From a virus (taxonomy: Duplodnaviria > Heunggongvirae > Uroviricota > Caudoviricetes), in the IMG/VR virus record IMGVR_UViG_3300032103_000073: DNA of 64,000 nucleotides, one strand, 5' to 3'. The translations under genes and the position numbers were made by a program. The notes beneath the pieces are model-generated. The model saw only the letters and a list, made by a program, of their open reading frames with translations, was not told the origin of the DNA and ran no database searches. This document shows positions 1-64,000 of the stretch, piece by piece. Each line of letters begins with the position of its first letter. Position 1 is the stretch's first letter.

Positions 1-100
1 TTACTACATAACGCCTCCTACTATATTTTTACCAGAAGAAGGCATTAGGATTACTGTAATAGGTACCGATGAAGATTGGACAGAACAGTTAAGCGATGAT

Positions 101-406
101 TTGGAAAATACCTTCCCAACCGTACCAATGACTTTTTATCATTTGGATGACAGAACAAGCGACAATTGGCAATGGCTTTATCATATGGTTGACTCTAGTG
201 ATTTGATCATGGTAAATGTGGGACGTTGCACACCGTTGGAAGTAAACTTATCCTTGCTAACAGCAAACGGAAGTAAAGTTTGGTTTTATGTGGACAAAGA
301 GCTGGTTGACAAAGACCTTAGAATATTGTTAAATAGCATAAATGCAAATGTGTTTAACAACAGCGAACAACTTCACGCAATGCTTAGAAATTTTGTCGGC
401 GAATGA
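101..406 (+). CDS. hypothetical protein
   Basis: ORF whose stop overlaps the clpX start (ATGA). Confidence 0.4.
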   Translation: MENTFPTVPMTFYHLDDRTSDNWQWLYHMVDSSDLIMVNVGRCTPLEVNLSLLTANGSKVWFYVDKELVDKDLRILLNSINANVFNNSEQLHAMLRNFVGE

Positions 407-1641
407 CTGAAAAGACTAAACCTTTAATGTGTTGCAGTTTTTGCGACAAAAATCAAAACGAAGTTAAAAAATTAGTTGCAGGTAGCAAAGGTTATATCTG
501 CGATGAGTGTATTGTCTTATGCAACGAGGCAATTAAAGATGATATTGTAAAAACTTCTACTACCGGCGAACTGCCAAGTCCTCGAGAAATTTATCAACAT
601 TTAGATCAATATGTTATCAGCCAGGACATGCCTAAACTGTCACTAAGTGTTGCAGTTTACAATCATTACAAACGTTTACAAAATACCAGCGACATTGAAA
701 TTGAAAAAAGCAACGTGCTGTTTATTGGTCCCACTGGATCCGGCAAAACACTGCTGGCAAAAACAATTGCCAAGTTTCTTAATGTTCCTTTTGCTATCAC
801 CGATGCTACAAGTTTAACTGAAGCAGGCTATGTTGGCGAAGATGTTGAAAACGTTATACATAAACTTTATCAAGCAGCAGACAATAATATTGAACGTTGC
901 GAGCAGGGCATTATCTACATCGACGAAATAGACAAGAAGGGTCGCAAAAGCGAAGGTGCTAGCATTACACGCGATGTATCCGGTGAAGGTGTACAACAGG
1001 CCCTGCTAAAGATTATCGAAGGTACTGAATGTCGCGTTCCGCAAACAGGCGGACGAAAGCATCCAGGGCACGAGATGCTGACTATCAATACAAAAAATAT
1101 TTTGTTTATATTAGGCGGTGCATTTGTTGGTCTAGAAGAAGTTATCAATAAGAGAATCAACACTGGTTCTACTATTGGCTTTGGACCGGCAGACTCTAGA
1201 AAGAAACCTAACCTAAATCAAGTAATACACGAAGATGTGATCAAATGGGGAATTATTCCCGAGCTTGCTGGACGCATGCCAAAGATCGCAGTGTTAGAAG
1301 AACTAACAGAAGAACAATTGGTTCGCTCTATGAAGGAACCAAAAAACAGTATCATAAGTCAATATCAAGAGCTATTCCGCATGGACGGGGTTGAGTTGAT
1401 AATAGATGATAGTGCATGCCGCGCTATTGCTAGAAAATGCTTGACTATGAAATTAGGCGCCCGTGGCCTTAGAGCAGAATTGGAATCTGTACTCTTAAAA
1501 ACACAATTTGTCTTGCCTGATTTAGCCAACGAAAATGTTGCTAAAGTCACAATAACCGAGGAAACAGTCAACCAAGGCAAGGAACCACTACTAGTATATG
1601 GCAACAAACGTAAAAAGACAAGAGAACAGAGTTCTCAGTAA
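403..1641 (+). CDS. clpX: ClpX-like AAA+ unfoldase
   Basis: N-terminal C4 zinc finger (CxxC...CxxC), Walker A GPTGSGKT, overall ClpX-like architecture. Confidence 0.9.
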   Translation: MTEKTKPLMCCSFCDKNQNEVKKLVAGSKGYICDECIVLCNEAIKDDIVKTSTTGELPSPREIYQHLDQYVISQDMPKLSLSVAVYNHYKRLQNTSDIEIEKSNVLFIGPTGSGKTLLAKTIAKFLNVPFAITDATSLTEAGYVGEDVENVIHKLYQAADNNIERCEQGIIYIDEIDKKGRKSEGASITRDVSGEGVQQALLKIIEGTECRVPQTGGRKHPGHEMLTINTKNILFILGGAFVGLEEVINKRINTGSTIGFGPADSRKKPNLNQVIHEDVIKWGIIPELAGRMPKIAVLEELTEEQLVRSMKEPKNSIISQYQELFRMDGVELIIDDSACRAIARKCLTMKLGARGLRAELESVLLKTQFVLPDLANENVAKVTITEETVNQGKEPLLVYGNKRKKTREQSSQ

Positions 1642-2137
1642 TAGAGAAATTCGCGCTCGCGAAGTTCGCTTGATCGATGCCGATGGCAGCAACGTCGGAG
1701 TTGTTGCTTACTTTAAAGCATTAAACTCTGCACAGGACCAAGGGCTTGACCTTATCCTAATCAACGGTGCTACAAATCCACCTGTTTGCAAAATAGGTGA
1801 CGTGGGCAAGTACAAATACGAAATGCAAAAGCGCCAAAAAGAACAGGATCGTAAAAATAGAGAAAATCGAGTTGAACTAAAAGAAGTGCAACTACGACCT
1901 GGTATCGGCGAGCACGACCTTGAAGTTAAAATGAAACACATCAAGGAATGGCTAACCGAAGGCGACAAGGTTAAGATTGTTATTAAATTCCGTGGTCGCG
2001 AAATGGCTAATACCGGTCAAGGTACCACAATTATAAATAATATTTTAGAACAAGTGCCCGCAGCTAAACTAGAAGGAACTAGCGAACTGCAAGGCAATAG
2101 AATGATAGCAACATTATTTCAAGGTAAAACAAAATGA
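1598..2137 (+). CDS. infC: translation initiation factor IF-3
   Basis: REIRAREVRL...PPVCKI...KFRGRE motifs typical of IF3; start overlaps the clpX 3' end by 44 nt in another frame. Confidence 0.85.
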   Translation: MATNVKRQENRVLSNREIRAREVRLIDADGSNVGVVAYFKALNSAQDQGLDLILINGATNPPVCKIGDVGKYKYEMQKRQKEQDRKNRENRVELKEVQLRPGIGEHDLEVKMKHIKEWLTEGDKVKIVIKFRGREMANTGQGTTIINNILEQVPAAKLEGTSELQGNRMIATLFQGKTK

Positions 2138-2370
2138 GTAAAAAACAAGGACCATTGATGGGTAGTACAGTTATTGTACAAAATGATAACTGGGAAAAAG
2201 CTCTGCGCATCTTTAAAAAGAAGATTACAGAAAGCGGCAAACTGATTGAACTTAAAGAAAAAGAGTTCTACGAAAAGCCCAGCGTGACCAAGCGCAAGAC
2301 AAAAAATCAACAGGCACGTAGAGCACAGAAGAAGCGTGAAGCTGACGCACTACCAAAGAAACTTTACTAA
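2134..2370 (+). CDS. rpsU: ribosomal protein S21
   Basis: ALRIFKKK...GKL.ELKEKEFYEKPS..KRK...ARRRAQKK signature; ATGA overlap with the infC stop. Confidence 0.85.
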   Translation: MSKKQGPLMGSTVIVQNDNWEKALRIFKKKITESGKLIELKEKEFYEKPSVTKRKTKNQQARRAQKKREADALPKKLY

Positions 2371-2675
2371 TGAGTAATACCATAGACTTGTCTAGCATTG
2401 AACCTGTTGCATTTGAATGGGATGACACTGCTACTACAATTGGAGTTGTAGCACAGGATATTTCTACTATAGCAGGAGTAGGGTCTGCTATTACTGTTTC
2501 TGCTAACAATTGGAATTCTTCTATTAGCTACACTGATCCATACGAAGCAATTGAAAAGAGATTAGCAGCAGTTGAATCGGTTTTGGCAGAAGAAAAAGCC
2601 ATTAGAGATAACTGTCCAGCAGTCAAACAGGCCTATGATGAATACCGACTTTTGCTTGAATTGGCAAAAGGATAA
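2370..2675 (+). CDS. hypothetical protein
   Basis: ORF coupled to the rpsU stop. Confidence 0.4.
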   Translation: MSNTIDLSSIEPVAFEWDDTATTIGVVAQDISTIAGVGSAITVSANNWNSSISYTDPYEAIEKRLAAVESVLAEEKAIRDNCPAVKQAYDEYRLLLELAKG

Positions 2676-2704
2676 TTGACAGGCTTACGAAATCAGCGTA
2701 TAAA
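2676..2704 (+). promoter_or_regulatory. sigma70-like promoter (TTGACA-N17-TATAAA) upstream of hsp20
   Basis: ttgaca 2676-2681, 17-nt spacer, tataaa 2699-2704. Confidence 0.6.
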
Positions 2705-2709
2705 TATAC

Positions 2710-2736
2710 TTGTACAACGCCATTAGGGTTGTACAA
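2710..2736. promoter_or_regulatory. perfect inverted repeat TTGTACAAC-N9-GTTGTACAA (CIRCE-like operator architecture)
   Basis: 9-nt arms with a 9-nt spacer immediately downstream of the -10 box and upstream of hsp20. Confidence 0.55.
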
Positions 2737-2780
2737 TGGGCACATTGCCCAAAACGTTCTTGCTTATTAAAGGAGAAAAT

Positions 2781-3218
2781 ATGAACGCACTTACACGATT
2801 TGACACTACAGCTCTTAACCAATTAAACAGAGCACTGGTTGGATTTGATCGCATGTTTAATGAACGAATCAATTCTAACCAATCTTACCCTCCCTACAAC
2901 ATCATCAAGAAAGATGACAACAACTATGAAATTGAAATCGCAGTTGCTGGCTTTACACTTGGAGAAATTGATGTTGAAGTGAATCAAAACATGCTAACAA
3001 TTTCCGGACAGCGTGATAGAGAAGAAGAAGAAGCAGATGTAGAATATCTACACCGCGGTCTTGCTTATCGTAGCTTTGAAAAGACACTAACTCTTGCAGA
3101 GCATATGGAAGTTGGAACTGCAAGTATTAAAGATGGCGTTCTACGAATTGCTATTACTAGGATCGTTCCTGAAGCACTAAAGCCCCGCAAGGTTGAAGTT
3201 ATCAGCTACGACAAGTAA
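2781..3218 (+). CDS. small heat-shock protein (Hsp20/alpha-crystallin family)
   Basis: alpha-crystallin-like core (IAVAGF...L.I); SD AAAGGAG before ATG 2781 (track ORF begins at 2736). Confidence 0.75.
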   Translation: MNALTRFDTTALNQLNRALVGFDRMFNERINSNQSYPPYNIIKKDDNNYEIEIAVAGFTLGEIDVEVNQNMLTISGQRDREEEEADVEYLHRGLAYRSFEKTLTLAEHMEVGTASIKDGVLRIAITRIVPEALKPRKVEVISYDK

Positions 3219-3228
3219 GCACTAAAAC

Positions 3229-3245
3229 GGGGGCACTGTGCCCCC
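3229..3245 (+). terminator. GC hairpin gggggcactgtgccccc (weak terminator)
   Basis: perfect stem after the hsp20 stop; no strong T-run. Confidence 0.35.
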
Positions 3246-3273
3246 AATTGATAAATACTTTTGAAAGTTAAAA

Positions 3274-3579
3274 ATGAGCGTAATGGCAGAAACAAGTCAA
3301 TCAACTAAACAAGACGTTGTTATCAAGCAACCTAGCATGTATAAAGTCGTGTTTAATAACGACGATGCAACTCCGATGGATTTTGTTATTGATTTACTCA
3401 AGGCAGTTTTTCATCAAGACGAAGACCGTGCTACCCAAACTACAATGGAAATTCACGAAAAAGGTCGTGGCATTGCAGGTGTTTATACTTTTGAAGTAGC
3501 AGAACAAAAGCACAGCGAAGCAACGTATATCGCCCGAAATAATGGGCATCCACTTAACATTAACCTAGAGTCTGAATAA
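3274..3579 (+). CDS. clpS: ClpS-like adaptor
   Basis: PSMYKVVFNNDDATPMDFVIDLL...ATQ...H..G.....FEVAE matches the ClpS core. Confidence 0.8.
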   Translation: MSVMAETSQSTKQDVVIKQPSMYKVVFNNDDATPMDFVIDLLKAVFHQDEDRATQTTMEIHEKGRGIAGVYTFEVAEQKHSEATYIARNNGHPLNINLESE

Positions 3580-3857
3580 TGGACGCAAAAACAAAAGAAA
3601 TCCTGGACATCACCCAAGAGGAATGTGCAGAAGTAGTAGTAGCCGTGAGCAAAATTAGCCGCTTTGGCATAGACAACGTTAAACCCGGTAAGCCTAAAAC
3701 AAACAGGGAACACTTGGAAGAAGAAGTAGGTGACTTGTTAGCTATGGTGGACTTGATGATTGAACATAAAGTTATTGACGTTAATAGCGTTAATCTAGCT
3801 CGTGCCGCCAAAAAAGACAAGCTAAAGCTGTGGAGTAATATCTACTCCGAAAATTGA
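3579..3857 (+). CDS. MazG-like nucleotide pyrophosphohydrolase domain protein
   Basis: EEVGDLLAMV-type MazG motif, small all-alpha protein. Confidence 0.5.
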   Translation: MDAKTKEILDITQEECAEVVVAVSKISRFGIDNVKPGKPKTNREHLEEEVGDLLAMVDLMIEHKVIDVNSVNLARAAKKDKLKLWSNIYSEN

Positions 3858-4267
3858 TAATATCAGTAGAAACCATGATATAATGTTGCGGTGCCAGATA
3901 AATAAGTAGAAACACTGAGTTTTTATTTAAGAAAGGCACCACAACATGCTATCACTTATTGCATACTTAATCAAACCGCTGATTAACGAACAGCAAAATC
4001 AACAAAATGATTTAGATCGTTATATAACCAGCAAACAGCCTACTACAACAGCAGAAGTAGAATACTGGCAACGAGAATATGATAAAAAACAATCTGTAGG
4101 AGGTTGGTTATCATGAAACATATTAAACAAATCTTTTGGGAATTTATATTAGAATATGCAGAGTATCGCCGAGCTCAAATTGAGCGCCGCGGTTATGCAA
4201 ACTGGTATTAATGCGTAGTTAATATTCTGCTGATACTGCTAAATATTTTATATAGGGGGTATTTGCA

Positions 4268-4696
4268 GTGCCAAGAAAACCAAACGTAACCCAAACTAAA
4301 CTGTTCAAAATGGTGCAACAGTTCGACGAATTTGACTGCAAATTTAGACCTACTATACAGGATTGTCGTAGCGTATTTCGTCAGATAAACAAGCAGGTAT
4401 TTAATAATGAATTAAAAATGCCAGCATTTAGATTAGTTTATTCTAGTGCATTTTGGGGTGAATGCACAGGCGATCAATATGACCAAACTAAATGCACTAT
4501 TAAAATGAACAAAAGCTTCTTATCTAAGAGGCTTTTTGTTTATACATTAGCACATGAAATGGTGCATCAATGGGAATGGTTAACCTATGAGAATATGACA
4601 CATGGCCCGAGATTCTTTATATGGCGAGAAGAATTAAGTAAATTCGGTATTATATTAAGTAGAAAATATCGAATAAAGCATTATAAGCTAAAGTAA
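4268..4696 (+). CDS. HExxH zinc-metallopeptidase-like protein (SprT-like)
   Basis: TLAHEMVHQWEW motif. Confidence 0.5.
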   Translation: MPRKPNVTQTKLFKMVQQFDEFDCKFRPTIQDCRSVFRQINKQVFNNELKMPAFRLVYSSAFWGECTGDQYDQTKCTIKMNKSFLSKRLFVYTLAHEMVHQWEWLTYENMTHGPRFFIWREELSKFGIILSRKYRIKHYKLK

Positions 4697-4719
4697 TACT
4701 CGAGTATTATCTAAATAAA

Positions 4720-4748
4720 TTGGCACAAATTGGGCTCCATGTTATAAT
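4720..4748 (+). promoter_or_regulatory. conserved early promoter (TTGGCA-N17-TATAAT)
   Basis: member of the repeated promoter family. Confidence 0.7.
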
Positions 4749-4754
4749 ACATAC

Positions 4755-5069
4755 ATGATGAAGCGCAAAACACGTTCCGACCGCAAGCATGCAATCTACG
4801 TTATTACTAACGTAGTTACTAAAGACCAATACATTGGTGTTACAGTTTGCTCAGGCAACCTTCGCAAAGCACTAAAAGTTCGCATGCAAAAGCACATCCG
4901 CCGCGCACTTACAGAAAACAAAGACTGGGCACTGTGCCGCAACATCCGTGACTACGGTGTTGAAGCATTTGAGTATGGTGTTGTTGAAACTGTGCGCGGC
5001 AAAGCGGCAGCTCACGCACGTGAGCGCGAGCTTACTCGCGTACATGCTCCTGTTTTGAACACACTGTAA
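4755..5069 (+). CDS. small GIY-YIG-domain protein
   Basis: IYVITN...YIGVT...R..E motif spacing. Confidence 0.5.
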   Translation: MMKRKTRSDRKHAIYVITNVVTKDQYIGVTVCSGNLRKALKVRMQKHIRRALTENKDWALCRNIRDYGVEAFEYGVVETVRGKAAAHARERELTRVHAPVLNTL

Positions 5070-5083
5070 AAGAAAGTATTACA

Positions 5084-5269
5084 ATGAGCTATTTGCGTTT
5101 TATTTGGTTTGTTGTTGAACGTGACGGCGTTCGTGAAGCTATTCGCTGGGCTGAAAACGCTAGCCCTATGCCCGGACGCCAAACCCTGCCTGAATACTGT
5201 GCAGATCAGGGTTATGCTATCATGTCAGGTCCTTACAAAACTCGCAAAAAGGCTCTTGAAAACTTATAA
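5084..5269 (+). CDS. hypothetical protein
   Basis: ORF. Confidence 0.35.
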   Translation: MSYLRFIWFVVERDGVREAIRWAENASPMPGRQTLPEYCADQGYAIMSGPYKTRKKALENL

Positions 5270-5271
5270 AT

Positions 5272-5300
5272 TGGCACAAATTGGTTTTGGCGCTATAATA
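5272..5300 (+). promoter_or_regulatory. conserved early promoter plus UTR cassette
   Basis: TTGGCA-N17-TATAAT followed by ACATACATAGCGTAACAAAACAGGAG and ATG 5332. Confidence 0.75.
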
Positions 5301-5331
5301 CATACATAGCGTAACAAAACAGGAGTTAAAG

Positions 5332-5544
5332 ATGTCGGCAAATCCAGGAGCTTTTATGACTTATGCAGGCTTGAAGAAGATGTTGGAGCAGATGACACCT
5401 GAGCAGTTGCAACAGAATGTAGTAGTCTATGCAGGAGACATCGACGAAACTATGCCTGTCTTTGGTACTTGTACAAATACTGAAGAAGAAATGGGCGAGG
5501 TGTTGGACACTGATCCCGAAGGTGCGTTCTTCCTGTTGGTTTAA
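5332..5544 (+). CDS. hypothetical protein
   Basis: ORF downstream of the UTR cassette. Confidence 0.5.
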   Translation: MSANPGAFMTYAGLKKMLEQMTPEQLQQNVVVYAGDIDETMPVFGTCTNTEEEMGEVLDTDPEGAFFLLV

Positions 5545-5639
5545 GGAGTAGAAAATGACCGCTATTACTAATCTCATTATCGTACTCATGCCGGTTATCA
5601 TCATGGGCCTATCAATCATTGTCAAGGATGGATTCTAAA

Positions 5640-5849
5640 ATGAACGAACGAATTTTATCACCACAACTACTCAAGTTAGTTCAAGATGCTGGCCCCGGGT
5701 ATTCGTTAGCCGATCCTAAATGGGTTAAAAAGTTCGCCGAGTTGATTGTCAGAGAATGTGCTATAATTGCTAATCGTGCTGAGAATACTGAAACCGAGAT
5801 ACGGTGTATGTATGATGTGATTACTGAACATTTCGGAGTTGAAGAATGA
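5640..5849 (+). CDS. FAELIVREC-family small protein
   Basis: KFAELIVRECA...EHFGVEE; paralogs at 5846, 33366, 60368 and 63139. Confidence 0.6.
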   Translation: MNERILSPQLLKLVQDAGPGYSLADPKWVKKFAELIVRECAIIANRAENTETEIRCMYDVITEHFGVEE

Positions 5850-6037
5850 ACGAACGAATTCAAGAACTCGCTGAACAGGCCAGCGACACTAGCGATTACG
5901 GACTTGAGTGTGTGACTGACAAATTTCTAGAACACTTTGCTGAGTTGATTGTTCGGGAGTGTGCTGATTTTGCGGCAAGTCAAGGATCCGGTTGGGAAGC
6001 AAGAAAATCAATTGAAAAACATTTCGGAGTTGAATGA
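5846..6037 (+). CDS. FAELIVREC-family small protein
   Basis: HFAELIVRECADF...KHFGVE; ATGA overlap with the upstream paralog. Confidence 0.6.
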   Translation: MNERIQELAEQASDTSDYGLECVTDKFLEHFAELIVRECADFAASQGSGWEARKSIEKHFGVE

Positions 6038-6206
6038 TGAAAACAATGTATGAAGTGATTATGATTGACGGGCACTGCCCGAGCGAAACCTGCTCCCTGG
6101 GCTTGTACTCGACTCGAGAGTCTGCTGAAATAACCATTGAGAAAGAGGCTCCTCAATATTCTGATCATATGATTTTTGAAATCGAAGAAAAGTATGTTGG
6201 CGAGTG
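6036..6206 (+). CDS. hypothetical small protein (56 aa)
   Basis: ATGA-coupled ORF not present in the track. Confidence 0.35.
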
Positions 6207-6219
6207 AATAGCAAATAAA

Positions 6220-6248
6220 TTGACACAAATTGATGTCTGCGTTATAAT
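6220..6248 (+). promoter_or_regulatory. conserved early promoter plus UTR cassette
   Basis: TTGACA-N17-TATAAT and GATACATAGCGTAAACAAACAGGAGTTAAAG before ATG 6281. Confidence 0.75.
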
Positions 6249-6280
6249 TGATACATAGCGTAAACAAACAGGAGTTAAAG

Positions 6281-6733
6281 ATGGGTACACGTTCGATTAT
6301 TGGTGTTATGCATGGTGATGTTTGCAAAAGCGTTTATTGCCATTGGGATGGCTATTTGGCTCACAACGGCAAAATCTTGCTGGACAACTACGACAGTGCT
6401 AAAGCCAATCACTTGGTTGCTTTGGGCGACATCAGCTCGCTTGCCGCCAAAATCGAAGTGCCTGATTTAGTTGAGCACACCTTTGACAAGCCCGCAGAAG
6501 GTATCACAGTGTTCTACGGTCGTGACCGTGGCGCGACCGGCACCGAGTTTCGTGTGTCACACACCTTCCAAGACTTCCTGGAACGTGCTGATAGTTGCGG
6601 CGCAGAGTATTACTATATTATGAAAGACGGTGTTTGGTACTGCGGTACTACTTACGCCTCGGGCGTTCTGGCTAACAAGTTGACTAGTTTGGCAGAAGCA
6701 ATTGCCCAAGAAGAATCTATGGCTACTATCTAA
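6281..6733 (+). CDS. hypothetical protein
   Basis: ORF; the track N-terminus MIHSVNKQELK is the translated UTR. Confidence 0.55.
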   Translation: MGTRSIIGVMHGDVCKSVYCHWDGYLAHNGKILLDNYDSAKANHLVALGDISSLAAKIEVPDLVEHTFDKPAEGITVFYGRDRGATGTEFRVSHTFQDFLERADSCGAEYYYIMKDGVWYCGTTYASGVLANKLTSLAEAIAQEESMATI

Positions 6734-7050
6734 TGGACTACGAAAAGCGTTATAACGAACAAGGACAAGTTGCAGTTCTAATCAGCCCGGGCTTCGGGGC
6801 TGGTTGGAGCACTTGGTCTGGCGAGCATGCAGAAGCTATGATCTTCGACAGCCGGTTGGTTGACTATGTCTTGCTCAACGATACTATAGGTTTGGGCGAA
6901 TACGCACAATCATTAGGCTACGACAGCTACATGGGCGGCGCCGAAGATGTTGAAGTGATTTGGGTAGATGCAGGTACTAGATTTGTTATTGAAGAATATG
7001 ACGGAAGCGAAAGCATCCTAACGTTTGAAGATTTGTCTTATATTGCATAA
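6733..7050 (+). CDS. hypothetical protein
   Basis: coupled ORF. Confidence 0.5.
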   Translation: MDYEKRYNEQGQVAVLISPGFGAGWSTWSGEHAEAMIFDSRLVDYVLLNDTIGLGEYAQSLGYDSYMGGAEDVEVIWVDAGTRFVIEEYDGSESILTFEDLSYIA

Positions 7051-7059
7051 GGATTAAAC

Positions 7060-7422
7060 ATGGCAGGCTATCAAGCAGTTTTAGAACTTCGTCGCATTGA
7101 AGCAGATCTGGATGCTATGGGTCTTATGCTTTGCAACCCTAAGCACGGTAGCTGGAGCGAAGAAACATATGGCGACCGTGCTGGAGTAAAGCCTAAAGAT
7201 GCAGATGCACTGCCTATCTACAGTCGTGATGCAGAATTGTTTACTGGCACACTAGAACAGATTCGTACTTGGATGATTGGTGTTAAGTGGGCACGTGAAT
7301 ATGACATGATGCTACGACTCTCTGACGACAAGAAGCGAGTAAAGAAAGAAGATGATTATCGCCATCGCGAAATGTTGCGCCGTCTGGCACACGACCACAC
7401 TAAAGTAAAAGAGGACCAATAA
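7060..7422 (+). CDS. hypothetical protein
   Basis: ORF. Confidence 0.5.
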   Translation: MAGYQAVLELRRIEADLDAMGLMLCNPKHGSWSEETYGDRAGVKPKDADALPIYSRDAELFTGTLEQIRTWMIGVKWAREYDMMLRLSDDKKRVKKEDDYRHREMLRRLAHDHTKVKEDQ

Positions 7423-7715
7423 TGACTGATGACAACAACCCAACAAAACCCGAAGACCTTAAAATTGTTTTTGCTGAAGGTTGCTTTGACAACTTCGAAG
7501 GCACACAGGAAGAACTAGACGAGATGATTGCAGAAATCAACCGCATGGTCACTAGCGGCGAAATCTTCGAAAAGAGTCGTCCCGTTGACCTTGACAACAT
7601 GGACGAAGAAGAACTCGTTGCACTTGCACAGGCAATGGGTTTGAATTTTGAGGAACTAGGTATTCCTGAAGAGCTTGCAGACTCGATTGCTAAAAAGCCA
7701 CGGTCACTACAATGA
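7422..7715 (+). CDS. hypothetical acidic protein
   Basis: ORF with ATGA overlap. Confidence 0.5.
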   Translation: MTDDNNPTKPEDLKIVFAEGCFDNFEGTQEELDEMIAEINRMVTSGEIFEKSRPVDLDNMDEEELVALAQAMGLNFEELGIPEELADSIAKKPRSLQ

Positions 7716-8038
7716 GTAGGTTTCTTGCCATGTGGGACTGCCAGGGTCTAGAATGTATGTTTGACATTACAGATCTCGACCACGATGCTATGATTGCAGG
7801 CATAAAAGACGAGCCATTTAAGACTCCTTTTAACTTGACTGCAATGATGCTTCGTGCCCGTTATAATAGTCAACGCAGTTATGAAATCTACACATTTGAA
7901 ACTGAAGACCAAGTCGACCTGCATGAAATGAAAACTATGTTTAATAATAGTCCGCAAGGTTTTGCAGAGCTTATTAGAGAAAAGGGTAATAAGATTTACA
8001 GCGACTATACTCCTAGCAATAAAAAGGTGATTGCATAA
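7712..8038 (+). CDS. hypothetical protein
   Basis: ORF. Confidence 0.5.
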   Translation: MSRFLAMWDCQGLECMFDITDLDHDAMIAGIKDEPFKTPFNLTAMMLRARYNSQRSYEIYTFETEDQVDLHEMKTMFNNSPQGFAELIREKGNKIYSDYTPSNKKVIA

Positions 8039-8259
8039 TGCCGCGAATATATACAGAAGTTGAAGTAGATGTAGACTTGGATGAGTTTGACGAAGAAGAT
8101 CTAATCGAAGAACTTGAACGCCGAGGTAAAGGTTTTGAGATTGCTAGTCGCAACGGAACTGAGATTGTTAGGGCGATACACGAAAAGCGCAGACTTGGGC
8201 AAGATTACCAGCGTGAACTTGACGAACTGATTTATCTTGCTATTGGCAAAGTTATATAA
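8038..8259 (+). CDS. hypothetical acidic protein
   Basis: ORF. Confidence 0.45.
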   Translation: MPRIYTEVEVDVDLDEFDEEDLIEELERRGKGFEIASRNGTEIVRAIHEKRRLGQDYQRELDELIYLAIGKVI

Positions 8260-8477
8260 TGACTTATCAGATTTTCCATCGAATTAAAATCCCATGCGGC
8301 GCCATTGCATCTTATGATGAAGGCTCGGGCTATGGGTATCGTTGCGAAGATTGCATGGCTGTTGTAGGTAGTATAGGGCAACCGCGCGAGTGTAAAGATA
8401 AAGCACTGGAATACAAGCTAATAGAAAAGCTAGGCGGACCCGGCTGGAATTATGCAGAACACGTTGTCAAAGACTAA
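8259..8477 (+). CDS. hypothetical Cys-rich protein
   Basis: ORF. Confidence 0.45.
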   Translation: MTYQIFHRIKIPCGAIASYDEGSGYGYRCEDCMAVVGSIGQPRECKDKALEYKLIEKLGGPGWNYAEHVVKD

Positions 8478-8498
8478 TACTCAAGTATTACCGTTTAA

Positions 8499-8527
8499 TT
8501 GACACAAATTGGCTCCTGCGCTATAAT
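8499..8527 (+). promoter_or_regulatory. conserved early promoter plus UTR cassette
   Basis: TTGACA-N17-TATAAT and the UTR before ATG 8560. Confidence 0.75.
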
Positions 8528-8559
8528 TGATACATAGCGTAAACAAACAGGAGCAATAA

Positions 8560-8925
8560 ATGGCACGTGAAACTAAAACACAACGACAAGCCCGCGAGCA
8601 AGCAGAGCAGTTTGCTCAGTTGTCGGTTGCCAAGTCTACCTATACAGAGCGTATGATGTCTGTGCTGGCCCGTGCTACTAAGTCGAACTTCGAACTGGAA
8701 GTTAAAGAAGCCCTGTTTGTACTAGAGGACCGAGACGACCGCCGTGCTGGGACTTTTACAGTGAATCCCGTGTGGAGTGAAATGGCAGACGTTGATTTGT
8801 ACAGCCTGGAGCAAGAAGTTTCTTGGAAAGAAGAATCCGTAGCAGAACGTGAGCGTGTTGCTAACCTGCGTAAGACTGCACTGTCCAAGCTGACTGCCGA
8901 AGAGCGAGAAGCACTAAGCCTTTAA
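8560..8925 (+). CDS. hypothetical protein
   Basis: ORF. Confidence 0.5.
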   Translation: MARETKTQRQAREQAEQFAQLSVAKSTYTERMMSVLARATKSNFELEVKEALFVLEDRDDRRAGTFTVNPVWSEMADVDLYSLEQEVSWKEESVAERERVANLRKTALSKLTAEEREALSL

Positions 8926-8934
8926 GGAAATAAA

Positions 8935-9180
8935 ATGAAAAATCGTTATGGTGACGAATACAGTTTTGACGCAGTAGATGCAAATACCTACACCATTGTA
9001 GGTGAGCTTGAGTACTGGCGATATGGCGGACGTGAAGGTCAAGAGCGTATGGACTTTACCGACTTGGGCTTTGTTGACCCTAGCGGCGGACCGTTTATTG
9101 AATTGGGCATGAAGATCGAAGGTCGAAAGATTGTCAATATCAGTGCCGTTGAAGATAACATTTATTTTAAGGTAGAATAA
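8935..9180 (+). CDS. hypothetical protein
   Basis: ORF. Confidence 0.45.
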   Translation: MKNRYGDEYSFDAVDANTYTIVGELEYWRYGGREGQERMDFTDLGFVDPSGGPFIELGMKIEGRKIVNISAVEDNIYFKVE

Positions 9181-9181
9181 C

Positions 9182-9931
9182 ATGAGTCAAATTCTAGTTT
9201 GGAAATGTGATCAAACGGGTAAACTGTTTGAGGATAAAAACAAGTACAAGGGTCACCTAAGTAAGCTGGCTCGCGAACGTAATACCAAGCGTAAGCTCAT
9301 GGTCGCAGAAGCTGTTGCTGATCAAAAGTGGAATGAACTCTACGAGTGCGAACAAACCATTGAGCAGTGGCGCGACATGGTTATTGCCAATCAAAACATG
9401 TTCTGGGCAGAAGCCGCAAAGACAGATCCGCATGACTGGAAGTGTGTTGGTAAATTGTCTGGTCGCAAGAATGGTGTTGTTTGCCCTGTCCCTGAACTGC
9501 TAGAGTTTACCACTTTTGATGTTCGCTGGAACCCTCGAGTTAGCAATAGCCACAGTTGTCCACACAATGGTGTGACTAACTGGTCTCCAAGTTGGAACGA
9601 AGACAAAACTGCACCTACTAGCTACCCTGGTTGGAGTGGCCGTGTTGAATGGATTGTTAAGTGGCCTAAAGAATGGGATGGCTGGTATCTGGGCAGTGAT
9701 CTGTTCCGCGACGGCTACAACACTCGCACTCGTGCTTACACCGGCACAGGTGGCGGTGGAGGTATGCGTTATAGCGAAAAGCATGGTTGCCATGTTCAGA
9801 GCTTTGGCTATGACTTCCGCATGTTTGCCGCAGACTGGCCGGGTATGGCTCGCGTTGTTGCTCGGGACCAGCTTGCAGAAGTCCTTAAAGGAAATCGGAC
9901 CAGCATTGATTATGCTCCGGAGCCGGCATGA
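9182..9931 (+). CDS. hypothetical Trp-rich protein (249 aa)
   Basis: ORF. Confidence 0.5.
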   Translation: MSQILVWKCDQTGKLFEDKNKYKGHLSKLARERNTKRKLMVAEAVADQKWNELYECEQTIEQWRDMVIANQNMFWAEAAKTDPHDWKCVGKLSGRKNGVVCPVPELLEFTTFDVRWNPRVSNSHSCPHNGVTNWSPSWNEDKTAPTSYPGWSGRVEWIVKWPKEWDGWYLGSDLFRDGYNTRTRAYTGTGGGGGMRYSEKHGCHVQSFGYDFRMFAADWPGMARVVARDQLAEVLKGNRTSIDYAPEPA

Positions 9932-10158
9932 AAGACTTTCTCGGGCAAGAACTTAACGTAGGTGACTATGTTATGTATATGAAACAACATTATCGTGAAC
10001 TTGGTATGGGAAAGATTACTAAGTTCACGCCCAAGAAGGTTCATGTTAAATGGGGCACAAGCGAGTGGGCAAGCATCCTCCAAACACCTGACCAACTGGT
10101 AAAAGTATCAGGTGAGGAAGTATTTGCCTACGCACTTAAAAATGGAATTGATGTATGA
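9928..10158 (+). CDS. hypothetical small protein (KOW/SH3-like paralog group)
   Basis: similar to 33104, 56634 and 23537 (VGD.V...K..KV...WG). Confidence 0.45.
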   Translation: MKDFLGQELNVGDYVMYMKQHYRELGMGKITKFTPKKVHVKWGTSEWASILQTPDQLVKVSGEEVFAYALKNGIDV

Positions 10159-10520
10159 ACGACACACTACTGCTCATCTTGCTATTGTTTACAAAACATT
10201 TTATTGTAGACTTTCCCTTGCAACATCGCTACCAATGGAGCAATAAAGGCACATACGGACACCCAGGCGGCATCTTGCACTCTTTTTTGCATGGCCTGGG
10301 CACTTATTTTTGTGTTGTTTGGTTCGCTCCTGCGGCAGCGCCATATTTGGCTGCTATTGACTATTTTGCACACTACCACATTGACTGGGCCAAAATGAAT
10401 ATCAACAAGCGATTGGGCTGGACGCCTGCTACACATGAACAGTTTTGGTGGTTGTTGGGCTTGGACCAATTTCTCCATGTATTGACATATATTGGCCTAG
10501 TTGCTATAATTACACCATGA
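10155..10520 (+). CDS. hypothetical membrane protein
   Basis: hydrophobic segments, His-rich. Confidence 0.4.
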   Translation: MNDTLLLILLLFTKHFIVDFPLQHRYQWSNKGTYGHPGGILHSFLHGLGTYFCVVWFAPAAAPYLAAIDYFAHYHIDWAKMNINKRLGWTPATHEQFWWLLGLDQFLHVLTYIGLVAIITP

Positions 10521-10786
10521 GCTTAACTTATTACAAAATTCGCAGTAAAAAGAATCCTGAAATGTTCCGCAAGGCCGATGGCACATGGAACGGCTCTGGC
10601 AAAGTCTACGACACTCTGGGCAAACTTCGTAGCACAATTACTCTTAATATGAACAGCTACAACGATTATACTCGCAAGCAAGTTCAAGACTGGGAAATTG
10701 TAGAGTACGAAGTTCGCGTCAAAGAAGTCAAACATCTAGCAGATGTTATTGATCCAAAGAAACTTTTTGAATTGTTAGGCAAATGA
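10517..10786 (+). CDS. hypothetical protein
   Basis: ATG 10517 overlaps the previous stop. Confidence 0.45.
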   Translation: MSLTYYKIRSKKNPEMFRKADGTWNGSGKVYDTLGKLRSTITLNMNSYNDYTRKQVQDWEIVEYEVRVKEVKHLADVIDPKKLFELLGK

Positions 10787-11073
10787 TTTTTTTAAAACTT
10801 AATCTCACAAACCCCTTATGGAATAATCGCTGGGCAAATATTCGAAATTGGTCCGGCAAAACTCCATGGAAGCACAAGTATTTCGAGTTCCAAATTATGA
10901 AGGACTCCTGTCTTGTAAATATCGAGTTTAACTGCAACTTTAGAACAGATCACGCAGGTTTTGGTCTAGGCCTCGGTCTTCTTGGCTATAGTGCAGACTT
11001 TACGTTTTATGATAGCCGTCATTGGGATGACGATTCTAACACATGGACTGAATATGAAAAAGATTTTCTATGA
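10783..11073 (+). CDS. hypothetical protein
   Basis: ORF. Confidence 0.4.
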   Translation: MIFLKLNLTNPLWNNRWANIRNWSGKTPWKHKYFEFQIMKDSCLVNIEFNCNFRTDHAGFGLGLGLLGYSADFTFYDSRHWDDDSNTWTEYEKDFL

Positions 11074-11515
11074 GAAAAAAGGCCGCCGATATGTTCCTGT
11101 CGCTGAGTACGACAATGATTTTCTCGATAGTTTTACAAAGGGTAATCACCTCGTTATGTGTTATCCTGGGGGCACTAGTCGTAGGTTTAATATTGAACCT
11201 GCTCTTGCACCTATGATTGCCGCTGGGCGTCTTGCAGAAGATGCTATGTGTACAGCTATGAACAAGGCCAGCGAGCTAAAGCCCAGCAAGAAACCTATCA
11301 CCGAAGAACAGCGAGCAGCTTGGCAACATCTTGCACAAACATTTGGTGACGACATGTATACACTGCATGGTGTTAGTGTTCGCGACATTGTTGAAGCAGG
11401 CATCCAAGCACAAATAGCGGAAACTGAAAAGTTGATGAAGCATCCAGCAGTTAAAGAAGCCTACGACCATTTTATGTTTGTTGCAAAACTGGCCTATGAA
11501 GATCCGGCCAAATAA
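11054..11515 (+). CDS. hypothetical protein
   Basis: probable start at ATG 11054 (track ORF from 10982). Confidence 0.45.
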   Translation: MKKIFYEKKGRRYVPVAEYDNDFLDSFTKGNHLVMCYPGGTSRRFNIEPALAPMIAAGRLAEDAMCTAMNKASELKPSKKPITEEQRAAWQHLAQTFGDDMYTLHGVSVRDIVEAGIQAQIAETEKLMKHPAVKEAYDHFMFVAKLAYEDPAK

Positions 11516-11747
11516 GAATCCCAAACGAACTAGTGTAGTAGTTGAGTTCGATGAATTCTTTTTCTATACAACTAGCTCGGATGCACTAGCTGGAGATATC
11601 AATCAACTAGCAGAAAGTTTTTCAGCCCGGCGTTTGTCTTACAACATGTGGGAATTTGTCTCGCAAGAAGTTGCAGACAAGTTTGTTTTTATGTATAATT
11701 TAGCTGACTATGAAAATAAACGTAAAGCGAACAGATCGAAGACATAA
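11478..11747 (+). CDS. hypothetical protein
   Basis: ORF. Confidence 0.4.
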   Translation: MLQNWPMKIRPNKNPKRTSVVVEFDEFFFYTTSSDALAGDINQLAESFSARRLSYNMWEFVSQEVADKFVFMYNLADYENKRKANRSKT

Positions 11748-12027
11748 GTGCTCTGATAAGTTTAAGTATTACATTGATGTTGATTACGACACATTTGGAC
11801 AACGAATAAGTAGCCCTGAACTATTATCGGGAAAGTTTTTTGAACTTAGGGTATGGTGCTGGGCTACCTGGGGTCCTAGTAGAGAAGCAGACCAATACGA
11901 TACACGACCGCAGGCATTTGTCCTGGATCAAAACCCTCATTGGTCTTGGTTAAACGATGAGTATAGGCAACGGCTTTACCTTGCAGGCACCGATGAGGCA
12001 GCATTGTTTGCATTGAAGTGGTCATGA
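11710..12027 (+). CDS. MF-x-LRWS-motif family small protein
   Basis: C-terminus ...EAALFALKWS; first member of tandem array 1. Confidence 0.6.
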   Translation: MKINVKRTDRRHKCSDKFKYYIDVDYDTFGQRISSPELLSGKFFELRVWCWATWGPSREADQYDTRPQAFVLDQNPHWSWLNDEYRQRLYLAGTDEAALFALKWS

Positions 12028-12221
12028 CACGCATTGAATACTGGACTGTCTTGAGAAATTTAAAGACAGAATGGTCGCGTCAAAAGCCTGGCAATGATTT
12101 TGATGATTACGTTTTAGAAAAAACGGGTATTGTAATTTGTTATACAGAAGGCCATATTAGTAGCGAATATAAAGTTGCAAACAAAGAACAATATCTGATG
12201 TTTACATTAAAGCACACATGA
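12024..12221 (+). CDS. MF-x-LRWS-motif family small protein
   Basis: C-terminus ..YLMFTLKHT; TGGTCATGA stop-start overlap. Confidence 0.6.
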   Translation: MTRIEYWTVLRNLKTEWSRQKPGNDFDDYVLEKTGIVICYTEGHISSEYKVANKEQYLMFTLKHT

Positions 12222-12475
12222 CACGAGTTTACCATTGGTCGTTCCACAACGGCGTAGATTCTATCAATCCCGGTAGCAATTTTCCTATGGTGCCACCGCG
12301 CAGTTGGACCTGTTGGGTCTACCCTGAAGACGATCGAGAGTTTGAACAATGGATGGAAACCAACTGCCCAACAGCAGAATGTATCCATCGTTTTAATAGC
12401 GGTGATCCTATGTACACTGTGTCAATTACCAGTGATGAAGAATGTATGATGTTTAAACTTAGGTGGCAAGTATGA
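12218..12475 (+). CDS. MF-x-LRWS-motif family small protein
   Basis: C-terminus ..ECMMFKLRWQV. Confidence 0.6.
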   Translation: MTRVYHWSFHNGVDSINPGSNFPMVPPRSWTCWVYPEDDREFEQWMETNCPTAECIHRFNSGDPMYTVSITSDEECMMFKLRWQV

Positions 12476-12684
12476 GAGTTTTAAAGAAAGAGTTATGGCC
12501 GCATTGTGTGACATTAGACGGTGTAGACGATACTAGGCTGAAAATAGACGATGTCGAGATTTGGTTAGCAGATAGACTGGGTGCCTTTAAATCTAATTGG
12601 AATGCTGTCTATCATTACAATCGCACAGATTTTTATTTTAAGTCGGGCGACGACGCATTGATGTTTAAATTAAAGTGGTCATGA
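12463..12684 (+). CDS. MF-x-LRWS-motif family small protein
   Basis: C-terminus ..DALMFKLKWS. Confidence 0.6.
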   Translation: MASMRVLKKELWPHCVTLDGVDDTRLKIDDVEIWLADRLGAFKSNWNAVYHYNRTDFYFKSGDDALMFKLKWS

Positions 12685-13043
12685 GAACAAGTATTTGGTT
12701 TAGAACAGAAGAACGTCAGCCTGATAAGTCTGGGTCTTATCTCACTTATCGTGGATTCGGCATGGGCGGTATGGCTGATGGCGATCATCACAATGGCTAC
12801 TTGTATTACCACAAGAAAACCAATCAGTGGTATGAGTATGAAAGTGAAGTGAGGTCATCATTTCCTAGAACTTGTATTGTCTATTATTGGACTGATGCGG
12901 ATCCTGATGGCTGGACTGATCAAGATCCCCCTAGTATCCATATTAAGTCCTTAAAATCTATCAACCCTGCACTAGAGTCTGCTTGGCGAGATGTAGAAGA
13001 AGCTGTTAAGAAATATGAGTTTTTGAAAAAGTTAGTAGAATGA
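12681..13043 (+). CDS. hypothetical protein inside the array (no C-terminal motif)
   Basis: ATGA-coupled. Confidence 0.5.
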   Translation: MRTSIWFRTEERQPDKSGSYLTYRGFGMGGMADGDHHNGYLYYHKKTNQWYEYESEVRSSFPRTCIVYYWTDADPDGWTDQDPPSIHIKSLKSINPALESAWRDVEEAVKKYEFLKKLVE

Positions 13044-13324
13044 AAAAACGTCTAATACCAAATGATATTAGTATCTACGAACAATTCAGAATCAGAGAAG
13101 ATTTTCTAAAGCAAGTAGACACTTGGTCTAAACAAAAAAGATTTAGTCAGTATGTTGGTTATACTCCTGATCAATATCGATATATTGATCTAAACGATCT
13201 AGAACAAGCAAGCGGCGTTAGGTGTTTTTGGAGAAAATATATTGGCGAAAATCAACAGATGCTGGCAGGTTTTGAGTTAGTCAATATTGAAGCATATACC
13301 ATGTTTGTGTTAAAATACAGCTAA
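13040..13324 (+). CDS. MF-x-LRWS-motif family small protein
   Basis: C-terminus ..AYTMFVLKYS. Confidence 0.6.
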   Translation: MKKRLIPNDISIYEQFRIREDFLKQVDTWSKQKRFSQYVGYTPDQYRYIDLNDLEQASGVRCFWRKYIGENQQMLAGFELVNIEAYTMFVLKYS

Positions 13325-13554
13325 TGCCCTACGAAGTTAAAACAAATGGATTTCACGACGAAGTTGTAGAATGGCTACAGGAAAATGTAGGCGACTTACT
13401 TTGGAGTAGACCTATCGTTGAATGGAAGGGACAAGGCTGGACAATGAATCATTTTGGATCATTAGTCAATGAATCAAACCCTGGCAGATATAGGTATCTT
13501 ATTAGGATAAACGATGCTGAGTTAGCAACTATGTGTGCATTAAGGTGGTCATGA
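13324..13554 (+). CDS. MF-x-LRWS-motif family small protein
   Basis: C-terminus ..LATMCALRWS. Confidence 0.6.
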   Translation: MPYEVKTNGFHDEVVEWLQENVGDLLWSRPIVEWKGQGWTMNHFGSLVNESNPGRYRYLIRINDAELATMCALRWS

Positions 13555-13802
13555 AAACATACGACGGACATTTATACGAAACTTGCGAAGATTGGCATCC
13601 GGTTGTTATACGCAACACCGGCGTCTTTATGCAGGATCAAATTCTCCGCGGCCAGTGGTTAAGTGAAAACTGTCCTGACGGGAATTATGATTATGACGCT
13701 TGGTGCTATCCCGGCGACAATCTAACAGATCCTGATCATCGCACAATTTACTTTTTTAGAGACCAAGAAGTTGCTTTTAGATTCTCATTGAGGTGGTCAT
13801 GA
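13533..13802 (+). CDS. MF-x-LRWS-motif family small protein
   Basis: C-terminus ..VAFRFSLRWS. Confidence 0.6.
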   Translation: MCIKVVMKTYDGHLYETCEDWHPVVIRNTGVFMQDQILRGQWLSENCPDGNYDYDAWCYPGDNLTDPDHRTIYFFRDQEVAFRFSLRWS

Positions 13803-13963
13803 GAAACCCGTTGTACTGGCAGTATAATGGTGTAGCACCAATAACAGAACTCGTAGCCTGGTGCGAGCAACAGATCCCTGATGAGTATGTCTATCACGGC
13901 TGGGAGAGTATTTTATTTCTAACTAAAGGTGCAAAGATGTTATTTTTGTTGAGGTGGTCGTGA
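13799..13963 (+). CDS. MF-x-LRWS-motif family small protein (54 aa, not in the track)
   Basis: C-terminus ..AKMLFLLRWS. Confidence 0.5.
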   Translation: MRNPLYWQYNGVAPITELVAWCEQQIPDEYVYHGWESILFLTKGAKMLFLLRWS

Positions 13964-14160
13964 AGTTCTGGAACAAAAATAAAGAGCACAGATCCTGGAC
14001 TAAGGTTAGCGTGGCCGGCACCGACCTCAAGAAAGAGAAATTTTTGTGGTGTAAAAGGCAACCCAGCACAGGTAGATTTTATCGGTTTTACGGTGCTCCA
14101 TCTTGGTGGTTTGAATACCCCGAAGACGCTGTTATGTTTAGTTTAAGGTGGGGGCAATGA
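13960..14160 (+). CDS. MF-x-LRWS-motif family small protein
   Basis: C-terminus ..DAVMFSLRWGQ; GTGA start overlap. Confidence 0.55.
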   Translation: MKFWNKNKEHRSWTKVSVAGTDLKKEKFLWCKRQPSTGRFYRFYGAPSWWFEYPEDAVMFSLRWGQ

Positions 14161-14429
14161 GACCAGAATATAAAGTAGATGTCCCTCACACATACGAAGA
14201 AGATGCATTAGACGCTATGACTGAATGGTTGCAGTCTAATGTCGGTAAGCCCTATCCTTGGGACGATGAAGAAACAAGTTATAAACGATTTGACTGGGAA
14301 GCTGATGGTAAATGGTGTTGTGTTGCCGGATCAAACAAGTATAATAGACAGCCCGGCGACACTCTTTTGGATACATGGTGGTTCGCCGCCAAGGACGATG
14401 CTATGATGTTTTCGCTGAGGTTTGCATGA
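14148..14429 (+). CDS. MF-x-LRWS-motif family small protein
   Basis: C-terminus ..DAMMFSLRFA. Confidence 0.6.
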   Translation: MGAMRPEYKVDVPHTYEEDALDAMTEWLQSNVGKPYPWDDEETSYKRFDWEADGKWCCVAGSNKYNRQPGDTLLDTWWFAAKDDAMMFSLRFA

Positions 14430-14647
14430 TAGACAATAAACTAATCAAAGTCCCTGTTAAAGTAAGAAACTGGTGGGACTTGGAAAATCGTTTAATTGAA
14501 ATCAACCAACTGAGAGCATGGCTTGACGAAATTACAGATTGGCAACCGGATATGTATGAGCTGCGGTTTCACGGCATGGGACGCTATTGTAATGCATGGT
14601 TTGCAAACGAAGAACATGCCATGCTTTGTGCGTTAAAGTATTCATAA
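14375..14647 (+). CDS. MF-x-LRWS-motif family small protein
   Basis: C-terminus ..HAMLCALKYS. Confidence 0.55.
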   Translation: MVVRRQGRCYDVFAEVCMIDNKLIKVPVKVRNWWDLENRLIEINQLRAWLDEITDWQPDMYELRFHGMGRYCNAWFANEEHAMLCALKYS

Positions 14648-14895
14648 TGTTTATTCATACATATACACAAAAGAACTACGATGCACAAGAGCCGGAAATA
14701 GCAAGATGGTATGTGGCAGCATTTACTACTCCGAAAAACTATTATGATATTGCCAAGTGGTGCTACAATACATTCGGAGAACCTGGATTTATTCACAATA
14801 CGCAAAGAACTAGGTGGGCCGATGATATTCATTATGGTGAAATATATTTTAGTAATGAAGAAGACCTTTTGATGTTTATATTGAGGTGGTCGTGA
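14646..14895 (+). CDS. MF-x-LRWS-motif family small protein
   Basis: C-terminus ..DLLMFILRWS; WCYNTFGEPG motif. Confidence 0.6.
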
Positions 14896-15272
14896 AGTTT
14901 TATCAGGCACCTTGGATAACAGAAAAAACACAAAGACAAATGGCACGTTGGGAAATACACAAACGATTTGGTATAAAGCAAGCCTTATGGTGGCAGTTTA
15001 TGCCCGGCACTATCATAGAAGTAAAATGGCCTAGAGGTTGGGCTGTGCTGGATGAAGACCCAGACGGCGGCCAGACTGCCGTGGAATCCTCAGACCCAAA
15101 CGACCATTATAGACCTTGGCTGGAACAGAATGTCGGCAAGCAGGGCTGGGATTGGGATTGGCGTGTTGGGCAAGTCACATTATATGATGATCACCAAAGT
15201 GATACTTTGCTAATTAAAATTAGACACAAATATCGAAATACTGCTATAATAGCTAAACTAAAATGGTCATAG
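14892..15272 (+). CDS. MF-x-LRWS-motif family small protein
   Basis: C-terminus ..AIIAKLKWS. Confidence 0.55.
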   Translation: MKFYQAPWITEKTQRQMARWEIHKRFGIKQALWWQFMPGTIIEVKWPRGWAVLDEDPDGGQTAVESSDPNDHYRPWLEQNVGKQGWDWDWRVGQVTLYDDHQSDTLLIKIRHKYRNTAIIAKLKWS

Positions 15273-15274
15273 CT

Positions 15275-15574
15275 ATGAATATACGTGAGTTTATCAATAA
15301 AACACAAGAAGAACACGATCGTAGGTATCGAAATCAGTCTGCTGCTGAAGTTTTAATGGGCTGGGTTCACCGAGAGATTAAAGACTGGGGATCGGTGTTC
15401 GCAGAGGGAGGATATTATAGTGTCGTCCCTGCAAGCATTTCGCAATGGCAAGAACTGCACGAATGGTGTAATCAAACTTTTGGTCGAGAACACTATGCAT
15501 GGTCGGGCAATAACTTTTGGTTCGAAACTCCCGAAGACGCTACTATGTTTGCCTTACGTTGGGGGTCGCTATGA
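15275..15574 (+). CDS. MF-x-LRWS-motif family small protein
   Basis: C-terminus ..DATMFALRWGSL; WCNQTFG motif. Confidence 0.6.
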   Translation: MNIREFINKTQEEHDRRYRNQSAAEVLMGWVHREIKDWGSVFAEGGYYSVVPASISQWQELHEWCNQTFGREHYAWSGNNFWFETPEDATMFALRWGSL

Positions 15575-15810
15575 AACCAGAATATGATGAATACTGGTAC
15601 GAGCACAATGTCTTTTATTTTAAGATAGCAACGTGGAGTCGCCGATTTTGTTTTATCCCTCGCAAGTGTTGGTTATCTCAGTCGTGGATGTGGCTGCGCC
15701 CTGCTATGCGAGGCGTTAGGATTATTAAAGGCCCAGGATCCGATGTTGTTGAAATATACTGGGTCAATGAAAACGAGTATTTATTTCATAAGTTAAGGTA
15801 CGGATACTAA
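15573..15810 (+). CDS. MF-x-LRWS-motif family small protein
   Basis: C-terminus ..EYLFHKLRYGY. Confidence 0.5.
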
Positions 15811-16049
15811 TGGAATACTTTTGGAGTGATGGCGGCAATAATAGACCTTACTTTAGATATAGGGTTAAGGTAGCCAAATGCACTGAAGAAATGTATAAAT
15901 GGTGCGAAGCATTTGACGACGAAGGAGCGTACTTTCGTCGTTTTCATGTTGAGTGGAAAACCGTACATGCTGGTAAAGAATACGAAGTTGTTCAGTTTGA
16001 ATGGGATAAGGCTGCGCTAATGTTTAAGCTAACTTGGGGCGGCGAATGA
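15810..16049 (+). CDS. MF-x-LRWS-motif family small protein
   Basis: C-terminus ..AALMFKLTWGGE. Confidence 0.55.
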   Translation: MEYFWSDGGNNRPYFRYRVKVAKCTEEMYKWCEAFDDEGAYFRRFHVEWKTVHAGKEYEVVQFEWDKAALMFKLTWGGE

Positions 16050-16456
16050 TGCAGTTTATCAAAGTCATTAAAGAACGATATCAAGCGTGGCAAGATCAAC
16101 GTTTCCTAAAGAAACACTGCTGTAATAATTGGGAACAATATCTCCGTCAAACAGATCCTGACGTATTTTATCCTGCTACAAGAATCCGAGATTTTTATCA
16201 CGGCTACCCGTATGTTTATTGTTTTGAAAATCGCAGTCATCAAATATATCAGTGGGACTTGGGATTTGACGGTTCTGCCGAAATAGTTGATTGGGCAAAA
16301 TTCTACTGCGAAAGTAAAGTTAGGTTTGATGGTTTTCGCTGTGTCAAAGACAGCCAAGGAGATTGGTGTACAAACGAATTGGGCGGCGGCGACTATTATT
16401 TTGCCGCTTTTAAAAATGAACTCGATATGTTTAATTTTATATTGAGGTGGGCCTAA
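16034..16456 (+). CDS. MF-x-LRWS-motif family small protein
   Basis: C-terminus ..LDMFNFILRWA. Confidence 0.55.
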   Translation: MGRRMMQFIKVIKERYQAWQDQRFLKKHCCNNWEQYLRQTDPDVFYPATRIRDFYHGYPYVYCFENRSHQIYQWDLGFDGSAEIVDWAKFYCESKVRFDGFRCVKDSQGDWCTNELGGGDYYFAAFKNELDMFNFILRWA

Positions 16457-16701
16457 TGGCTCAAAAAACATTCATCGAAACTAACGGCTTAAAACTTATA
16501 AGCGATGAGCGCGACATTATGGTTCCTTCTCGACTCTTTGACGATGTAGTTGCATGGTGCAATATAAATCATATTGATGTCACTGTGCCGCAAGGTACTT
16601 ATAGTCATAGCACTGCTGCTAGCATATTTAAGGTACATCTTTGGCGTGTAAAAGATCAAGAACAGCGAATGTTGTTTGCACTACGTTGGGATTTGTTTTG
16701 A
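16447..16701 (+). CDS. MF-x-LRWS-motif family small protein
   Basis: C-terminus ..QRMLFALRWDLF. Confidence 0.55.
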   Translation: MGLMAQKTFIETNGLKLISDERDIMVPSRLFDDVVAWCNINHIDVTVPQGTYSHSTAASIFKVHLWRVKDQEQRMLFALRWDLF

Positions 16702-16985
16702 GTTATAACGGCATAGCAAAATTTAGACCAACAGGATTAAAGCTAGTGAAAATTTCACAAGTAATAGAAAACGGTGCAGACTGCTATCCTTGGCGTGAAG
16801 TATTTGTTTGGTTTCCCTGGGTCACTACTGTTTCGGGAAAGCGTATTTGGTGGGAGCGAGTATTTAAACGTAGAGTTTGGGTAGTATGGGGAACGGGATT
16901 TCATACGGAGCCCGAAGTGCAGTACGCAACTTTATTTGAACTGTTAGCTTACAAAGACGAAGATTATTTTAATATGGAAAAATAA
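16641..16985 (+). CDS. array member (divergent C-terminus)
   Basis: ..ATLFELLAYKDEDYFNMEK. Confidence 0.45.
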   Translation: MACKRSRTANVVCTTLGFVLSYNGIAKFRPTGLKLVKISQVIENGADCYPWREVFVWFPWVTTVSGKRIWWERVFKRRVWVVWGTGFHTEPEVQYATLFELLAYKDEDYFNMEK

Positions 16986-17290
16986 TGGCAGCACTAGTAA
17001 ACGAAGATTGGATAAGAGCACGTAGCTTACTTGATAAGGGCTGGGTGCATCATTTTATACCACTTAGTAGTTTGATTAGCACACGAGTAGGATGGTTAGT
17101 AGACACGTATGGACCGCCTGCTAACGTTAACCGTCCTATGTACATGGGCTTGGATTTTGACAACTGCTCCTGGATGTTTGTTAAAATGGAAGATGCTTTT
17201 AAAAAAACTTTAGACTTTAAACACGATTGGATGTTATTGTTTGAATCGGAAGAAATGCTGATGATGTATAAATTGAGATTTGGGGAATAA
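16985..17290 (+). CDS. MF-x-LRWS-motif family small protein
   Basis: C-terminus ..EMLMMYKLRFGE. Confidence 0.55.
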   Translation: MAALVNEDWIRARSLLDKGWVHHFIPLSSLISTRVGWLVDTYGPPANVNRPMYMGLDFDNCSWMFVKMEDAFKKTLDFKHDWMLLFESEEMLMMYKLRFGE

Positions 17291-17587
17291 ATGGATATTG
17301 TAATGGCAGGTCGCCGTGTGGGCAAAAGCATTATGTCTCAAATGTGGCGAGAAATAAATGAAATGACAGACAAATTATACAGCGAACTGACCAGTGCAGA
17401 AGTTGATGGCTGCATGTGGTATACTATTAAATGCACCGAGCCTGTTGCAGCATGGATTAGGCAACAGCCAGGTGAACACACTCAATGGGATAATCTTATC
17501 GATAACAAATGGTATGTGCATTTTGATCAATTTGATGTGCATGAGGAATTTTACTTGATGTTAAAATTGCGGTGGGGTGCGCAATGA
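17291..17587 (+). CDS. MF-x-LRWS-motif family small protein
   Basis: C-terminus ..FYLMLKLRWGAQ. Confidence 0.55.
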   Translation: MDIVMAGRRVGKSIMSQMWREINEMTDKLYSELTSAEVDGCMWYTIKCTEPVAAWIRQQPGEHTQWDNLIDNKWYVHFDQFDVHEEFYLMLKLRWGAQ

Positions 17588-17853
17588 ATAAAGCGTTAAA
17601 AGAATACGAAGATATACTTGCAGAAGAGATTCGCAAGGAAATTGATGCTGAAATATTGTTTAGTATGTATAAGACGTTTGGCTGGCATCCCGTTGTGGAT
17701 TGTCGAAATCTCAGTTTTAATCATGCCTTACTAAAACAAGTAGAAGAATGGCTTACTACAATGCCTCGTGGCAAGTATCATATTAAAAGTCATACCGACT
17801 ATATCTTCCAATTACAGGAAGATGCTATGATGTTTAAGCTAAAGTGGTCATAA
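17572..17853 (+). CDS. MF-x-LRWS-motif family small protein
   Basis: C-terminus ..DAMMFKLKWS. Confidence 0.6.
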   Translation: MGCAMNKALKEYEDILAEEIRKEIDAEILFSMYKTFGWHPVVDCRNLSFNHALLKQVEEWLTTMPRGKYHIKSHTDYIFQLQEDAMMFKLKWS

Positions 17854-17854
17854 T

Positions 17855-18028
17855 ATGACAGTAGTAGGTCGTAAAAAAGTCAGTGATGTGTTAAACTGGC
17901 TCAATGAGAAAAAGTTTAAATATACTATCAATACCTTGTTATCAAATTCACTTCACGGCGTTTATTATTTAGAAATGAAAAACAGCGAAGAAGAACTTCT
18001 AACACGACTTACTTGGGGAATCACATGA
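17855..18028 (+). CDS. MF-x-LRWS-motif family small protein (57 aa, not in the track)
   Basis: C-terminus ..EELLTRLTWGIT. Confidence 0.45.
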   Translation: MTVVGRKKVSDVLNWLNEKKFKYTINTLLSNSLHGVYYLEMKNSEEELLTRLTWGIT

Positions 18029-18783
18029 AAAAACTTTTAATAGCTCTTTTGCTCTTGCCTGCACTATCATGGGCTACTGCCAGCTATGGGGTATTTGATT
18101 TTGCCTCAGTAGAATACCAACACAGCAAGAACACAGACGAAGTTCGTAGCATTGCTAGCATTACAAAACTATTCACCGCGCAAACAGTATTAGACAGCGG
18201 CGTTGATTTAAGAGAATTGGTTCAAGTTAGGGGTAAAGCTACAGGCAGATTTGCCCGGGGCACTTTAATATCTCGTTATGAACTACTTCGCGCCATGTTG
18301 ATGAGCAGCGACAACTTGGCGGCAGAAACGCTAGCTCATGCCCATCCTGGTGGTTTTGAACGGTTTATACAAGACGTCAATACACGAGTCGGCGATATGG
18401 CACTTAAGAATACTGTAATTGTAGACAGCACTGGTTTACTACCTGGCAATAAAAGTACAGTTGACGACCTTCGTGATTTCTTGTTCACTTTACGTAAATA
18501 TATGTTGATACAGGCGTTAAGCGTAGAGAAAACTTATAGCACAGAATACCGCAGAGGTGCAAAGATAGTTAAAGTAAATTTAAAAAACACCAACCCGCAG
18601 ATGTGGTCATATGATAATATTGTTCTCACTAAAACGGGATTTACTAATCCAGCAGGTCGGTGTTTGGCTATGCTAGTTGAAAAAGATGGCGGTTTGTTTG
18701 CTGTGGTTAGTCTAGGGAATTTATCGGTGCAAGAACGATCGAAGAATATCGCCAACTTAATGAATGAAATAGGTAGTAAGTAA
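18025..18783 (+). CDS. secreted D-alanyl-D-alanine endopeptidase/PBP-like serine hydrolase
   Basis: signal peptide MKKLLIALLLLPALSWA; SxxK (SITK), SxN (SSDN) and KTG motifs. Confidence 0.65.
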   Translation: MKKLLIALLLLPALSWATASYGVFDFASVEYQHSKNTDEVRSIASITKLFTAQTVLDSGVDLRELVQVRGKATGRFARGTLISRYELLRAMLMSSDNLAAETLAHAHPGGFERFIQDVNTRVGDMALKNTVIVDSTGLLPGNKSTVDDLRDFLFTLRKYMLIQALSVEKTYSTEYRRGAKIVKVNLKNTNPQMWSYDNIVLTKTGFTNPAGRCLAMLVEKDGGLFAVVSLGNLSVQERSKNIANLMNEIGSK

Positions 18784-19301
18784 TGCAATATTATAAAGCA
18801 GTAGAATTTGATAATTTAGAAATTATACAGAAAAAGGTATTTGATCTTTTTCCGAAAGATGACTTTGAAAAGAATAAGTTATTTTATATAGATGATAATT
18901 TAAACAGTTTTCTTTCTATTCCCGAGTTAAAGGATAACTTAATTAGATTAGGATTATTAGACCATGTTATGGGTTTTGGCTTTTATGTGACAACAAAGCC
19001 CAATCCAATTCATACAGATAATACTGCTTATGATTATAGTTTGAATATTCCTATAGTTGGCTGCGAAAATACGTTTGTGGAGTTTTATGAATCTACTAGC
19101 GAGCCGATTAAGCTGCAATTATATACTGGTGTAATTTATTATCATTATAAACAACAATCCTGCACACTAAAAGATAAACTTGAACTAACAAGTCCGCATA
19201 TTATAAAAGTAAATGTGCCGCATGCAGTTATAAACAATAACAGTTCGCAACGAATCACCCTGTTGATCAGACTGAAAAAAACAGTCGGCGAAATATTTTG
19301 A
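18783..19301 (+). CDS. Fe(II)/2OG dioxygenase-like paralog
   Basis: IHTDN...YSLNIPIVGCENTFVEF...VPHAVIN (HxD...H); paralog of the 53041(-) ORF. Confidence 0.45.
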   Translation: MQYYKAVEFDNLEIIQKKVFDLFPKDDFEKNKLFYIDDNLNSFLSIPELKDNLIRLGLLDHVMGFGFYVTTKPNPIHTDNTAYDYSLNIPIVGCENTFVEFYESTSEPIKLQLYTGVIYYHYKQQSCTLKDKLELTSPHIIKVNVPHAVINNNSSQRITLLIRLKKTVGEIF

Positions 19302-19327
19302 CACAAATTGACGTCTACGTTATAATA
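19299..19327 (+). promoter_or_regulatory. conserved early promoter plus UTR cassette
   Basis: TTGACA-N17-TATAAT and the UTR before ATG 19359. Confidence 0.75.
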
Positions 19328-19358
19328 GATACATAGCGTAAACAAACAGGAGCAGACG

Positions 19359-19538
19359 ATGACTGTAGCAGAATTGATTGCTAAACTTCAGCAGTGTGAT
19401 CCTAACTTGCCTGTCAGCGTCAATGACGAAGCCAATGGCAATTTTATCGAAGACATTGATGCCGTATTTTTCTGTCCCGAAGATAAAGAATATGGCGATC
19501 GAGCTTGTGTCACACTAGTAGTCAATGAGGTAAACTAA
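19359..19538 (+). CDS. hypothetical small protein (59 aa)
   Basis: ORF after the UTR cassette, not in the track. Confidence 0.4.
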   Translation: MTVAELIAKLQQCDPNLPVSVNDEANGNFIEDIDAVFFCPEDKEYGDRACVTLVVNEVN

Positions 19539-19539
19539 A

Positions 19540-19737
19540 ATGGGTTATCGTGTTATGAATTCTGTTGACAATATGCGTGAGCGTTTTGGGGCACGGGCAG
19601 GACTCGAAGGTCCTTTTAACTACGATGGTCGCGTTCTTTACTACGATCCAAAAGAAGGTCAGTACTACGATCCTACTACAGACTTCTACATCGAAAACGA
19701 TGAGCTGGCTGTAATTATGAAGATGTCCGATGTCTAA
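19540..19737 (+). CDS. hypothetical protein
   Basis: ORF. Confidence 0.4.
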   Translation: MGYRVMNSVDNMRERFGARAGLEGPFNYDGRVLYYDPKEGQYYDPTTDFYIENDELAVIMKMSDV

Positions 19738-19978
19738 AGAAAACCGCAGTTGGCAATTTAACCTTGCCTTTTGGACTATTACCTTGCCAGTTGTGCCGTT
19801 TGCGGTGCTACTGGTGATTATGGTCATGATCAATCCGTTTTGGTTCAGGGAAGATTTTGCCGGCTGGGCAGAAACAACTGTAAACCGTTTTAGTGAATGG
19901 CGTTTTAAAATCTTAAAACCTTTGTATTACCGAGACAACTTCTTTGACATTCTTAAAAACCCCGAGGATCTAAAATGA
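19730..19978 (+). CDS. hypothetical membrane protein
   Basis: hydrophobic TM segment. Confidence 0.4.
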   Translation: MSKENRSWQFNLAFWTITLPVVPFAVLLVIMVMINPFWFREDFAGWAETTVNRFSEWRFKILKPLYYRDNFFDILKNPEDLK

Positions 19979-20145
19979 GCGTTATGAGTGAACTGCACAT
20001 GGATATCGTTGACATGTTGGCCGCAGGCGACCGGCCGATTAAGATTGCAACCCTGCTGGACATTCCTGTTAGCATTGTTTACGATGTCTTGGAAGATATG
20101 GAAGCTACAGAAGAATACAGCCCGTTTGAAACAGTCAATTCTTAA
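19975..20145 (+). CDS. hypothetical small protein with HTH-like segment
   Basis: 56-aa ORF, ATGA-coupled. Confidence 0.3.
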   Translation: MSVMSELHMDIVDMLAAGDRPIKIATLLDIPVSIVYDVLEDMEATEEYSPFETVNS

Positions 20146-20146
20146 A

Positions 20147-20175
20147 TTGGCACAAATTGGTTTTGGTGCTATAAT
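20147..20175 (+). promoter_or_regulatory. conserved early promoter plus UTR cassette
   Basis: TTGGCA-N17-TATAAT and the UTR before ATG 20208. Confidence 0.75.
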
Positions 20176-20207
20176 TGATACATAGCGTAAACAAACAGGA
20201 GTTAAAG

Positions 20208-20546
20208 ATGACTGCAAAACTGCTCAAGCGTTTCCAAAACCAAGCGGAATCTTGCCAAGCCAGCTTGGATAAGTTTGCCGCAGAATTTGCCAAGGATCCT
20301 GCTTATGCATTGAGTTGGGGCACTGGCGCATTTGAAAAGGCTGCTCGTCTGCGAGTGCTCAAGCAAATTGTCGCCGCCCTAGAAGACGGCACTGCTACAG
20401 TAGACAACATTCGTTCTACTATGATGGACCGTGTTCTGCACAAGAGCAAGTATCCTGCACAAAGCACTAGCCCTACGAGCAACCTGATTGAACAGTACGA
20501 ACTGGCAGCTTGCGCCGATATTTTGTCTGATTTGCAATACGTTTAA
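20208..20546 (+). CDS. hypothetical protein
   Basis: ORF. Confidence 0.5.
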   Translation: MTAKLLKRFQNQAESCQASLDKFAAEFAKDPAYALSWGTGAFEKAARLRVLKQIVAALEDGTATVDNIRSTMMDRVLHKSKYPAQSTSPTSNLIEQYELAACADILSDLQYV

Positions 20547-20556
20547 GGAGTCAAGA

Positions 20557-20883
20557 ATGAGCTATTCTAATCTGCCCGCCAGTGTTGTTATCCGTGCCTG
20601 TGAAGGTTACCTGCAAGCTCGCGAGGCTCGCATCCAGCGCGAATGTGAACAGGAAATCGTCCGATGGACAGGCGCTAAACTTTGGCGATGGAGTCGTCCC
20701 ATGACCCGTGAGCAGGCCCAAGACTTCTGTTCAGAAGAATTGAGCATAATCCGGATCGCCGGCGGGCGATGGGCTCGTGATATTGCAGACCTGTTGAGCT
20801 TGGCAAGGTTGTCACAAAAACGCAACGCCTTGGTCGCAGTTAAGGCAGACCTTGCCCCCTTGTTGGAACCGCACTTTAACTGA
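20557..20883 (+). CDS. hypothetical protein
   Basis: SD GGAG before ATG 20557. Confidence 0.5.
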   Translation: MSYSNLPASVVIRACEGYLQAREARIQRECEQEIVRWTGAKLWRWSRPMTREQAQDFCSEELSIIRIAGGRWARDIADLLSLARLSQKRNALVAVKADLAPLLEPHFN

Positions 20884-20905
20884 TTATTAACTAACTGGTA
20901 TTAAA

Positions 20906-21115
20906 ATGAAACAAGCATTAACAAAAGAACAAATCATTGCTTTATTTTGCAAGGATATGGAACAGCCAATTATCCAAATGGCATTGTATCGATCTTTTAA
21001 AAGATATGCCGAATTGAGAGACAAATTAGCATCGGACTACGAGTCTATTACAAAAATTCCTGCCAATGAATTTACAAGTGCCTATGCATTGTATTCCTTT
21101 AATAAGGTTAATTGA
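20906..21115 (+). CDS. hypothetical protein
   Basis: ORF. Confidence 0.4.
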   Translation: MKQALTKEQIIALFCKDMEQPIIQMALYRSFKRYAELRDKLASDYESITKIPANEFTSAYALYSFNKVN

Positions 21116-21140
21116 CACAAATTGGTTTTGGTAATATAAT
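21112..21140 (+). promoter_or_regulatory. conserved early promoter
   Basis: TTGACA-N17-TATAAT and a UTR variant before ATG 21171. Confidence 0.7.
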
Positions 21141-21170
21141 ACTTGTATCGTAAACAAAACGGAGCAGAAA

Positions 21171-21446
21171 ATGGCTACTATTCAAGAAATCAATTCCTTG
21201 ATTATGTTTGGTGATTTTAATAACGAACAGTTGACGTCGATTATTGATGCAATCAAATTTCGTCGCGCACAGATGACCCGGGATGCTAAACGTTCGTTTA
21301 CAGTTGGTAGTGATGTTAAGTTTTTTAGTACCAAACGCGGTATCACAGTGTCGGGTCGAGTGACAAAGGTAGCTATTAAATATATTACTGTTAGCACCGC
21401 ACAGGGCCTGTGGCGAGTTCCTGCTAACATGCTCGAAGCCGCTTAA
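21171..21446 (+). CDS. hypothetical protein
   Basis: ORF. Confidence 0.5.
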   Translation: MATIQEINSLIMFGDFNNEQLTSIIDAIKFRRAQMTRDAKRSFTVGSDVKFFSTKRGITVSGRVTKVAIKYITVSTAQGLWRVPANMLEAA

Positions 21447-21475
21447 TTGACACGAATTGGTTTTGGCGTTATAAT
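21447..21475 (+). promoter_or_regulatory. conserved early promoter plus UTR cassette
   Basis: TTGACA-N17-TATAAT and the UTR before ATG 21508. Confidence 0.75.
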
Positions 21476-21507
21476 TGATACATAGCGTAAACAAACAGGA
21501 GTTAGAA

Positions 21508-21795
21508 ATGAGCAAGAAAGATTGGACCGTTGCAGTTTACAAAGCTGACAAGCGTTGCAAAGCTGGCGAGCGTTTTGTTGCTAAGTATCCTTTTAACGGT
21601 ATGGACCGTGAGGCTGTTGAGCGCGAACTGCGCGAACTCACTGCTCAACTGTATCCTAAAAAGGACGGCTGGCGATTTGATGTGCAAGAGCGTTATATGA
21701 CGGTCAAGAACCTGATGATTGGCAAGGATGTGCAGATTGAAGCCGACACTCCTTGGTGTTGCAATCCTGCTAGCGAAACCTACTGGTCAATGTGA
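21508..21795 (+). CDS. hypothetical protein
   Basis: ORF. Confidence 0.5.
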   Translation: MSKKDWTVAVYKADKRCKAGERFVAKYPFNGMDREAVERELRELTAQLYPKKDGWRFDVQERYMTVKNLMIGKDVQIEADTPWCCNPASETYWSM

Positions 21796-22011
21796 TGCAT
21801 ACGTTTGTTTTTACCTATAAACAAGTAGTGCAAATCACAGTGCAAGCAGATGATGAACCGTCTGCACGCCAGGAATTACAAAACAAAATAGATGCTGCCG
21901 AAACCTGGGGCATCCAAGTCCCGCGCAGTCATATCATATACGAACTGTTTACGTCCTATTGAATTGACTTGTTATTTTTAATCTGTTAAACTAATTTTTT
22001 AAGGAGACCTT

Positions 22012-23046
22012 ATGAAGGCATCTAAATTTATTTCTGCTGTTGTAGTTGCATCCGCATTGGTTGCCGCAGTAGCTGAAGCTGGTAGTATCGGACGAAGCGG
22101 CAGCGGGTCTAGTTCAAGCTCAAGCTCAAGCCGTTCTAGTTCTAGTGTAAGCAAACCGTCTTACTCTGCTCCATCAAAGCAGGCAGTGGCTCCTGCTCCG
22201 AGCCATCCTGGCGGTATCGGTGGCACAACATCTAGCGTAGGTGTTCGTAAAAGCGAAGTGACTAACGGCGTCCGAAACGATGTAGCTGTTAGCAAAGGTG
22301 CAACTACTGGCACCTCAGGCACACATTCTACGCCTAGCACTAGTCCGCAGTATGCACCTGCACCGCAATACGGTTATCAACAGCCGCCAGCGCCTACAGT
22401 AGGCGGTGGATGGGCTGCTCCGTTCCTAGGCGCTATGGGCGGCACACTAGTAGGTAATGCACTGTTTGGCAATCACGGACACAGTGGCGGTACTACAGTA
22501 ATCAATAACGGCACTCCTGGAAGTTCGTCCGGTGGTGTTGTGGCAAGTGGTCCTGGTGCAGTTGCCGGTGATGCACAATTTAACCCGGGCGGCGTAGCTG
22601 CTCAACCTAAAAAGGAGTATACCGTGTGGAGTTTTATCGCTGATGTATTTGGTTTCGTAATTGTAGTTGCCCTGCTTCTTGGTGTTGCTTGGCTGTTCTA
22701 CAAAGGCTTTCAACTGGTTCGCAATTTTATCAACAAGGAGCGCGGCGTGAGTTCACAACCTTTTAACCCTACCCAACAATTTTGGCGTATTCAACGAGCA
22801 TTTGCAGAAGCAGATGTGACTGAACTTAAGGTACTGCTGGGTCCGGATGTTGTATATGAACTGACTAATGGCTTGACTCCTAGCACCATTACATTGTCTA
22901 ATGTAAGTCACGAAGTGCGGCTTGCTAACAACACTGAGTTCAGTATTTGGTACAAGTTCGAAGACAACGAATCTGAGATCAACCAAGTGTGGCATTTCGA
23001 GAAGTTCGGCAAAGATTGGAAGCTGAACGGTATCGAAAACGTGTAA
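22012..23046 (+). CDS. secreted/membrane protein with Ser/Gly-rich low-complexity region and a C-terminal globular domain
   Basis: signal peptide, poly-S tract, one TM helix (FVIVVALLLGVAWLF). Confidence 0.6.
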   Translation: MKASKFISAVVVASALVAAVAEAGSIGRSGSGSSSSSSSSRSSSSVSKPSYSAPSKQAVAPAPSHPGGIGGTTSSVGVRKSEVTNGVRNDVAVSKGATTGTSGTHSTPSTSPQYAPAPQYGYQQPPAPTVGGGWAAPFLGAMGGTLVGNALFGNHGHSGGTTVINNGTPGSSSGGVVASGPGAVAGDAQFNPGGVAAQPKKEYTVWSFIADVFGFVIVVALLLGVAWLFYKGFQLVRNFINKERGVSSQPFNPTQQFWRIQRAFAEADVTELKVLLGPDVVYELTNGLTPSTITLSNVSHEVRLANNTEFSIWYKFEDNESEINQVWHFEKFGKDWKLNGIENV

Positions 23047-23062
23047 TACACTAGTATTAAAA

Positions 23063-23086
23063 CCCGCCCAGGCGGGTTTTTTGTTT
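23063..23086 (+). terminator. rho-independent terminator
   Basis: cccgcccaggcggg stem followed by a T6 run. Confidence 0.8.
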
Positions 23087-23088
23087 AG

Positions 23089-23117
23089 TTGACACAAATT
23101 GGTGCTTGCGTTATAAT
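23089..23117 (+). promoter_or_regulatory. conserved early promoter plus UTR cassette
   Basis: TTGACA-N17-TATAAT and the UTR before ATG 23149. Confidence 0.75.
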
Positions 23118-23148
23118 ACATACATAGCGTAAACAAACAGGAGTTGAT

Positions 23149-23475
23149 ATGCGTACAGTAAATCTGGATACTAAAGAAGCTACTAACAAGTGGTGGGCAG
23201 TGCAGGATCGCCGTATGCGCAATATTGCAAACCAAAGTTTGTATACGCAGGCTCAACAAGTGCGAATGGACCGTATTAAACTAGCACTCGAGTTAGTTGT
23301 TTCAGGCCAAGTATTTGAAGTAAATTATGGCAAACGCGGTGCTAGCGTTAAGATTGCAGTAGGGTTTAACATTAAGGATCGTAAAGGTCTACGCCAACTG
23401 GAAAATGATTGGGCACAAGAAGGCATTTTTCGTAAAGAAACAGCACAAGGCACCCTTTACTTCATGCCCCGATAA
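23149..23475 (+). CDS. hypothetical protein
   Basis: ORF. Confidence 0.5.
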   Translation: MRTVNLDTKEATNKWWAVQDRRMRNIANQSLYTQAQQVRMDRIKLALELVVSGQVFEVNYGKRGASVKIAVGFNIKDRKGLRQLENDWAQEGIFRKETAQGTLYFMPR

Positions 23476-23504
23476 TTGACACAAAATCCAATCTGCGTTA
23501 TAAT
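23476..23504 (+). promoter_or_regulatory. conserved early promoter plus UTR cassette
   Basis: TTGACA-N17-TATAAT and the UTR before ATG 23537. Confidence 0.75.
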
Positions 23505-23536
23505 ACATACATAGCGTAAACAAACAGGAGTTAGAG

Positions 23537-23782
23537 ATGACTACACTTAAAGTTGGCGATTTCGTTAAATCCCTGGATTTCAATGGCATTGACGATTGCT
23601 ATATGGAAGGCCAAGTTGTTAGCATTTCCCAGCAGTTTGGTGACTTCCGAGCTCGTTTTACTCGCCGTGTTTGGCAAGGTAAAGTCGACAAGAAGTTCAA
23701 GACAGATTTCTTCACTGCTCCTATGCAAGGCAACATGTTTATGGATCGCGCTGATTCTCCTCGTGTTATTGTTGTCGCTTAA
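23537..23782 (+). CDS. hypothetical small protein (KOW/SH3-like paralog group)
   Basis: ORF. Confidence 0.45.
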   Translation: MTTLKVGDFVKSLDFNGIDDCYMEGQVVSISQQFGDFRARFTRRVWQGKVDKKFKTDFFTAPMQGNMFMDRADSPRVIVVA

Positions 23783-23791
23783 GGACTCGAT

Positions 23792-24284
23792 CATGCAAAA
23801 TAATGTTATCGTGACAGCTGAAGAATTTAAGAGCATTCACAATGCTGTCTGTGATATTGACAACGTTGTCTGTCGCTTGGAAGGTGTCTTAAACCCAGAA
23901 TTGTTTTCTACTCTGTCTAAAGCTCGTGACAGTATTCGACTTGGCTTGCAAGGTGCGTATAAACAAGAAGACAATGATTTGGAAGCAAAAAGCGAACACT
24001 ACAGCCAAGTGCAATACGATTTGTTGCTGGCTGCCATCTGGAGTATCTACGAAGTAAAGAACCTCAGTGCTCGTCATCCTTTCCTTGGTGCCACTAAAGT
24101 GCATTACAAAGATCACTGGGGCAAGCCTGTCACTAAAGACATTGTTGGTGCAACCTGGGCCGCTTTGTATGTTGCAGGCGATGCATGCATTAGAGCTAGC
24201 GGTGACAATCATCACGTTTTTATCGAGCAGTTTGAACCTAGTAAAGAAGACGCTAGTGTGTTGATCATGCAAACAGGAAGTTGA
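23792..24284 (+). CDS. hypothetical protein
   Basis: probable start at ATG 23792 (track frame begins at 23553 and overlaps the previous gene). Confidence 0.45.
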
Positions 24285-24285
24285 T

Positions 24286-24990
24286 ATGGATAGTAATGAC
24301 AAAGGCTTTTTCGGAACAGTGTTGGCTATGTTGGCATTGTTTATGGGCTACCCTGTAGCGGCATTTTTTATTTTTCTAGTTGCAGTCTATTAAGGAGACA
24401 TTATGTTTGAAGTTTGGGATGGAGATTTGTTTCTGTTTACGTGTGAAGCATGTGAAGCAGACCTTTATGAAGAACAAGGCTTTACTGTTCGGATGCAGGA
24501 GGCAGCATAATGTCTACACTGCGAGAATTGATGATCGAGTATATTCTGTTTGCCTTTAGCGACGAAGAACTCATGGAAAAGTTTATGATTGCAGAACACG
24601 AGCTGAAAGAGATTTCGGACGAAGATTTGCTAGAAGTTTATGATCAAACCCTACTCACTCCCATAAAGGAATAATCATGGAAAGTAAATGGTTGGCTATT
24701 ATGATGATTGGCACTATGGCTGCGGGCATGACAGCCGTTGCAGTTGAATCGTATAACGAGAGTCAATGTAAATTGGCCTATGTGCAGTCTACAAAGACTG
24801 CTGAAGAAATCAACAAAATTTGTAAGTGAGAAATAATATGGACAAGTACGAACAAATCACCAAGCTGGCGGAAGCCGCCGCATTGATTCAAGAAGTTATC
24901 AATTCAGGCGACTGCCCGCTTACTTTTGAGCTTGAAGAAGTCAACGTAACAATTGCCGATTTGGCAGACGAAATTGAAGGAGTAGAATAA
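24286..24990 (+). other. cluster of five micro-ORFs (about 35-54 aa each), ATGA-coupled
   Basis: ATG ORFs at 24286, 24403, 24510, 24677 and 24838, all below the track cutoff. Confidence 0.35.
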
Positions 24991-25427
24991 TGGGACTGGA
25001 TATGTATCTGAATGCCAAGCGTCACCTTTGGTATAATGAAACGGACTTGGCAGAAAAAATTGGCAAAGAGTTCCCCGAGATCGGTGCCGCCAAAATTAAG
25101 TCAATTACCGCAGAAGCCATCTACTGGCGCAAGTCAAACGCAATCCATAAATGGTTCGTAGACAATGTACAAGGTGGTAACGACGACTGTGGTTATTACG
25201 ATGTTAGCCGGGAAGATCTAGAAAAGCTTCTGGCTGTAATCGAAGAAGTGTTGGAGGATCATACAAAAGCTGCAACATTGCTTTGTCCACAAGCAGGCTT
25301 CTTCTTTGGTAGCAAAGACATCGACGAATGGTATTGGCAAGATCTCGAGAATACTCGAGATCGGCTCACTAAACTGCTAGCACAAGAAATGCCTAATTGG
25401 TGGTTTGAATATCATTCTAGCTGGTAA
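24990..25427 (+). CDS. hypothetical protein
   Basis: ORF. Confidence 0.5.
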   Translation: MGLDMYLNAKRHLWYNETDLAEKIGKEFPEIGAAKIKSITAEAIYWRKSNAIHKWFVDNVQGGNDDCGYYDVSREDLEKLLAVIEEVLEDHTKAATLLCPQAGFFFGSKDIDEWYWQDLENTRDRLTKLLAQEMPNWWFEYHSSW

Positions 25428-25623
25428 CCAAATTATGACAACCAAAATTAAATACAGCTATCATGCTCAAATTCTTTTTTCCAAAACAACCGGTCCAAGC
25501 CGATACACCTCATACTGAATATCAGGACCCTTATCTTGAGCAAGTTGCTGATCAACTTCGCTTGCTCGTAGAACAAAACACTGTTAAAATTACACAATCA
25601 CAACAAACTGAAAAGGAAGTAGA

Positions 25624-26241
25624 ATGAGTTTAGTCCCAATGGTGCTCGAGCGTACAGGCAACAGCGAACGAGCAATGGATTTGTATAGCCGATTGATGCG
25701 TGACCGCATTATCTTGCTAGAAGGCGAAGTAGAAGATCGCATGGCTAACCTAATCGTAGCCCAGCTACTGTTTTTGGAAAGCGAAGATCCTGACCGCGAT
25801 ATCACTATGTTTATCAACAGCCCAGGTGGCAGTGTAAGTGCAGGACTTGCAATCTACGACACTATGAACTTTATCCGCCCCGATGTTGCAACTTATGTAG
25901 TTGGGCAAGCATGTAGCATGGGTTCGTTCCTTGCGCAAGCAGGAGCCAAAGGCAAGCGTTTTGTTCTACCCGAAGCTCGTACAATGATTCACCGGGTTAG
26001 TTCGGGCACTCGTGGTACCAGCGGAAGTGTGCATGTCCAGGACTTGCAGTTTGAAGATGCTCGTCGAAGCTTCGAGGAAAGTAAACGCATCAATGAACGT
26101 CTAACTCAACTTTACGTTAAACATAACACTGCTGGAAAAGGCTACGATGAATTGTTTAACGACATGAAGTTTGACACCTTCTTGAGCAGTCGAGAAGCAG
26201 TGGCATATGGTTTGGCTGATCAAGTTATTGAAAAACGATGA
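25624..26241 (+). CDS. clpP: ClpP-like serine protease subunit
   Basis: [15 protein letters not shown]......[10 protein letters not shown]...[10 protein letters not shown] matches the ClpP core with a Ser/His/Asp triad. Confidence 0.85.
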
Positions 26242-26567
26242 ACGAACTACTTAGCCTTCTTTGGGGTTTTATTGTTGGTGCAGCTATTGCATGGCTGATC
26301 CTAAAACTGGTTGCTGGATACCTTCGTGCAAAAAACGAAGTACTAAAAAAGGAACTTGAAGTTCTAAACAAGAACCTCAAAGAAAAGTTTATCTCCTGCG
26401 ACATTGAAAAGCACGGTGAAGTATTTTACCTTTTTGAAAAAGAAACCGACAGGTTTATTGCACAAGGTCGTAATATGGATGAACTAAAACAACACTGCGA
26501 TTCTCGTTTTAAAACACAGATCATTGTTGCAGATAACGAGCAATTGGAAAAGTTTGGTTTGAAGTAA
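26238..26567 (+). CDS. hypothetical membrane/coiled-coil protein
   Basis: N-terminal TM helix. Confidence 0.4.
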
Positions 26568-26575
26568 TTTGAGTG

Positions 26576-26605
26576 TTGACAGCCCACTTGAATCTTTGTT
26601 ATAAT
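26576..26605 (+). promoter_or_regulatory. sigma70-like promoter (TTGACA-N18-TATAAT)
   Basis: consensus hexamers. Confidence 0.55.
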
Positions 26606-26639
26606 AGGCTGTTGTTTTTAACTTTTAAGGTAAATTAAA

Positions 26640-26816
26640 ATGAGTGGTATGACTTGGACTGTGACTTGCGGCAAATTCCGTAAAACTTTTGTAGATTTCC
26701 AAAGCGCAAAAGCTGAAGCGGAAAAGGAAAGCTGGCTGCAAGATCGAGCTGCTGAGATTAAAACTAATCAAGGCAACGTTAAACGAGTTCGTGTTCGCCA
26801 GCCCTTTAACGTATAA
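26640..26816 (+). CDS. hypothetical small protein (58 aa)
   Basis: ORF not in the track. Confidence 0.35.
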   Translation: MSGMTWTVTCGKFRKTFVDFQSAKAEAEKESWLQDRAAEIKTNQGNVKRVRVRQPFNV

Positions 26817-27037
26817 TGGGCTTTAACAAGCGATGGGACTCGGGCGAAGTTATTCGCCAATTGCGAGCCATGGCATATGAGTGTAGCCATCCAGGAACAG
26901 ATGGCTACACTGGATTTTACATCAAGCAGGATCTATTAAAAATAAAATTCCTGCTTGATGATTTGCTTGAACAGTGCCCGAAGTTTGAGGGCGAAGAAGA
27001 AATTTATCATGCCCGTTTAGTAGACAAATTAAAATGA
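26816..27037 (+). CDS. hypothetical protein
   Basis: ORF. Confidence 0.45.
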   Translation: MGFNKRWDSGEVIRQLRAMAYECSHPGTDGYTGFYIKQDLLKIKFLLDDLLEQCPKFEGEEEIYHARLVDKLK

Positions 27038-27501
27038 CCTATACTGAAAAAGATTACGATGCATTTGTTAAGGATATCGAAACACAGTATCCTGCAATGT
27101 TTTCGCAACGATATGGCGGCATTGCAGTGGGTGCCGGCTGGTGGCCTATTGTTAAGTTGCTATGTGCAAACATCCAAGGCCATATTGATTGGATGAATGA
27201 ACGTCGGGCACTACTACAAAAAGAAAACCCGCATAATCTTGTAATTCCTGAACAAGTGGAGCAGGTAGTAGTTTCGCAAATTAAAGAAAAGTTTGGTGGA
27301 CTGCGTTTCTATTACGATGGCGGCGACACTTATATTCGCGGGTTGGTAACTATGGCGGAAGCCTGGGCTAGCATCGCTTGCGAAGAATGTGGCGCACCTG
27401 GACGAACTCGTGGTGATGGTTGGGTAAAAGTTCTATGCGACGAACATGAAGCTGAACGCACAGCCCGAAGAAACATTGACATAAAATACAATCCTGTATA
27501 A
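27034..27501 (+). CDS. hypothetical protein
   Basis: ORF. Confidence 0.5.
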   Translation: MTYTEKDYDAFVKDIETQYPAMFSQRYGGIAVGAGWWPIVKLLCANIQGHIDWMNERRALLQKENPHNLVIPEQVEQVVVSQIKEKFGGLRFYYDGGDTYIRGLVTMAEAWASIACEECGAPGRTRGDGWVKVLCDEHEAERTARRNIDIKYNPV

Positions 27502-27510
27502 AATAGTAAA

Positions 27511-28362
27511 ATGAAAATTAAAGTTGTATCAGATCTACATTTGGAATTTGGTGACGTCAACATCAAGAATGATGAAAATTGTGACGTGCTGATTCTCTCG
27601 GGTGACATTCTTGTTGCTGAGGATCTCTACGACTATCCCAGTCCTGATCCTTACACACCTGGCGGTATGGCTAACTATGGTCGCCGTATGCAAGCCAGTG
27701 GTCGCTACAATGATTTCTTCAAGCGTGTAAGTTTCCAATTCCCTCACGTGATCTACGTAGCAGGCAATCACGAACTGTATCACGGCAAGTGGGTCAAAAG
27801 CATCAACTATCTGCGTGAGTTTTTTGCACAGCGATTTAGTAATGTTTACTTTCTAGAACGGGACATTAAGACTATCGGTGATGTGACTTTTATTGGCAGT
27901 ACCTTGTGGACTGACATGAACAAGCATGATCCTATTACCTTGCATGCAGTTCGAGACATGATGAACGACTATAGACTTATTCGCAACGACGACAAAGGCT
28001 ACACTGCTCTTAAACCGGCAGACACTGTTATTCGTCATCGCGAAAGTCTTGGCTACATCAAATCAATTGTAGAAGGCATGCACGACGAAAAGTTTGTGGT
28101 TGTAGGACATCACAGCCCAAGTTTCCAAAGTGTACATGAACAGTACAAGAGCCAATACTTGATGAACGGCGCTTATCACAGTAGCTTGGAAGACTTTATC
28201 ATGGATCATCCGCAGATCAAACTGTGGACACATGGACATACCCATCATGTATTTGACTACATGATTGGCGGCACTCGTGTTGTTTGCAACCCTCGTGGTT
28301 ATTGCAACGCAGACTACGTGGAAGAAACCGGTTTCGACCCTAACATGTTTATTGAAATTTAA
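27511..28362 (+). CDS. calcineurin-like metallophosphoesterase
   Basis: DLHLE, GDIL, GNHE and GHTH metal-ligand motifs. Confidence 0.65.
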   Translation: MKIKVVSDLHLEFGDVNIKNDENCDVLILSGDILVAEDLYDYPSPDPYTPGGMANYGRRMQASGRYNDFFKRVSFQFPHVIYVAGNHELYHGKWVKSINYLREFFAQRFSNVYFLERDIKTIGDVTFIGSTLWTDMNKHDPITLHAVRDMMNDYRLIRNDDKGYTALKPADTVIRHRESLGYIKSIVEGMHDEKFVVVGHHSPSFQSVHEQYKSQYLMNGAYHSSLEDFIMDHPQIKLWTHGHTHHVFDYMIGGTRVVCNPRGYCNADYVEETGFDPNMFIEI

Positions 28363-28371
28363 GGAAACAAA

Positions 28372-28935
28372 ATGATCAGTCTAAAAGATTTTTTGGAAGT
28401 TATCGACTACAGTATTACCGAAGGCTGGACCTACTGCTGGCAGTGTTTTGGTGATAATGCCTATGCACTGGATCATCACGATCCTGATCGTAGCAAGAAC
28501 AGCTTTACTATTGTTTTTGATAAAAAAGACCGAACCGTATATTGTGTAGAAGCACACGACTACGAAAACAATCGTAGCTATCGTTTGCTACATCCTGCGC
28601 ATGCCCAGGCCTACCAAGATGAATGCACAGCTAAAGGTATTAAGGACATGGCCTGGGACGATGTTGCCTACACTGATTTGGAAACAGATGAGGATTGGCT
28701 TGAGAAAGCTCGTGCAATCTTTGCTGGTGAACCTTACGATACTCGTGTTAGTGTTCCTGTAAATTTTACAGATGAAGAACTGCTCAAGTATATGGTTGCT
28801 GCTCATGAACGTGACATGACCTTTAATCAGTTTGTTGAAGCTGCTTTGCGAGAAGCTATCAATGAACATCAACGTGACCCCGAAGCTTTTAAGGCAAGAG
28901 CAGACCAGTGGAAAGCTGAACATGCTGGCGATTGA
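28372..28935 (+). CDS. hypothetical protein
   Basis: ORF. Confidence 0.5.
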   Translation: MISLKDFLEVIDYSITEGWTYCWQCFGDNAYALDHHDPDRSKNSFTIVFDKKDRTVYCVEAHDYENNRSYRLLHPAHAQAYQDECTAKGIKDMAWDDVAYTDLETDEDWLEKARAIFAGEPYDTRVSVPVNFTDEELLKYMVAAHERDMTFNQFVEAALREAINEHQRDPEAFKARADQWKAEHAGD

Positions 28936-29488
28936 AACAATCACAAGAGATCAGCTTGAGCAGCACCTGCTTGAGCTTGATCAGGACAGTTGTGTTTGCC
29001 GTTTTGGCTATGCTGCTAACCCTACTACAATTAAAATGTATGTGGACAGTATTCCAGAAGGAGACATGCTATTTGGTATTCGTCCCAGCTTGATCAATGA
29101 CCGTGTAGCTGCCGCAGTGCATCTTGCTATAAGTCCCGATGGCTCAACCGCAGAGCTTGGTATTAGCACCTTGCCTGAATTTAAGCGTAGAGGCATGGGC
29201 GAACGTGTCCTACGTTATGCAGTTGATATTTTACGCAACAGAGGTATTAAGCAGATCTACAGTGTTTGTATGCCTGATAATAGTCCCTTGATGAATCTTA
29301 TTCGCAAGCTAAACATTACTTCTATTACCAGCAGTCCGGGACAGCGCGAAGCAACTATCAACATTCCTATGGCGGGGATTGACAGTGTTTTGGCAGAGTT
29401 GCGAAATGATCGTATGATTATTGTTGACAGTGCTATGAAGCCTTGGGCAGAGCTTTGGGGCAAAATGCTCAATATTGACACAAAATAA
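28922..29488 (+). CDS. GNAT-family acetyltransferase-like protein
   Basis: R-R-G-M-G acetyl-CoA-binding motif; probable start at 28922 (track from 28832). Confidence 0.5.
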   Translation: MLAIETITRDQLEQHLLELDQDSCVCRFGYAANPTTIKMYVDSIPEGDMLFGIRPSLINDRVAAAVHLAISPDGSTAELGISTLPEFKRRGMGERVLRYAVDILRNRGIKQIYSVCMPDNSPLMNLIRKLNITSITSSPGQREATINIPMAGIDSVLAELRNDRMIIVDSAMKPWAELWGKMLNIDTK

Positions 29489-29509
29489 CTTTGGCAGTAT
29501 ACTGCTAAT

Positions 29510-29872
29510 ATGAAGATTCGAGTTAAAAATCCAGAGTTTAATCGCCCGGGCGTTTGGTATTTTGAGCAGCCCGAGTATTTTGAATACGAGGGTGATGAAG
29601 TCCAAGTTAAATGGCTCAAGCCCGACGAAATAGCCTTGTCTACAGGAAACCCAGAGTTTCCTTTTCGTGTGATCAAACGAGCAAAGATTTTGCTCATTGA
29701 CGATAAGCCTGTAGAGCAAGAAAAAGACAATACTGTTAAGACCTTTACGGTTAAAGGCAGCAAAGGTGATTCTTATACAGTGACCGTTGCACCGGGTAAA
29801 TATCACTGTACCTGTAGCGGCTTTCAGTTTAGGCGTTCATGTAAACATATCACGGAGTTTGCCCATGCGTAA
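29510..29872 (+). CDS. SWIM zinc-finger-like small protein
   Basis: CTCSGFQFRRSCKH (CxC...CxH). Confidence 0.4.
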   Translation: MKIRVKNPEFNRPGVWYFEQPEYFEYEGDEVQVKWLKPDEIALSTGNPEFPFRVIKRAKILLIDDKPVEQEKDNTVKTFTVKGSKGDSYTVTVAPGKYHCTCSGFQFRRSCKHITEFAHA

Positions 29873-30227
29873 AGTTTTATCAGTAGTTCTATTAAGTACA
29901 GTTTTAATGGGCTGTGCTACACATCATCAAGCTAACCAAACTACCGGAGCGGTGATCGGTGGAGTTGTTGGCAAACAAATAGGTGGAACTCCTGGAGCAA
30001 TTCTTGGCGCTGGCATGGGCGCAGTTATAGGCGGACAGCAGCCTGTAGAACAACCCCGATATTATCCTCCTGTTTATCAGCAAGAATATAGATACTACGA
30101 CAGGTCTGCTCAGTGCGAAATTTATCGCCGTAGAGAGCACGCCTGCTATCAATATCATTATCGCGATACTCGTGCCATGTGTTTAGAAGATGCACGTAGC
30201 AGGCATTTTTATTGTATGACTCGATAA
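29865..30227 (+). CDS. glycine-zipper lipoprotein
   Basis: lipobox LMGC; GxxxG repeats GAVIGGVVGKQIGG... Confidence 0.5.
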   Translation: MRKVLSVVLLSTVLMGCATHHQANQTTGAVIGGVVGKQIGGTPGAILGAGMGAVIGGQQPVEQPRYYPPVYQQEYRYYDRSAQCEIYRRREHACYQYHYRDTRAMCLEDARSRHFYCMTR

Positions 30228-30254
30228 ATAACTATAACAAACTTAGGAGTTATT

Positions 30255-30557
30255 ATGATTAGAATTACATTTTCTATGATCAGACCAAATACTAATGTCG
30301 ATTGGTGGTTCAATACCCCCGATGGCGCAGTATATAGCAATTACAGAGCAAGCAATTATAGCGATAAAATTAGCAACCCAGAGGTAATTTTAAGCGATGA
30401 TGGTCTTGCTTGGACTTACAGTGTCACTTGGGCAACTAGAGAAGACTACGAAGCAAGATTAGCCGACGACAAATATAGTCTAGCACTAGAAGCAAGAGCC
30501 GCGTACAATCTCGAAAACGGCATTACTGAAACTAAACACCAAATTGTCAATCTTTAA
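30255..30557 (+). CDS. hypothetical protein
   Basis: ORF. Confidence 0.45.
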   Translation: MIRITFSMIRPNTNVDWWFNTPDGAVYSNYRASNYSDKISNPEVILSDDGLAWTYSVTWATREDYEARLADDKYSLALEARAAYNLENGITETKHQIVNL

Positions 30558-30567
30558 TCTAGTTTAA

Positions 30568-30596
30568 TTGACACAAAATCCTCGTTATGCTATAAT
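30568..30596 (+). promoter_or_regulatory. conserved early promoter
   Basis: TTGACA-N17-TATAAT. Confidence 0.7.
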
Positions 30597-30626
30597 ACAT
30601 TTATAGTTAGATAACGGGGATTTTTT

Positions 30627-31355
30627 ATGTTTAATCAACCGCGCAGAAAACCTAAATCTCAACCAAAAAAGCCCTACACCATTCCCGACGCATGGGTAGC
30701 AGTTGCCTACGCAGATCGTATCAATCAAGGTCAGTATGTAAACGACCGTACTGTCTTTGGTCCAGAAGATACCAAAAAGAACACCAATCGGGCGTTAGCT
30801 ATTGCAGTGCTAGATAATATTGTCACTGCCGATCAAATTCAACTAGTTGATCGCGAATTTGCTTCTACCCTTGCTGCCCACTTTTCGGGCTTGATGTTTC
30901 ACACTCTCAAGCAGGCGAGCGAAACTCAACTGCATCCATCGCGCGGAACTTTTACGGATACCATTGCTTCTATTATTGGCATGAGCGAAGTAGGTGTTTA
31001 TGAAGTTGCTTGCATGGTTTGCTTGCCTTCCACTTACCGTAAAGACTTGAAAAAAGAAGCAAGGGCAGAAACAATGTTTGCCCTGAACGCTACAAGCGAA
31101 TATGTTGGTATGCCGGGCAGTAAGCACGAATTGCCTGTTGATGTTATCAGTACTGTCTACAGTCAAAAATACGAAGCATTGATTGTCACTGCAAAAAGCG
31201 GAGGTAATATTGTAAAATTTTTTACAAGTAAGGATCGTGGAGAATTTCCCGATAACACTACGGTTAAAATTAAAGGAACCGTAAAGCACGCTAGTGTAAA
31301 CGAGCGCACCGGCGGCAAAGAAACTTGGTTGACTCGTGTAAAGGTTATTGTATGA
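30627..31355 (+). CDS. hypothetical protein (242 aa)
   Basis: ORF. Confidence 0.5.
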   Translation: MFNQPRRKPKSQPKKPYTIPDAWVAVAYADRINQGQYVNDRTVFGPEDTKKNTNRALAIAVLDNIVTADQIQLVDREFASTLAAHFSGLMFHTLKQASETQLHPSRGTFTDTIASIIGMSEVGVYEVACMVCLPSTYRKDLKKEARAETMFALNATSEYVGMPGSKHELPVDVISTVYSQKYEALIVTAKSGGNIVKFFTSKDRGEFPDNTTVKIKGTVKHASVNERTGGKETWLTRVKVIV

Positions 31356-31528
31356 TTAGAGTGGTTTTTCTGTTTTTGGTTTTAAGTGTGCTGGCCTATT
31401 TGGCAATCAAGGCTACAGAAATGATGACAGGTCAGCAGTTGATTAAATTGACAAAAATTGCAGGCTATGTTATAATCAGTTCTATGTTAGCAATCATGCT
31501 AATGTTTGGACTAGTAATGTTCTTTTAA
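31352..31528 (+). CDS. small membrane protein
   Basis: two TM helices; ATGA overlap. Confidence 0.4.
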   Translation: MIRVVFLFLVLSVLAYLAIKATEMMTGQQLIKLTKIAGYVIISSMLAIMLMFGLVMFF

Positions 31529-31621
31529 GGATTTTATGATTAGTAATATTTGGGTTCGCCCTTTGTATTTTGTTTTGGGTTTTAGTGTTTCTTTCTTTCT
31601 TTTTTCTACAGGAGTTCTTTA

Positions 31622-32419
31622 ATGAAAAGCGTTTTTAAATTTGGTTTTGTTGTTGCCGCAGTTGCTCTGGCTACTGGTTGTACTCGTATCGAGACTGGTG
31701 AAGTTGGCGTACGGGTTGGGTTTGATAAACAGGTTAAACCGGGTGAACTCGAGCCAGGTAGTTTCAATCAGGTATTGATTGGTGATGTGCTGACTTTCCC
31801 TTACAAGGATGTTAACGTGGTTCTAGAGAATATGACCCCAGTGGCTAAAGACAACAGCACTATGAAAGATTTAGATGCTGTAGTTGTTTATAACCTCAAT
31901 AAGAATCAAGCAGCAGAACTGTATAGTTCTAAGAACCGCAGCTTCCACGCAGAGTTTAAAGGCGATACTTACTTAATGTATAACTACATCGTCCAAAATG
32001 CTCGTAATGCTATCTACAAAGCGGCACGAAAGCATGAAGCCTTGGACATGGCAGACAATCGTGATGCTATGGAAAACTTTATCAAGGAAGAAATCACTCG
32101 GAATCTTGCTGAGGAAAAACTGGATGGTGCTATCACTATTAGCCAGGTCATGATTCGTAACGTAACTCCTGCTGACAGTGTTGTTCAGAGTGCTAACGAA
32201 TTGGTTCGTAGTAAGAACGAACTCAAGCAAAAAGAAATTGAAGTTAAGACTGCCGAAGCAGAAGCACGTCGAATGGCTGCTCTAGCTAACAACAGCTCTA
32301 GCTCGATTGCTTTTATGAATGCCCAAGCTGCTCTTAATATCTCTGAAGGTATCAAGAACGGCAAGGTGCAGACTATTGTTGTTCCTAGCAACATGACCAG
32401 CTTGATGCTGCCTAAGTAA
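31622..32419 (+). CDS. SPFH/Band-7-like lipoprotein
   Basis: lipobox ATGC; TGEVGVRVGFDK prohibitin-like start; coiled-coil C-terminus. Confidence 0.5.
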   Translation: MKSVFKFGFVVAAVALATGCTRIETGEVGVRVGFDKQVKPGELEPGSFNQVLIGDVLTFPYKDVNVVLENMTPVAKDNSTMKDLDAVVVYNLNKNQAAELYSSKNRSFHAEFKGDTYLMYNYIVQNARNAIYKAARKHEALDMADNRDAMENFIKEEITRNLAEEKLDGAITISQVMIRNVTPADSVVQSANELVRSKNELKQKEIEVKTAEAEARRMAALANNSSSSIAFMNAQAALNISEGIKNGKVQTIVVPSNMTSLMLPK

Positions 32420-32420
32420 T

Positions 32421-32618
32421 ATGAAACTACCGATGAGTCCCGGCGAGTACATGTTCTGGACGGGACTCGTCTATTTTGTTGTAGGAATGTATGCGATCTT
32501 TGTTGATAGGTTTGTAGAACCCGAATACATTCAAATGGTGTGGATACTAGTGCTACTGATTCCCGTACTATTCCCCGTCCGTTGGTTAGTTCGTGGCACA
32601 CCTTTTTGGAAAAGCTAA
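32421..32618 (+). CDS. small membrane protein
   Basis: TM helices. Confidence 0.4.
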   Translation: MKLPMSPGEYMFWTGLVYFVVGMYAIFVDRFVEPEYIQMVWILVLLIPVLFPVRWLVRGTPFWKS

Positions 32619-32956
32619 TGAAAAACTTTGTTTACTTTATCGGTTGGTTGCTTAAACGAATGTTTGGGGGCGTAATCGACATATACTACAAATATGATAA
32701 ACTTGTAGTTAAAGAGCCCTGGCTCGGCCTGCTGCCTACACTAATGATTAGTGTAGTCGTATTGTTTGTCGCTATGCTAGTATTCGTTTCAATAGACTTT
32801 ATTAGCCACGCTTCACTAAAGCTGTCTTTTGGTATTGCTGGCTTAGTATATGTAAACTACTTTCGTATTTTACTTCGCGAGCAATATGGCAAGTATATGC
32901 AAGAGCGAGACAAGTTTGTTGACACGCTAAAAGGTTCAAATGATTCCCCACACTAA
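32618..32956 (+). CDS. membrane protein
   Basis: TM helices; probable start at 32618. Confidence 0.4.
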   Translation: MKNFVYFIGWLLKRMFGGVIDIYYKYDKLVVKEPWLGLLPTLMISVVVLFVAMLVFVSIDFISHASLKLSFGIAGLVYVNYFRILLREQYGKYMQERDKFVDTLKGSNDSPH

Positions 32957-33103
32957 ATGGGAGCGACTAATCCTGCTTGAAGAAATTGAGCGCGGTGAGA
33001 AAATTGTAATTCCTACCAGCATCGAGCATGCCGAGAACATGATACGTGTAGCACAATTTTATATCAATCAACATCACGAAGAAATGGTCGAGGTATTATC
33101 AAA

Positions 33104-33364
33104 GTGACCGAAGAACTTAATCCGCACCTAGACATTCTAGGACGTGAACTTAAAGTAGGTATGCCTGTGGCAGTGAGTGCAGGGCAAACAGGTCTAAAGA
33201 TCTGCACAGTTAAAGCACTTACACCTAAAATGGTGCGTGTGGAACCCGTTAAAAAGCAAACAAGTTGGGGAGGTAAAGTAAAGACATATCTCGAGTACGG
33301 TAATCAAATGGTTATTATTGGTGGGGAAGATGTTCTCATGTATGTATTAAAACACGGTGGTTAA
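33104..33364 (+). CDS. hypothetical small protein (KOW/SH3-like paralog group)
   Basis: paralog of 9928. Confidence 0.45.
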   Translation: MTEELNPHLDILGRELKVGMPVAVSAGQTGLKICTVKALTPKMVRVEPVKKQTSWGGKVKTYLEYGNQMVIIGGEDVLMYVLKHGG

Positions 33365-33365
33365 A

Positions 33366-33581
33366 ATGAATGAACTAATTGCACAACTAGCAGAACAAGC
33401 GGCACAGGCTACAGCCGCAGAACCTAACGAAGTAAACTTGGAAGTAGAAGTCGATGACACCAAGTTCCAAATCCCTGGCAACTTTATTGAGAAGTTTGCA
33501 GAGTTGATTGTTCGGGAATGTTCTACACTAGCGTATGACGGTCCCGGAGGTATCTTGGAACATTTTGGAGTTGAAGAATGA
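33366..33581 (+). CDS. FAELIVREC-family small protein
   Basis: KFAELIVRECSTL...EHFGVEE. Confidence 0.6.
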   Translation: MNELIAQLAEQAAQATAAEPNEVNLEVEVDDTKFQIPGNFIEKFAELIVRECSTLAYDGPGGILEHFGVEE

Positions 33582-33702
33582 AAACAATACTAGCAGTCGT
33601 CGGCGGCTTTGTTCTTGCACTAGCTATTTTAGGTACGTTTAATATCGGCAATTTTGTTTTAATGTATAGCCCTGATAAAATCTCTTGCGTTAAGGAACAA
33701 CA

Positions 33703-34089
33703 ATGAAAATCGGAACAAGTCTCGGGAAGTGTGTTAAGAGTCTGCTTGACGGTGATGTTGCCTACGAGGATGTGTTGTTCGTTGTAAGCAACACTTTGGG
33801 TCCTGATGAGGAAAAGCTCAAGGACATCATGCAACAATATTATTACGGATACGCAGATAACCCTGCATATGATCTTTCTGAGCATACTCTTGAAGAAGCC
33901 CAGGATATGGCAGTACGATTGTTTAGAAACGGCAAGTTGTTCCAACCCCGTATCCATATTAAAGACCTATGGGGTAATGCCCATGGCCTAAAGGACACTT
34001 GGTATGATATCGTCCCCAGCCTTGGTAGTAGCGAAAGCGCCAAGAATGCATGGGATGCTTATGTTATGATGAGCAAGTTGAGCCAATGA
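33703..34089 (+). CDS. hypothetical protein
   Basis: ORF. Confidence 0.5.
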   Translation: MKIGTSLGKCVKSLLDGDVAYEDVLFVVSNTLGPDEEKLKDIMQQYYYGYADNPAYDLSEHTLEEAQDMAVRLFRNGKLFQPRIHIKDLWGNAHGLKDTWYDIVPSLGSSESAKNAWDAYVMMSKLSQ

Positions 34090-34090
34090 T

Positions 34091-34288
34091 ATGCCGCAGT
34101 ATAGAAACATTGTTGTCCGGGTCCCGCGTGGCAATGCAGGCTGGCAATGGGGTCGCAATCAATGGCAAGAGTGGTGTGCATTAAATTGCCGGGGCGATTA
34201 TCAAGTGGTTGCATATAACAATCGTGAAATTACAGGCGGCTTCGATTTAGAGTCGGATGCAATGATGTTTATGTTGAGATGGTCATGA
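34091..34288 (+). CDS. MF-x-LRWS-motif family small protein
   Basis: C-terminus ..DAMMFMLRWS; start of array 2. Confidence 0.6.
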   Translation: MPQYRNIVVRVPRGNAGWQWGRNQWQEWCALNCRGDYQVVAYNNREITGGFDLESDAMMFMLRWS

Positions 34289-34740
34289 ATTATAATTCTC
34301 TATCGGATAAAGAACTATTAAACTATTTAGATCTATACAACGATGATCCTTTGGTTCGTCGCTTGTTAAAGATATTAGAAGAAGGAAGTATTGTACAAGA
34401 GCTGGTCGATGCAGGCATGGATCCTACTGACAGGACCTTTGAACATGATTGGCAGAATTTGAGTCCTGGTGATTACATCGAGCAACTTCGTAGAGACATG
34501 GAATACCATATCGAAGAACGTGACGAGATTGAACAAGAAAAAGAACACCTTGAGCGTGAAGTGACCCGTTTGTCTACTATGAGTCTTGTTAAATTTATCG
34601 CTGATGTTAGCGAGAAATTGGATGTTGCAAAATCAGAGATGCATCGTGCTCAACGTATTGCAGACAACGAAAAGAAGCTACGACAAGAATCTGAACAGAA
34701 ATTTGAGTTCTGGGAAAAACTAAATCACGGCATTAAATGA
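34285..34740 (+). CDS. hypothetical coiled-coil protein
   Basis: ATGA-coupled. Confidence 0.5.
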   Translation: MNYNSLSDKELLNYLDLYNDDPLVRRLLKILEEGSIVQELVDAGMDPTDRTFEHDWQNLSPGDYIEQLRRDMEYHIEERDEIEQEKEHLEREVTRLSTMSLVKFIADVSEKLDVAKSEMHRAQRIADNEKKLRQESEQKFEFWEKLNHGIK

Positions 34741-34940
34741 CAATCACAGACCTGCACGTACACAATGACGATAGGTATCCTTACAAGTATCGTTTAGATG
34801 TTCACATAGGTAACTTGAATCGTTATGAAGATGTACGGGACTGGATCGACCAACAAGGGATACCGGCCGTTATCGGACCGGGGTTTGGTTATTTTCGAAC
34901 CAAAGAAGATGCCTTGTTAGTAGCTTTACGATGGTCCTAA
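34737..34940 (+). CDS. MF-x-LRWS-motif family small protein
   Basis: C-terminus ..DALLVALRWS. Confidence 0.6.
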   Translation: MTITDLHVHNDDRYPYKYRLDVHIGNLNRYEDVRDWIDQQGIPAVIGPGFGYFRTKEDALLVALRWS

Positions 34941-34947
34941 CCAAATA

Positions 34948-34976
34948 TTGACACAAAATAATCATAGTGCTATAAT
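34948..34976 (+). promoter_or_regulatory. conserved early promoter
   Basis: TTGACA-N17-TATAAT. Confidence 0.7.
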
Positions 34977-34981
34977 AAGCT

Positions 34982-35230
34982 ATGATGAAGCTGGAAACTA
35001 CAACGTCAACATGGCACGGTGCAAAGTATACGTGCATCCGTCCTCGTCTTTCCAGCTGGAGTGTTAGTGCCAATCAAGCTACATGGACTGCTATTTCACA
35101 GTGGTGCTATGACTCGTTTGGCGAGCCTGGAGACCTGTTTGATTCTACTTGTGCTCGATGGTATATTAGCAATGGCTATTTGTTCCGACAGCCCGAAGAT
35201 GCAATGATGTTTATGTTGAGGTGGTCATGA
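34982..35230 (+). CDS. MF-x-LRWS-motif family small protein
   Basis: C-terminus ..DAMMFMLRWS; WCYDSFGEPG motif. Confidence 0.6.
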   Translation: MMKLETTTSTWHGAKYTCIRPRLSSWSVSANQATWTAISQWCYDSFGEPGDLFDSTCARWYISNGYLFRQPEDAMMFMLRWS

Positions 35231-35496
35231 GTATTACTAAACCCGAATGCTATTTAGAGCCCGAGTTTTTAAACAAACTTTGGTGCAATTATGTTGAGAT
35301 TAATCACCTTGGCAAAGGCAAGTTTTATTACCTGGAGACGGAGTATTGTAGGGTAAGCCGCCGTGGGTATCTATCACAACAATTTGAATTGTGGTTGTGG
35401 AAAGAAGGTGCAAGTGTTCGACAAATCAACGGCAAGTGTTATTTAGAATTTATCGATGCAGAAGATGCAATGATGTTCAGATTGAGGTTTAGTTGA
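35227..35496 (+). CDS. MF-x-LRWS-motif family small protein
   Basis: C-terminus ..DAMMFRLRFS. Confidence 0.6.
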   Translation: MSITKPECYLEPEFLNKLWCNYVEINHLGKGKFYYLETEYCRVSRRGYLSQQFELWLWKEGASVRQINGKCYLEFIDAEDAMMFRLRFS

Positions 35497-35497
35497 T

Positions 35498-35761
35498 ATG
35501 TTTGAGTTTGCATCAATGACTACAAAGTACGAAAATTTCACTGGAAAGAAGTGGAATTACAGTGGCAACAATGACACTAACTACCTAAGGAAGAACTTTC
35601 CGATGGTAAGTCTCGAAGGCAATAAACAACTGCTAGACGAAATGCATTTAGTACGAGACTGGTGTCAAGAACAGTTTGGAGACTATTGGATCTACGATTG
35701 GAATGACTTTTACTTTAAGAATAAAGATGATGCAGTTTTGTTTGCGTTGAGGTGGCTATGA
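35498..35761 (+). CDS. MF-x-LRWS-motif family small protein
   Basis: C-terminus ..DAVLFALRWL. Confidence 0.6.
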   Translation: MFEFASMTTKYENFTGKKWNYSGNNDTNYLRKNFPMVSLEGNKQLLDEMHLVRDWCQEQFGDYWIYDWNDFYFKNKDDAVLFALRWL

Positions 35762-36033
35762 ACTTTGAGTTGCAAGAAGGATATAACAAGCGAGTTGAGT
35801 TTAGTCCGGCTGTTGTATACCGCATTATGTCCACTTGGACTGAAGTTAAAGTCACTAGAGCAATGGCCGAACAACTGGTATCAGTACCTGTAAAATATCC
35901 AGCATCAAAGGGATACCCTCGTATCAGAAAATGGGTCGACGATAACATCGAAGGCCGCTGGGCAAGTCATATTCATTTGTTTTATTTTGAAGAACCAACA
36001 GATGCGTTCCTTTTTAGATTGAGGTTTGGTTGA
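35752..36033 (+). CDS. MF-x-LRWS-motif family small protein
   Basis: C-terminus ..DAFLFRLRFG. Confidence 0.6.
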   Translation: MAMNFELQEGYNKRVEFSPAVVYRIMSTWTEVKVTRAMAEQLVSVPVKYPASKGYPRIRKWVDDNIEGRWASHIHLFYFEEPTDAFLFRLRFG

Positions 36034-36293
36034 TGGCAATAACTTATACAATGTCCGAAAAATGGCCTACTATAAAGTTCCCGAAATTACATAAGGTTGT
36101 TTATGATCAGCGATCAGATGAACAAGTATTAGCCGGATATCAACGAAGCTATAAGGATCATTTAGTAGATACATGGCTCGAAACAAACTGTAAGCATCCT
36201 TACTATCACAGTCCTGGGTATCAACGCGAAAAGTATATTCAATTTGAATGCGACGAAGAAGCATTTATGTTTGCACTACAGTGGAGCAACTAA
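36030..36293 (+). CDS. MF-x-LRWS-motif family small protein
   Basis: C-terminus ..EAFMFALQWSN. Confidence 0.6.
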   Translation: MMAITYTMSEKWPTIKFPKLHKVVYDQRSDEQVLAGYQRSYKDHLVDTWLETNCKHPYYHSPGYQREKYIQFECDEEAFMFALQWSN

Positions 36294-36517
36294 TGTTTTT
36301 CCATTGGTTTAAGTATAAAGTTCCAGTTGAAAGACATTCGAGTGAGATAATCATTAAAATGACATCAGAAGGCATCGTACCTTTAGCGAGAACAAATTTC
36401 TGGGACTATCTTAAACGAGAGTTTGGTGTCAAGCAATACTTTAACTGGCGCAACTGTACTAACTATATGGTGTTCAACAATGAAGAACACTACCTAATGT
36501 TTTTGTTAAAATTATGA
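36293..36517 (+). CDS. MF-x-LRWS-motif family small protein
   Basis: C-terminus ..HYLMFLLKL. Confidence 0.5.
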   Translation: MFFHWFKYKVPVERHSSEIIIKMTSEGIVPLARTNFWDYLKREFGVKQYFNWRNCTNYMVFNNEEHYLMFLLKL

Positions 36518-36819
36518 AACGAGATGATCTAATTAATATGATTGATAGCCTGTCACGAGGCATAGCAATACATCGACATCACGAAAAACGAGCCACCATG
36601 GCAAAAGATTCATTCAAGTTCAGCCGTAAATGGTATCAAGCACATTTCGATGTCGAGCAATATTTTGAAGTAGATGCATGGTGCGAAGAACAGTTCGGTC
36701 CACATCCTCGTCAACCCGATGCATGGAGCCGTTGGTGGCACAAGTTCGAGGACAGCATCTTGTTCCGTGACCAAGATGATTACATGATGTTTGTTTTACG
36801 ATGGGGCAAGCATGATTAA
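36514..36819 (+). CDS. MF-x-LRWS-motif family small protein
   Basis: C-terminus ..DYMMFVLRWGKHD; WCEEQFGPHP motif. Confidence 0.6.
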   Translation: MKRDDLINMIDSLSRGIAIHRHHEKRATMAKDSFKFSRKWYQAHFDVEQYFEVDAWCEEQFGPHPRQPDAWSRWWHKFEDSILFRDQDDYMMFVLRWGKHD

Positions 36820-37003
36820 AGTAAGTAAGAACCCGTTAGAAAGAAACAGCTATATTATTAGCAAAGGTCTCGATTATAAAACCGAAGACTGGTTAGAACT
36901 AAAAGAATGGCTCGAGCAACAAGACCACTTTTATCTCAACGGCGGAGTGCTGCATTTTAAAAGCGACGAAGTCAGTATGATGTTTGCATTAAAATACCTA
37001 TGA
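36812..37003 (+). CDS. MF-x-LRWS-motif family small protein
   Basis: C-terminus ..VSMMFALKYL. Confidence 0.55.
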   Translation: MIKVSKNPLERNSYIISKGLDYKTEDWLELKEWLEQQDHFYLNGGVLHFKSDEVSMMFALKYL

Positions 37004-37617
37004 TTAAACTACTTGGAAAACTCCCTTTAAATCCTGTTATCGCTCTTAGTGGCGGTGTGGATAGTATGGCTGTGGCTGATTTTGTTAGTCGTAGCAGAAG
37101 TGTGCAATGTGCATTTTTCCATCATGGCACCGGGGTTAGTGATATTGCAGCCCAAGTTGTCAAGGACTATTGCCTCAAACGAGGTTGGCATTTGTTTATG
37201 GGTCATATCGTCAATGAACGACCTGAGGACATTAGCCCCGAAGAACACTGGCGTAATGAACGTTATGCGTTCTTAGATAACCTACAGCGTGATGTGATTA
37301 CAGGTCATCATCTTGACGACAGTGTAGAAACTTACCTATGGAGCACCTTGCACGGCACTGCTAAGGTTATCCCGTATCAACGCAATCGTGTAATTCGCCC
37401 GTTCTCTTTGGCAAAGAAAGAGGACCTAGAAGCATGGGCTGAACGAAACAACGTGCCTTGGGTTGAAGATTACACTAACGGTGATACTAAGTATATGCGA
37501 AACTATGTGCGACACAATATTGTTCCGCATGCTCTAGCAGTGAATCCTGGCTTGCACAAAGTGGTAGCACGTAAAGTTGAAGAACAATATCACAAAACAC
37601 TTGACACAAATTATTAA
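37000..37617 (+). CDS. tilS: tRNA(Ile)-lysidine synthetase-like PP-loop domain (TilS N-terminal catalytic domain)
   Basis: SGGVDS PP-loop; TGHHLDDSVETYLW and VIRPF...WVEDYTNGD..Y.RN motifs match the TilS core; 205 aa, catalytic domain only. Confidence 0.75.
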   Translation: MIKLLGKLPLNPVIALSGGVDSMAVADFVSRSRSVQCAFFHHGTGVSDIAAQVVKDYCLKRGWHLFMGHIVNERPEDISPEEHWRNERYAFLDNLQRDVITGHHLDDSVETYLWSTLHGTAKVIPYQRNRVIRPFSLAKKEDLEAWAERNNVPWVEDYTNGDTKYMRNYVRHNIVPHALAVNPGLHKVVARKVEEQYHKTLDTNY

Positions 37618-37630
37618 ATACTGCTATAAT
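37601..37630 (+). promoter_or_regulatory. conserved promoter driving the tRNA pair
   Basis: TTGACA-N18-TATAAT overlapping the tilS stop. Confidence 0.65.
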
Positions 37631-37650
37631 AGATACAATAAATAAAACAC

Positions 37651-37728
37651 TGCTCCTATAGCACAATTGGTTAGTGCAATCGACTCATAATCGATAGGTT
37701 ACTGGTTCGAGTCCAGTTGGGAGCACCA
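37651..37728 (+). tRNA. tRNA-Ile2 (anticodon CAT, lysidine type) or Met
   Basis: cloverleaf; anticodon arm ..TCGACTCATAATCGAT.. as in E. coli tRNA-Ile2; encoded CCA; adjacent to tilS. Confidence 0.8.
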
Positions 37729-37733
37729 AGATT

Positions 37734-37809
37734 TCTGGCGTTCGTTCAATGGATAGGACAAGATTCTTCTAAAGTCTTTATGGGGGTTCGATTCCCTCAC
37801 GCCGGACCA
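37734..37809 (+). tRNA. tRNA-Arg (TCT)
   Basis: cloverleaf; anticodon loop CTTCTAA. Confidence 0.75.
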
Positions 37810-37810
37810 A

Positions 37811-37850
37811 ACAAAAACAAAAACCCGCATAATGCGGGTTTTTGTTTTAT
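37811..37850. terminator. bidirectional rho-independent terminator
   Basis: A-run, cccgcataatgcggg stem, T-run. Confidence 0.8.
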
Positions 37851-38725
37851 CCATTATAGTTAAACGTCGAACGAACTAAAACACGCTCTCTTAATATATT
37901 AGGGTCGTCTTGATCTCGTTTGTGTATGGTCAAGATTTGATCCATCAGAATAATATCACCGGGCTCCCATGGGTGCGAATAGATAAACTTATCCTGAAGA
38001 CAGTGTTCTTTTAAATCTTCTAACAAGCATGGATCTTGCGGAAATGAGCACTTGTTATGAAAGTGAAAATATAATCCTTTTTTTCCTCTAAAGCTATCGT
38101 TGATCAACGGCATTTGATAAGGAACTTTATTTTTTGCCATAGCGTTATATTGATCTGCTGGTAATCCTTCTGCCCATATTTCGGGAGCATACTCAAAATT
38201 GCCCACTATGCCCTGGCAACGCTCTTTGAGGTCTGCAGGCATAGCTTCGTAAGCTAGTGTAGTATCCATGAAACTAGTGCTGGTCCCCTTAATGCCTTCG
38301 CTTACACCCTGCAAGGCAACACCGTTAGCCCTACCCGGTCCGTTGTAGTTGCTATGCCAGTCTAGTGTGCCGGTTCCGAATATACCACTGCGTTTGCCAT
38401 TTTTTATTTGTCCGGTTACTCGCTGCACAGGATACAGATCATCTATGCCTTCATAATTAAATGGATCGATAACTTCTTTGGCTTTGTTAAACAAGACATT
38501 ACCGTGAATGTCCCACGTGCATTGGTCCCAGTTAGCAACATTGCCTTGACCCATGCGATAAATTAGTTTCATATAAGGAACGGTTAGCCTGGGTTGATTT
38601 TTAAATACAACAACTAAATCGCGCAGCAGTGACTCTTTAATATCTACATAATCTTGTTCTGTTAGTTCTCGTATGTCGCAGTCGGAAATTTCTACGGCAC
38701 AATTGTTTAATGGTGTAATCTTCAT
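37847..38725 (-). CDS. TauD/TfdA-like Fe(II)/alpha-ketoglutarate dioxygenase (putative)
   Basis: WEPGDIILMDQILTIHKR C-terminal motif; 292 aa. Confidence 0.45.
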   Translation of the reverse strand: MKITPLNNCAVEISDCDIRELTEQDYVDIKESLLRDLVVVFKNQPRLTVPYMKLIYRMGQGNVANWDQCTWDIHGNVLFNKAKEVIDPFNYEGIDDLYPVQRVTGQIKNGKRSGIFGTGTLDWHSNYNGPGRANGVALQGVSEGIKGTSTSFMDTTLAYEAMPADLKERCQGIVGNFEYAPEIWAEGLPADQYNAMAKNKVPYQMPLINDSFRGKKGLYFHFHNKCSFPQDPCLLEDLKEHCLQDKFIYSHPWEPGDIILMDQILTIHKRDQDDPNILRERVLVRSTFNYNG

Positions 38726-38779
38726 ATGTTTATTTAATCAATAGAGCCTGTAAGCTAGAAAAGTCTAATAAATATTTGC

Positions 38780-39568
38780 ATGTCATATTCTAAAATCATA
38801 ACAAACAAACTAGCTTCTAATACAGAATTTTTACCTTACATTCAATTGGCAGCAACTGCACTGGTTGCAGCATTTGTTATATTTTATCCCCAGTCTCATG
38901 CAGGATGGCTAACAGCAGTTCTTATGTATGCGGCGATTGGCTGTTTTGGCATTAGCATTGGTTATCATAGACTACTAACGCATAAGAGTTTTAAGACTAC
39001 AAAATTTTGGGAATATTTTTGTGCCTTGTGGGGAACATTGGCATTTACTGGCAGTGCGATAGGTTGGGTAGGCATGCACAGAGACCATCACAAATACAGC
39101 GACAAGCCGGGTGACCCGCATAGTCCAGTAGTTCGCAGCTGGCGCATGCTAGTAGCAGCTTACGATTATGCCCCGGATAAATGGAAGATTCGCCATTTAA
39201 TCTTTGATAAATTTCACGTCTTTATTCACACTTGGTATTTTGGTTTATTGTTAGCATGGACAGCTTTTTGGTTTTCACTTGGTGGAATAGCATTAGCTAT
39301 GTATGTGGTTATTATCCCTGCGGTAATTAGCGTTTGGGTTAGCACTACTAGCAACTATATGAACCACAAATGGGGATATAGGAATTTTGAAACAACAGAT
39401 AACAGCCGCAACCTTTGGTTTAATGCAGTCTTTACATTTGGAGAAGGATGGCATAACAACCATCACGCTCGCCCGGGTAATTATGACTTTGGATCTGGTA
39501 CTAGTGGCAAGTGGTGGGAATTTGATCCCGGTGCTAGAATTATAGAATTGATACGATCTTGCAAATAA
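38780..39568 (+). CDS. membrane fatty-acid desaturase/hydroxylase family protein
   Basis: three His boxes HRLLTH, HRDHH and HNNHH; four TM helices. Confidence 0.7.
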   Translation: MSYSKIITNKLASNTEFLPYIQLAATALVAAFVIFYPQSHAGWLTAVLMYAAIGCFGISIGYHRLLTHKSFKTTKFWEYFCALWGTLAFTGSAIGWVGMHRDHHKYSDKPGDPHSPVVRSWRMLVAAYDYAPDKWKIRHLIFDKFHVFIHTWYFGLLLAWTAFWFSLGGIALAMYVVIIPAVISVWVSTTSNYMNHKWGYRNFETTDNSRNLWFNAVFTFGEGWHNNHHARPGNYDFGSGTSGKWWEFDPGARIIELIRSCK

Positions 39569-40077
39569 TTATAAGTTGCACTTGAATCTAGTAAAATTTG
39601 CAAAAAAGAAAAATCGCTGTCGCTATTATTTACAAACATCCCTTTTAATGAGCGGTCTATAATAAAAGGTAGTGGCTGAAGATTATGTTTCTCTGCTTTA
39701 CTTTTATCGTTATTGGCACTAAAATAATTAACGTCAATAGTTCCCGGCGTTAGTGGGATATATAACTCAACTGAAGTTTTGACATCATTGACATACAAAT
39801 CGATAAATCCTTTGCGCTTTTTCGGGTGCATATTATAAAGCATTATTCTTGAAATATTTAAATTGCAATTACTTATGAAATTAAAAATCTCGTAAGTGTG
39901 TAATCGATCATATTGGATGAATTTATTTTTAATATTTTTTGAATGGGACCCCCAGTCGAATTGACAAGAAGATCGGTCTTTTATGACCTCTATATCCGAT
40001 TGCAGCAATTGATAAAAATCAACCGAAGCTTTATGGTCTTGAAAAAAAGTTATTGACATTATTCTAAAAAATAACAA
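39481..40077 (-). CDS. hypothetical protein
   Basis: minus-strand ORF in the island. Confidence 0.4.
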   Translation of the reverse strand: MLFFRIMSITFFQDHKASVDFYQLLQSDIEVIKDRSSCQFDWGSHSKNIKNKFIQYDRLHTYEIFNFISNCNLNISRIMLYNMHPKKRKGFIDLYVNDVKTSVELYIPLTPGTIDVNYFSANNDKSKAEKHNLQPLPFIIDRSLKGMFVNNSDSDFSFLQILLDSSATYNYLQDRINSIILAPGSNSHHLPLVPDPKS

Positions 40078-41240
40078 TGGCTAGTAGATCGAACTAGGCC
40101 GTATTTTATACCCTTCATGCTTGTCCATTCGGGTCCTGCAATTTGTTGCAATTTTTTAATCCCGTTTGTATATATTCTCCTCTGCTCGCTATGTTCGTCT
40201 TTTAAAAACCAAGCGTCACGAGGACTCCACATTAACAAAAAATCATCTTTACCGCTACTATAAGTGTCAGTATTCCAATCTGGATATACAATACGATGTA
40301 ATCCGTTGTTTGTTAGATAAATGAATGTATTGTTATATTTGGCTTTTCCTAACACATTATATTCCGGCGTTAGCCAACCAGCCTTGACATCGTATTCTGG
40401 CACATTTTTTAAATAGTTCATGACTAAATGGCCCTGCTTACATAGTATGTCACATGCATCTGGACTCCAGTAAAAAAACTCATCATTTTCCCAACTTCTG
40501 TTTAGTTCCTGAGTTAAAGGGTTAACGGCATTATCTACAATGTCTATGAAGTTAATTGCATATTTGTTGTTTATTAAATTAACACGCGGTTTATCAATAC
40601 CCCAAACAAAGCAAACAGATTTTCCTTTCGAGTACAAGTCTAAATAATCTTTTTCTTGTTCCCTGATATATCGTCTTGCTTGTTGATTTGGACTAAAAAC
40701 AGCATTTGATTTATACAAGAAATCAAATTTATTGTTATCTTTTGAAAACAAGTCTTTTTGATAGTCTAAATGATCTACTAACCGGAATTTGGTCAATGGG
40801 CTATGTTCTAGCAATTGTTTTGCTACCGGCATTGCAACTCTACTAACTTCACTATTTAAATAAGTGTCCCAACTTCCATCACCGCCGAAATTATGAAAGG
40901 TTGCAATTTCATCTACAAACAGACCTTGATCAACAAATGCTCGTAGCATTGTATAACTGTCTGCTCCACCGGACCACCAAAGCACTATGTAATCATAACG
41001 TTCTCTAATTTGCCTTGCTCGTTTTTGATAAAGAGTTCTTAAGTCCTCGGTTGGTTCGATTTTCCAATTATATGATGCAAATTCATAGTCATTGAAATTC
41101 CAATGTATCTTGTCTACATTATTTTTTTTAGCTGCTTCTATAGCAGATACTTTGCTATAGAATTTCAAATCATTGACTTGATAAAAGCCAAATTTATCTT
41201 TAGACAAATAAGGCTTTGAAATAAGCGAATCGTAGGTCAT
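40059..41240 (-). CDS. PP-loop (SGGxDS) ATP-pyrophosphatase-like protein
   Basis: IVLWWSGGADSYTML motif; 393 aa. Confidence 0.5.
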   Translation of the reverse strand: MTYDSLISKPYLSKDKFGFYQVNDLKFYSKVSAIEAAKKNNVDKIHWNFNDYEFASYNWKIEPTEDLRTLYQKRARQIRERYDYIVLWWSGGADSYTMLRAFVDQGLFVDEIATFHNFGGDGSWDTYLNSEVSRVAMPVAKQLLEHSPLTKFRLVDHLDYQKDLFSKDNNKFDFLYKSNAVFSPNQQARRYIREQEKDYLDLYSKGKSVCFVWGIDKPRVNLINNKYAINFIDIVDNAVNPLTQELNRSWENDEFFYWSPDACDILCKQGHLVMNYLKNVPEYDVKAGWLTPEYNVLGKAKYNNTFIYLTNNGLHRIVYPDWNTDTYSSGKDDFLLMWSPRDAWFLKDEHSEQRRIYTNGIKKLQQIAGPEWTSMKGIKYGLVRSTSHCYFLE

Positions 41241-41269
41241 AAGTAAGTGTATAATTAACTTTATTTATT

Positions 41270-42196
41270 ATGAACAAAACATTTTTAACACTACTGGGAT
41301 CTCTAATGATTTCCACTTCTCTTTTTGCAAAAGAAAAGATTTCGATTTATTTTCCATATGCAGCCAGCGCAAGTCCGACACCTAGCGTCATACGTATGGT
41401 AGATGAAGCAAATAACTTGCAAGAAAAATATAATTTCCAACTGGTATTTAAACCAGGTGGCAATCAGGGTATTGCAGTGAATTCGATGGATCGAGAACCT
41501 AACAACTCGTTGTCTGTTATTGCGCCTGCTTATGTAGAAAATTACAAAACTAACATGTTTGACAAAAACAATCACGTACCGATATGGTCGATGGGTAATG
41601 CTTGTTGGTTGGTTATTTCTAATTTAGGAGACGAAAAAACAGGATTATCAAGTTTAAAACACGAAAAAGAAATAAATGTCGGCGGGGTCGGCTTTGGTAA
41701 TGCTACACACCTGACTGCACTTGCGTTGGGAGAGAAATATAACATAAAAATAAATTATATTGTTTTCAAATCAAACACAGATGCTCTGATGAATATGGTC
41801 GGAAAAAACGGTATTAACATGGTTATAGATAAAGCAGATAACTATATTAATTTTAAAGAAAAAGGTAATCTTCGTGCATTAGCAGTGAGCTGCAATAAAA
41901 AAATAGGGAAATTGAATTTCGTTAAAACATTAGAAGAACAAAAAATAACAGCGCCTTCAGTTTTTAATATTATTATTGCAAACAAAAATATGCCGATAGA
42001 CTTGCAGCAAGACATCAAGTCTATTTTACAAAAAAGTGCAGAAAACATTGGACAAGATTTTTTCTTAGAACATAGTGGTTTTAGACCTAGTCAATTTGAT
42101 AAAATATCAGAAGACATGTTTTACAACAAATCGTTGCTTTTGTTAGAAGAATTGCTTGCAAAGCATAAATATGCTATAGAACTAAGTAAAAAATAA
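41270..42196 (+). CDS. secreted periplasmic solute-binding-like protein
   Basis: signal peptide plus about 290-aa mature domain. Confidence 0.35.
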   Translation: MNKTFLTLLGSLMISTSLFAKEKISIYFPYAASASPTPSVIRMVDEANNLQEKYNFQLVFKPGGNQGIAVNSMDREPNNSLSVIAPAYVENYKTNMFDKNNHVPIWSMGNACWLVISNLGDEKTGLSSLKHEKEINVGGVGFGNATHLTALALGEKYNIKINYIVFKSNTDALMNMVGKNGINMVIDKADNYINFKEKGNLRALAVSCNKKIGKLNFVKTLEEQKITAPSVFNIIIANKNMPIDLQQDIKSILQKSAENIGQDFFLEHSGFRPSQFDKISEDMFYNKSLLLLEELLAKHKYAIELSKK

Positions 42197-42205
42197 GGAG
42201 ATACT

Positions 42206-42565
42206 ATGTTTACTTTAACGATTACAACAACAAGACCTGATACTTCTGCACCGTTTTTTCCGCATTCGCCGGCTGGGCGTTTATACGAAGAAACTTCGCA
42301 AGAACTAATGTTAGAAAGAAATAGTAGCATGCACAATAAACTCGTAGAGTTTACAAGGGTAGAATCGACTGACCATTTAACATTAATAACGACTCTTGTG
42401 TTTGAAAACGTCGAAGGTAGGAAAATATACGGAGATACGCTACTAAGTAGATTATTAGAAAAAAATCTATTAGCAATAGCATCCGCCAGGGAATTATACA
42501 ATCAAACAGTAAATCACGTCAGTACTGTAGAGGTTAAAAACGAAGGTTCTAATACACCGAATTGA
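42206..42565 (+). CDS. hypothetical protein
   Basis: ORF. Confidence 0.4.
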   Translation: MFTLTITTTRPDTSAPFFPHSPAGRLYEETSQELMLERNSSMHNKLVEFTRVESTDHLTLITTLVFENVEGRKIYGDTLLSRLLEKNLLAIASARELYNQTVNHVSTVEVKNEGSNTPN

Positions 42566-42645
42566 CCCTTATTTGTAAAATAGAGTAAACGACTAAGTCG
42601 TTTACTCAGTAGGCAAGCATAAAATAAAAGATTGCAATGTAGACT

Positions 42646-43389
42646 ATGAGCACACGCTTACCTGTATACGCCCCTTTAAATAATAGATTTACGTTTGATG
42701 CTGCTCGTTTAATTGCAGAAATTAACAGTCTAATTGCAAATCAAGCAGAAGAAAGAACATTACCTTTTGAAAACGGTCGTAGCGTATATGACCCTGCTGG
42801 CCGGCTGCAAATCGCAAGCGATGCCGACTTAAACAACACTACGAAATATGAAATAAACGAACACAGACAACGAGTTAAAATCCCTGGCAAGATTAAAACT
42901 TACCATGTTTTTAACTTAACCTATTTGCCTGAAGAACAAGACAGTCTAATAGATATATATCGAAATAACGATCCTGAGAAAAAGATTTTTTGGCATACTT
43001 ATAAAAAGCCCTTTACGTGGCGTAAAGAATTAGAAAATACTTACATTAAACAGTGCGTGGAACAATTTCCGTGGGAGTATATACAAGGTGTTAGACTAAT
43101 ACATATGTCACCGCCTAGTATTGGACAAATTCATAGAGATAGTCACCCCAGAGATAATCTACGCTATTTTAGAGAAGGTTTTGCCAGTATCAGTTTTAAC
43201 ATAGACTCGGGCAATGGAGTTCTTAAGTATTTAGACGCAGGCGAAGAAAAGCAAGTTAATAATAATGTTAAAATATTTCACTTTGATGACAGTGTTGCCC
43301 ATGGTGTCACTGCAATTTCATCTCCACGCTACCAACTGAGAATGTGGGGGAAATTATCTGTTCCGTATTTGGATTTATTAAATGTTTAA
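42646..43389 (+). CDS. Fe(II)/2OG dioxygenase-like paralog
   Basis: QIHRDSHP ... VAHGVTA (HxD...H). Confidence 0.4.
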   Translation: MSTRLPVYAPLNNRFTFDAARLIAEINSLIANQAEERTLPFENGRSVYDPAGRLQIASDADLNNTTKYEINEHRQRVKIPGKIKTYHVFNLTYLPEEQDSLIDIYRNNDPEKKIFWHTYKKPFTWRKELENTYIKQCVEQFPWEYIQGVRLIHMSPPSIGQIHRDSHPRDNLRYFREGFASISFNIDSGNGVLKYLDAGEEKQVNNNVKIFHFDDSVAHGVTAISSPRYQLRMWGKLSVPYLDLLNV

Positions 43390-43933
43390 AAAACTTGATA
43401 ATTCTTTTTTAAATTTAGAACTAGATTGGAAGTCGTTTATAACAGATGATATATTTACAGAATATTATTCTAAAAAACGCGGCGGCGGTAGCTTCTTTTA
43501 TACCCTGCCTTGTAGTAAGAAAGACTTCTTAAATCTGCAAAAAAAGAATATTTTTACTATCGAACCAACTTTTATCCAGTACTGCGAATTTACCGGTCCC
43601 GGTTTGGTTACTCCGCATATTGACCGAGGGTCAACTGTTGCATTGAACTTTTACCTGGAACCGCAAGGTGATCGCACAATTTTTTATGAAACTACTTTAG
43701 ACTGTGACAGTGGTACCGGGTACCACGGGGATAAATCAAAGTTGTCATATGTAACAGACTTGAGCACCTTAAAAGAAATAGGATCTTTTGTTGCTGCACC
43801 ACTTGACGTTTATTTGCTAGACGTTAACAAATTGCACGGGATAGAAAAAGTAAACGACCTGCCGCGAACAATGATTACCTTCAGGTGGTTTAAACATTCG
43901 TATGAAGAAGTGTTATCAAGCCTGTCCTTATAA
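43382..43933 (+). CDS. Fe(II)/2OG dioxygenase-like paralog
   Basis: TPHIDRGSTVALNFYL ... KLHGIEK (HxD...H). Confidence 0.4.
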   Translation: MFKKLDNSFLNLELDWKSFITDDIFTEYYSKKRGGGSFFYTLPCSKKDFLNLQKKNIFTIEPTFIQYCEFTGPGLVTPHIDRGSTVALNFYLEPQGDRTIFYETTLDCDSGTGYHGDKSKLSYVTDLSTLKEIGSFVAAPLDVYLLDVNKLHGIEKVNDLPRTMITFRWFKHSYEEVLSSLSL

Positions 43934-43938
43934 AATAA

Positions 43939-43967
43939 TTGACACAAAGGCTAAATAGAAGTACAAT
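43939..43967 (+). promoter_or_regulatory. promoter (TTGACA-N17-TACAAT)
   Basis: upstream of tRNA-Thr. Confidence 0.6.
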
Positions 43968-43975
43968 AACAACAT

Positions 43976-44052
43976 TGCTGGATTAGCTCAGTTGGTAGAG
44001 CACTCGCCTTGTAAGCGAAAGGTCGTCAGTTCGAACCCGACATCCAGCACCA
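43976..44052 (+). tRNA. tRNA-Thr (TGT)
   Basis: cloverleaf; loop CTTGTAA; CCA encoded. Confidence 0.8.
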
Positions 44053-44086
44053 AAGTTAAATTTTTTATCTATTTTGCCAAAAGATA

Positions 44087-44115
44087 TTGACACAAGAGAT
44101 AAATAAACTTATAAT
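44087..44115 (+). promoter_or_regulatory. promoter (TTGACA-N17-TATAAT)
   Basis: consensus hexamers. Confidence 0.6.
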
Positions 44116-44164
44116 AGAAGCTTACGTTAACAAAGTTAGCGTAGAAATTTTTAGGAATAACCAA

Positions 44165-44314
44165 ATGCAAACGATTGCGAAACATTTTAGTCAGTTTAGT
44201 TCACAAGCCAAACAGGTGGCAATGCCCACCTATTGGTGTGCTCTAGGCTCTGGCTCTAATGATCGCACACCGGAGATTAGGTCAGGGTTCCATGAAGGAT
44301 CAGGTTACGCATAA
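44165..44314 (+). CDS. hypothetical small protein
   Basis: ATG 44165 after the promoter (track ORF begins at 44087). Confidence 0.35.
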   Translation: MQTIAKHFSQFSSQAKQVAMPTYWCALGSGSNDRTPEIRSGFHEGSGYA

Positions 44315-44337
44315 GTAATCAAAGAATTCAAAAGGAA

Positions 44338-44370
44338 CCCTGGAACTAAAAACTCCAGGGTTTTTGTTTG
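44338..44370 (+). terminator. rho-independent terminator
   Basis: ccctggaactaaaaactccaggg stem plus T-run. Confidence 0.8.
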
Positions 44371-44379
44371 CTGAAAAGG

Positions 44380-44760
44380 AAAAATGATAGACACCGAGAC
44401 AAGAATTAAACAGCAAGCAGAATGGTTGAAGTTGCATACTTTAACTCAGGAGCAAACGAAAGTTTTGATCCAGAACAAGTTAAGGCGTGCAACAGAGATG
44501 CATACTGCTTTAAACAAGCGAGAGGTGCTTTGTAAGCTCCGTTAAAATCGCAAACGTGGGATAGGGAACGCGACCCTGCAGACACGCAAAACACTGCTAG
44601 TAATGTGGGCGGCCTACCCGATGGTAAGTCTATGGTGAGAACGTAGATGTGTAAAACGGTAGAGTATTAAAGTGTATTAGGTCCCACACCAGGCAATTGG
44701 AGCCGAAATGTCGTCTAGTATACTTTAATACACACATTCGAAAGAGTGTGTTAACAAATA
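44380..44760. other. ORF-free structured region (candidate ncRNA)
   Basis: no ORF of 60 aa or more; multiple inverted repeats (e.g. acacacattcgaaagagtgtgt). Confidence 0.35.
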
Positions 44761-44761
44761 T

Positions 44762-44839
44762 GTACGGGTGGCAGAGAGGCCCAATGCAACGGTCTGCAAA
44801 ATCGTAAAACCGTCGGTTCAAATCCGACCCCGTACTCCA
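44762..44839 (+). tRNA. tRNA-Cys (GCA)
   Basis: cloverleaf; loop CTGCAAA. Confidence 0.65.
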
Positions 44840-44845
44840 AATTTA

Positions 44846-44923
44846 GCGTGGTTAGTGTTTAACGGCCTAGCACGACTGGCTTCCACCCAGTAAGAAAGAG
44901 TTCGAATCTCTTACCCCGCACCA
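44846..44923 (+). tRNA. tRNA-Gly (TCC)
   Basis: loop CTTCCAC; one acceptor mismatch. Confidence 0.6.
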
Positions 44924-44928
44924 AATTT

Positions 44929-45004
44929 ATCCTGTTAGTTTATCGGTTTAGAACAGTGGCCTTTCAAGTCGCAGAGACGGGTTCGATTCCCGTACAGGAT
45001 GCCA
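44929..45004 (+). tRNA. tRNA-Glu (TTC)
   Basis: loop CTTTCAA. Confidence 0.7.
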
Positions 45005-45011
45005 AGTTAGT

Positions 45012-45085
45012 AGGGGTATAGTGTAATGGTAGCACAACACACTTTGACTGTGTCGGTCTAGGTTCAAATCCTGGTACCCCCGCCA
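45012..45085 (+). tRNA. tRNA-Gln (TTG)
   Basis: strong similarity to the E. coli tRNA-Gln scaffold; loop CTTTGAC. Confidence 0.75.
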
Positions 45086-45092
45086 ATTTTAT

Positions 45093-45170
45093 CTCTGCGT
45101 AATGTCAATCTGGTAGACGGCCTGATCTGGAGTCAGGAGGCTGTAGGTTCGAATCCTACCGTGGAGACCA
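45093..45170 (+). tRNA. tRNA-Pro (TGG)-like, atypical (C33)
   Basis: anticodon arm CCTGA-TCTGGAG-TCAGG with C at position 33. Confidence 0.5.
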
Positions 45171-45177
45171 ATTTTAT

Positions 45178-45216
45178 ATCTCCGTAGCTCAATCAGGCAG
45201 AACACCGGTTTTGTAT
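45178..45216 (+). pseudogene. truncated tRNA 5' fragment (acceptor, D-arm and anticodon 5' half)
   Basis: ATCTCCGTAGCTCAATCAGGCAGAACACCGGTTTTGTA; no matching 3' half; resembles the 5' half of the tRNA at 49363. Confidence 0.55.
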
Positions 45217-45225
45217 AAATAAGCT

Positions 45226-45855
45226 ATGAACTATATAATTTACAAGACTACAAATCTGCTAAACGGTATGTACTACATTGGTTCTCATCAAACCAATGAC
45301 TTAAATGACGGATACTTAGGTTCGGGTAAACATTTAAAAAGAGCCATTACTAAGTACGGCAGAGAAAATTTTAAATTTGAAATTCTTTACTTTCTTCCCT
45401 CAAAAGAGGAAATGTTTAAAGTAGAACGAGAAATCGTAAATGAATCTTTTGTGCAAGATCCGCTAACGTATAATTTAAAAATCGGTGGTAGCGGAGGGAA
45501 TCCTGGTATTATCGGAGCTTTTTCTGGAAGAAGGCATACCGAAGAAACTAGAGAAAAAATGAGAGTTTCGAGGTCGAAACAAGCGCCCATGTCAGAAACA
45601 AGTAGACAAAAACTTTCAGAAAATAACTGGTCTAAAAGAGATCCCGGCGCGCATAGAGAACACATGCGTAAGATAGCATCTATGCCACGGTCGGAAGAAC
45701 ATAACAAAAAAGTCGCCGAAGCAAACATAGGCAAAACAATAGTTAATAATGGTATTATTGCTAAAAGAATAGATAAGAAAGATTTGAGCTACTATGAAGA
45801 TAGTGTTGGAAAAGAGGCGCAATGCCTCGTAAGAAATAATATGCCCTTAAGATAA
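45226..45855 (+). CDS. GIY-YIG homing endonuclease (Seg-like)
   Basis: IIYKTTNLLNGMYYIGSH...KRAITKYG GIY-YIG module plus basic C-terminal DNA-binding region. Confidence 0.75.
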   Translation: MNYIIYKTTNLLNGMYYIGSHQTNDLNDGYLGSGKHLKRAITKYGRENFKFEILYFLPSKEEMFKVEREIVNESFVQDPLTYNLKIGGSGGNPGIIGAFSGRRHTEETREKMRVSRSKQAPMSETSRQKLSENNWSKRDPGAHREHMRKIASMPRSEEHNKKVAEANIGKTIVNNGIIAKRIDKKDLSYYEDSVGKEAQCLVRNNMPLR

Positions 45856-45915
45856 CGGCAGTCGTCAGGTCTCCAAAACCTTGAAGTCGCGGTTCGAATC
45901 CGTGAGGGTATGCCA
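45841..45915 (+). tRNA. tRNA-Trp (CCA)
   Basis: acceptor ATGCCCT/AGGGTAT; loop CTCCAAA; overlaps the last 15 nt of the endonuclease ORF. Confidence 0.65.
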
Positions 45916-45922
45916 ATTTAAT

Positions 45923-46014
45923 GGAAAGTAATGCAGCGGGGATGGTCCTGCGACTGGCCTTGAAAACCAGGTTCTCAGAAATGGGATGGGGTTCGACTCC
46001 TCTGCTTTCCGCCA
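45923..46014 (+). tRNA. tRNA-Ser (TGA)
   Basis: type II; loop CTTGAAA; resembles E. coli tRNA-Ser. Confidence 0.75.
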
Positions 46015-46184
46015 ATTTTGAGACTGCTCTACGGGCACTGCAATGAACGTAGACAGGTTGTGTGGTGTGTTGGCAGCACAGCGGAAGCGAGTACCTAACA
46101 GAAAAGTTTGCAGACCGAGTAAGTTAGCGAAAGGGGAGCAGGGTTAGGTTCGAATCCTATCACATTTACTCAAATCTAATATAT
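46015..46184 (+). other. unassigned tRNA-like/structured RNA with a T-arm (GGTTCGAATCC)
   Basis: no ORF; T-arm motif at 46143-46159; no consistent acceptor pairing found. Confidence 0.3.
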
Positions 46185-46278
46185 AGTGAGTTGACAGAGT
46201 CTGGCTAATTGTGCCTCCCTGCTAAGGAGTGCGTCCTTGAAAGAGGGCACAAGGGTTCGAATCCCTTGCTCACTGCCA
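46185..46278 (+). tRNA. tRNA-Ser (GCT)
   Basis: type II; loop CTGCTAA; long variable arm. Confidence 0.75.
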
Positions 46279-46310
46279 AGTTGTCGAATGTTAAGATAAA
46301 TAAATTCATG

Positions 46311-46335
46311 CGGCTGTAGCTCAGTTGGTAGATTT
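46311..46335 (+). pseudogene. truncated tRNA 5' fragment (acceptor plus D-arm)
   Basis: GCGGCTGTAGCTCAGTTGGTAGA followed by unrelated sequence and the HNH gene. Confidence 0.5.
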
Positions 46336-46376
46336 ATGCGATAGAGTATAAATACAGTATAGGAGATACTCTACCA

Positions 46377-46763
46377 ATGAAAGCAATTTGCTTACAATGT
46401 AATAAAGATTTTGAATACGGGCATAGTTCCACTGGGAAGTTTTGTAGCAACCAGTGTAGCGGCTTATATAAGAAAACAGAACATAAACAAAAGTTCTTTT
46501 CAGGTTTGTTAAAACGAATTGAACGACCTACAGCAAGGAAATATCTTGCTGAGGAAAGAGGATATAAATGTGAAGTATGTAGCGTAAGTGATTGGCAAGG
46601 CAAGCCAATCACTTTACATGTAGATCATATAAATGGCGATCCGTCAAACGATCACCCAGGTAACTTAAGGTTAATTTGCCCTAACTGCCATAGTCAAACA
46701 GAGTTTTTGGGTGCGGCAAATAAAGGTAGAGGACGCGGTTCATTAGGAATCGCAAAGTATTAA
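46377..46763 (+). CDS. HNH homing endonuclease
   Basis: CxxC ... HVDHINGDPSNDHPGNLRLICPNCH (HNH with zinc ligands). Confidence 0.75.
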   Translation: MKAICLQCNKDFEYGHSSTGKFCSNQCSGLYKKTEHKQKFFSGLLKRIERPTARKYLAEERGYKCEVCSVSDWQGKPITLHVDHINGDPSNDHPGNLRLICPNCHSQTEFLGAANKGRGRGSLGIAKY

Positions 46764-46838
46764 GCAGGATTAATTCAGTGGTAGAATGTCTCGTTGCCAA
46801 CGAGAATGTCGTCGGTTCGAACCCGACATCCTGCTCCA
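46764..46838 (+). tRNA. tRNA-Gly (GCC)
   Basis: loop TTGCCAA; begins one nt after the HNH stop. Confidence 0.8.
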
Positions 46839-47061
46839 AATAACACGGCTCCTATCATTTGCTCATTGAGGAATGCTTGGGAGTTCTTTTATAAACTTCT
46901 AATGAACGCTCTTGCAGATGCCATGCTGGTAAAAAACTTCATGTCAAACTTTAGCGTATACAAATCGAGAACAAAGATATAGCAAACATCATTAGTCTCT
47001 GTCATAGACAAGTGGATTAATAACCCGCCTTTAGTTATAGAGTCGTATGTTTGCATTAAAA

Positions 47062-47138
47062 TATTTATCATGGGTCTTTAACTCAGTTGGATAGAGTGCC
47101 AGTCTTCGAAACTGGAAGTCGTGGGTTCGAATCCTGCA
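47062..47138 (+). tRNA. tRNA-Arg (TCG)
   Basis: loop CTTCGAA. Confidence 0.7.
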
Positions 47139-47163
47139 AGACCCGCCAATTATAAATATTAAC

Positions 47164-47760
47164 ATGATACTAAAGTACAGAGATCCAAGATTTTATTCTG
47201 TAGATTCGTTGAAGTGCTGGAAAAATGTCAACGTTCCTTTAAATGTTGTTCATCCCGATGCAACTATAGACATTAGATCAAATAGTTTGAAAGAAATATT
47301 GCTTCCATTATCTGCAATAGATCCCAATTTTAAATTATGGTTAGCAGAACTAGGATTAGAAATTTCCCTAGTAAGATTGTTTATTGCTAGTGCAAATTAC
47401 GAGTATACAAAACATGTAGATCGTCAAACATTTAACGACCAGTCAGTGGCGTTAAATTTTGCCTTCGATGACACTGGCACTGTTTTTTCATGGCATAATT
47501 TAAATAAAGATGGCAGGATCGAAGTTACAAAAAATAAAAACAATATCCCGATTTGGAATTTTTCCAACTGTGCTACTGTTTTGGCAGAAGAAATTAAACA
47601 TCGAGAAAATCAGCCGTTTTTAGTCAACACTGGATATATTCATTCTTTAAAAGTTGGCAATCAGGACAGACATTGTTATAGTTATTTCCTGCGGAAAGCC
47701 GGTACAGCCGTTCCGTTGCAATGGGATGATGCAATAATAGCATTTGACAGATTTATATAA
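47164..47760 (+). CDS. Fe(II)/2OG dioxygenase-like paralog
   Basis: KHVDRQ...LNFAFDD...NTGYIHSL; paralog of 52449. Confidence 0.45.
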   Translation: MILKYRDPRFYSVDSLKCWKNVNVPLNVVHPDATIDIRSNSLKEILLPLSAIDPNFKLWLAELGLEISLVRLFIASANYEYTKHVDRQTFNDQSVALNFAFDDTGTVFSWHNLNKDGRIEVTKNKNNIPIWNFSNCATVLAEEIKHRENQPFLVNTGYIHSLKVGNQDRHCYSYFLRKAGTAVPLQWDDAIIAFDRFI

Positions 47761-47764
47761 TTAA

Positions 47765-47839
47765 CTCGCTGTAGTTCAATGGATAGAACAGTTCTCTCCT
47801 AAAGAATAGATCCAAGAATCGAACTTGGTGGCGAGACCA
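47765..47839 (+). tRNA. tRNA-Arg (CCT)
   Basis: loop CTCCTAA; unusual T-loop AATCGAA. Confidence 0.6.
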
Positions 47840-47853
47840 TAAAGGAGATCGTA

Positions 47854-48027
47854 TGAAAACACTTTACTTTGAAAATATTCGCAACCGCGAACGCTTTTAT
47901 TGTAAAAACGCTCGAGACATACATATGATCGACGGCATTGAATACATGAAAGTTTTTAGACTGGGAACGCAACGCGAAGTTCTTGTTAAACGAGAATCTC
48001 TCAAGAAAGTTGCAGAGCCCAAGTAAG
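47854..48027 (+). CDS. hypothetical small protein (57 aa)
   Basis: SD AAAGGAG plus ATG. Confidence 0.35.
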
Positions 48028-48101
48028 GCTGCTATAGTATAATGGTATTACATACCCTTGGTAAGGGTAAAACACAAGTTCAATTCTTGTTAGCAGCACC
48101 A
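48028..48101 (+). tRNA. tRNA-Thr (GGT)
   Basis: loop TTGGTAA. Confidence 0.8.
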
Positions 48102-48105
48102 TTAA

Positions 48106-48134
48106 TTGACACAAAATAGAGAACATGCTACAAT
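48106..48134 (+). promoter_or_regulatory. promoter (TTGACA-N17-TACAAT)
   Basis: drives leader A and the tRNA-like at 48347. Confidence 0.6.
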
Positions 48135-48139
48135 AGATA

Positions 48140-48346
48140 CAAGTTAAGAAATTAACTGTTTTGATAGATGTTGTTGGGAGCGATCCCCCACAACAGAGAT
48201 GTAAGGTCCTCAACTGCGAGGCGTTAGCAACATTTATCATCTTGTTCTTTAAAAATTTGCAGTGTTGTTTAGGCTGATTGACGGCAATCGAAAAGCAGTC
48301 TGAGTCTTGTCCCCGGCGCACCGCTTTGCCGAGCGTACCGCAGGGA
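48140..48346 (+). other. structured leader A (candidate small RNA), homologous to leader B
   Basis: shared 5' box AGAT(A/G)(C/T)AAGTTAAG(A/C)AATTAACT and a GGGA(A)GCGATC hairpin. Confidence 0.4.
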
Positions 48347-48420
48347 GTCTCTATAGTGTAAGGGTAGCACGCCAGCTTGTAAGAGTTGGAGGATTGGGTT
48401 CGAATCCCAATAGAGTTTAA
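48347..48420 (+). tRNA. tRNA-Gln-scaffold paralog with an 8-nt anticodon loop (TTGTAAGA); no CCA
   Basis: D-arm and T-arm nearly identical to the tRNA-Gln at 45012; stem CCAGC/GTTGG encloses 8 nt. Confidence 0.4.
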
Positions 48421-48453
48421 CAAGACATCAGCCTAAACAACATTGCAAATAAG

Positions 48454-48482
48454 TAGACACAAATTCTTGTGTTTGCTATAAT
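48454..48482 (+). promoter_or_regulatory. promoter (TAGACA-N17-TATAAT)
   Basis: drives leader B and tRNA-Glu. Confidence 0.5.
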
Positions 48483-48489
48483 AGATGTA

Positions 48490-48641
48490 AGTTAAGCAAT
48501 TAACTTACTTGCTCTTTAAAAAGTTCATCCAACATATAAGTCGCTGGGAAGCGATCATTATATGCAAACACATTAGATCAGCTACCGGCGAAGGGAGTAA
48601 CCGGCGATTGTTAAAGTGAGTGTGTTTACATATAATGTTTT
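48490..48641 (+). other. structured leader B (candidate small RNA)
   Basis: homologous to leader A. Confidence 0.4.
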
Positions 48642-48716
48642 ACTCGGTTCGTCTATCGGTTAGGACGACAGCCTTTCAAGTTGTAAAGACGGGTTCGATT
48701 CCCGTACCGAGTACCA
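48642..48716 (+). tRNA. tRNA-Glu (TTC), second copy
   Basis: loop CTTTCAA; T-arm identical to the copy at 44929. Confidence 0.7.
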
Positions 48717-49362
48717 AAAATAATCGTAGCGGTTGATGAGACTGATTAAACAAGTCAACTGAATAATCTCCCACAGATCAGTTGTAAAGGAGAACGTCTA
48801 AACACTAAGGCAATGCTTAGTACTATAGTAGATGGAAACCGACCCCTGTCAGAGCGCGGGGGCTTTTACAGTGTTTATAGTAGAGTAGGAAGTATCCGAA
48901 GCGACTTAGTTAGGATGCAGCCAACAGACCAACATTGACCGCGTAGATAGTCCGGACTATCGCTTGAAACGGAAGATGCGTCCACCCCCTGCCCTGCTTT
49001 ACTATAAACACTGTGAACGATGCGAAAGTAAGTCGGTCCAGTAGGGTAAGGAAAAGTATTGCTAGCGGAAAGAGCTGCCGAAGGACAGAAGTTAGTCCCG
49101 CATGGCAATGACTAATGCGGATAGGCTAACGCCGTGTAATCCTTCAAGAATTTGCTAACACAGGGTGGATTTACATGCCGATGTGTTTAATGTTGTTTAA
49201 AACCGAGCAGTGTGCCTTATCAGCGCAATAGTTAGACTCTACCTGGCAACAGCAAACCAAATGTAAGATAGTTGCTATCGCGTCCTGCAGGTAAGTTAGC
49301 AACCGTAACATCACGGACGGGCGTATTTTATGCCGTGTAATCAAATGCGACTCAGTAATTTA
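48717..49362 (+). other. about 640-nt ORF-free structured region (candidate ribozyme or ncRNA; group-I-intron-like P7 elements)
   Basis: AGATAGTCCGGACTA (48947-48961) and GTTAGTCCCGCATGG / GACTAATGCGGATA about 140 nt downstream; G/C-rich helices. Confidence 0.35.
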
Positions 49363-49437
49363 GCTCTGTTATTTCATGTGGTAGAATACCGGTTTTGTAG
49401 TCCGGAGAGGGCAGTTCAAGTCTGTCACGGAGCACCA
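49363..49437 (+). tRNA. tRNA with anticodon arm CCGGT-TTTGTAG-TCCGG (TGT, Thr-like; U:U closing pair)
   Basis: cloverleaf with CCA; anticodon assignment uncertain. Confidence 0.5.
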
Positions 49438-49503
49438 TATTAAAACACATTACTAAGAGTCCAGGTTCATAGCGTGGCCTAGTGTGTTTTAATATGTTTA
49501 TGT

Positions 49504-49581
49504 CCGGGTGTAGCGCAGTCTGGTTAGCGCATCTGCTTTGGGAGCAGAGGGTCGTGAGTTCGAATCCCACCACCCGGACCA
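49504..49581 (+). tRNA. tRNA-Pro (TGG)
   Basis: loop TTTGGGA. Confidence 0.75.
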
Positions 49582-49590
49582 AGTTTATGT

Positions 49591-49668
49591 TGGGGTATAG
49601 CTTAGTTTGGCCTAAAGCAACGGTCTTTGAAATCGTGATCACTGGTTCGAATCCAGTTACCTCTGCCA
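49591..49668 (+). tRNA. tRNA-Gln (TTG), second copy
   Basis: loop CTTTGAA; U1:U72. Confidence 0.6.
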
Positions 49669-49724
49669 AGTTTTAGGAGAATCGCGTAAGCGTATTCTTA
49701 ATCGACCCAGTATCAGGGCGTCCT

Positions 49725-49752
49725 GACATTAGTATTTTTTGGGGGCAGCAGC
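49725..49752 (+). terminator. hairpin plus T-run (weak terminator)
   Basis: tcagggcgtcctga ... tttttt. Confidence 0.35.
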
Positions 49753-49827
49753 GGGCTGCGGTGATCCCTTGCAAGGATCATGACTAGAAGGGTTCAACTC
49801 CCTCGGCCTCCACCAAACAATGCCCGG
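49753..49827 (+). tRNA. tRNA-Ala (TGC)-like
   Basis: G3:U70; loop CTTGCAA; atypical D region and 8-nt variable loop; T-loop TTCAACT. Confidence 0.5.
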
Positions 49828-49833
49828 TTAATT

Positions 49834-49907
49834 AAATGGTATAATACACCCCTGATAAGGGTGAATCACTGGATCGTAACCAGTACTGGGTACCAATGTT
49901 AGTTAGA
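49834..49907 (+). tRNA. tRNA-Ile (GAT)
   Basis: loop CTGATAA. Confidence 0.7.
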
Positions 49908-49948
49908 GCATTCTGTTGATCTATGATAAATAATATTATGGAGACAAT

Positions 49949-50542
49949 ATGTTTTGTAAATTTTGCAACAAAGAATGTAAGAATAAGAATAGTCTAGTAA
50001 ACCATGAGCGTTTATGTCCAGCGAACCCTGACAGAAAATATGTGTCACACACGCTAGGTAAAAACGGTCATGTCGCTTGGAATAAAGGACTGTCCAAAGA
50101 AACTTCTAGATCTTTGGCACAGTTAAGTGAAACACATAAGCGAAACGGTCACGGTGGCTGGTCTAAGAAAGCTAGTTCCAACGGAGGCAAAGCAGGTGGC
50201 GGATATCGTGAAAATGCAGGAAGAAGTAAGAAATTCAAAGTAGTCGATTCTTTCGACAAAACGGTGTGCTTGCAAAGCACATACGAACTTAGATGCAGTC
50301 GACTATTGAATGAGTTGGGCATTAAGTGGATAAGACCATCAGCATTAAAGTATGATAGTAAAAATTATTTTGCTGATTTTTATTTACCGGAGTATGATTT
50401 GTATCTAGATCCAAAGAATAATTATAAAGCAAAATTGGATACTGACAAAATCAATAAAGTAAAAGAACAAAATAATGTAAGAGTTGTGATTCTCACTGAG
50501 GATCAGTTGACTCAAGATTATATAAAAAGCCTTTGTAGTTAA
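49949..50542 (+). CDS. zinc-finger protein, possible homing-endonuclease-like
   Basis: N-terminal CKFC...HERLC zinc finger; basic middle region; inserted between tRNAs. Confidence 0.35.
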   Translation: MFCKFCNKECKNKNSLVNHERLCPANPDRKYVSHTLGKNGHVAWNKGLSKETSRSLAQLSETHKRNGHGGWSKKASSNGGKAGGGYRENAGRSKKFKVVDSFDKTVCLQSTYELRCSRLLNELGIKWIRPSALKYDSKNYFADFYLPEYDLYLDPKNNYKAKLDTDKINKVKEQNNVRVVILTEDQLTQDYIKSLCS

Positions 50543-50602
50543 ATGGTATAACGGTCGCTTGATAAGCGATTATTACAAGTTCAATTCTTGTCGAAGGCAC
50601 CA
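50529..50602 (+). tRNA. tRNA-Ile (GAT)-like, second copy
   Basis: loop TTGATAA; overlaps the preceding ORF's 3' end. Confidence 0.55.
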
Positions 50603-50841
50603 AGTTTTGTAGCGTTAGCAAGAGAAAAGTACCAATTCGTGTAGCTGGCCAGCGAAAGAGGAGGTAAAACAGGAGGGGGTTCAACTCCCCACCGCGGGTA
50701 GCCATGCGGTAGCTGGAATGGAGCATCTGACCAAGTATCCCAAGTAACAAGTCCTGGAAGAACTCGACGTAAGGAAGTCCGGCTCTGTACGTCTAAACAC
50801 TAGTGATAAACCTGAGGACGCTAGGCTACAAATTAATTTAT
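50603..50841 (+). other. ORF-free structured region with a tmRNA-type T-arm motif (GGGGGTTCAACTCCCC)
   Basis: motif at 50667-50682; no CCA end. Confidence 0.3.
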
Positions 50842-50917
50842 TCCCCAGTAGCACAGCGGTAGTTGCGCCTGACTGTTAATCAGGATGTCCGTGGTTCGAT
50901 CCCACGCTGGGGAGCCA
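50842..50917 (+). tRNA. tRNA-Asn (GTT)
   Basis: loop CTGTTAA. Confidence 0.75.
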
Positions 50918-50971
50918 ATTAATAAACACATTGCCGAGCGACGAAGGAAATGAGTAGTGTGTTTTTTAATT

Positions 50972-51061
50972 GGAGAGTGTTCCCGTCAGCGGCCTGTAAA
51001 GTCGTTGTCCTTAATTTGGCGGGTGGCTGGACAGATGGTTCGATTCCTTCACTCTTCACCA
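50972..51061 (+). tRNA. tRNA-Tyr (GTA)-like, atypical (reduced D-arm, about 28-nt variable arm)
   Basis: acceptor GGAGAGT/ACTCTTC; anticodon arm GCGGC-CTGTAAA-GTCGT as in E. coli tRNA-Tyr. Confidence 0.45.
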
Positions 51062-51066
51062 ATTTT

Positions 51067-51141
51067 GGCCTTGTCATATAGTGGTTATTATACCGGTCTG
51101 TCTAATCGGATATCGGGGTTCGATTCCCCGCAAGGTCGCCA
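51067..51141 (+). tRNA. tRNA-Asp (GTC)
   Basis: loop CTGTCTA (U37). Confidence 0.6.
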
Positions 51142-51148
51142 GTTTAAT

Positions 51149-51225
51149 GCGTCTGTAGCTCAGTTGGATAGAGTACTTGGCTACGAACCAAGGGGTCGTG
51201 GGTTCGAATCCTGCCAGACGCGCCA
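51149..51225 (+). tRNA. tRNA-Arg (ACG)
   Basis: loop CTACGAA. Confidence 0.8.
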
Positions 51226-51230
51226 AATAT

Positions 51231-51307
51231 GCCAATGTAGCTCAGACGGTAGTAGCAGCGGATTGAAAATCCGCGTGTCGGTGGTTCGATTCCACTCGTT
51301 GGCACCA
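51231..51307 (+). tRNA. tRNA-Phe (GAA)
   Basis: loop TTGAAAA. Confidence 0.8.
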
Positions 51308-51453
51308 GTTAAGGGATAGACGGTACGATGAGTCCCACACAACCTAGCATTGGGTCTAGCAATGCGAAACGGCAGATCGGTTGAAGTGGTTGTATAAACT
51401 CTTGTATGCGAGACAATCCGGTAAGGTCTGCGGGAACAGACGAGCTGGGCTCC
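51308..51453 (+). other. ORF-free structured spacer (candidate ncRNA)
   Basis: no ORF; G/C-rich hairpins. Confidence 0.3.
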
Positions 51454-51530
51454 CAATCTATATGCCTTGGTGACGGAATTGGTATACGTGCTTGACTCAA
51501 AATCAAGATTCTGTGGGTTCGAGTCCCACC
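51454..51530 (+). tRNA. class-I (short variable arm) tRNA with Leu anticodon CAA
   Basis: arm CTTGA-CTCAAAA-TCAAG; 4-nt variable loop. Confidence 0.55.
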
Positions 51531-51531
51531 C

Positions 51532-51560
51532 AAGGTACCAGTTGACACAAAATAGCAGAT
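51532..51560 (+). promoter_or_regulatory. promoter (TTGACA-N17-TATAAT) plus SD and 7-codon mini-ORF (MKRSGKR)
   Basis: AACAGGAG then ATG 51585 and stop 51606. Confidence 0.55.
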
Positions 51561-51681
51561 GCTATATAATTTAATTTTAAACAGGAGTATGATATGAAAC
51601 GTTCAGGTAAACGATAGTGTCATCCTAGACCCCGTAATTGGTCTGGGTTGGCACGTAAAAGAAAATGTAATTTACGACTAA

Positions 51682-51755
51682 CCCTTCGAGATGTTATGGT
51701 TGCATAGCGGACTCTTAATCCGACAAGTGACGGTTCAAATCCGTCCGGAGGGACC
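51682..51755 (+). tRNA. tRNA-Lys (CTT)
   Basis: loop CTCTTAA; 4-bp anticodon stem. Confidence 0.6.
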
Positions 51756-51761
51756 AATTAT

Positions 51762-51835
51762 GGGATTGAAGCTTTAAGGTGAAGCAACGGACTTTTAATC
51801 CGTAGATCTGGGATCGTTGGCCCAGCAGTCCTACC
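51762..51835 (+). tRNA. tRNA-Lys (TTT)
   Basis: loop CTTTTAA; atypical T-loop. Confidence 0.65.
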
Positions 51836-51956
51836 ATATAAAAACACATTATTAGTTCAGTAGAGAACGATAACAGGCCATCTTTTGGTAGATCAGTATG
51901 TTATAGGACAACAGATGAAATTTCTGTTATAGTGTGTTTCTATATGGTATTTTTAT
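51836..51956 (+). other. spacer with hairpin and T-runs (terminator-like)
   Basis: aacagatgaaatttctgtt hairpin. Confidence 0.3.
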
Positions 51957-52032
51957 GCAGCGTTTAGTGGAGTGGTTACCATACTTGTCTGTGAAACAAG
52001 TGAGAACGGTTCGAATCCGTAACGTCTGCCCA
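51957..52032 (+). tRNA. tRNA-His (GTG) with G-1 and a bulged U in the acceptor 3' strand
   Basis: loop CTGTGAA; G-1:C73. Confidence 0.55.
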
Positions 52033-52227
52033 AACAATATTTTTTGTTAAGCTGTAGTTTAAATGAAAGCCTGAGTGTTTCCCGACGGGGATTAGCAAGG
52101 GACGCGGTAAGTTAGTAGACAAAAACGACAATGGGCCCTGCGTTGTTGGCGGCTACTGATGATGACAATAGAATAACGTCCGCGGAGGACGAGGTGCTCA
52201 GAGTTGAGCCAGCTTTACAAAGAATAT
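52033..52227 (+). other. ORF-free structured region (candidate ncRNA)
   Basis: 195 nt, no ORF. Confidence 0.3.
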
Positions 52228-52303
52228 GGTGATGTAGCTCAGTTGGTAGAGTACCTCCTTCATACGGAGAGTGTCGGCGGTTCAAGTCCGTCCATCACCA
52301 CCA
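52228..52303 (+). tRNA. tRNA-Met (CAT), elongator-like
   Basis: loop TTCATAC. Confidence 0.7.
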
Positions 52304-52310
52304 AATATAA

Positions 52311-52437
52311 TCTGTAGGTGCTGAAACGGTAGACAGCAGACGGCAGTCTGTGTAAAGGGTTCGAATCCCTTGGAAGTCCGCAAGACTTTTAGTATGGTAC
52401 TATTGGTGGTTCGAGTCCATCCCTGCAGACCAAATAA
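52311..52437 (+). ncRNA. about 125-nt tRNA-like element (acceptor CTGTAGG/CCTGCAG, CCA, two T-arm-like hairpins)
   Basis: 7-bp terminal pairing, D-arm-like helix, internal AAGGGTTCGAATCCCTT and GGTGGTTCGAGTCCATC. Confidence 0.4.
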
Positions 52438-52448
52438 ATAAATAGTCA

Positions 52449-53051
52449 ATGGAACAAAAATTTTTATTTGCAGAAAAGTCAAAATGTTTTAGACACATCA
52501 CTATGCCGTTTACCTTTATTCAACCGCATGTTCCTATCGATCTGACTAGCATTACTTCTCCTAAGGAAATACACATTAATATCAATTCAGTAGACGCCTG
52601 TTTTATAACATGGTTGCATAATCTAGGTTTGTATTCACTCCATCCTAGGTTATTTGTTACTCCGCCTGGGACAAAATACAATATCCATGTTGATATTTTG
52701 TTCCCGCGAGAAAATACTGCTACTTATTTAAATTTTCCGTTTAATGACGCTGGTTCATTTATGAGGTGGTTTAATTTAAAAAACGAAAAAAATGCTTATA
52801 TAACAACTACTAGTGTAGAAGACAAAAAATTTCAAGTTATTAATGCAAACGAAGATGATTGCTCTGTTATCGAAATTATGCACGCGCCCGGCAATTCTCC
52901 TATATTAGTTAATGCCGGTTACTTACATGATTTAACGAATCCGAGTAATTTCAGACATTGTTGGAGTTTCCCTTTGCTAAAATTAATCGACAACACACGA
53001 ATAAATTGGGACGAAGCAGTGGAGATTTTTTCCTCTTACATTAAAAATTAA
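52449..53051 (+). CDS. Fe(II)/2OG dioxygenase-like paralog
   Basis: IHVDIL...LNFPFNDAG...NAGYLHDL. Confidence 0.45.
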   Translation: MEQKFLFAEKSKCFRHITMPFTFIQPHVPIDLTSITSPKEIHININSVDACFITWLHNLGLYSLHPRLFVTPPGTKYNIHVDILFPRENTATYLNFPFNDAGSFMRWFNLKNEKNAYITTTSVEDKKFQVINANEDDCSVIEIMHAPGNSPILVNAGYLHDLTNPSNFRHCWSFPLLKLIDNTRINWDEAVEIFSSYIKN

Positions 53052-53574
53052 CAGGTAAGTCAAATATTCGAATCAGTAGCATCACTCGCATATTTGGAGA
53101 TTTGTTTTCTACTCTATGCGGAACTTTAACCGATAGCAAATAAGGCACAGAAGTTTCGTGAGATTCTATTAACTTACAATCATCCGGGTAGTACCTGAAA
53201 AAATGATGAGTTTTTCCTTTATTTTCTACTGTTACTACGTGCGGGTTTGCTAGCGTGTTATAAAAATTTATCCAAGTATTTTCGCACCCAGAAATGGGAA
53301 TGTTTAAACTATATCGGTAAGGACCGCTGTCCATATGATAATTTCCGTTGTCATATCCCATTGTTACATTTATTGCAACCTGGCCTACGCAATGGTTGGG
53401 TAATTTTAGATCATTAATTACTTTTTTGATAGACGGAAGTGTTAAAAAAACATCTTTGTTATTTTCTATATAAGTTAAATTAGTAGAAAGCAAAAGGTGT
53501 TTGGGTATAGACATCAATACTTCGTTTTGTATGTCTGTGAGATTTTCTATATGTATTTCTCTAAAAGGAGCCAT
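53041..53574 (-). CDS. Fe(II)/2OG dioxygenase-like paralog
   Basis: YHMDSGPYRYSLNIPISGCENTWINF...VPHRVEN; paralog of 18783. Confidence 0.45.
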   Translation of the reverse strand: MAPFREIHIENLTDIQNEVLMSIPKHLLLSTNLTYIENNKDVFLTLPSIKKVINDLKLPNHCVGQVAINVTMGYDNGNYHMDSGPYRYSLNIPISGCENTWINFYNTLANPHVVTVENKGKTHHFFRYYPDDCKLIESHETSVPYLLSVKVPHRVENKSPNMRVMLLIRIFDLPVNF

Positions 53575-54195
53575 ACTAGTATTTATAAAATATCTCGCAG
53601 ATCAAGTTTATGTGGCGTGTATAGGTCATACACGATTTCTGGCAGTTGAAGTGACAGGAGTAATTATCCTGAGAACGATACTGGTGCTGGGAGGTAACGT
53701 TGCCCGGCGAGAAATCCGAGATTGTTTGCGTTCGAGTCGCAAACGCTACACACAAAGTTTCTTGCAAGAAGAACAGAGGTACGGTGGTCCTACTTGAGTG
53801 GGGACTATAAAAGCCGACAAACGCCTGGGGTACAACTCCATACGCTCAGCCAAATAAGGCGGATTCTGTTTCTCCGTAACAGCCCTAGCAGGCACCTGAA
53901 AAGGACTTGGGACAGCGTATTGCTACATCGACGACGAAATGTCGAGCTGGAGAATGTAACCAGCATCCATAGTCAATAACATTCATCATTGGTAGATAGC
54001 CTTAAGCGGTTGGCAAACCGGGACTACACTACGAAGCAGCTTAGCCAGCGCGATGAAAAGACCCTTTACGTCGAGAGTGTTATTGACTATGGTCCACAAG
54101 GGTGGTATGTAGGCAACGTGGATTTGCCGAGGACCGGGATTCCTTAACTAGCCAACAACTAGTGCCATATAGTATATTGGTATTACATTTATAAT
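53575..54195 (+). other. about 620-nt ORF-free structured region (candidate ncRNA or ribozyme)
   Basis: no ORF of 100 aa or more; AGGTAACGTTGCCCGG; AACCGGGACTAC / CATAGTC elements. Confidence 0.35.
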
Positions 54196-54270
54196 GTCCG
54201 GTTATTTCAGCGGTAGAATACTTCCATGACACGGAAGAGGTCACTGGTTCGATCCCAGTACCGGACACCA
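54196..54270 (+). tRNA. tRNA-Val (GAC)
   Basis: loop ATGACAC. Confidence 0.7.
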
Positions 54271-54271
54271 A

Positions 54272-54300
54272 TTGACACAAAATCACAGAACAACTATAAT
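54272..54300 (+). promoter_or_regulatory. promoter (TTGACA-N17-TATAAT)
   Basis: upstream of the tRNA at 54304. Confidence 0.6.
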
Positions 54301-54303
54301 AAC

Positions 54304-54380
54304 AACTAATAATGCCCCGGTGGTGGAATTGGTAGACACGCTACGTTGAGGTCGTAGCATTTGCAGGTTCGAGTCCTGTC
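54304..54380 (+). tRNA. class-I tRNA with Leu anticodon GAG (G37)
   Basis: 5' half resembles E. coli tRNA-Leu (TGGTGGAATTGGTAGACAC) but the variable loop is only 4-5 nt. Confidence 0.55.
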
Positions 54381-54432
54381 CAGGGTACCATTGAATGTAA
54401 AGTTAAATACATATGTAAACAAAGGAGTAATC

Positions 54433-54993
54433 ATGTCTGTACTAGCACTCGACATTTCTGGAATCCCACGTCAGTGGATTTCCTTTGATGACGCTATCAC
54501 TTACCACGCCAAAGATGCAGTAGCATGGAGCATGGGAGAAGTAGTAGCGAAGTATCGCGGTGGCTTACAAAATGATGGATCTGAAAGTTACTTGGAAACC
54601 ACTAGCATTATTGCTATTAAGGGTCACGGATTTAATCCCCATAAGCACGGAACTGTGGCGTTGAGCAACCGAACATTGTTTGGTCGTGACCGCAACACTT
54701 GTGCCTACTGCGGGGGTCATTTCCCTAACTATCACCTGTTGAGTAGGGATCATATTGTTCCTAAATATCACGGCGGTGAAAATACTTGGATGAACTGTGT
54801 TACGGCTTGCAAGGAATGTAACAGCAAAAAAGGACATAAGACTTTGAAAGAAGCTCGTATGGAATTGCTCTACGTGCCATATGCACCTAACCACTTTGAA
54901 AATATGATTTTGCAAAACCGAAGCATCATGGCGGATCAGATGGAATATTTGATCCAAGGTGTGCCTAAGCACAGCAGGATCCTGCTTTCATAG
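54433..54993 (+). CDS. HNH endonuclease
   Basis: CAYCGGHF...DHIVPKYHGGENTWMNCVTACKECNSKK; SD GGAG before ATG 54433. Confidence 0.75.
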   Translation: MSVLALDISGIPRQWISFDDAITYHAKDAVAWSMGEVVAKYRGGLQNDGSESYLETTSIIAIKGHGFNPHKHGTVALSNRTLFGRDRNTCAYCGGHFPNYHLLSRDHIVPKYHGGENTWMNCVTACKECNSKKGHKTLKEARMELLYVPYAPNHFENMILQNRSIMADQMEYLIQGVPKHSRILLS

Positions 54994-55005
54994 ATTGAGG
55001 GTGAT

Positions 55006-55218
55006 TTATTTCCCCCGAAGTTTAGCCCTGGCGTTGACGACTCTTTTAATACGGTTTCTCAAGTTGTTTTCGAGAATCCAATCATTTCTAAGCTCGTCAG
55101 CTAACATACCAAGTAAGAATCCTAACTCCCATATTAGGCGTTCTTGCTTGGTTTTCTCGCCGTGATCAACTAGGGCCAGTTGCTCTTGTATAAGTTTAAC
55201 TGCTTGTTCTAGTTTCAT
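55006..55218 (-). CDS. hypothetical small protein
   Basis: minus-strand 70-aa ORF. Confidence 0.35.
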   Translation of the reverse strand: MKLEQAVKLIQEQLALVDHGEKTKQERLIWELGFLLGMLADELRNDWILENNLRNRIKRVVNARAKLRGK

Positions 55219-55280
55219 ATTAAATATTTACCAAAATTTAGTAGGTAAGCGTCAATAAATATCAACACAAGGAGAATACC

Positions 55281-55952
55281 ATGAAACGTATCATCGAAAT
55301 CAGAGCCGCCGAGGGCGGAGAAGATAGTAAACTATTTGTTAAAGATTTGGCACAAGCATATATTAAGTTCGCACAAAGCAAGGGCTGAGCTACCCGCCTG
55401 ATAGGTGAGTATCAAGGCGAACTTCATATTGAAGTCCAGGGTACTGATTTATCCGGCTTGTATAACGAAAGCGGAGGACATCGCATACAGCGAATTCCGC
55501 CCACAGAACGAAAAGGCCGAGTGCATACCAGCACAGTCACAGTTGCCATCGTAGATCCCGCAGAAGTTGCTTTAGAATTAAAGGACTCTGATTTACGAAT
55601 AGAATGGTACAGTGGTACAGGCGCCGGCGGGCAGCACAGGAACAAGCACCAAAACTCGTGCCGCATTACACACATTCCTTCTGGCATAGTTGCAACAGCA
55701 CAATGTCGCTCAAGGGAAAACAGTTTAGCGGAAGCACGAAGCGCGATTGTTGCCCGTGTAAACGAACAAGTTAAAAAACAGTTTACAGATGGGCTAGCAC
55801 AAAATAGGCGTGAGCAAGTGGGCTCTGGCATGCGAGGAGACAAAATTCGCACTTACAGATTCCAAGACGACAGGGTGCAGGACCATGTAACAAGCAAAAC
55901 AGCCAGTACTAAAAAAGTATTACAAGGCAACTTTGACTTGCTGTGGGCTTAA
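55281..55952 (+). CDS. RF1-like peptide chain release factor (domains 2-4) interrupted by an in-frame TGA at 55386-55388
   Basis: strong SD; GGQ motif SGTGAGGQHRNK; PxT-type tripeptide (PPT); ESGGHRIQRIP; a single reading frame across the TGA. Confidence 0.65.
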
Positions 55953-55953
55953 A

Positions 55954-55982
55954 TTGGCACAAATTGGCTTTGGTGCTATAAT
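55954..55982 (+). promoter_or_regulatory. conserved early promoter plus UTR cassette
   Basis: before ATG 56015. Confidence 0.75.
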
Positions 55983-56014
55983 ACATACATAGCAAAACAA
56001 AACAGGAGTTAGAG

Positions 56015-56245
56015 ATGGACCGCACACTGTACCGCATTTATGCTCGCAATGAGGATTCTGATCGTGTTGTTATGTACGAAACAGATATGAACGGTATGTA
56101 TATGGACCGCTTTTACGACTTCGGTGCTATGAGCGTGTTTGATGTTAAGCGAGTCCTTAACACCTACGATGGCATCGACCCCAAAATTGAAAGTGTTTCT
56201 AAAACTGAATTCACTAAAAAGTTCGGTAAAGCATTCGCACTGTAA
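56015..56245 (+). CDS. hypothetical protein
   Basis: ORF. Confidence 0.5.
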   Translation: MDRTLYRIYARNEDSDRVVMYETDMNGMYMDRFYDFGAMSVFDVKRVLNTYDGIDPKIESVSKTEFTKKFGKAFAL

Positions 56246-56256
56246 GGAACTGACAA

Positions 56257-56627
56257 TGGCAAGCCTGTTCGTTATCCGCGAAAAGAACACTAACACCTAC
56301 TGCACTGGTAGCAATCGTTGCACTTTTAATGCCGACCTGCAAAGTGCGGCTATGTTTAACAAGCGTGAAAACGCAGAGAAAGCGGCTCGTACGATGTTTG
56401 CCAAGGCTGACAAAGGTGAGGTAAACCGCTACGGTGGATGGACTTGGGAAGTCTACAACGAAGATGGCACTGTTCAACACTTCCATCACGCACACCTAAA
56501 GGCCTACATCGAACTCCTGCGGAACAGCACAAACGATCACACTGACCGTATCAAATGGATCGAAGAAGAAGTTAAAGAACAACGATGCGAAATGGAAGTC
56601 CTGGAAGTAAAGTTATCTTTGATTTAA
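56257..56627 (+). CDS. hypothetical protein
   Basis: ATG 56257 after SD AAGGAA. Confidence 0.5.
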
Positions 56628-56633
56628 TAATAT

Positions 56634-56885
56634 ATGAAAGACATTGTTAAGCAAGAACTGGCGGTTGGGAATATGGTTGTTTTTAACCCGCCAAAATACA
56701 AAGGCTTGGTCACAGGCACGGTTGTCGGCTTCACTCCCAAAATGATTAAAGTGAAATACTCAGCCGCTTGGGTTAGCAATTGGGTCGATGGTCAACGAGT
56801 CAATTGGGATATTACTAATGTTTACCCTACAGATGTTATGAAAGTTGACGAACAATTGGCATTTATTCATACATTGAGTGTTTAA
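56634..56885 (+). CDS. hypothetical small protein (KOW/SH3-like paralog group)
   Basis: paralog of 9928. Confidence 0.45.
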   Translation: MKDIVKQELAVGNMVVFNPPKYKGLVTGTVVGFTPKMIKVKYSAAWVSNWVDGQRVNWDITNVYPTDVMKVDEQLAFIHTLSV

Positions 56886-56914
56886 TTGGCACAAATTGGT
56901 TTTGGTGCTATAAT
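56886..56914 (+). promoter_or_regulatory. conserved early promoter
   Basis: before ATG 56946. Confidence 0.7.
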
Positions 56915-56945
56915 ACTTGTATAGTAAGAAGCAAAGGATAACACA

Positions 56946-57152
56946 ATGGGTTTTGAAACAGTGGTTCTGGACAAGGTTGCACGAGTTCTTAAAAACGACA
57001 ACTCTGCAAGTTTCTTCTGCGGTACGCTGAGTGTTATTTGTACACGAGCAGAAGCCCGCACAGTCCTGCATCAGCTGAACAAGGACTACAACAACAAGGT
57101 AGAGATGAGCAAAGATGGCTCGTATGGCTACCTATTTGATTTTACTGCATAA
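56946..57152 (+). CDS. hypothetical protein
   Basis: ORF. Confidence 0.45.
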   Translation: MGFETVVLDKVARVLKNDNSASFFCGTLSVICTRAEARTVLHQLNKDYNNKVEMSKDGSYGYLFDFTA

Positions 57153-57161
57153 GGAATAAAA

Positions 57162-57725
57162 ATGCCCTGGATACAAAATGTCAGCATGAGCGATGTCAAG
57201 CGCGGCTTGCATTTCGAGGCCGGCGAAAATAGCATGCTGATTCAGATTGTTGACCCAGCATATGAGTTTCCTGCACCGTTGAAGCAGTTTAAAGAAGTTC
57301 ATCAGTTTGAATTTCTCGATGTAGAAGCAACTGACTTGGAGTTTGCAGAGTTTGCCTGCACACAAGAGCAAGCAGACCGCTTGGTGGAACTGCTAACTCA
57401 TGCTATGGACAAACGCATGAACGTTCTCGTGCATTGCCATGCAGGTGTTTGCCGCAGTGGTGCAGTCTGCGAAGTAGGTGTTATGATGGGATTTAGCGAC
57501 ACAGAAGTGTTTCGCAGTCCTAACCTGCTGGTCAAGCACTTAATGATGAAGCGACTTGGATGGACCTATGATGCCGATGAAAAGCATAGCACAAACGGCT
57601 ATACTACTCCCAGCGGCATTATTGTTCCCAAGCAAGAATTAGATTGGACAAACGATAACGAAAAGGTGTTTACACTGGCTGATGCCCGGCGCAAGTATCG
57701 TTTTAACACCGGAGAAGATGTATGA
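57162..57725 (+). CDS. protein tyrosine/dual-specificity phosphatase
   Basis: CX5R P-loop VHCHAGVCRSG. Confidence 0.65.
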   Translation: MPWIQNVSMSDVKRGLHFEAGENSMLIQIVDPAYEFPAPLKQFKEVHQFEFLDVEATDLEFAEFACTQEQADRLVELLTHAMDKRMNVLVHCHAGVCRSGAVCEVGVMMGFSDTEVFRSPNLLVKHLMMKRLGWTYDADEKHSTNGYTTPSGIIVPKQELDWTNDNEKVFTLADARRKYRFNTGEDV

Positions 57726-58057
57726 GCAAGCGACTGATTTTAGATTGCAAAGCAAAGTATTACGTTGACTTTGATGATTTTGACGGCAAGACTCCCGAGG
57801 AGATCATCGAGACTATGCAAGCACTCCGTGCAGAAGTAGGCACCGATGATGTGTACTACTCCATCGAAAGCTATGGATACGATGGCGGCAAGGAACTGAC
57901 TTTGCGCGAACGCCGCGAGGAAACTGACAAGGAATACAACAAGCGCATCGCAGAAGAAAAGAAAGTTAAGGCCAAAGCAAAAGAAGCCAAGGCTACAAAG
58001 GAAGCTAAAGAGCTAGCTGAGTTTTTGCGTTTGAAGAAGAAGTTCGAAAAGGCTTAA
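57722..58057 (+). CDS. hypothetical Lys/Glu-rich protein
   Basis: ORF. Confidence 0.45.
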   Translation: MSKRLILDCKAKYYVDFDDFDGKTPEEIIETMQALRAEVGTDDVYYSIESYGYDGGKELTLRERREETDKEYNKRIAEEKKVKAKAKEAKATKEAKELAEFLRLKKKFEKA

Positions 58058-58058
58058 T

Positions 58059-58289
58059 ATGGATAAACTAGAAAAAATTCTCAGCAAGTCACCTGAAGAA
58101 AAGAAAATTCATCGGCTGGAGCGAGAAATCGAAAAGTATAAAGATCAAATTAAAGATTTGGAAAAAGAAAACGCTCTGTTAGAAAAAAGTGTTGCTTCGG
58201 AACGAGAATGGCGCAGGGATTTCCAACGCCTAATGAAGGCAGCAGTGCATGAAGATAATTTAACAGACTATGAACGGAGATATTGGTAA
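58059..58289 (+). CDS. hypothetical coiled-coil protein
   Basis: ORF. Confidence 0.4.
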   Translation: MDKLEKILSKSPEEKKIHRLEREIEKYKDQIKDLEKENALLEKSVASEREWRRDFQRLMKAAVHEDNLTDYERRYW

Positions 58290-58520
58290 TTGTTTAAGGT
58301 AATTTACAATAACGTCGAGCAAGAGTTCGACACATTAGATTTGGCAATGAGGCATGCAAAACTGCTCAATGCCTTTGTCACAATTAAAAGCGACACGTTT
58401 GAAATTGTAGGCAAGTTTGGAGTAGATAGTGTCCGAGACGGACGATGTCCCGACGGCGTTGTCTACGACTGGAATAAAGCAAGTCGTATCGGTCGTGTTA
58501 AGAAAGAACGGGTAGTATAA
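58290..58520 (+). CDS. hypothetical protein
   Basis: ORF. Confidence 0.4.
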   Translation: MFKVIYNNVEQEFDTLDLAMRHAKLLNAFVTIKSDTFEIVGKFGVDSVRDGRCPDGVVYDWNKASRIGRVKKERVV

Positions 58521-58536
58521 AGTACTACCTTTTTAT

Positions 58537-58565
58537 TTGACACTAATTGGTTTTGGACATATAAT
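58537..58565 (+). promoter_or_regulatory. conserved early promoter
   Basis: before ATG 58594. Confidence 0.7.
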
Positions 58566-58593
58566 AACTGTATTAAACAGAAAGGAGCACGAT

Positions 58594-58806
58594 ATGACTA
58601 GATTCTTCTGGCAAGATGCCAAAGGTCTCAAAGCCGATGTTGAACGTCATCGTGCTAAAGAGGCTGAACTGGATGCTCGTATCGCAGAACTCGAAGGCAA
58701 AGATGATCCTATGAGCATCGCAGCCATGCGAGTGTATCGCAGATTTCGTGCGCAACTGCAACAAAGCAAGGCTGATGTTGTAAGCAAGATTGGAAAAAGA
58801 AAATGA
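58594..58806 (+). CDS. hypothetical protein
   Basis: ORF. Confidence 0.45.
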   Translation: MTRFFWQDAKGLKADVERHRAKEAELDARIAELEGKDDPMSIAAMRVYRRFRAQLQQSKADVVSKIGKRK

Positions 58807-59345
58807 AAAAATGGATCACCTCGGATTTACATTTCGGGCATGCCAATATTATGAAGTTCTGCCCGGTGACCCGTGTGGGATTCACCGATGTGACAGACAT
58901 GCGAGAACAGATGATCGCAGAATGGAATGCAAGTGTTGCACCAGAAGATGAAACATTTATCTTGGGCGACTTTGCATTTTTGCCTGCGAAAGATGCGGTT
59001 GCTATTCTGCGTAGACTAAATGGCACAAAGATTTTGATTGAAGGCAATCACGACCGCAAACTGTTGAACGACCCGAGCTTCCGCGGGGAGTTTAAAGAAG
59101 TACATCAGTACTTGCGTTATAATCATGAAGGTACTACTGTGATTATGTTGCACTACCCTATCTGGGAGTGGGATCAAATGCATCGCGGTAGTGTGCATTT
59201 TTATGGGCATGTGCATGGCGCAAAGACTGGCATGGAAAAGTATCGTGCCCGTGATGTAGCGTTTGACGCTACGGGACGAGTCGTTAGTAACTTGGATGCT
59301 ATGATTGCAGATGCATTAAAGGGCGAAATTCGCAGTCATCACTAA
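58803..59345 (+). CDS. metallophosphoesterase (Ser/Thr phosphatase-like)
   Basis: SDLHFGH, GDFAF, GNHDRK and GHVHG motifs. Confidence 0.65.
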   Translation: MKKWITSDLHFGHANIMKFCPVTRVGFTDVTDMREQMIAEWNASVAPEDETFILGDFAFLPAKDAVAILRRLNGTKILIEGNHDRKLLNDPSFRGEFKEVHQYLRYNHEGTTVIMLHYPIWEWDQMHRGSVHFYGHVHGAKTGMEKYRARDVAFDATGRVVSNLDAMIADALKGEIRSHH

Positions 59346-59362
59346 ACAATTTCGGAGCATAC

Positions 59363-59770
59363 ATGGTGCTTTCTAAAAACAGCTTAAACAAACTAAAGTC
59401 CAGTATGATGTCATCGGATTCGAGTGCAGATTATGCTGGACCTGTTTATAACTATTTGGTCTACGGTTTCCATCCGGGTAGCTTTTTTCGAGCACTGTTA
59501 GCTAACGATTTTATGAGTGCAATTGCTCACAGTCATCCTGCTAACAGCGTATATGAGCTTAAAAAGCTAGTAGGATGGCTATGTCAAACTTTCCCACCCG
59601 ATGTTGTTTATGGTAATTATGAAGTAGTAGAAGGTTGGTGCAAGAAAACTGACGAAGAACGGTATCAAGTATTACTAGATGCTAAACTTGTATACGATAA
59701 AGAAACTGAAATGATGCTAATCCTACAGGGAAAACTGCAAGCAGATGTACGGGAAATCGAATTTGTTTAA
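59363..59770 (+). CDS. hypothetical protein
   Basis: ORF. Confidence 0.45.
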   Translation: MVLSKNSLNKLKSSMMSSDSSADYAGPVYNYLVYGFHPGSFFRALLANDFMSAIAHSHPANSVYELKKLVGWLCQTFPPDVVYGNYEVVEGWCKKTDEERYQVLLDAKLVYDKETEMMLILQGKLQADVREIEFV

Positions 59771-59799
59771 TTGACACAAATTCGGTTTGGCGTTATAAT
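59771..59799 (+). promoter_or_regulatory. conserved early promoter
   Basis: before ATG 59830. Confidence 0.7.
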
Positions 59800-59829
59800 A
59801 CTTGTATAGTAAGAAACAAGGAGTCAGTC

Positions 59830-60366
59830 ATGGAAGATTTTACCATGGATCAAAGCGGTATGGATATCGTGCGTAAGGCACAAGTCTATGCCATGGCTGC
59901 TCATGCGGCTGTTGGACAAAAGCGTAAGTACACCAACGAACCCTACATTGTTCACCCTGCAGAAGTTGCCAGCATCGTTGCCAGTGTTCCCGGTAGTACT
60001 CCTGACATGGTTGCGGCCGCGTGGCTTCATGACGTTATCGAGGATACTGGTTGCACATTTACTGATGTGCATATGGCTTTTGGTATCGACATTGCTACTC
60101 TCGTTGGCTGGTTGACTGATGTGAGCCGGCCCGAAGATGGCAATCGTGCCCACCGCAAGGCTATGGACCGTGAGCATACTGCACAAGCACCTGCTGAGGC
60201 ACAGACCATCAAGTTGGCTGACCTTATCAGCAACAGCCGTAGCATCATGCAACATGACCCGGAGTTTGCAAAGACTTACCTCGAAGAAAAGCGTCAGCTT
60301 CTTGCAGTTATGACCAAGGGTGACCGCAGTCTTCATGCAGAAGCTAGCAAGTTTGTTGGAGTTTGA
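59830..60366 (+). CDS. HD-domain phosphohydrolase
   Basis: H..H...HPAEV and WLHDVIEDT (H-HD-D metal ligands). Confidence 0.6.
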   Translation: MEDFTMDQSGMDIVRKAQVYAMAAHAAVGQKRKYTNEPYIVHPAEVASIVASVPGSTPDMVAAAWLHDVIEDTGCTFTDVHMAFGIDIATLVGWLTDVSRPEDGNRAHRKAMDREHTAQAPAEAQTIKLADLISNSRSIMQHDPEFAKTYLEEKRQLLAVMTKGDRSLHAEASKFVGV

Positions 60367-60367
60367 A

Positions 60368-60634
60368 ATGAACGAACAAATGCTGGAACTTTATAGACGG
60401 GCTCAAGTGCCGTATACTGCTATTGACCCGTCTAATAATATGCCTTATGAGACAACTACTTTTAGTGCGGAAAAGTTCGCCGAGTTGATTGTTCGGGAAT
60501 GTTTGAACCAATTACAAGAATTAACGCCACTGAAAATTTCCAATGAAGAACACCAGAAATTAGTTGATGCTACACATATAGCGGCAGTGAGTATCGGTGT
60601 TGCTAAGATTAAACATCATTTCGGAGTTGAATAA
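60368..60634 (+). CDS. FAELIVREC-family small protein
   Basis: KFAELIVRECLNQ...HHFGVE. Confidence 0.55.
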   Translation: MNEQMLELYRRAQVPYTAIDPSNNMPYETTTFSAEKFAELIVRECLNQLQELTPLKISNEEHQKLVDATHIAAVSIGVAKIKHHFGVE

Positions 60635-61179
60635 TGAAGTTAGTTTTAATTCGAGGATTGCCCGGTTCGGGTAAAAGCACAATGGCACAAACTTTGTGCT
60701 ATAGCCCAGACTGGGTACATCAAGAAGCAGATCAGTTTTGGATGCATAACGGAGAGTACCGTTTTGATGCCGCTCGGTTGCGCGAAGCTCACGAATGGTG
60801 TCAATCTAAGACTCGCGAAGCATTGGCCGCAGGCTGTGATGTTGTGGTCTCTAACACCTTTACTACCATCAAAGAACTGCGTCCTTACTTTGACATTGCA
60901 AAAGAATTTAACATTGTGCCCAATGTATTTGTAGCACAAAACGACTTTGGTAGTGTTCACAATGTTCCTGCTGAGACTTTGGCTAAGATGCGTGAGCGTT
61001 TTCAGTTCAATATTGACAGCCTGTTTGCAGAGTACCGGCCTGCAAAGGTTATCCCTATTGCTGTAGACGGGGAAGATGGATGGCACACTTGTCCCTACAA
61101 GATGGAAATCCACGACGACTTCGAGTCGCTGTGTCAATGTTCAGATGAACAAGAGCACGAATGTGCTATGGATGTTTAA
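60634..61179 (+). CDS. P-loop polynucleotide-kinase-like protein
   Basis: Walker A GLPGSGKST; PNK/zeta-toxin-type kinase fold size. Confidence 0.55.
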   Translation: MKLVLIRGLPGSGKSTMAQTLCYSPDWVHQEADQFWMHNGEYRFDAARLREAHEWCQSKTREALAAGCDVVVSNTFTTIKELRPYFDIAKEFNIVPNVFVAQNDFGSVHNVPAETLAKMRERFQFNIDSLFAEYRPAKVIPIAVDGEDGWHTCPYKMEIHDDFESLCQCSDEQEHECAMDV

Positions 61180-61180
61180 T

Positions 61181-61429
61181 ATGGGCTGGGTAGTTTATGC
61201 TAAAGGCGATGGAGAAATTCTTCGCTATTACAAGTCGGAGAAGGCAGCACAGAGCCAAGTCACAGGACACAATAAAAAACTGTTTCTGGACATCCTGCAT
61301 AACGGCCATAGTCGTTATGAAAGTCGCAAGGAGTGGGCATACTGCAACTGGCACGACTTTGAAGAAGTTTATAAAAAGTATTATGAACATAACAAGCACC
61401 ATATGCTGGTTATGAGCTCATTTCGCTAG
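61181..61429 (+). CDS. hypothetical protein
   Basis: probable ATG 61181 (track from 61076). Confidence 0.4.
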   Translation: MGWVVYAKGDGEILRYYKSEKAAQSQVTGHNKKLFLDILHNGHSRYESRKEWAYCNWHDFEEVYKKYYEHNKHHMLVMSSFR

Positions 61430-61439
61430 AGTCGAAAAA

Positions 61440-61468
61440 TAGACATAAATCGGTTTGAGTGTTATAAT
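61440..61468 (+). promoter_or_regulatory. promoter (TAGACA-N17-TATAAT)
   Basis: before ATG 61497. Confidence 0.55.
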
Positions 61469-61496
61469 ACTTTTTTGCATAAAATAGAGTTATATA

Positions 61497-62396
61497 ATGT
61501 TTAAAGACGAATTGAAAAAGTATGTAGAGACTTCGGGCTTAGTGAACATGAAGCCCGCTGGGGACGGAATCTTTGTTCTCAAGTATCGCAAAAAAGTTTT
61601 TTATGACAATCTTTGGGACGAGTATCTGGAACACTGCCGCGGGTCAGTGATTGATAAAGACTTTAATCTAATCTCTTATCCGTTTCAGAAAATCTACAAC
61701 TATGGTATCGAAAAGGAAGCACCTGTGCTAGCGGACGACACTGAAGTTTTAGCATATCGCAAAGTCAATGGCTTTATGGTAGCCATGACTTGGTACAATG
61801 GCGACATCTTAGTTTCAACTACAGGTTCTACAGACAGTCCTTATGTTACTATGGCAAAAGAAATGATGTTGACTCATCAATCTTGGGCAGACTGGCAGTT
61901 GGCACTTAACCGTTCAGACATGGATGGCATGACCGTTATGTTTGAGTGTGTTCATCATAACGACCCGCACATCATTCCAGAAAAGCCAGGTATGTATGTA
62001 TTAGGCTATCGTAACAACCAGTTTGGTTCTAAAGTGGGGCACGATCCTTGCGTATTGCAAGACTTGGCGATTGCATTTAACTGCCACAAGCCAGAAAGCG
62101 TAACAGCGTCCATGACGGCAATAAAGAACTTGGCCAAGGAATGCAAGCACGAAGGGTTTGTATTCTATACCGCTGATGGTGTAAGTGCTAAGATCAAGTC
62201 GCCATACTACTTGACTTCAAAGTGGGTTGCTCGCAATCCACGTACAGATAAGTTAGTAGACTTGAACAAGGACATCAAGCACAATATCGACGAGGAGTAT
62301 TATGGGCTCATCGACGCAATCCGATTAAACATCGCGGCTTACACCGCGATGAATGAACAGGAAAGATTAGAGTGGGTTCGTAAGTTCCTCGGATAA
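61497..62396 (+). CDS. ATP-dependent RNA ligase-like nucleotidyltransferase
   Basis: motif I KVNGF; EGFVFY (motif IV); K-x-K (motif V). Confidence 0.6.
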   Translation: MFKDELKKYVETSGLVNMKPAGDGIFVLKYRKKVFYDNLWDEYLEHCRGSVIDKDFNLISYPFQKIYNYGIEKEAPVLADDTEVLAYRKVNGFMVAMTWYNGDILVSTTGSTDSPYVTMAKEMMLTHQSWADWQLALNRSDMDGMTVMFECVHHNDPHIIPEKPGMYVLGYRNNQFGSKVGHDPCVLQDLAIAFNCHKPESVTASMTAIKNLAKECKHEGFVFYTADGVSAKIKSPYYLTSKWVARNPRTDKLVDLNKDIKHNIDEEYYGLIDAIRLNIAAYTAMNEQERLEWVRKFLG

Positions 62397-63083
62397 CTTA
62401 CAGTTATCACCGTGCCATCGTTTAAGATTGCTCGCACTTACTTCTTTAGAACAGTGAGGGCATCTTAACCTTGGACGGTTTGCGTGATAGGGATTTTCTT
62501 TAATCTTGTTGATATGTTCTGTTGATTTGGGCTTGCTCTGCTTTGCCTTTATTTCTGCCGCATACTCAACACCAAATCGTTCCTCGTAAGTTTTTCCAGC
62601 ATAGTGTTCTCGCATAGTTTGCTTGAACTCATCTGTTTTGGGCTGCGAATGTTTGCCCTTGCCGTTGGCACTCATTTTCTTTCTTGTGCTCTCTTTGTGA
62701 GTTTTGCTATACATAGGATTAAGTTCGCCTCTACGAGATTTACCATACCAAGGATTTTTCTTTCCGCGAATGTCTGCGTGAAAAGTCCCAGCACCGGTTG
62801 CTTGGTTTATGTATAACGGATTCTTGTGTACCTGGTGCTTTTTATGAAAGTATTCTTCTTGTTCTGCCGCTTCTTTTTTAGTAGCATGAACAGTAAGTAT
62901 TTTGGTTTCGAAAAGGTGTGGATTTTGTTCAAGTTCCTCTAACCAAATCTGTTTGTAAAGTTTGCTGGAAACGGAACCGTGATATCCGTTTTGAACATTT
63001 TTTACATTGGAACGCCCAATGTAAAACATAGGCATTTTGGTCCCTTTGTAAATGGTTAGATAGGTACAGTATTCCATTGACAT
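62367..63083 (-). CDS. GIY-YIG homing endonuclease (Seg-like)
   Basis: YLTIYKGTKMPMFYIGRS GIY-YIG; basic C-terminal region; only large minus-strand gene in this block. Confidence 0.7.
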   Translation of the reverse strand: MSMEYCTYLTIYKGTKMPMFYIGRSNVKNVQNGYHGSVSSKLYKQIWLEELEQNPHLFETKILTVHATKKEAAEQEEYFHKKHQVHKNPLYINQATGAGTFHADIRGKKNPWYGKSRRGELNPMYSKTHKESTRKKMSANGKGKHSQPKTDEFKQTMREHYAGKTYEERFGVEYAAEIKAKQSKPKSTEHINKIKENPYHANRPRLRCPHCSKEVSASNLKRWHGDNCKLSEELTNPL

Positions 63084-63138
63084 TTTTCCTTTTCGGTGCT
63101 ATACTTATTTATATGAATACTATCCTTTTGTTGATAAA

Positions 63139-63351
63139 ATGAATAAACTAATCAAAGAACTTAAACACCAAGCAACAGACTATGTTGATAGTATTGATGA
63201 TGGGCTTGGTATAGAACATTATAGAGAATTTGTGGATCTAAAGTTCGCTGAGTTGATTGTAGGGGAATGTGCTAAAGTTGCTTTGTGGGAGCAAGGCAAG
63301 GGATATGATGTTGGTGAAATTATCCTAAAACATTTTGGAGTAAAAGAATGA
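63139..63351 (+). CDS. FAELIVREC-family small protein
   Basis: KFAELIVGECAKV...KHFGVKE. Confidence 0.55.
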   Translation: MNKLIKELKHQATDYVDSIDDGLGIEHYREFVDLKFAELIVGECAKVALWEQGKGYDVGEIILKHFGVKE

Positions 63352-63449
63352 CGCTAGTAGATGCTATTCGTGCTAACATTGTAGAATACACTGCCATGGA
63401 CGAGCAAGCTCGTCTTGCATGGGTACGCAACTATATGGAGGCGGCCTAA
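63348..63449 (+). CDS. duplicated C-terminal fragment of the RNA ligase (33 aa)
   Basis: MTLVDAIRANIVEYTAMDEQARLAWVRNYM versus ligase C-terminus LIDAIRLNIAAYTAMNEQERLEWVRKFL. Confidence 0.5.
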   Translation: MTLVDAIRANIVEYTAMDEQARLAWVRNYMEAA

Positions 63450-63672
63450 GGATGAAATGTTTAATGGAACATGGGGTACAACCTATGTTCCAAGAAAGCG
63501 AACAGTAAGTCCTTGGGTTAAATGGTTTGCTTGGCGGCCTGTTACAACAGTAGGAGGCCATCGTATGTGGCTTAAATCTGTATATCGACGATGCATAAAC
63601 ACTTATGTTGATATGGACAACTGGCGCAGGTATGAATATGCTACTTTATTTGATGTGCTGAAAGGTAACTGA
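63415..63672 (+). CDS. hypothetical protein
   Basis: ORF. Confidence 0.45.
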   Translation: MHGYATIWRRPKDEMFNGTWGTTYVPRKRTVSPWVKWFAWRPVTTVGGHRMWLKSVYRRCINTYVDMDNWRRYEYATLFDVLKGN

Positions 63673-64000
63673 TGAGACTAATGTTAGGTACTAAAGAACG
63701 ACCAAGTTTGTTAGTTGACGTTGAGCAGGAATACAGTCCTACTCACTTTGAGTTTTGGGTAGTCAACGGGGCATGGGAAGGTACTTACACTAACGGGCAT
63801 GTCACTGTTTGGCATCCCTGTGAGCCGTGGTCTGAACTAGGCAAAACTGAAATCTTGTGCGATAATCAAGACAGGTTGCGTAGTTTGCCTAGTTATGATT
63901 ATCAGACCGTGTTTGACAACTTTCACGATCCTGATTATGTTGCACCCAAGCCCGAGAAGGTTGTACTGCCTGCTGACTGGGACGATGATATACCATTTTA
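63672..64000 (+). CDS. hypothetical protein (3' partial at the window edge)
   Basis: ATGA-coupled ORF running off the end. Confidence 0.4.
   Translation, partial: MRLMLGTKERPSLLVDVEQEYSPTHFEFWVVNGAWEGTYTNGHVTVWHPCEPWSELGKTEILCDNQDRLRSLPSYDYQTVFDNFHDPDYVAPKPEKVVLPADWDDDIPF

Follow-up and report, generated by a model that had tools for sequence, protein, structure and literature searches.

A homing endonuclease gene probably inserted together with a substitute 3′ end in a phage RNA ligase gene

How did the 3′ end of an RNA ligase gene come to be present twice, on either side of a homing endonuclease gene, and which of the two copies is the original one? Both copies lie in the window, the whole stretch of 64,000 nucleotides analysed, to whose numbering all positions refer (Table 1). 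The ligase, the minus-strand endonuclease gene, a small ORF of the FAELIV family and a 33-codon ORF are all found where a sequence-only reading had placed them, and the tail repeat that it described is borne out: ligase residues 271–298 match residues 3–30 of the 33-codon ORF at 18/28 amino acids (BLASTP E 7e-12). Comparison with related loci indicates that a mobile endonuclease gene was very probably inserted together with a substitute ligase tail, the native tail being displaced downstream as the 33-codon ORF.

Table 1. Features of the ligase locus, in window positions.
Feature	Position	Strand	Description	Basis
Rnl1-type RNA ligase ORF	61497–62396	+	299 aa, full length	ORF list
Most conserved ligase DNA block	62172–62261	+	codons 226–255	DNA identity to relatives
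Probable insertion	62304–63353		1050 nt; comprises replacement tail, endonuclease gene, cargo ORF and the ATG newly given to the remnant	comparison with endonuclease-free genomes
Putative replacement (B-type) ligase tail	62307–62396	+	codons 271–299 and stop, LIDAIRLNIAAYTAMNEQERLEWVRKFLG	third-position identity
Putative free-standing Seg-like GIY-YIG/NUMOD3 homing endonuclease gene	62367–63083	-	238 aa, convergent with ligase
Endonuclease upstream region	63084–63138	-	right end of conserved cassette	identity drop and sequence
Putative relic of ligase codons 267–273	63115–63135	+	GAATACTATCCTTTTGTTGAT, EYYPFVD	exact 11-mer match
Cargo gene, FAELIV-family small ORF	63139–63351	+	70 aa	1 of 5 window paralogues
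Putative displaced native (A-type) ligase tail	63348–63449	+	33-codon ORF, MT followed by LVDAIRANIVEYTAMDEQARLAWVRNYMEAA	identity to intact tails
71-aa gene, marker of native right flank	63457–63672	+		directly after ligase stop in endonuclease-free relatives

The resemblance of the two tails is specific. In a tblastn search of window ORFs of at least 60 amino acids against the window, the region of the 33-codon ORF was the sole non-self match of the ligase (E 3.4e-7). Aligned by codon, the copies agree at 49/87 nucleotides (56%), distributed over the first, second and third codon positions as 23/29, 22/29 and 4/29, a pattern that points to old divergence under protein-level constraint and to neither chance nor convergence. 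Negligible identity at the DNA level had been proposed beforehand as the mark of convergence; that criterion does not discriminate here, identity being low because the copies are apparently different alleles of one gene segment. A chance or convergent similarity, for which nothing speaks except the shortness of the match, has a practically nil probability in view of the BLASTP score and of the colinearity of the ORF with the tail of endonuclease-free ligases, the downstream gene included.

The upstream copy ends a ligase of normal length for its family, all of the 120 homologues listed among 2479 matches spanning 297–308 residues with 99–100% query coverage. The protein matches PHROG 562 (E 4e-50) and, under the curated cut-off, TIGR02308 (E 3e-9); Pfam PF09511 is recorded for many homologues, and the window ligase itself has no Pfam match at E<0.1. 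The KxxG lysine motif of the T4 Rnl1-type nucleotidyltransferase fold (K89-V-N-G92) is invariant across 40 homologues, and the top Foldseek match of the AlphaFold model (pLDDT 79.8) is T4 Rnl1 (2c5u, E 1.2e-10, TM 0.64). These matches and the predicted fold point to a T4 Rnl1-type RNA ligase. Its closest cultured relative, from Acidovorax phage ACP17, is 45% identical and has no endonuclease at the ligase site; a search of cultured phages for near-identical DNA gave no match. The idea that the ligase might be expressed in two versions does not hold, as the ligase reading frame closes at 62396, and about 950 nt separate it from the second copy, an ORF in its own right past an opposite-strand gene.

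The opposite-strand gene matches PHROG 314 (homing endonuclease, E 4e-23) and NUMOD3 (PF07460, residues 115–138, 24.7 bits against a cut-off of 20.4 bits), and its product begins with the N-terminal pattern YLTIY...(9 aa)...FYIGRS. The match to TIGR01453 (group I intron endonuclease, I-TevI family) lies under the 56-bit cut-off (E 4.5e-5, 23.6 bits), the Pfam GIY-YIG model gave no match at E<0.1, and a PDB sequence search gave none either. Annotated homing endonucleases of T4-like phages are 32–37% identical to it. The gene overlaps the ligase 3′ end by 30 nt, with its last 10 codons antisense to the last codons of the ligase and its stop codon the antisense of ligase Leu291 (TTA, 62367–62369). 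Copies at the same site in L162, L163, L166, L081 and L028 are 83–90% identical; pN/pS is 0.08–0.19 against close copies and 0.33 against the more distant copy of L064, values that show purifying selection. One endonuclease lineage has spread across ligases that are only 55–80% identical. Upstream of the gene, TATAAATA lies at 63106–63113 on the minus strand and AAGGA precedes the ATG. The assignment of TATAAATA as the promoter of the endonuclease gene stays tentative because the 64 kb contain the motif just 7 times; for the same reason it was rejected as a promoter used throughout the phage.

The endonuclease gene is present or absent at one site, the ligase 3′ end. Nine distinct genomes carry it there (the window, L027, L028, L050, L064, L081, L162, L163 and L166), on the minus strand and convergent with the ligase in all nine, and about 70 loci lack it. 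The sequence-only reading had suggested a comparison with relatives without the endonuclease; such relatives exist, and their ligase gene is contiguous, codon 269 running directly into the sequence that corresponds to the 33-codon ORF of the window. From this contiguity it follows that 62304–63353 is in all probability an insertion. The endonuclease-free locus L011, for example, aligns to window positions 61496–62303 and then to 63354–63772, segments that are contiguous in L011 (6807 and 6811). Homologues of the 71-aa gene start about 10–70 nt past the end of the ligase match in L008, L011, L017, L024, L029 and L030, and likewise in L037, L038, L040, L068, L077 and L080; its ribosome-binding context, TAAGGATGAAATG, is common to L024, L008 and L029.

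A pair of loci with and without the gene, L064 and L037, is 98.9% identical over ligase nucleotides 1–729 and 97.3% identical downstream. Between these segments 144 nt of L037 are swapped for 924 nt, which comprise a new 53-codon ligase end and the endonuclease gene, and homology breaks at ligase nucleotide 729 (codon 243). For the window phage no endonuclease-free counterpart above about 84% ligase identity was found among the matches listed, so its own boundaries rest on more distant relatives. The left boundary of the cassette varies, lying at about 62262–62306 in comparison with B-type loci and at about 62350 in comparison with L081; the ligases of the window and L081 are 55% identical, and DNA identity rises to 85–90% between about 62350 and about 63135.

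The present tail of the window ligase is foreign and arrived with the endonuclease. At third codon positions it is 0.82–0.96 identical to the tails of L028, L162, L163 and L055, the ligase bodies being 0.47–0.57 identical, and 0.14–0.39 identical to the tails of A-type relatives, with bodies at 0.47–0.55. Since B-type tails are 82–96% alike at these positions despite bodies at about 50%, the tail travels with the endonuclease, and its presence in genomes with divergent ligase bodies is the pattern of co-converted host flanking sequence. An A-type tail is absent from 9/9 endonuclease-bearing loci, and among endonuclease-free loci 50 have an A-type tail and 19 do not (Fisher p 4.5e-4, a conservative value with only 7/9 loci scored as bearers). 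Against intact A tails the attached tail scores 43–56/84 nt, and the downstream copy 64–77/84 nt with up to 28/28 amino acids. The protein sequence of the substitute is close to that of the native tail, with nearly every synonymous position different.

That the insertion itself duplicated the ligase tail, as had been proposed, is correct in so far as an endonuclease-containing insertion lies between homologous copies; the resident tail, however, was apparently not duplicated, and the attached one is foreign. A duplication in place, resembling a target-site duplication and followed by divergence, would account for two homologous copies flanking the insert, but it is extremely improbable: third positions are saturated (4/29), the upstream copy is at these positions 82–96% identical to the tails of very different ligase bodies, and the downstream copy is protein-identical to intact tails of other genomes. 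Divergence in place cannot yield a copy near-identical to the tails of genomes with far more divergent ligase bodies, and the two copies do not appear to stem from local duplication.

The junction leaves the ligase intact. The ORF reads in frame across it at codon 270 to the stop at 62394–62396, and the attached tail keeps all family-invariant residues (L271, I275, R276, I279, Y282, T283, E287, Q288, R290, L291, W293 and R295). In the AlphaFold model the replacement tail forms helices 266–277, 279–284 and 287–298, and the swapped segment is a discrete helical unit after a low-confidence linker. The protein is very probably a hybrid of a resident body and an imported C-terminal helical module. 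We consider it very improbable that these are genes in pieces, as nrdA/mobE of Aeromonas phage Aeh1 are, with a split ligase that needs the downstream peptide and an attached tail that is non-functional filler. The position of the endonuclease gene inside a former single gene and the displaced piece's own translation signals agree with such a split, which would give two ORFs, each partial; here the upstream ORF is a complete ligase with every invariant residue in its tail, and L162 and L027 have the endonuclease and the replacement tail with no remnant.

Upstream of the junction, the most conserved ligase block is 0.84–1.00 identical to the endonuclease-free loci L001, L002, L011 and L008. On its 3′ side endonuclease-free alleles drop to 0.5–0.65, whereas endonuclease-bearing B-type alleles hold 0.84–0.93, and the block is likely the zone of the left crossover in homing. 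As a target site marked by unusual synonymous-site conservation it was rejected, its codon conservation of 0.72–0.76 falling inside the range for the gene (0.55–0.76).

At the right end, the high identity of the cassette to L081, L162, L163 and L166 stops sharply at 63135–63139. The putative ligase relic ending there has an exact 11-mer, GAATACTATCC, in common with the endonuclease-free ligase sequence GAAGAATACTATCCACTAGTAGAT. It is also found in the same four loci (some copies differing from it by one or a few substitutions), is degenerate in L064 and is missing from a second endonuclease clade (L050 and L027). Between the endonuclease gene and the 33-codon ORF lies a cargo gene whose paralogues in the window are at 5619–5849, 5846–6037, 33357–33581 and 60320–60634, and which has no family match in Pfam or PHROG. 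The cargo varies among genomes: the slot is empty in L081, holds another FAELIV gene in L050 and L172 and an unrelated 64-aa ORF in L168, L169 and L174, and extends to about 1.4 kb with five genes in L163. Orthology of the remnant-adjacent FAELIV genes of the window, L050 and L163 was considered and rejected, as they are no closer to one another than to other paralogues, and the shared junction is therefore not datable from them. Varied cargo combined with a common 'ATGAC' junction is not explained by a single simple insertion event.

The 33-codon ORF is very probably the tail native to the invaded genome. Its peptide recurs unchanged as the tail of the intact ligases P0037 and P0064; the ORF matches the intact tails of L077 and L003–L006 at 28/28 amino acids and 75–76/84 nt, and its downstream context matches endonuclease-free genomes. 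Its last codons carry the ribosome-binding site of the next gene, and its C-terminal end co-varies with the start signals of that gene, as in intact ligases. The remnant of L166 has the rare A277E, as does the tail of P0014, the closest endonuclease-free ligase to L166 (92% body identity). Most of the nine endonuclease-bearing loci retain a remnant; remnants were found in the window, L050, L081, L163, L166, L168–L174, L219, L242 and L243, a truncated one of 10 tail codons in L064, and none in the endonuclease-bearing L162 and L027. A metagenome scan with the junction pattern ATGACNYTNGTNGAYGCNATHCG gave 76 matches. Only four of them are real remnants (L182, L219, L242 and L243); in the others the sequence does not run on into a ligase tail, and chance probably accounts for them, their number being about that expected for the information content of the pattern. 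Remnants sought beside two further genes were not found, namely the HNH/NUMOD3 gene of L166 that overlaps a phosphoesterase gene in the same gene cluster, and the convergent endonuclease gene of L255 that overlaps an HD gene, the C-terminus of which is altered.

The remnant has GGAG 7 nt upstream of its ATG and an ATGA stop/start overlap with the cargo ORF. It is conceivable, if doubtful, that it is a maintained gene, serving as a free C-terminal helical module in trans, for instance by binding a partner of the native tail, or as a leader ORF that must be translated for the next gene. Its MT start and the ATGA overlap persist behind three unrelated upstream ORFs, all five junction types supply an in-frame ATG 0–5 codons from the first tail codon (some with a GGAG Shine–Dalgarno sequence), and metagenome gene callers called the exact peptide as a gene on 8 contigs. 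Among 7 copies of the peptide compared, 5 differ from the window by 6–11 nt, all synonymous, and 2 are identical; between the window and L173, pS is 0.23 and pN 0.056 for the cargo, as against 0.27 and 0 for the remnant. The L050 remnant differs from that of the window at 12 nt, one of them non-synonymous.

Set against a maintained gene, remnant variants (NYMEAA, EQLA, RQLA, NFLEPV; Q at position 13) mirror intact-tail variants throughout, as expected if every remnant is a host's own native tail, captured not long ago. The losses in L162 and L027 and the truncation in L064 also weigh against it, as do the endonuclease-free genomes with B-like tails (L055, L164, L253 and L255), which have no separate remnant, and the completeness of the tail that the ligase already has. 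Synonymous divergence has no power to separate a selected mini-gene from a recently captured native tail, because any two A-type tails differ by similar amounts. A maintained gene concerns present function and is compatible with an origin as the displaced native tail. The perfect protein-level conservation among the compared remnants counts against a neutral relic; a relic of that kind should decay, which leaves recent insertion or selection on the ORF.

Recombination between the copies had also been suggested. As the copies agree over at most 6 consecutive nt, ordinary homologous recombination is unlikely, but the endonuclease-free ligases of L253, L255, L055 and L164 have chimeric tails that pass from the foreign to the native type at the TGGGT of Trp293–Val294, and these look like the product expected from such an exchange. 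To that extent the suggestion may survive, the exchange being a rare event at microhomology or a conversion tract that ended before it reached the endonuclease gene.

The comparisons show polymorphism at a single site, exact insertion boundaries, an attached tail of foreign and a downstream copy of native origin, the spread of one endonuclease lineage and purifying selection on it. Insertion of the endonuclease gene with a substitute tail would have taken place as follows. The endonuclease gene would move jointly with a substitute for the C-terminal helical module of the ligase (about codons 271–299), so that the invaded ligase gene stays full length. The enzyme would cut endonuclease-free alleles near codons 266–272 (EEYYPLVD), a site we infer from the junction positions, the EYYP relic and the allele differences, and a co-infecting donor would serve as the repair template for the cassette. 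Of the two crossovers, the left would lie in the conserved block at about codons 226–255 and the right where the native tail starts or beyond. Native tail and following gene would be pushed downstream, the tail persisting as the 33-codon ORF with a start codon from the inserted DNA, and the recoded tail would resist self-cleavage and stop recombination between the copies. The remnant would be kept open and translated mainly for the ribosome-binding context of the next gene, both within and just after its 3′ end.

A more speculative step, to which we give rather low credence, is to see the cassette and the remnant as a self-contained device for gene-end replacement, consisting of a recoded tail, an endonuclease and a start codon through which the old tail continues to be translated. 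If so, the recoded tail would keep the ligase working, confer resistance to the endonuclease and block deletion by recombination; translation of the old tail would couple the downstream gene to upstream ribosomes or supply the ligase C-terminal module in trans; and the chimeric tails, B-type to Trp293 and then native, would be resistant survivors of endonuclease loss.

The closest analogue of the arrangement appears to be the gene hybrids formed by mobile endonuclease ORFs ('mORFs') in fungal mitochondria, known from Allomyces macrogynus atp6, from Glomus sp. atp6, atp9, cox2 and nad3, and from Endoconidiophora atp6 and cob; there an inserted foreign C-terminus is followed by an endonuclease ORF and by the native C-terminus downstream, which has only synonymous differences from relatives (PMC3630166, PMC6279837). 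In both settings a mobile endonuclease gene sits towards the 3′ end of a conserved gene and brings along a foreign C-terminus that ends the host ORF in frame; the native C-terminus is left downstream, is nearer to the C-termini of relatives than the inserted copy is, and differs from them only synonymously, and the phylogenetic affinity of the inserted copy is unlike that of the gene body. Inserted and native fungal copies have about 60–70% DNA identity and similar proteins, to which the window copies may be likened. Here, in contrast, the host is a large uncultured phage instead of a mitochondrion, with an RNA ligase as the target. The fungal endonuclease ORF follows on the same strand, in many cases in phase, whereas here it is on the opposite strand and overlaps the stop region; the displaced tail here is equipped with a start codon and a ribosome-binding site of its own and is coupled to the ORFs beside it, and extra cargo genes gather between the endonuclease gene and the remnant.

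Among phage systems, T4 mobA and the gene 60 bypass element reportedly form a mobile cassette (Bonocora et al. 2011). As in that cassette, the endonuclease here would have an accompanying stretch of DNA by which the invaded gene keeps its function and the target is changed, the carrier presumably being immune; the companion there is a translational bypass sequence in a split topoisomerase gene, whereas here it would be a second, recoded version of the C-terminal module of the gene. The locus also resembles intronless homing by the Seg (GIY-YIG) and Mob (HNH) endonucleases of T4-like phages (PMC2988022) in having a free-standing gene between or overlapping conserved genes, presence/absence polymorphism among related phages and co-converted flanking sequence. 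It differs in that the T4 endonuclease genes are placed between other genes or divide a gene in two (mobE/nrdA, mobA/gene 39-60) (PMC2988022). Duplication or replacement of the target gene end is not mentioned in that review ('duplicat' has 0 occurrences), and in the literature searched we found no description of gene-end replacement by a phage homing endonuclease.

The locus indicates that neither intron nor intein nor gene splitting is needed for a homing endonuclease of a phage to settle in the coding sequence of a conserved enzyme: it brings a spare copy of the end of the gene, a route previously documented for fungal mitochondria (PMC3630166). Endonuclease-free alleles, invaded alleles with a full, truncated or lost remnant, and endonuclease-free chimeras would together provide a natural series for the life cycle of a selfish gene in viruses. 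For annotation, a class of orphan mini-ORFs beside endonuclease genes would be explained. The 3′ ends of such genes may have a history unlike that of their bodies, which would mislead phylogenies built from this ligase.

The ligase matches PHROG 562 ('RNA ligase and tail fiber attachment catalyst', E 4e-50), and the top Foldseek match of its AlphaFold model (pLDDT 79.8) is T4 Rnl1 (2c5u, E 1.2e-10). Three short helices at residues 266–298 of the model follow a low-confidence linker (residues 243–258), which indicates that the ligase segment repeated downstream is a predicted discrete C-terminal module. A full-length tail is the norm, as the best 120 of 2479 relatives in the protein database (74–84% identical) are 297–308 aa long, with query coverage of 99–100%. 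Upstream of the ligase lies an apparent RNA-repair gene cluster, which varies in gene order and content between related contigs.

Positions of the ligase locus, its neighbours and recurrent elements (window unless a related locus is named)
Feature	Position	Strand	Remarks
Phosphoesterase-like ORF	58803-59346		upstream of ligase; weak TIGR04123 match
ORF in repair-like cluster	59363-59770		135 aa; no Pfam or PHROGs family match
HD_4 phosphohydrolase	59830-60366		upstream of ligase
AAA_33 P-loop kinase	60634-61179		upstream of ligase
ORF in repair-like cluster	61181-61429		82 aa; no Pfam or PHROGs family match
Rnl1-type RNA ligase ORF	61497-62396	+	299 aa
Endonuclease ORF	62367-63083	-	238 aa; 30-nt overlap with ligase 3′ end
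FAELIV-family ORF (cargo)	63139-63351	+	70 aa
33-codon ORF (remnant)	63348-63449	+	ATG overlaps preceding stop codon (ATGA)
FAELIV copies (n = 5)	5619-5849, 5846-6037, 33357-33581, 60320-60634, 63139-63351
~60–70-nt repeat copies	5265-5341, 6216-6282, 8490-8597, 19283-19368, 20144-20212, 21444-21515, 23083-23145, 23467-23544, 55950-56015, 56885-56923
HNH/NUMOD3 endonuclease, locus L166	1502-2158	-	overlaps phosphoesterase gene by 20 nt
HNH/NUMOD3 endonuclease, locus L255	670-1446	-	overlaps HD_4 gene by 49 nt

All four ORFs at the ligase 3′ end were re-located where the sequence-only reading had placed them, and the repeat that it described is confirmed: ligase residues 271–298 and residues 3–30 of the 33-codon ORF share 18/28 identities (BLASTP E 7e-12), and this ORF is the sole non-self match of the ligase within the window (tblastn, window ORFs ≥60 aa, E 3.4e-7). 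In codon register, 49/87 nucleotides are identical, with 23/29, 22/29 and 4/29 matches at codon positions 1, 2 and 3, a pattern indicating homologous copies under protein-level constraint with saturated synonymous sites.

The ligase tails of the best 120 relatives form two main classes, a common A type (PLVDAIRANIVEYTAMDEQARLAWVR...) and a minority B type (GLIDAIRLNIEAYTAMNEQERLEWVRK(F/Y)LE), the latter carried by the window ligase. The 33-codon ORF is identical to the tails of two homologous ligases, P0037 and P0064; it also matches the tails of related loci L077 and L003–L006 at 28/28 aa and 75–76/84 nt and appears to be an ordinary A-type tail. Most of the 80 IMG/VR loci lack the endonuclease, and many of these endonuclease-free loci have, within roughly 10–70 nt after the ligase, a homologue of the window gene at 63457–63672. 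Endonuclease-free L011 aligns to window 61496–62303 and 63354–63772, segments that are contiguous in L011, which indicates that the window carries a 1050-nt insertion (62304–63353), followed by what used to be the end of the ligase gene. An insertion between the two tail copies, as first proposed, is thus borne out, L011 being without 62304–63353, but the attached tail is imported and not a duplicate of the resident one. Third-position identity of the window ligase to endonuclease-free A-type relatives is 0.47–0.55 in the body and 0.14–0.39 in the tail, whereas to the B-type loci L028, L162, L163 and L055 it is 0.47–0.57 in the body and 0.82–0.96 in the tail; this split points to the attached tail as a nearly identical DNA module common to genomes with quite different ligases.

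Locus L064, with the endonuclease, and L037, without it, are 98.9% identical over ligase nucleotides 1–729 and 97.3% identical downstream; in place of 144 nt of L037, L064 has 924 nt that comprise the endonuclease gene and a new ligase end of 53 codons, and its remnant consists of the last 10 native codons. A rare A277E change is common to the L166 remnant and the P0014 tail; P0014 is the nearest ligase without the endonuclease (92% identical in the body; contig map without the endonuclease). Both cases link the remnant to the lineage of its own host. A third type of tail, LLSAIQ(A/E)(D/N)IE(A/S)YTAKTEQERL..., is found in a more distant clade of ligases that have no endonuclease (L059–L063, L070, L072) and as the attached tail beside endonucleases in L050 and L081, so replacement tails may derive from lineages in which it is native.

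The minus-strand ORF contains a NUMOD3 motif above the Pfam cut-off, matches PHROG homing-endonuclease families and shares 32–37% identity with proteins annotated as homing endonucleases in T4-like phages. Its N terminus reads YLTIY...FYIGRS, and it is treated here as a putative Seg-like GIY-YIG endonuclease; formally, the catalytic-domain assignment falls short of the threshold (I-TevI-type family TIGR01453, sub-threshold, E 4.5e-5). Endonuclease genes 83–90% identical to it occupy the same site elsewhere, always convergent with and overlapping the ligase end, beside ligases that are 55% (L081), 73% (L028) or 78–82% (L162, L163, L166) identical to that of the window. DNA identity to L081 rises from ~55% to 85–90% at ~62350 and falls again at ~63135, and the high-identity stretch shared with L162, L163 and L166 stops exactly at 63139. 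In L050 and L027 the site holds a second endonuclease clade, ~40% identical. Tails are non-A in 9/9 distinct endonuclease-bearing loci, and endonuclease-free loci comprise 50 with A-type tails and 19 without (Fisher p 4.5e-4 by a conservative count that took only seven of the nine as endonuclease-bearing). The endonuclease is under purifying selection: pN/pS is 0.08–0.19 in comparisons with close copies and 0.33 in that with the L064 copy, which is more distant.

On its left, the shared segment begins immediately past the best-conserved ligase block (62172–62261, codons 226–255), which is 0.84–1.00 identical to endonuclease-free L001, L002, L011 and L008 and contains the L064/L037 break at codon 243; a homologous crossover on the left side would most naturally fall in this block. 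In L166 and L255, other endonuclease genes, of HNH/NUMOD3 type, are convergent with neighbouring genes of the same cluster and overlap them at the 3′ end, and the L255 HD C terminus differs from the window's after ...AVMTK; a displaced-tail remnant was looked for at these two sites and found at neither.

The endonuclease stop codon is antisense to ligase Leu291 (TTA, 62367–62369). AAGGA and TATAAATA (63106–63113) precede the endonuclease start on the same strand as that gene, beside a 21-nt relic of ligase codons 267–273 (GAATACTATCCTTTTGTTGAT, 63115–63135), in which a run of 11 nt exactly matches endonuclease-free ligase sequence. L162, L163, L166 and L081 keep the relic, some copies having one or few substitutions; it is degenerate in L064 and absent from the second endonuclease clade (L050, L027). 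It is read as the leftover of an earlier remnant, and a role as a target-site-like operator, of the kind reported for I-TevI (PMC2988022), is possible. Remnant start points cluster at codons 267–272 (window, L050, L163, L166, L081), with codon 292 in L064, and the carrier allele has dense synonymous differences across EEYY(P/G)L(V/I)D; together with the relic, these suggest a putative cleavage or insertion site at codons 267–272, in the EEYY(P/G)L(V/I)D region.

The suggestion that the ligase might be expressed in two versions was not upheld, and that of recombination between the repeats survives in part. The tail copies are too different (longest common run, 6 nt) for ordinary homologous recombination, which is unlikely; any exchange is rare at best. 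Four endonuclease-free genomes (L253, L255, L055, L164) nevertheless have chimeric tails, B-type DNA extending to the TGGGT of Trp293–Val294 or just beyond and A-type DNA following. Three (L253, L255, L055) match the window B tail at 68–70/71 nt, the B-like part of L164 is more diverged, and the L253 tail ends in the same ~38 nt as the window remnant. Chimeras are the expected product either of endonuclease loss by tail–tail recombination at the best-matching stretch (TGGGTNCGNAA) or of a conversion tract that did not reach the endonuclease gene. Under both routes, the chimeric genomes have no endonuclease but hold most of the tail that is presumed to be resistant.

The exact 33-aa remnant peptide is annotated as a gene on eight contigs; five of the seven copies compared with the window differ from it at 6–11 of 102 nt, all synonymously, and the other two (L170 and L171) are identical. 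The L050 remnant has 12 differences, one of them non-synonymous. Preceding the shared ATGAC junction is a FAELIV-type ORF in the window, L170, L173 and L172, and an unrelated 64-aa ORF in L168, L169 and L174. Between the window and L173, pS and pN are 0.23 and 0.056 for the cargo gene and 0.27 and 0 for the remnant. An in-frame ATG stands 0–5 codons ahead of the first tail codon in every junction type (MT-L, MK-V, M-L, MF-EYYPL, MASKTA-WVR), several with GGAG upstream. Selection on the 33-aa peptide itself is one explanation, which we regard as rather doubtful. Further MT-class remnants end in NFLEPV (L219), RQLA (L242) and EQLA (L243), and these endings, with Q at position 13 of L243, reproduce variants of intact tails. 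The ending varies together with the start signals of the gene that follows: NYMEAA-TAAGGA provides the ribosome-binding context for the 71-aa gene (63457–63672 in the window), and EQLA-TGA overlaps the next ATG; L162 and L027 lack both the remnant and the 71-aa gene. We lean, with some reserve, towards each remnant being its own host's native tail, recently captured; it would be retained, with a start codon, because the translation signals of the downstream gene lie in and after it.

FAELIV proteins (60–105 aa) have the motif FAELIV(R/G)EC and end in HFGV(K)E and the stop codon, which overlaps the ATG of the next gene, with GGAG within the last codons. Neither Pfam nor PHROG gave a match for these proteins; L072 has ~8 copies (1240–5483), mostly tandem. 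A ~60–70-nt sequence (a 20–25-aa motif translated from the minus strand, 65–92% translated identity) recurs ~10 times in the window and could be a repeated element, mobile or regulatory, or else a conserved beginning shared by a family of genes. Thirty-two tRNA genes are predicted on the plus strand in several clusters (37652–54390), one of which (48346–48419) has a four-base anticodon (gtaa) with no amino acid assigned by prediction. The array includes paralogous ORFs at 47164–47760 and 52449–53051 (32% identical, no Pfam family), and 53041–53574(-) is a paralogue of 18783–19301.

In architecture, the locus is like the mORF gene hybrids of fungal mitochondria, found first in Allomyces atp6 and later in Glomus atp6, atp9, cox2 and nad3, in which a mobile endonuclease ORF carries a foreign C terminus and the native one lies downstream, differing from that of relatives only synonymously, with ~64% DNA identity between the two copies (PMC3630166; also PMC6279837). 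It differs from them in that the host is a phage, the endonuclease gene is convergent, overlapping and Seg-like, the remnant is equipped for translation, and such loci accumulate cargo genes between the endonuclease gene and the remnant. A review of T4 mobile elements describes intronless homing and gene splitting and no such duplication (PMC2988022); a phage example of gene-end replacement by an endonuclease was not found in the literature searched, a weak negative as most papers from subscription journals were outside it. There is good support for the locus as the phage equivalent of an organellar mechanism already known, and what keeps the remnant intact is its most novel aspect.
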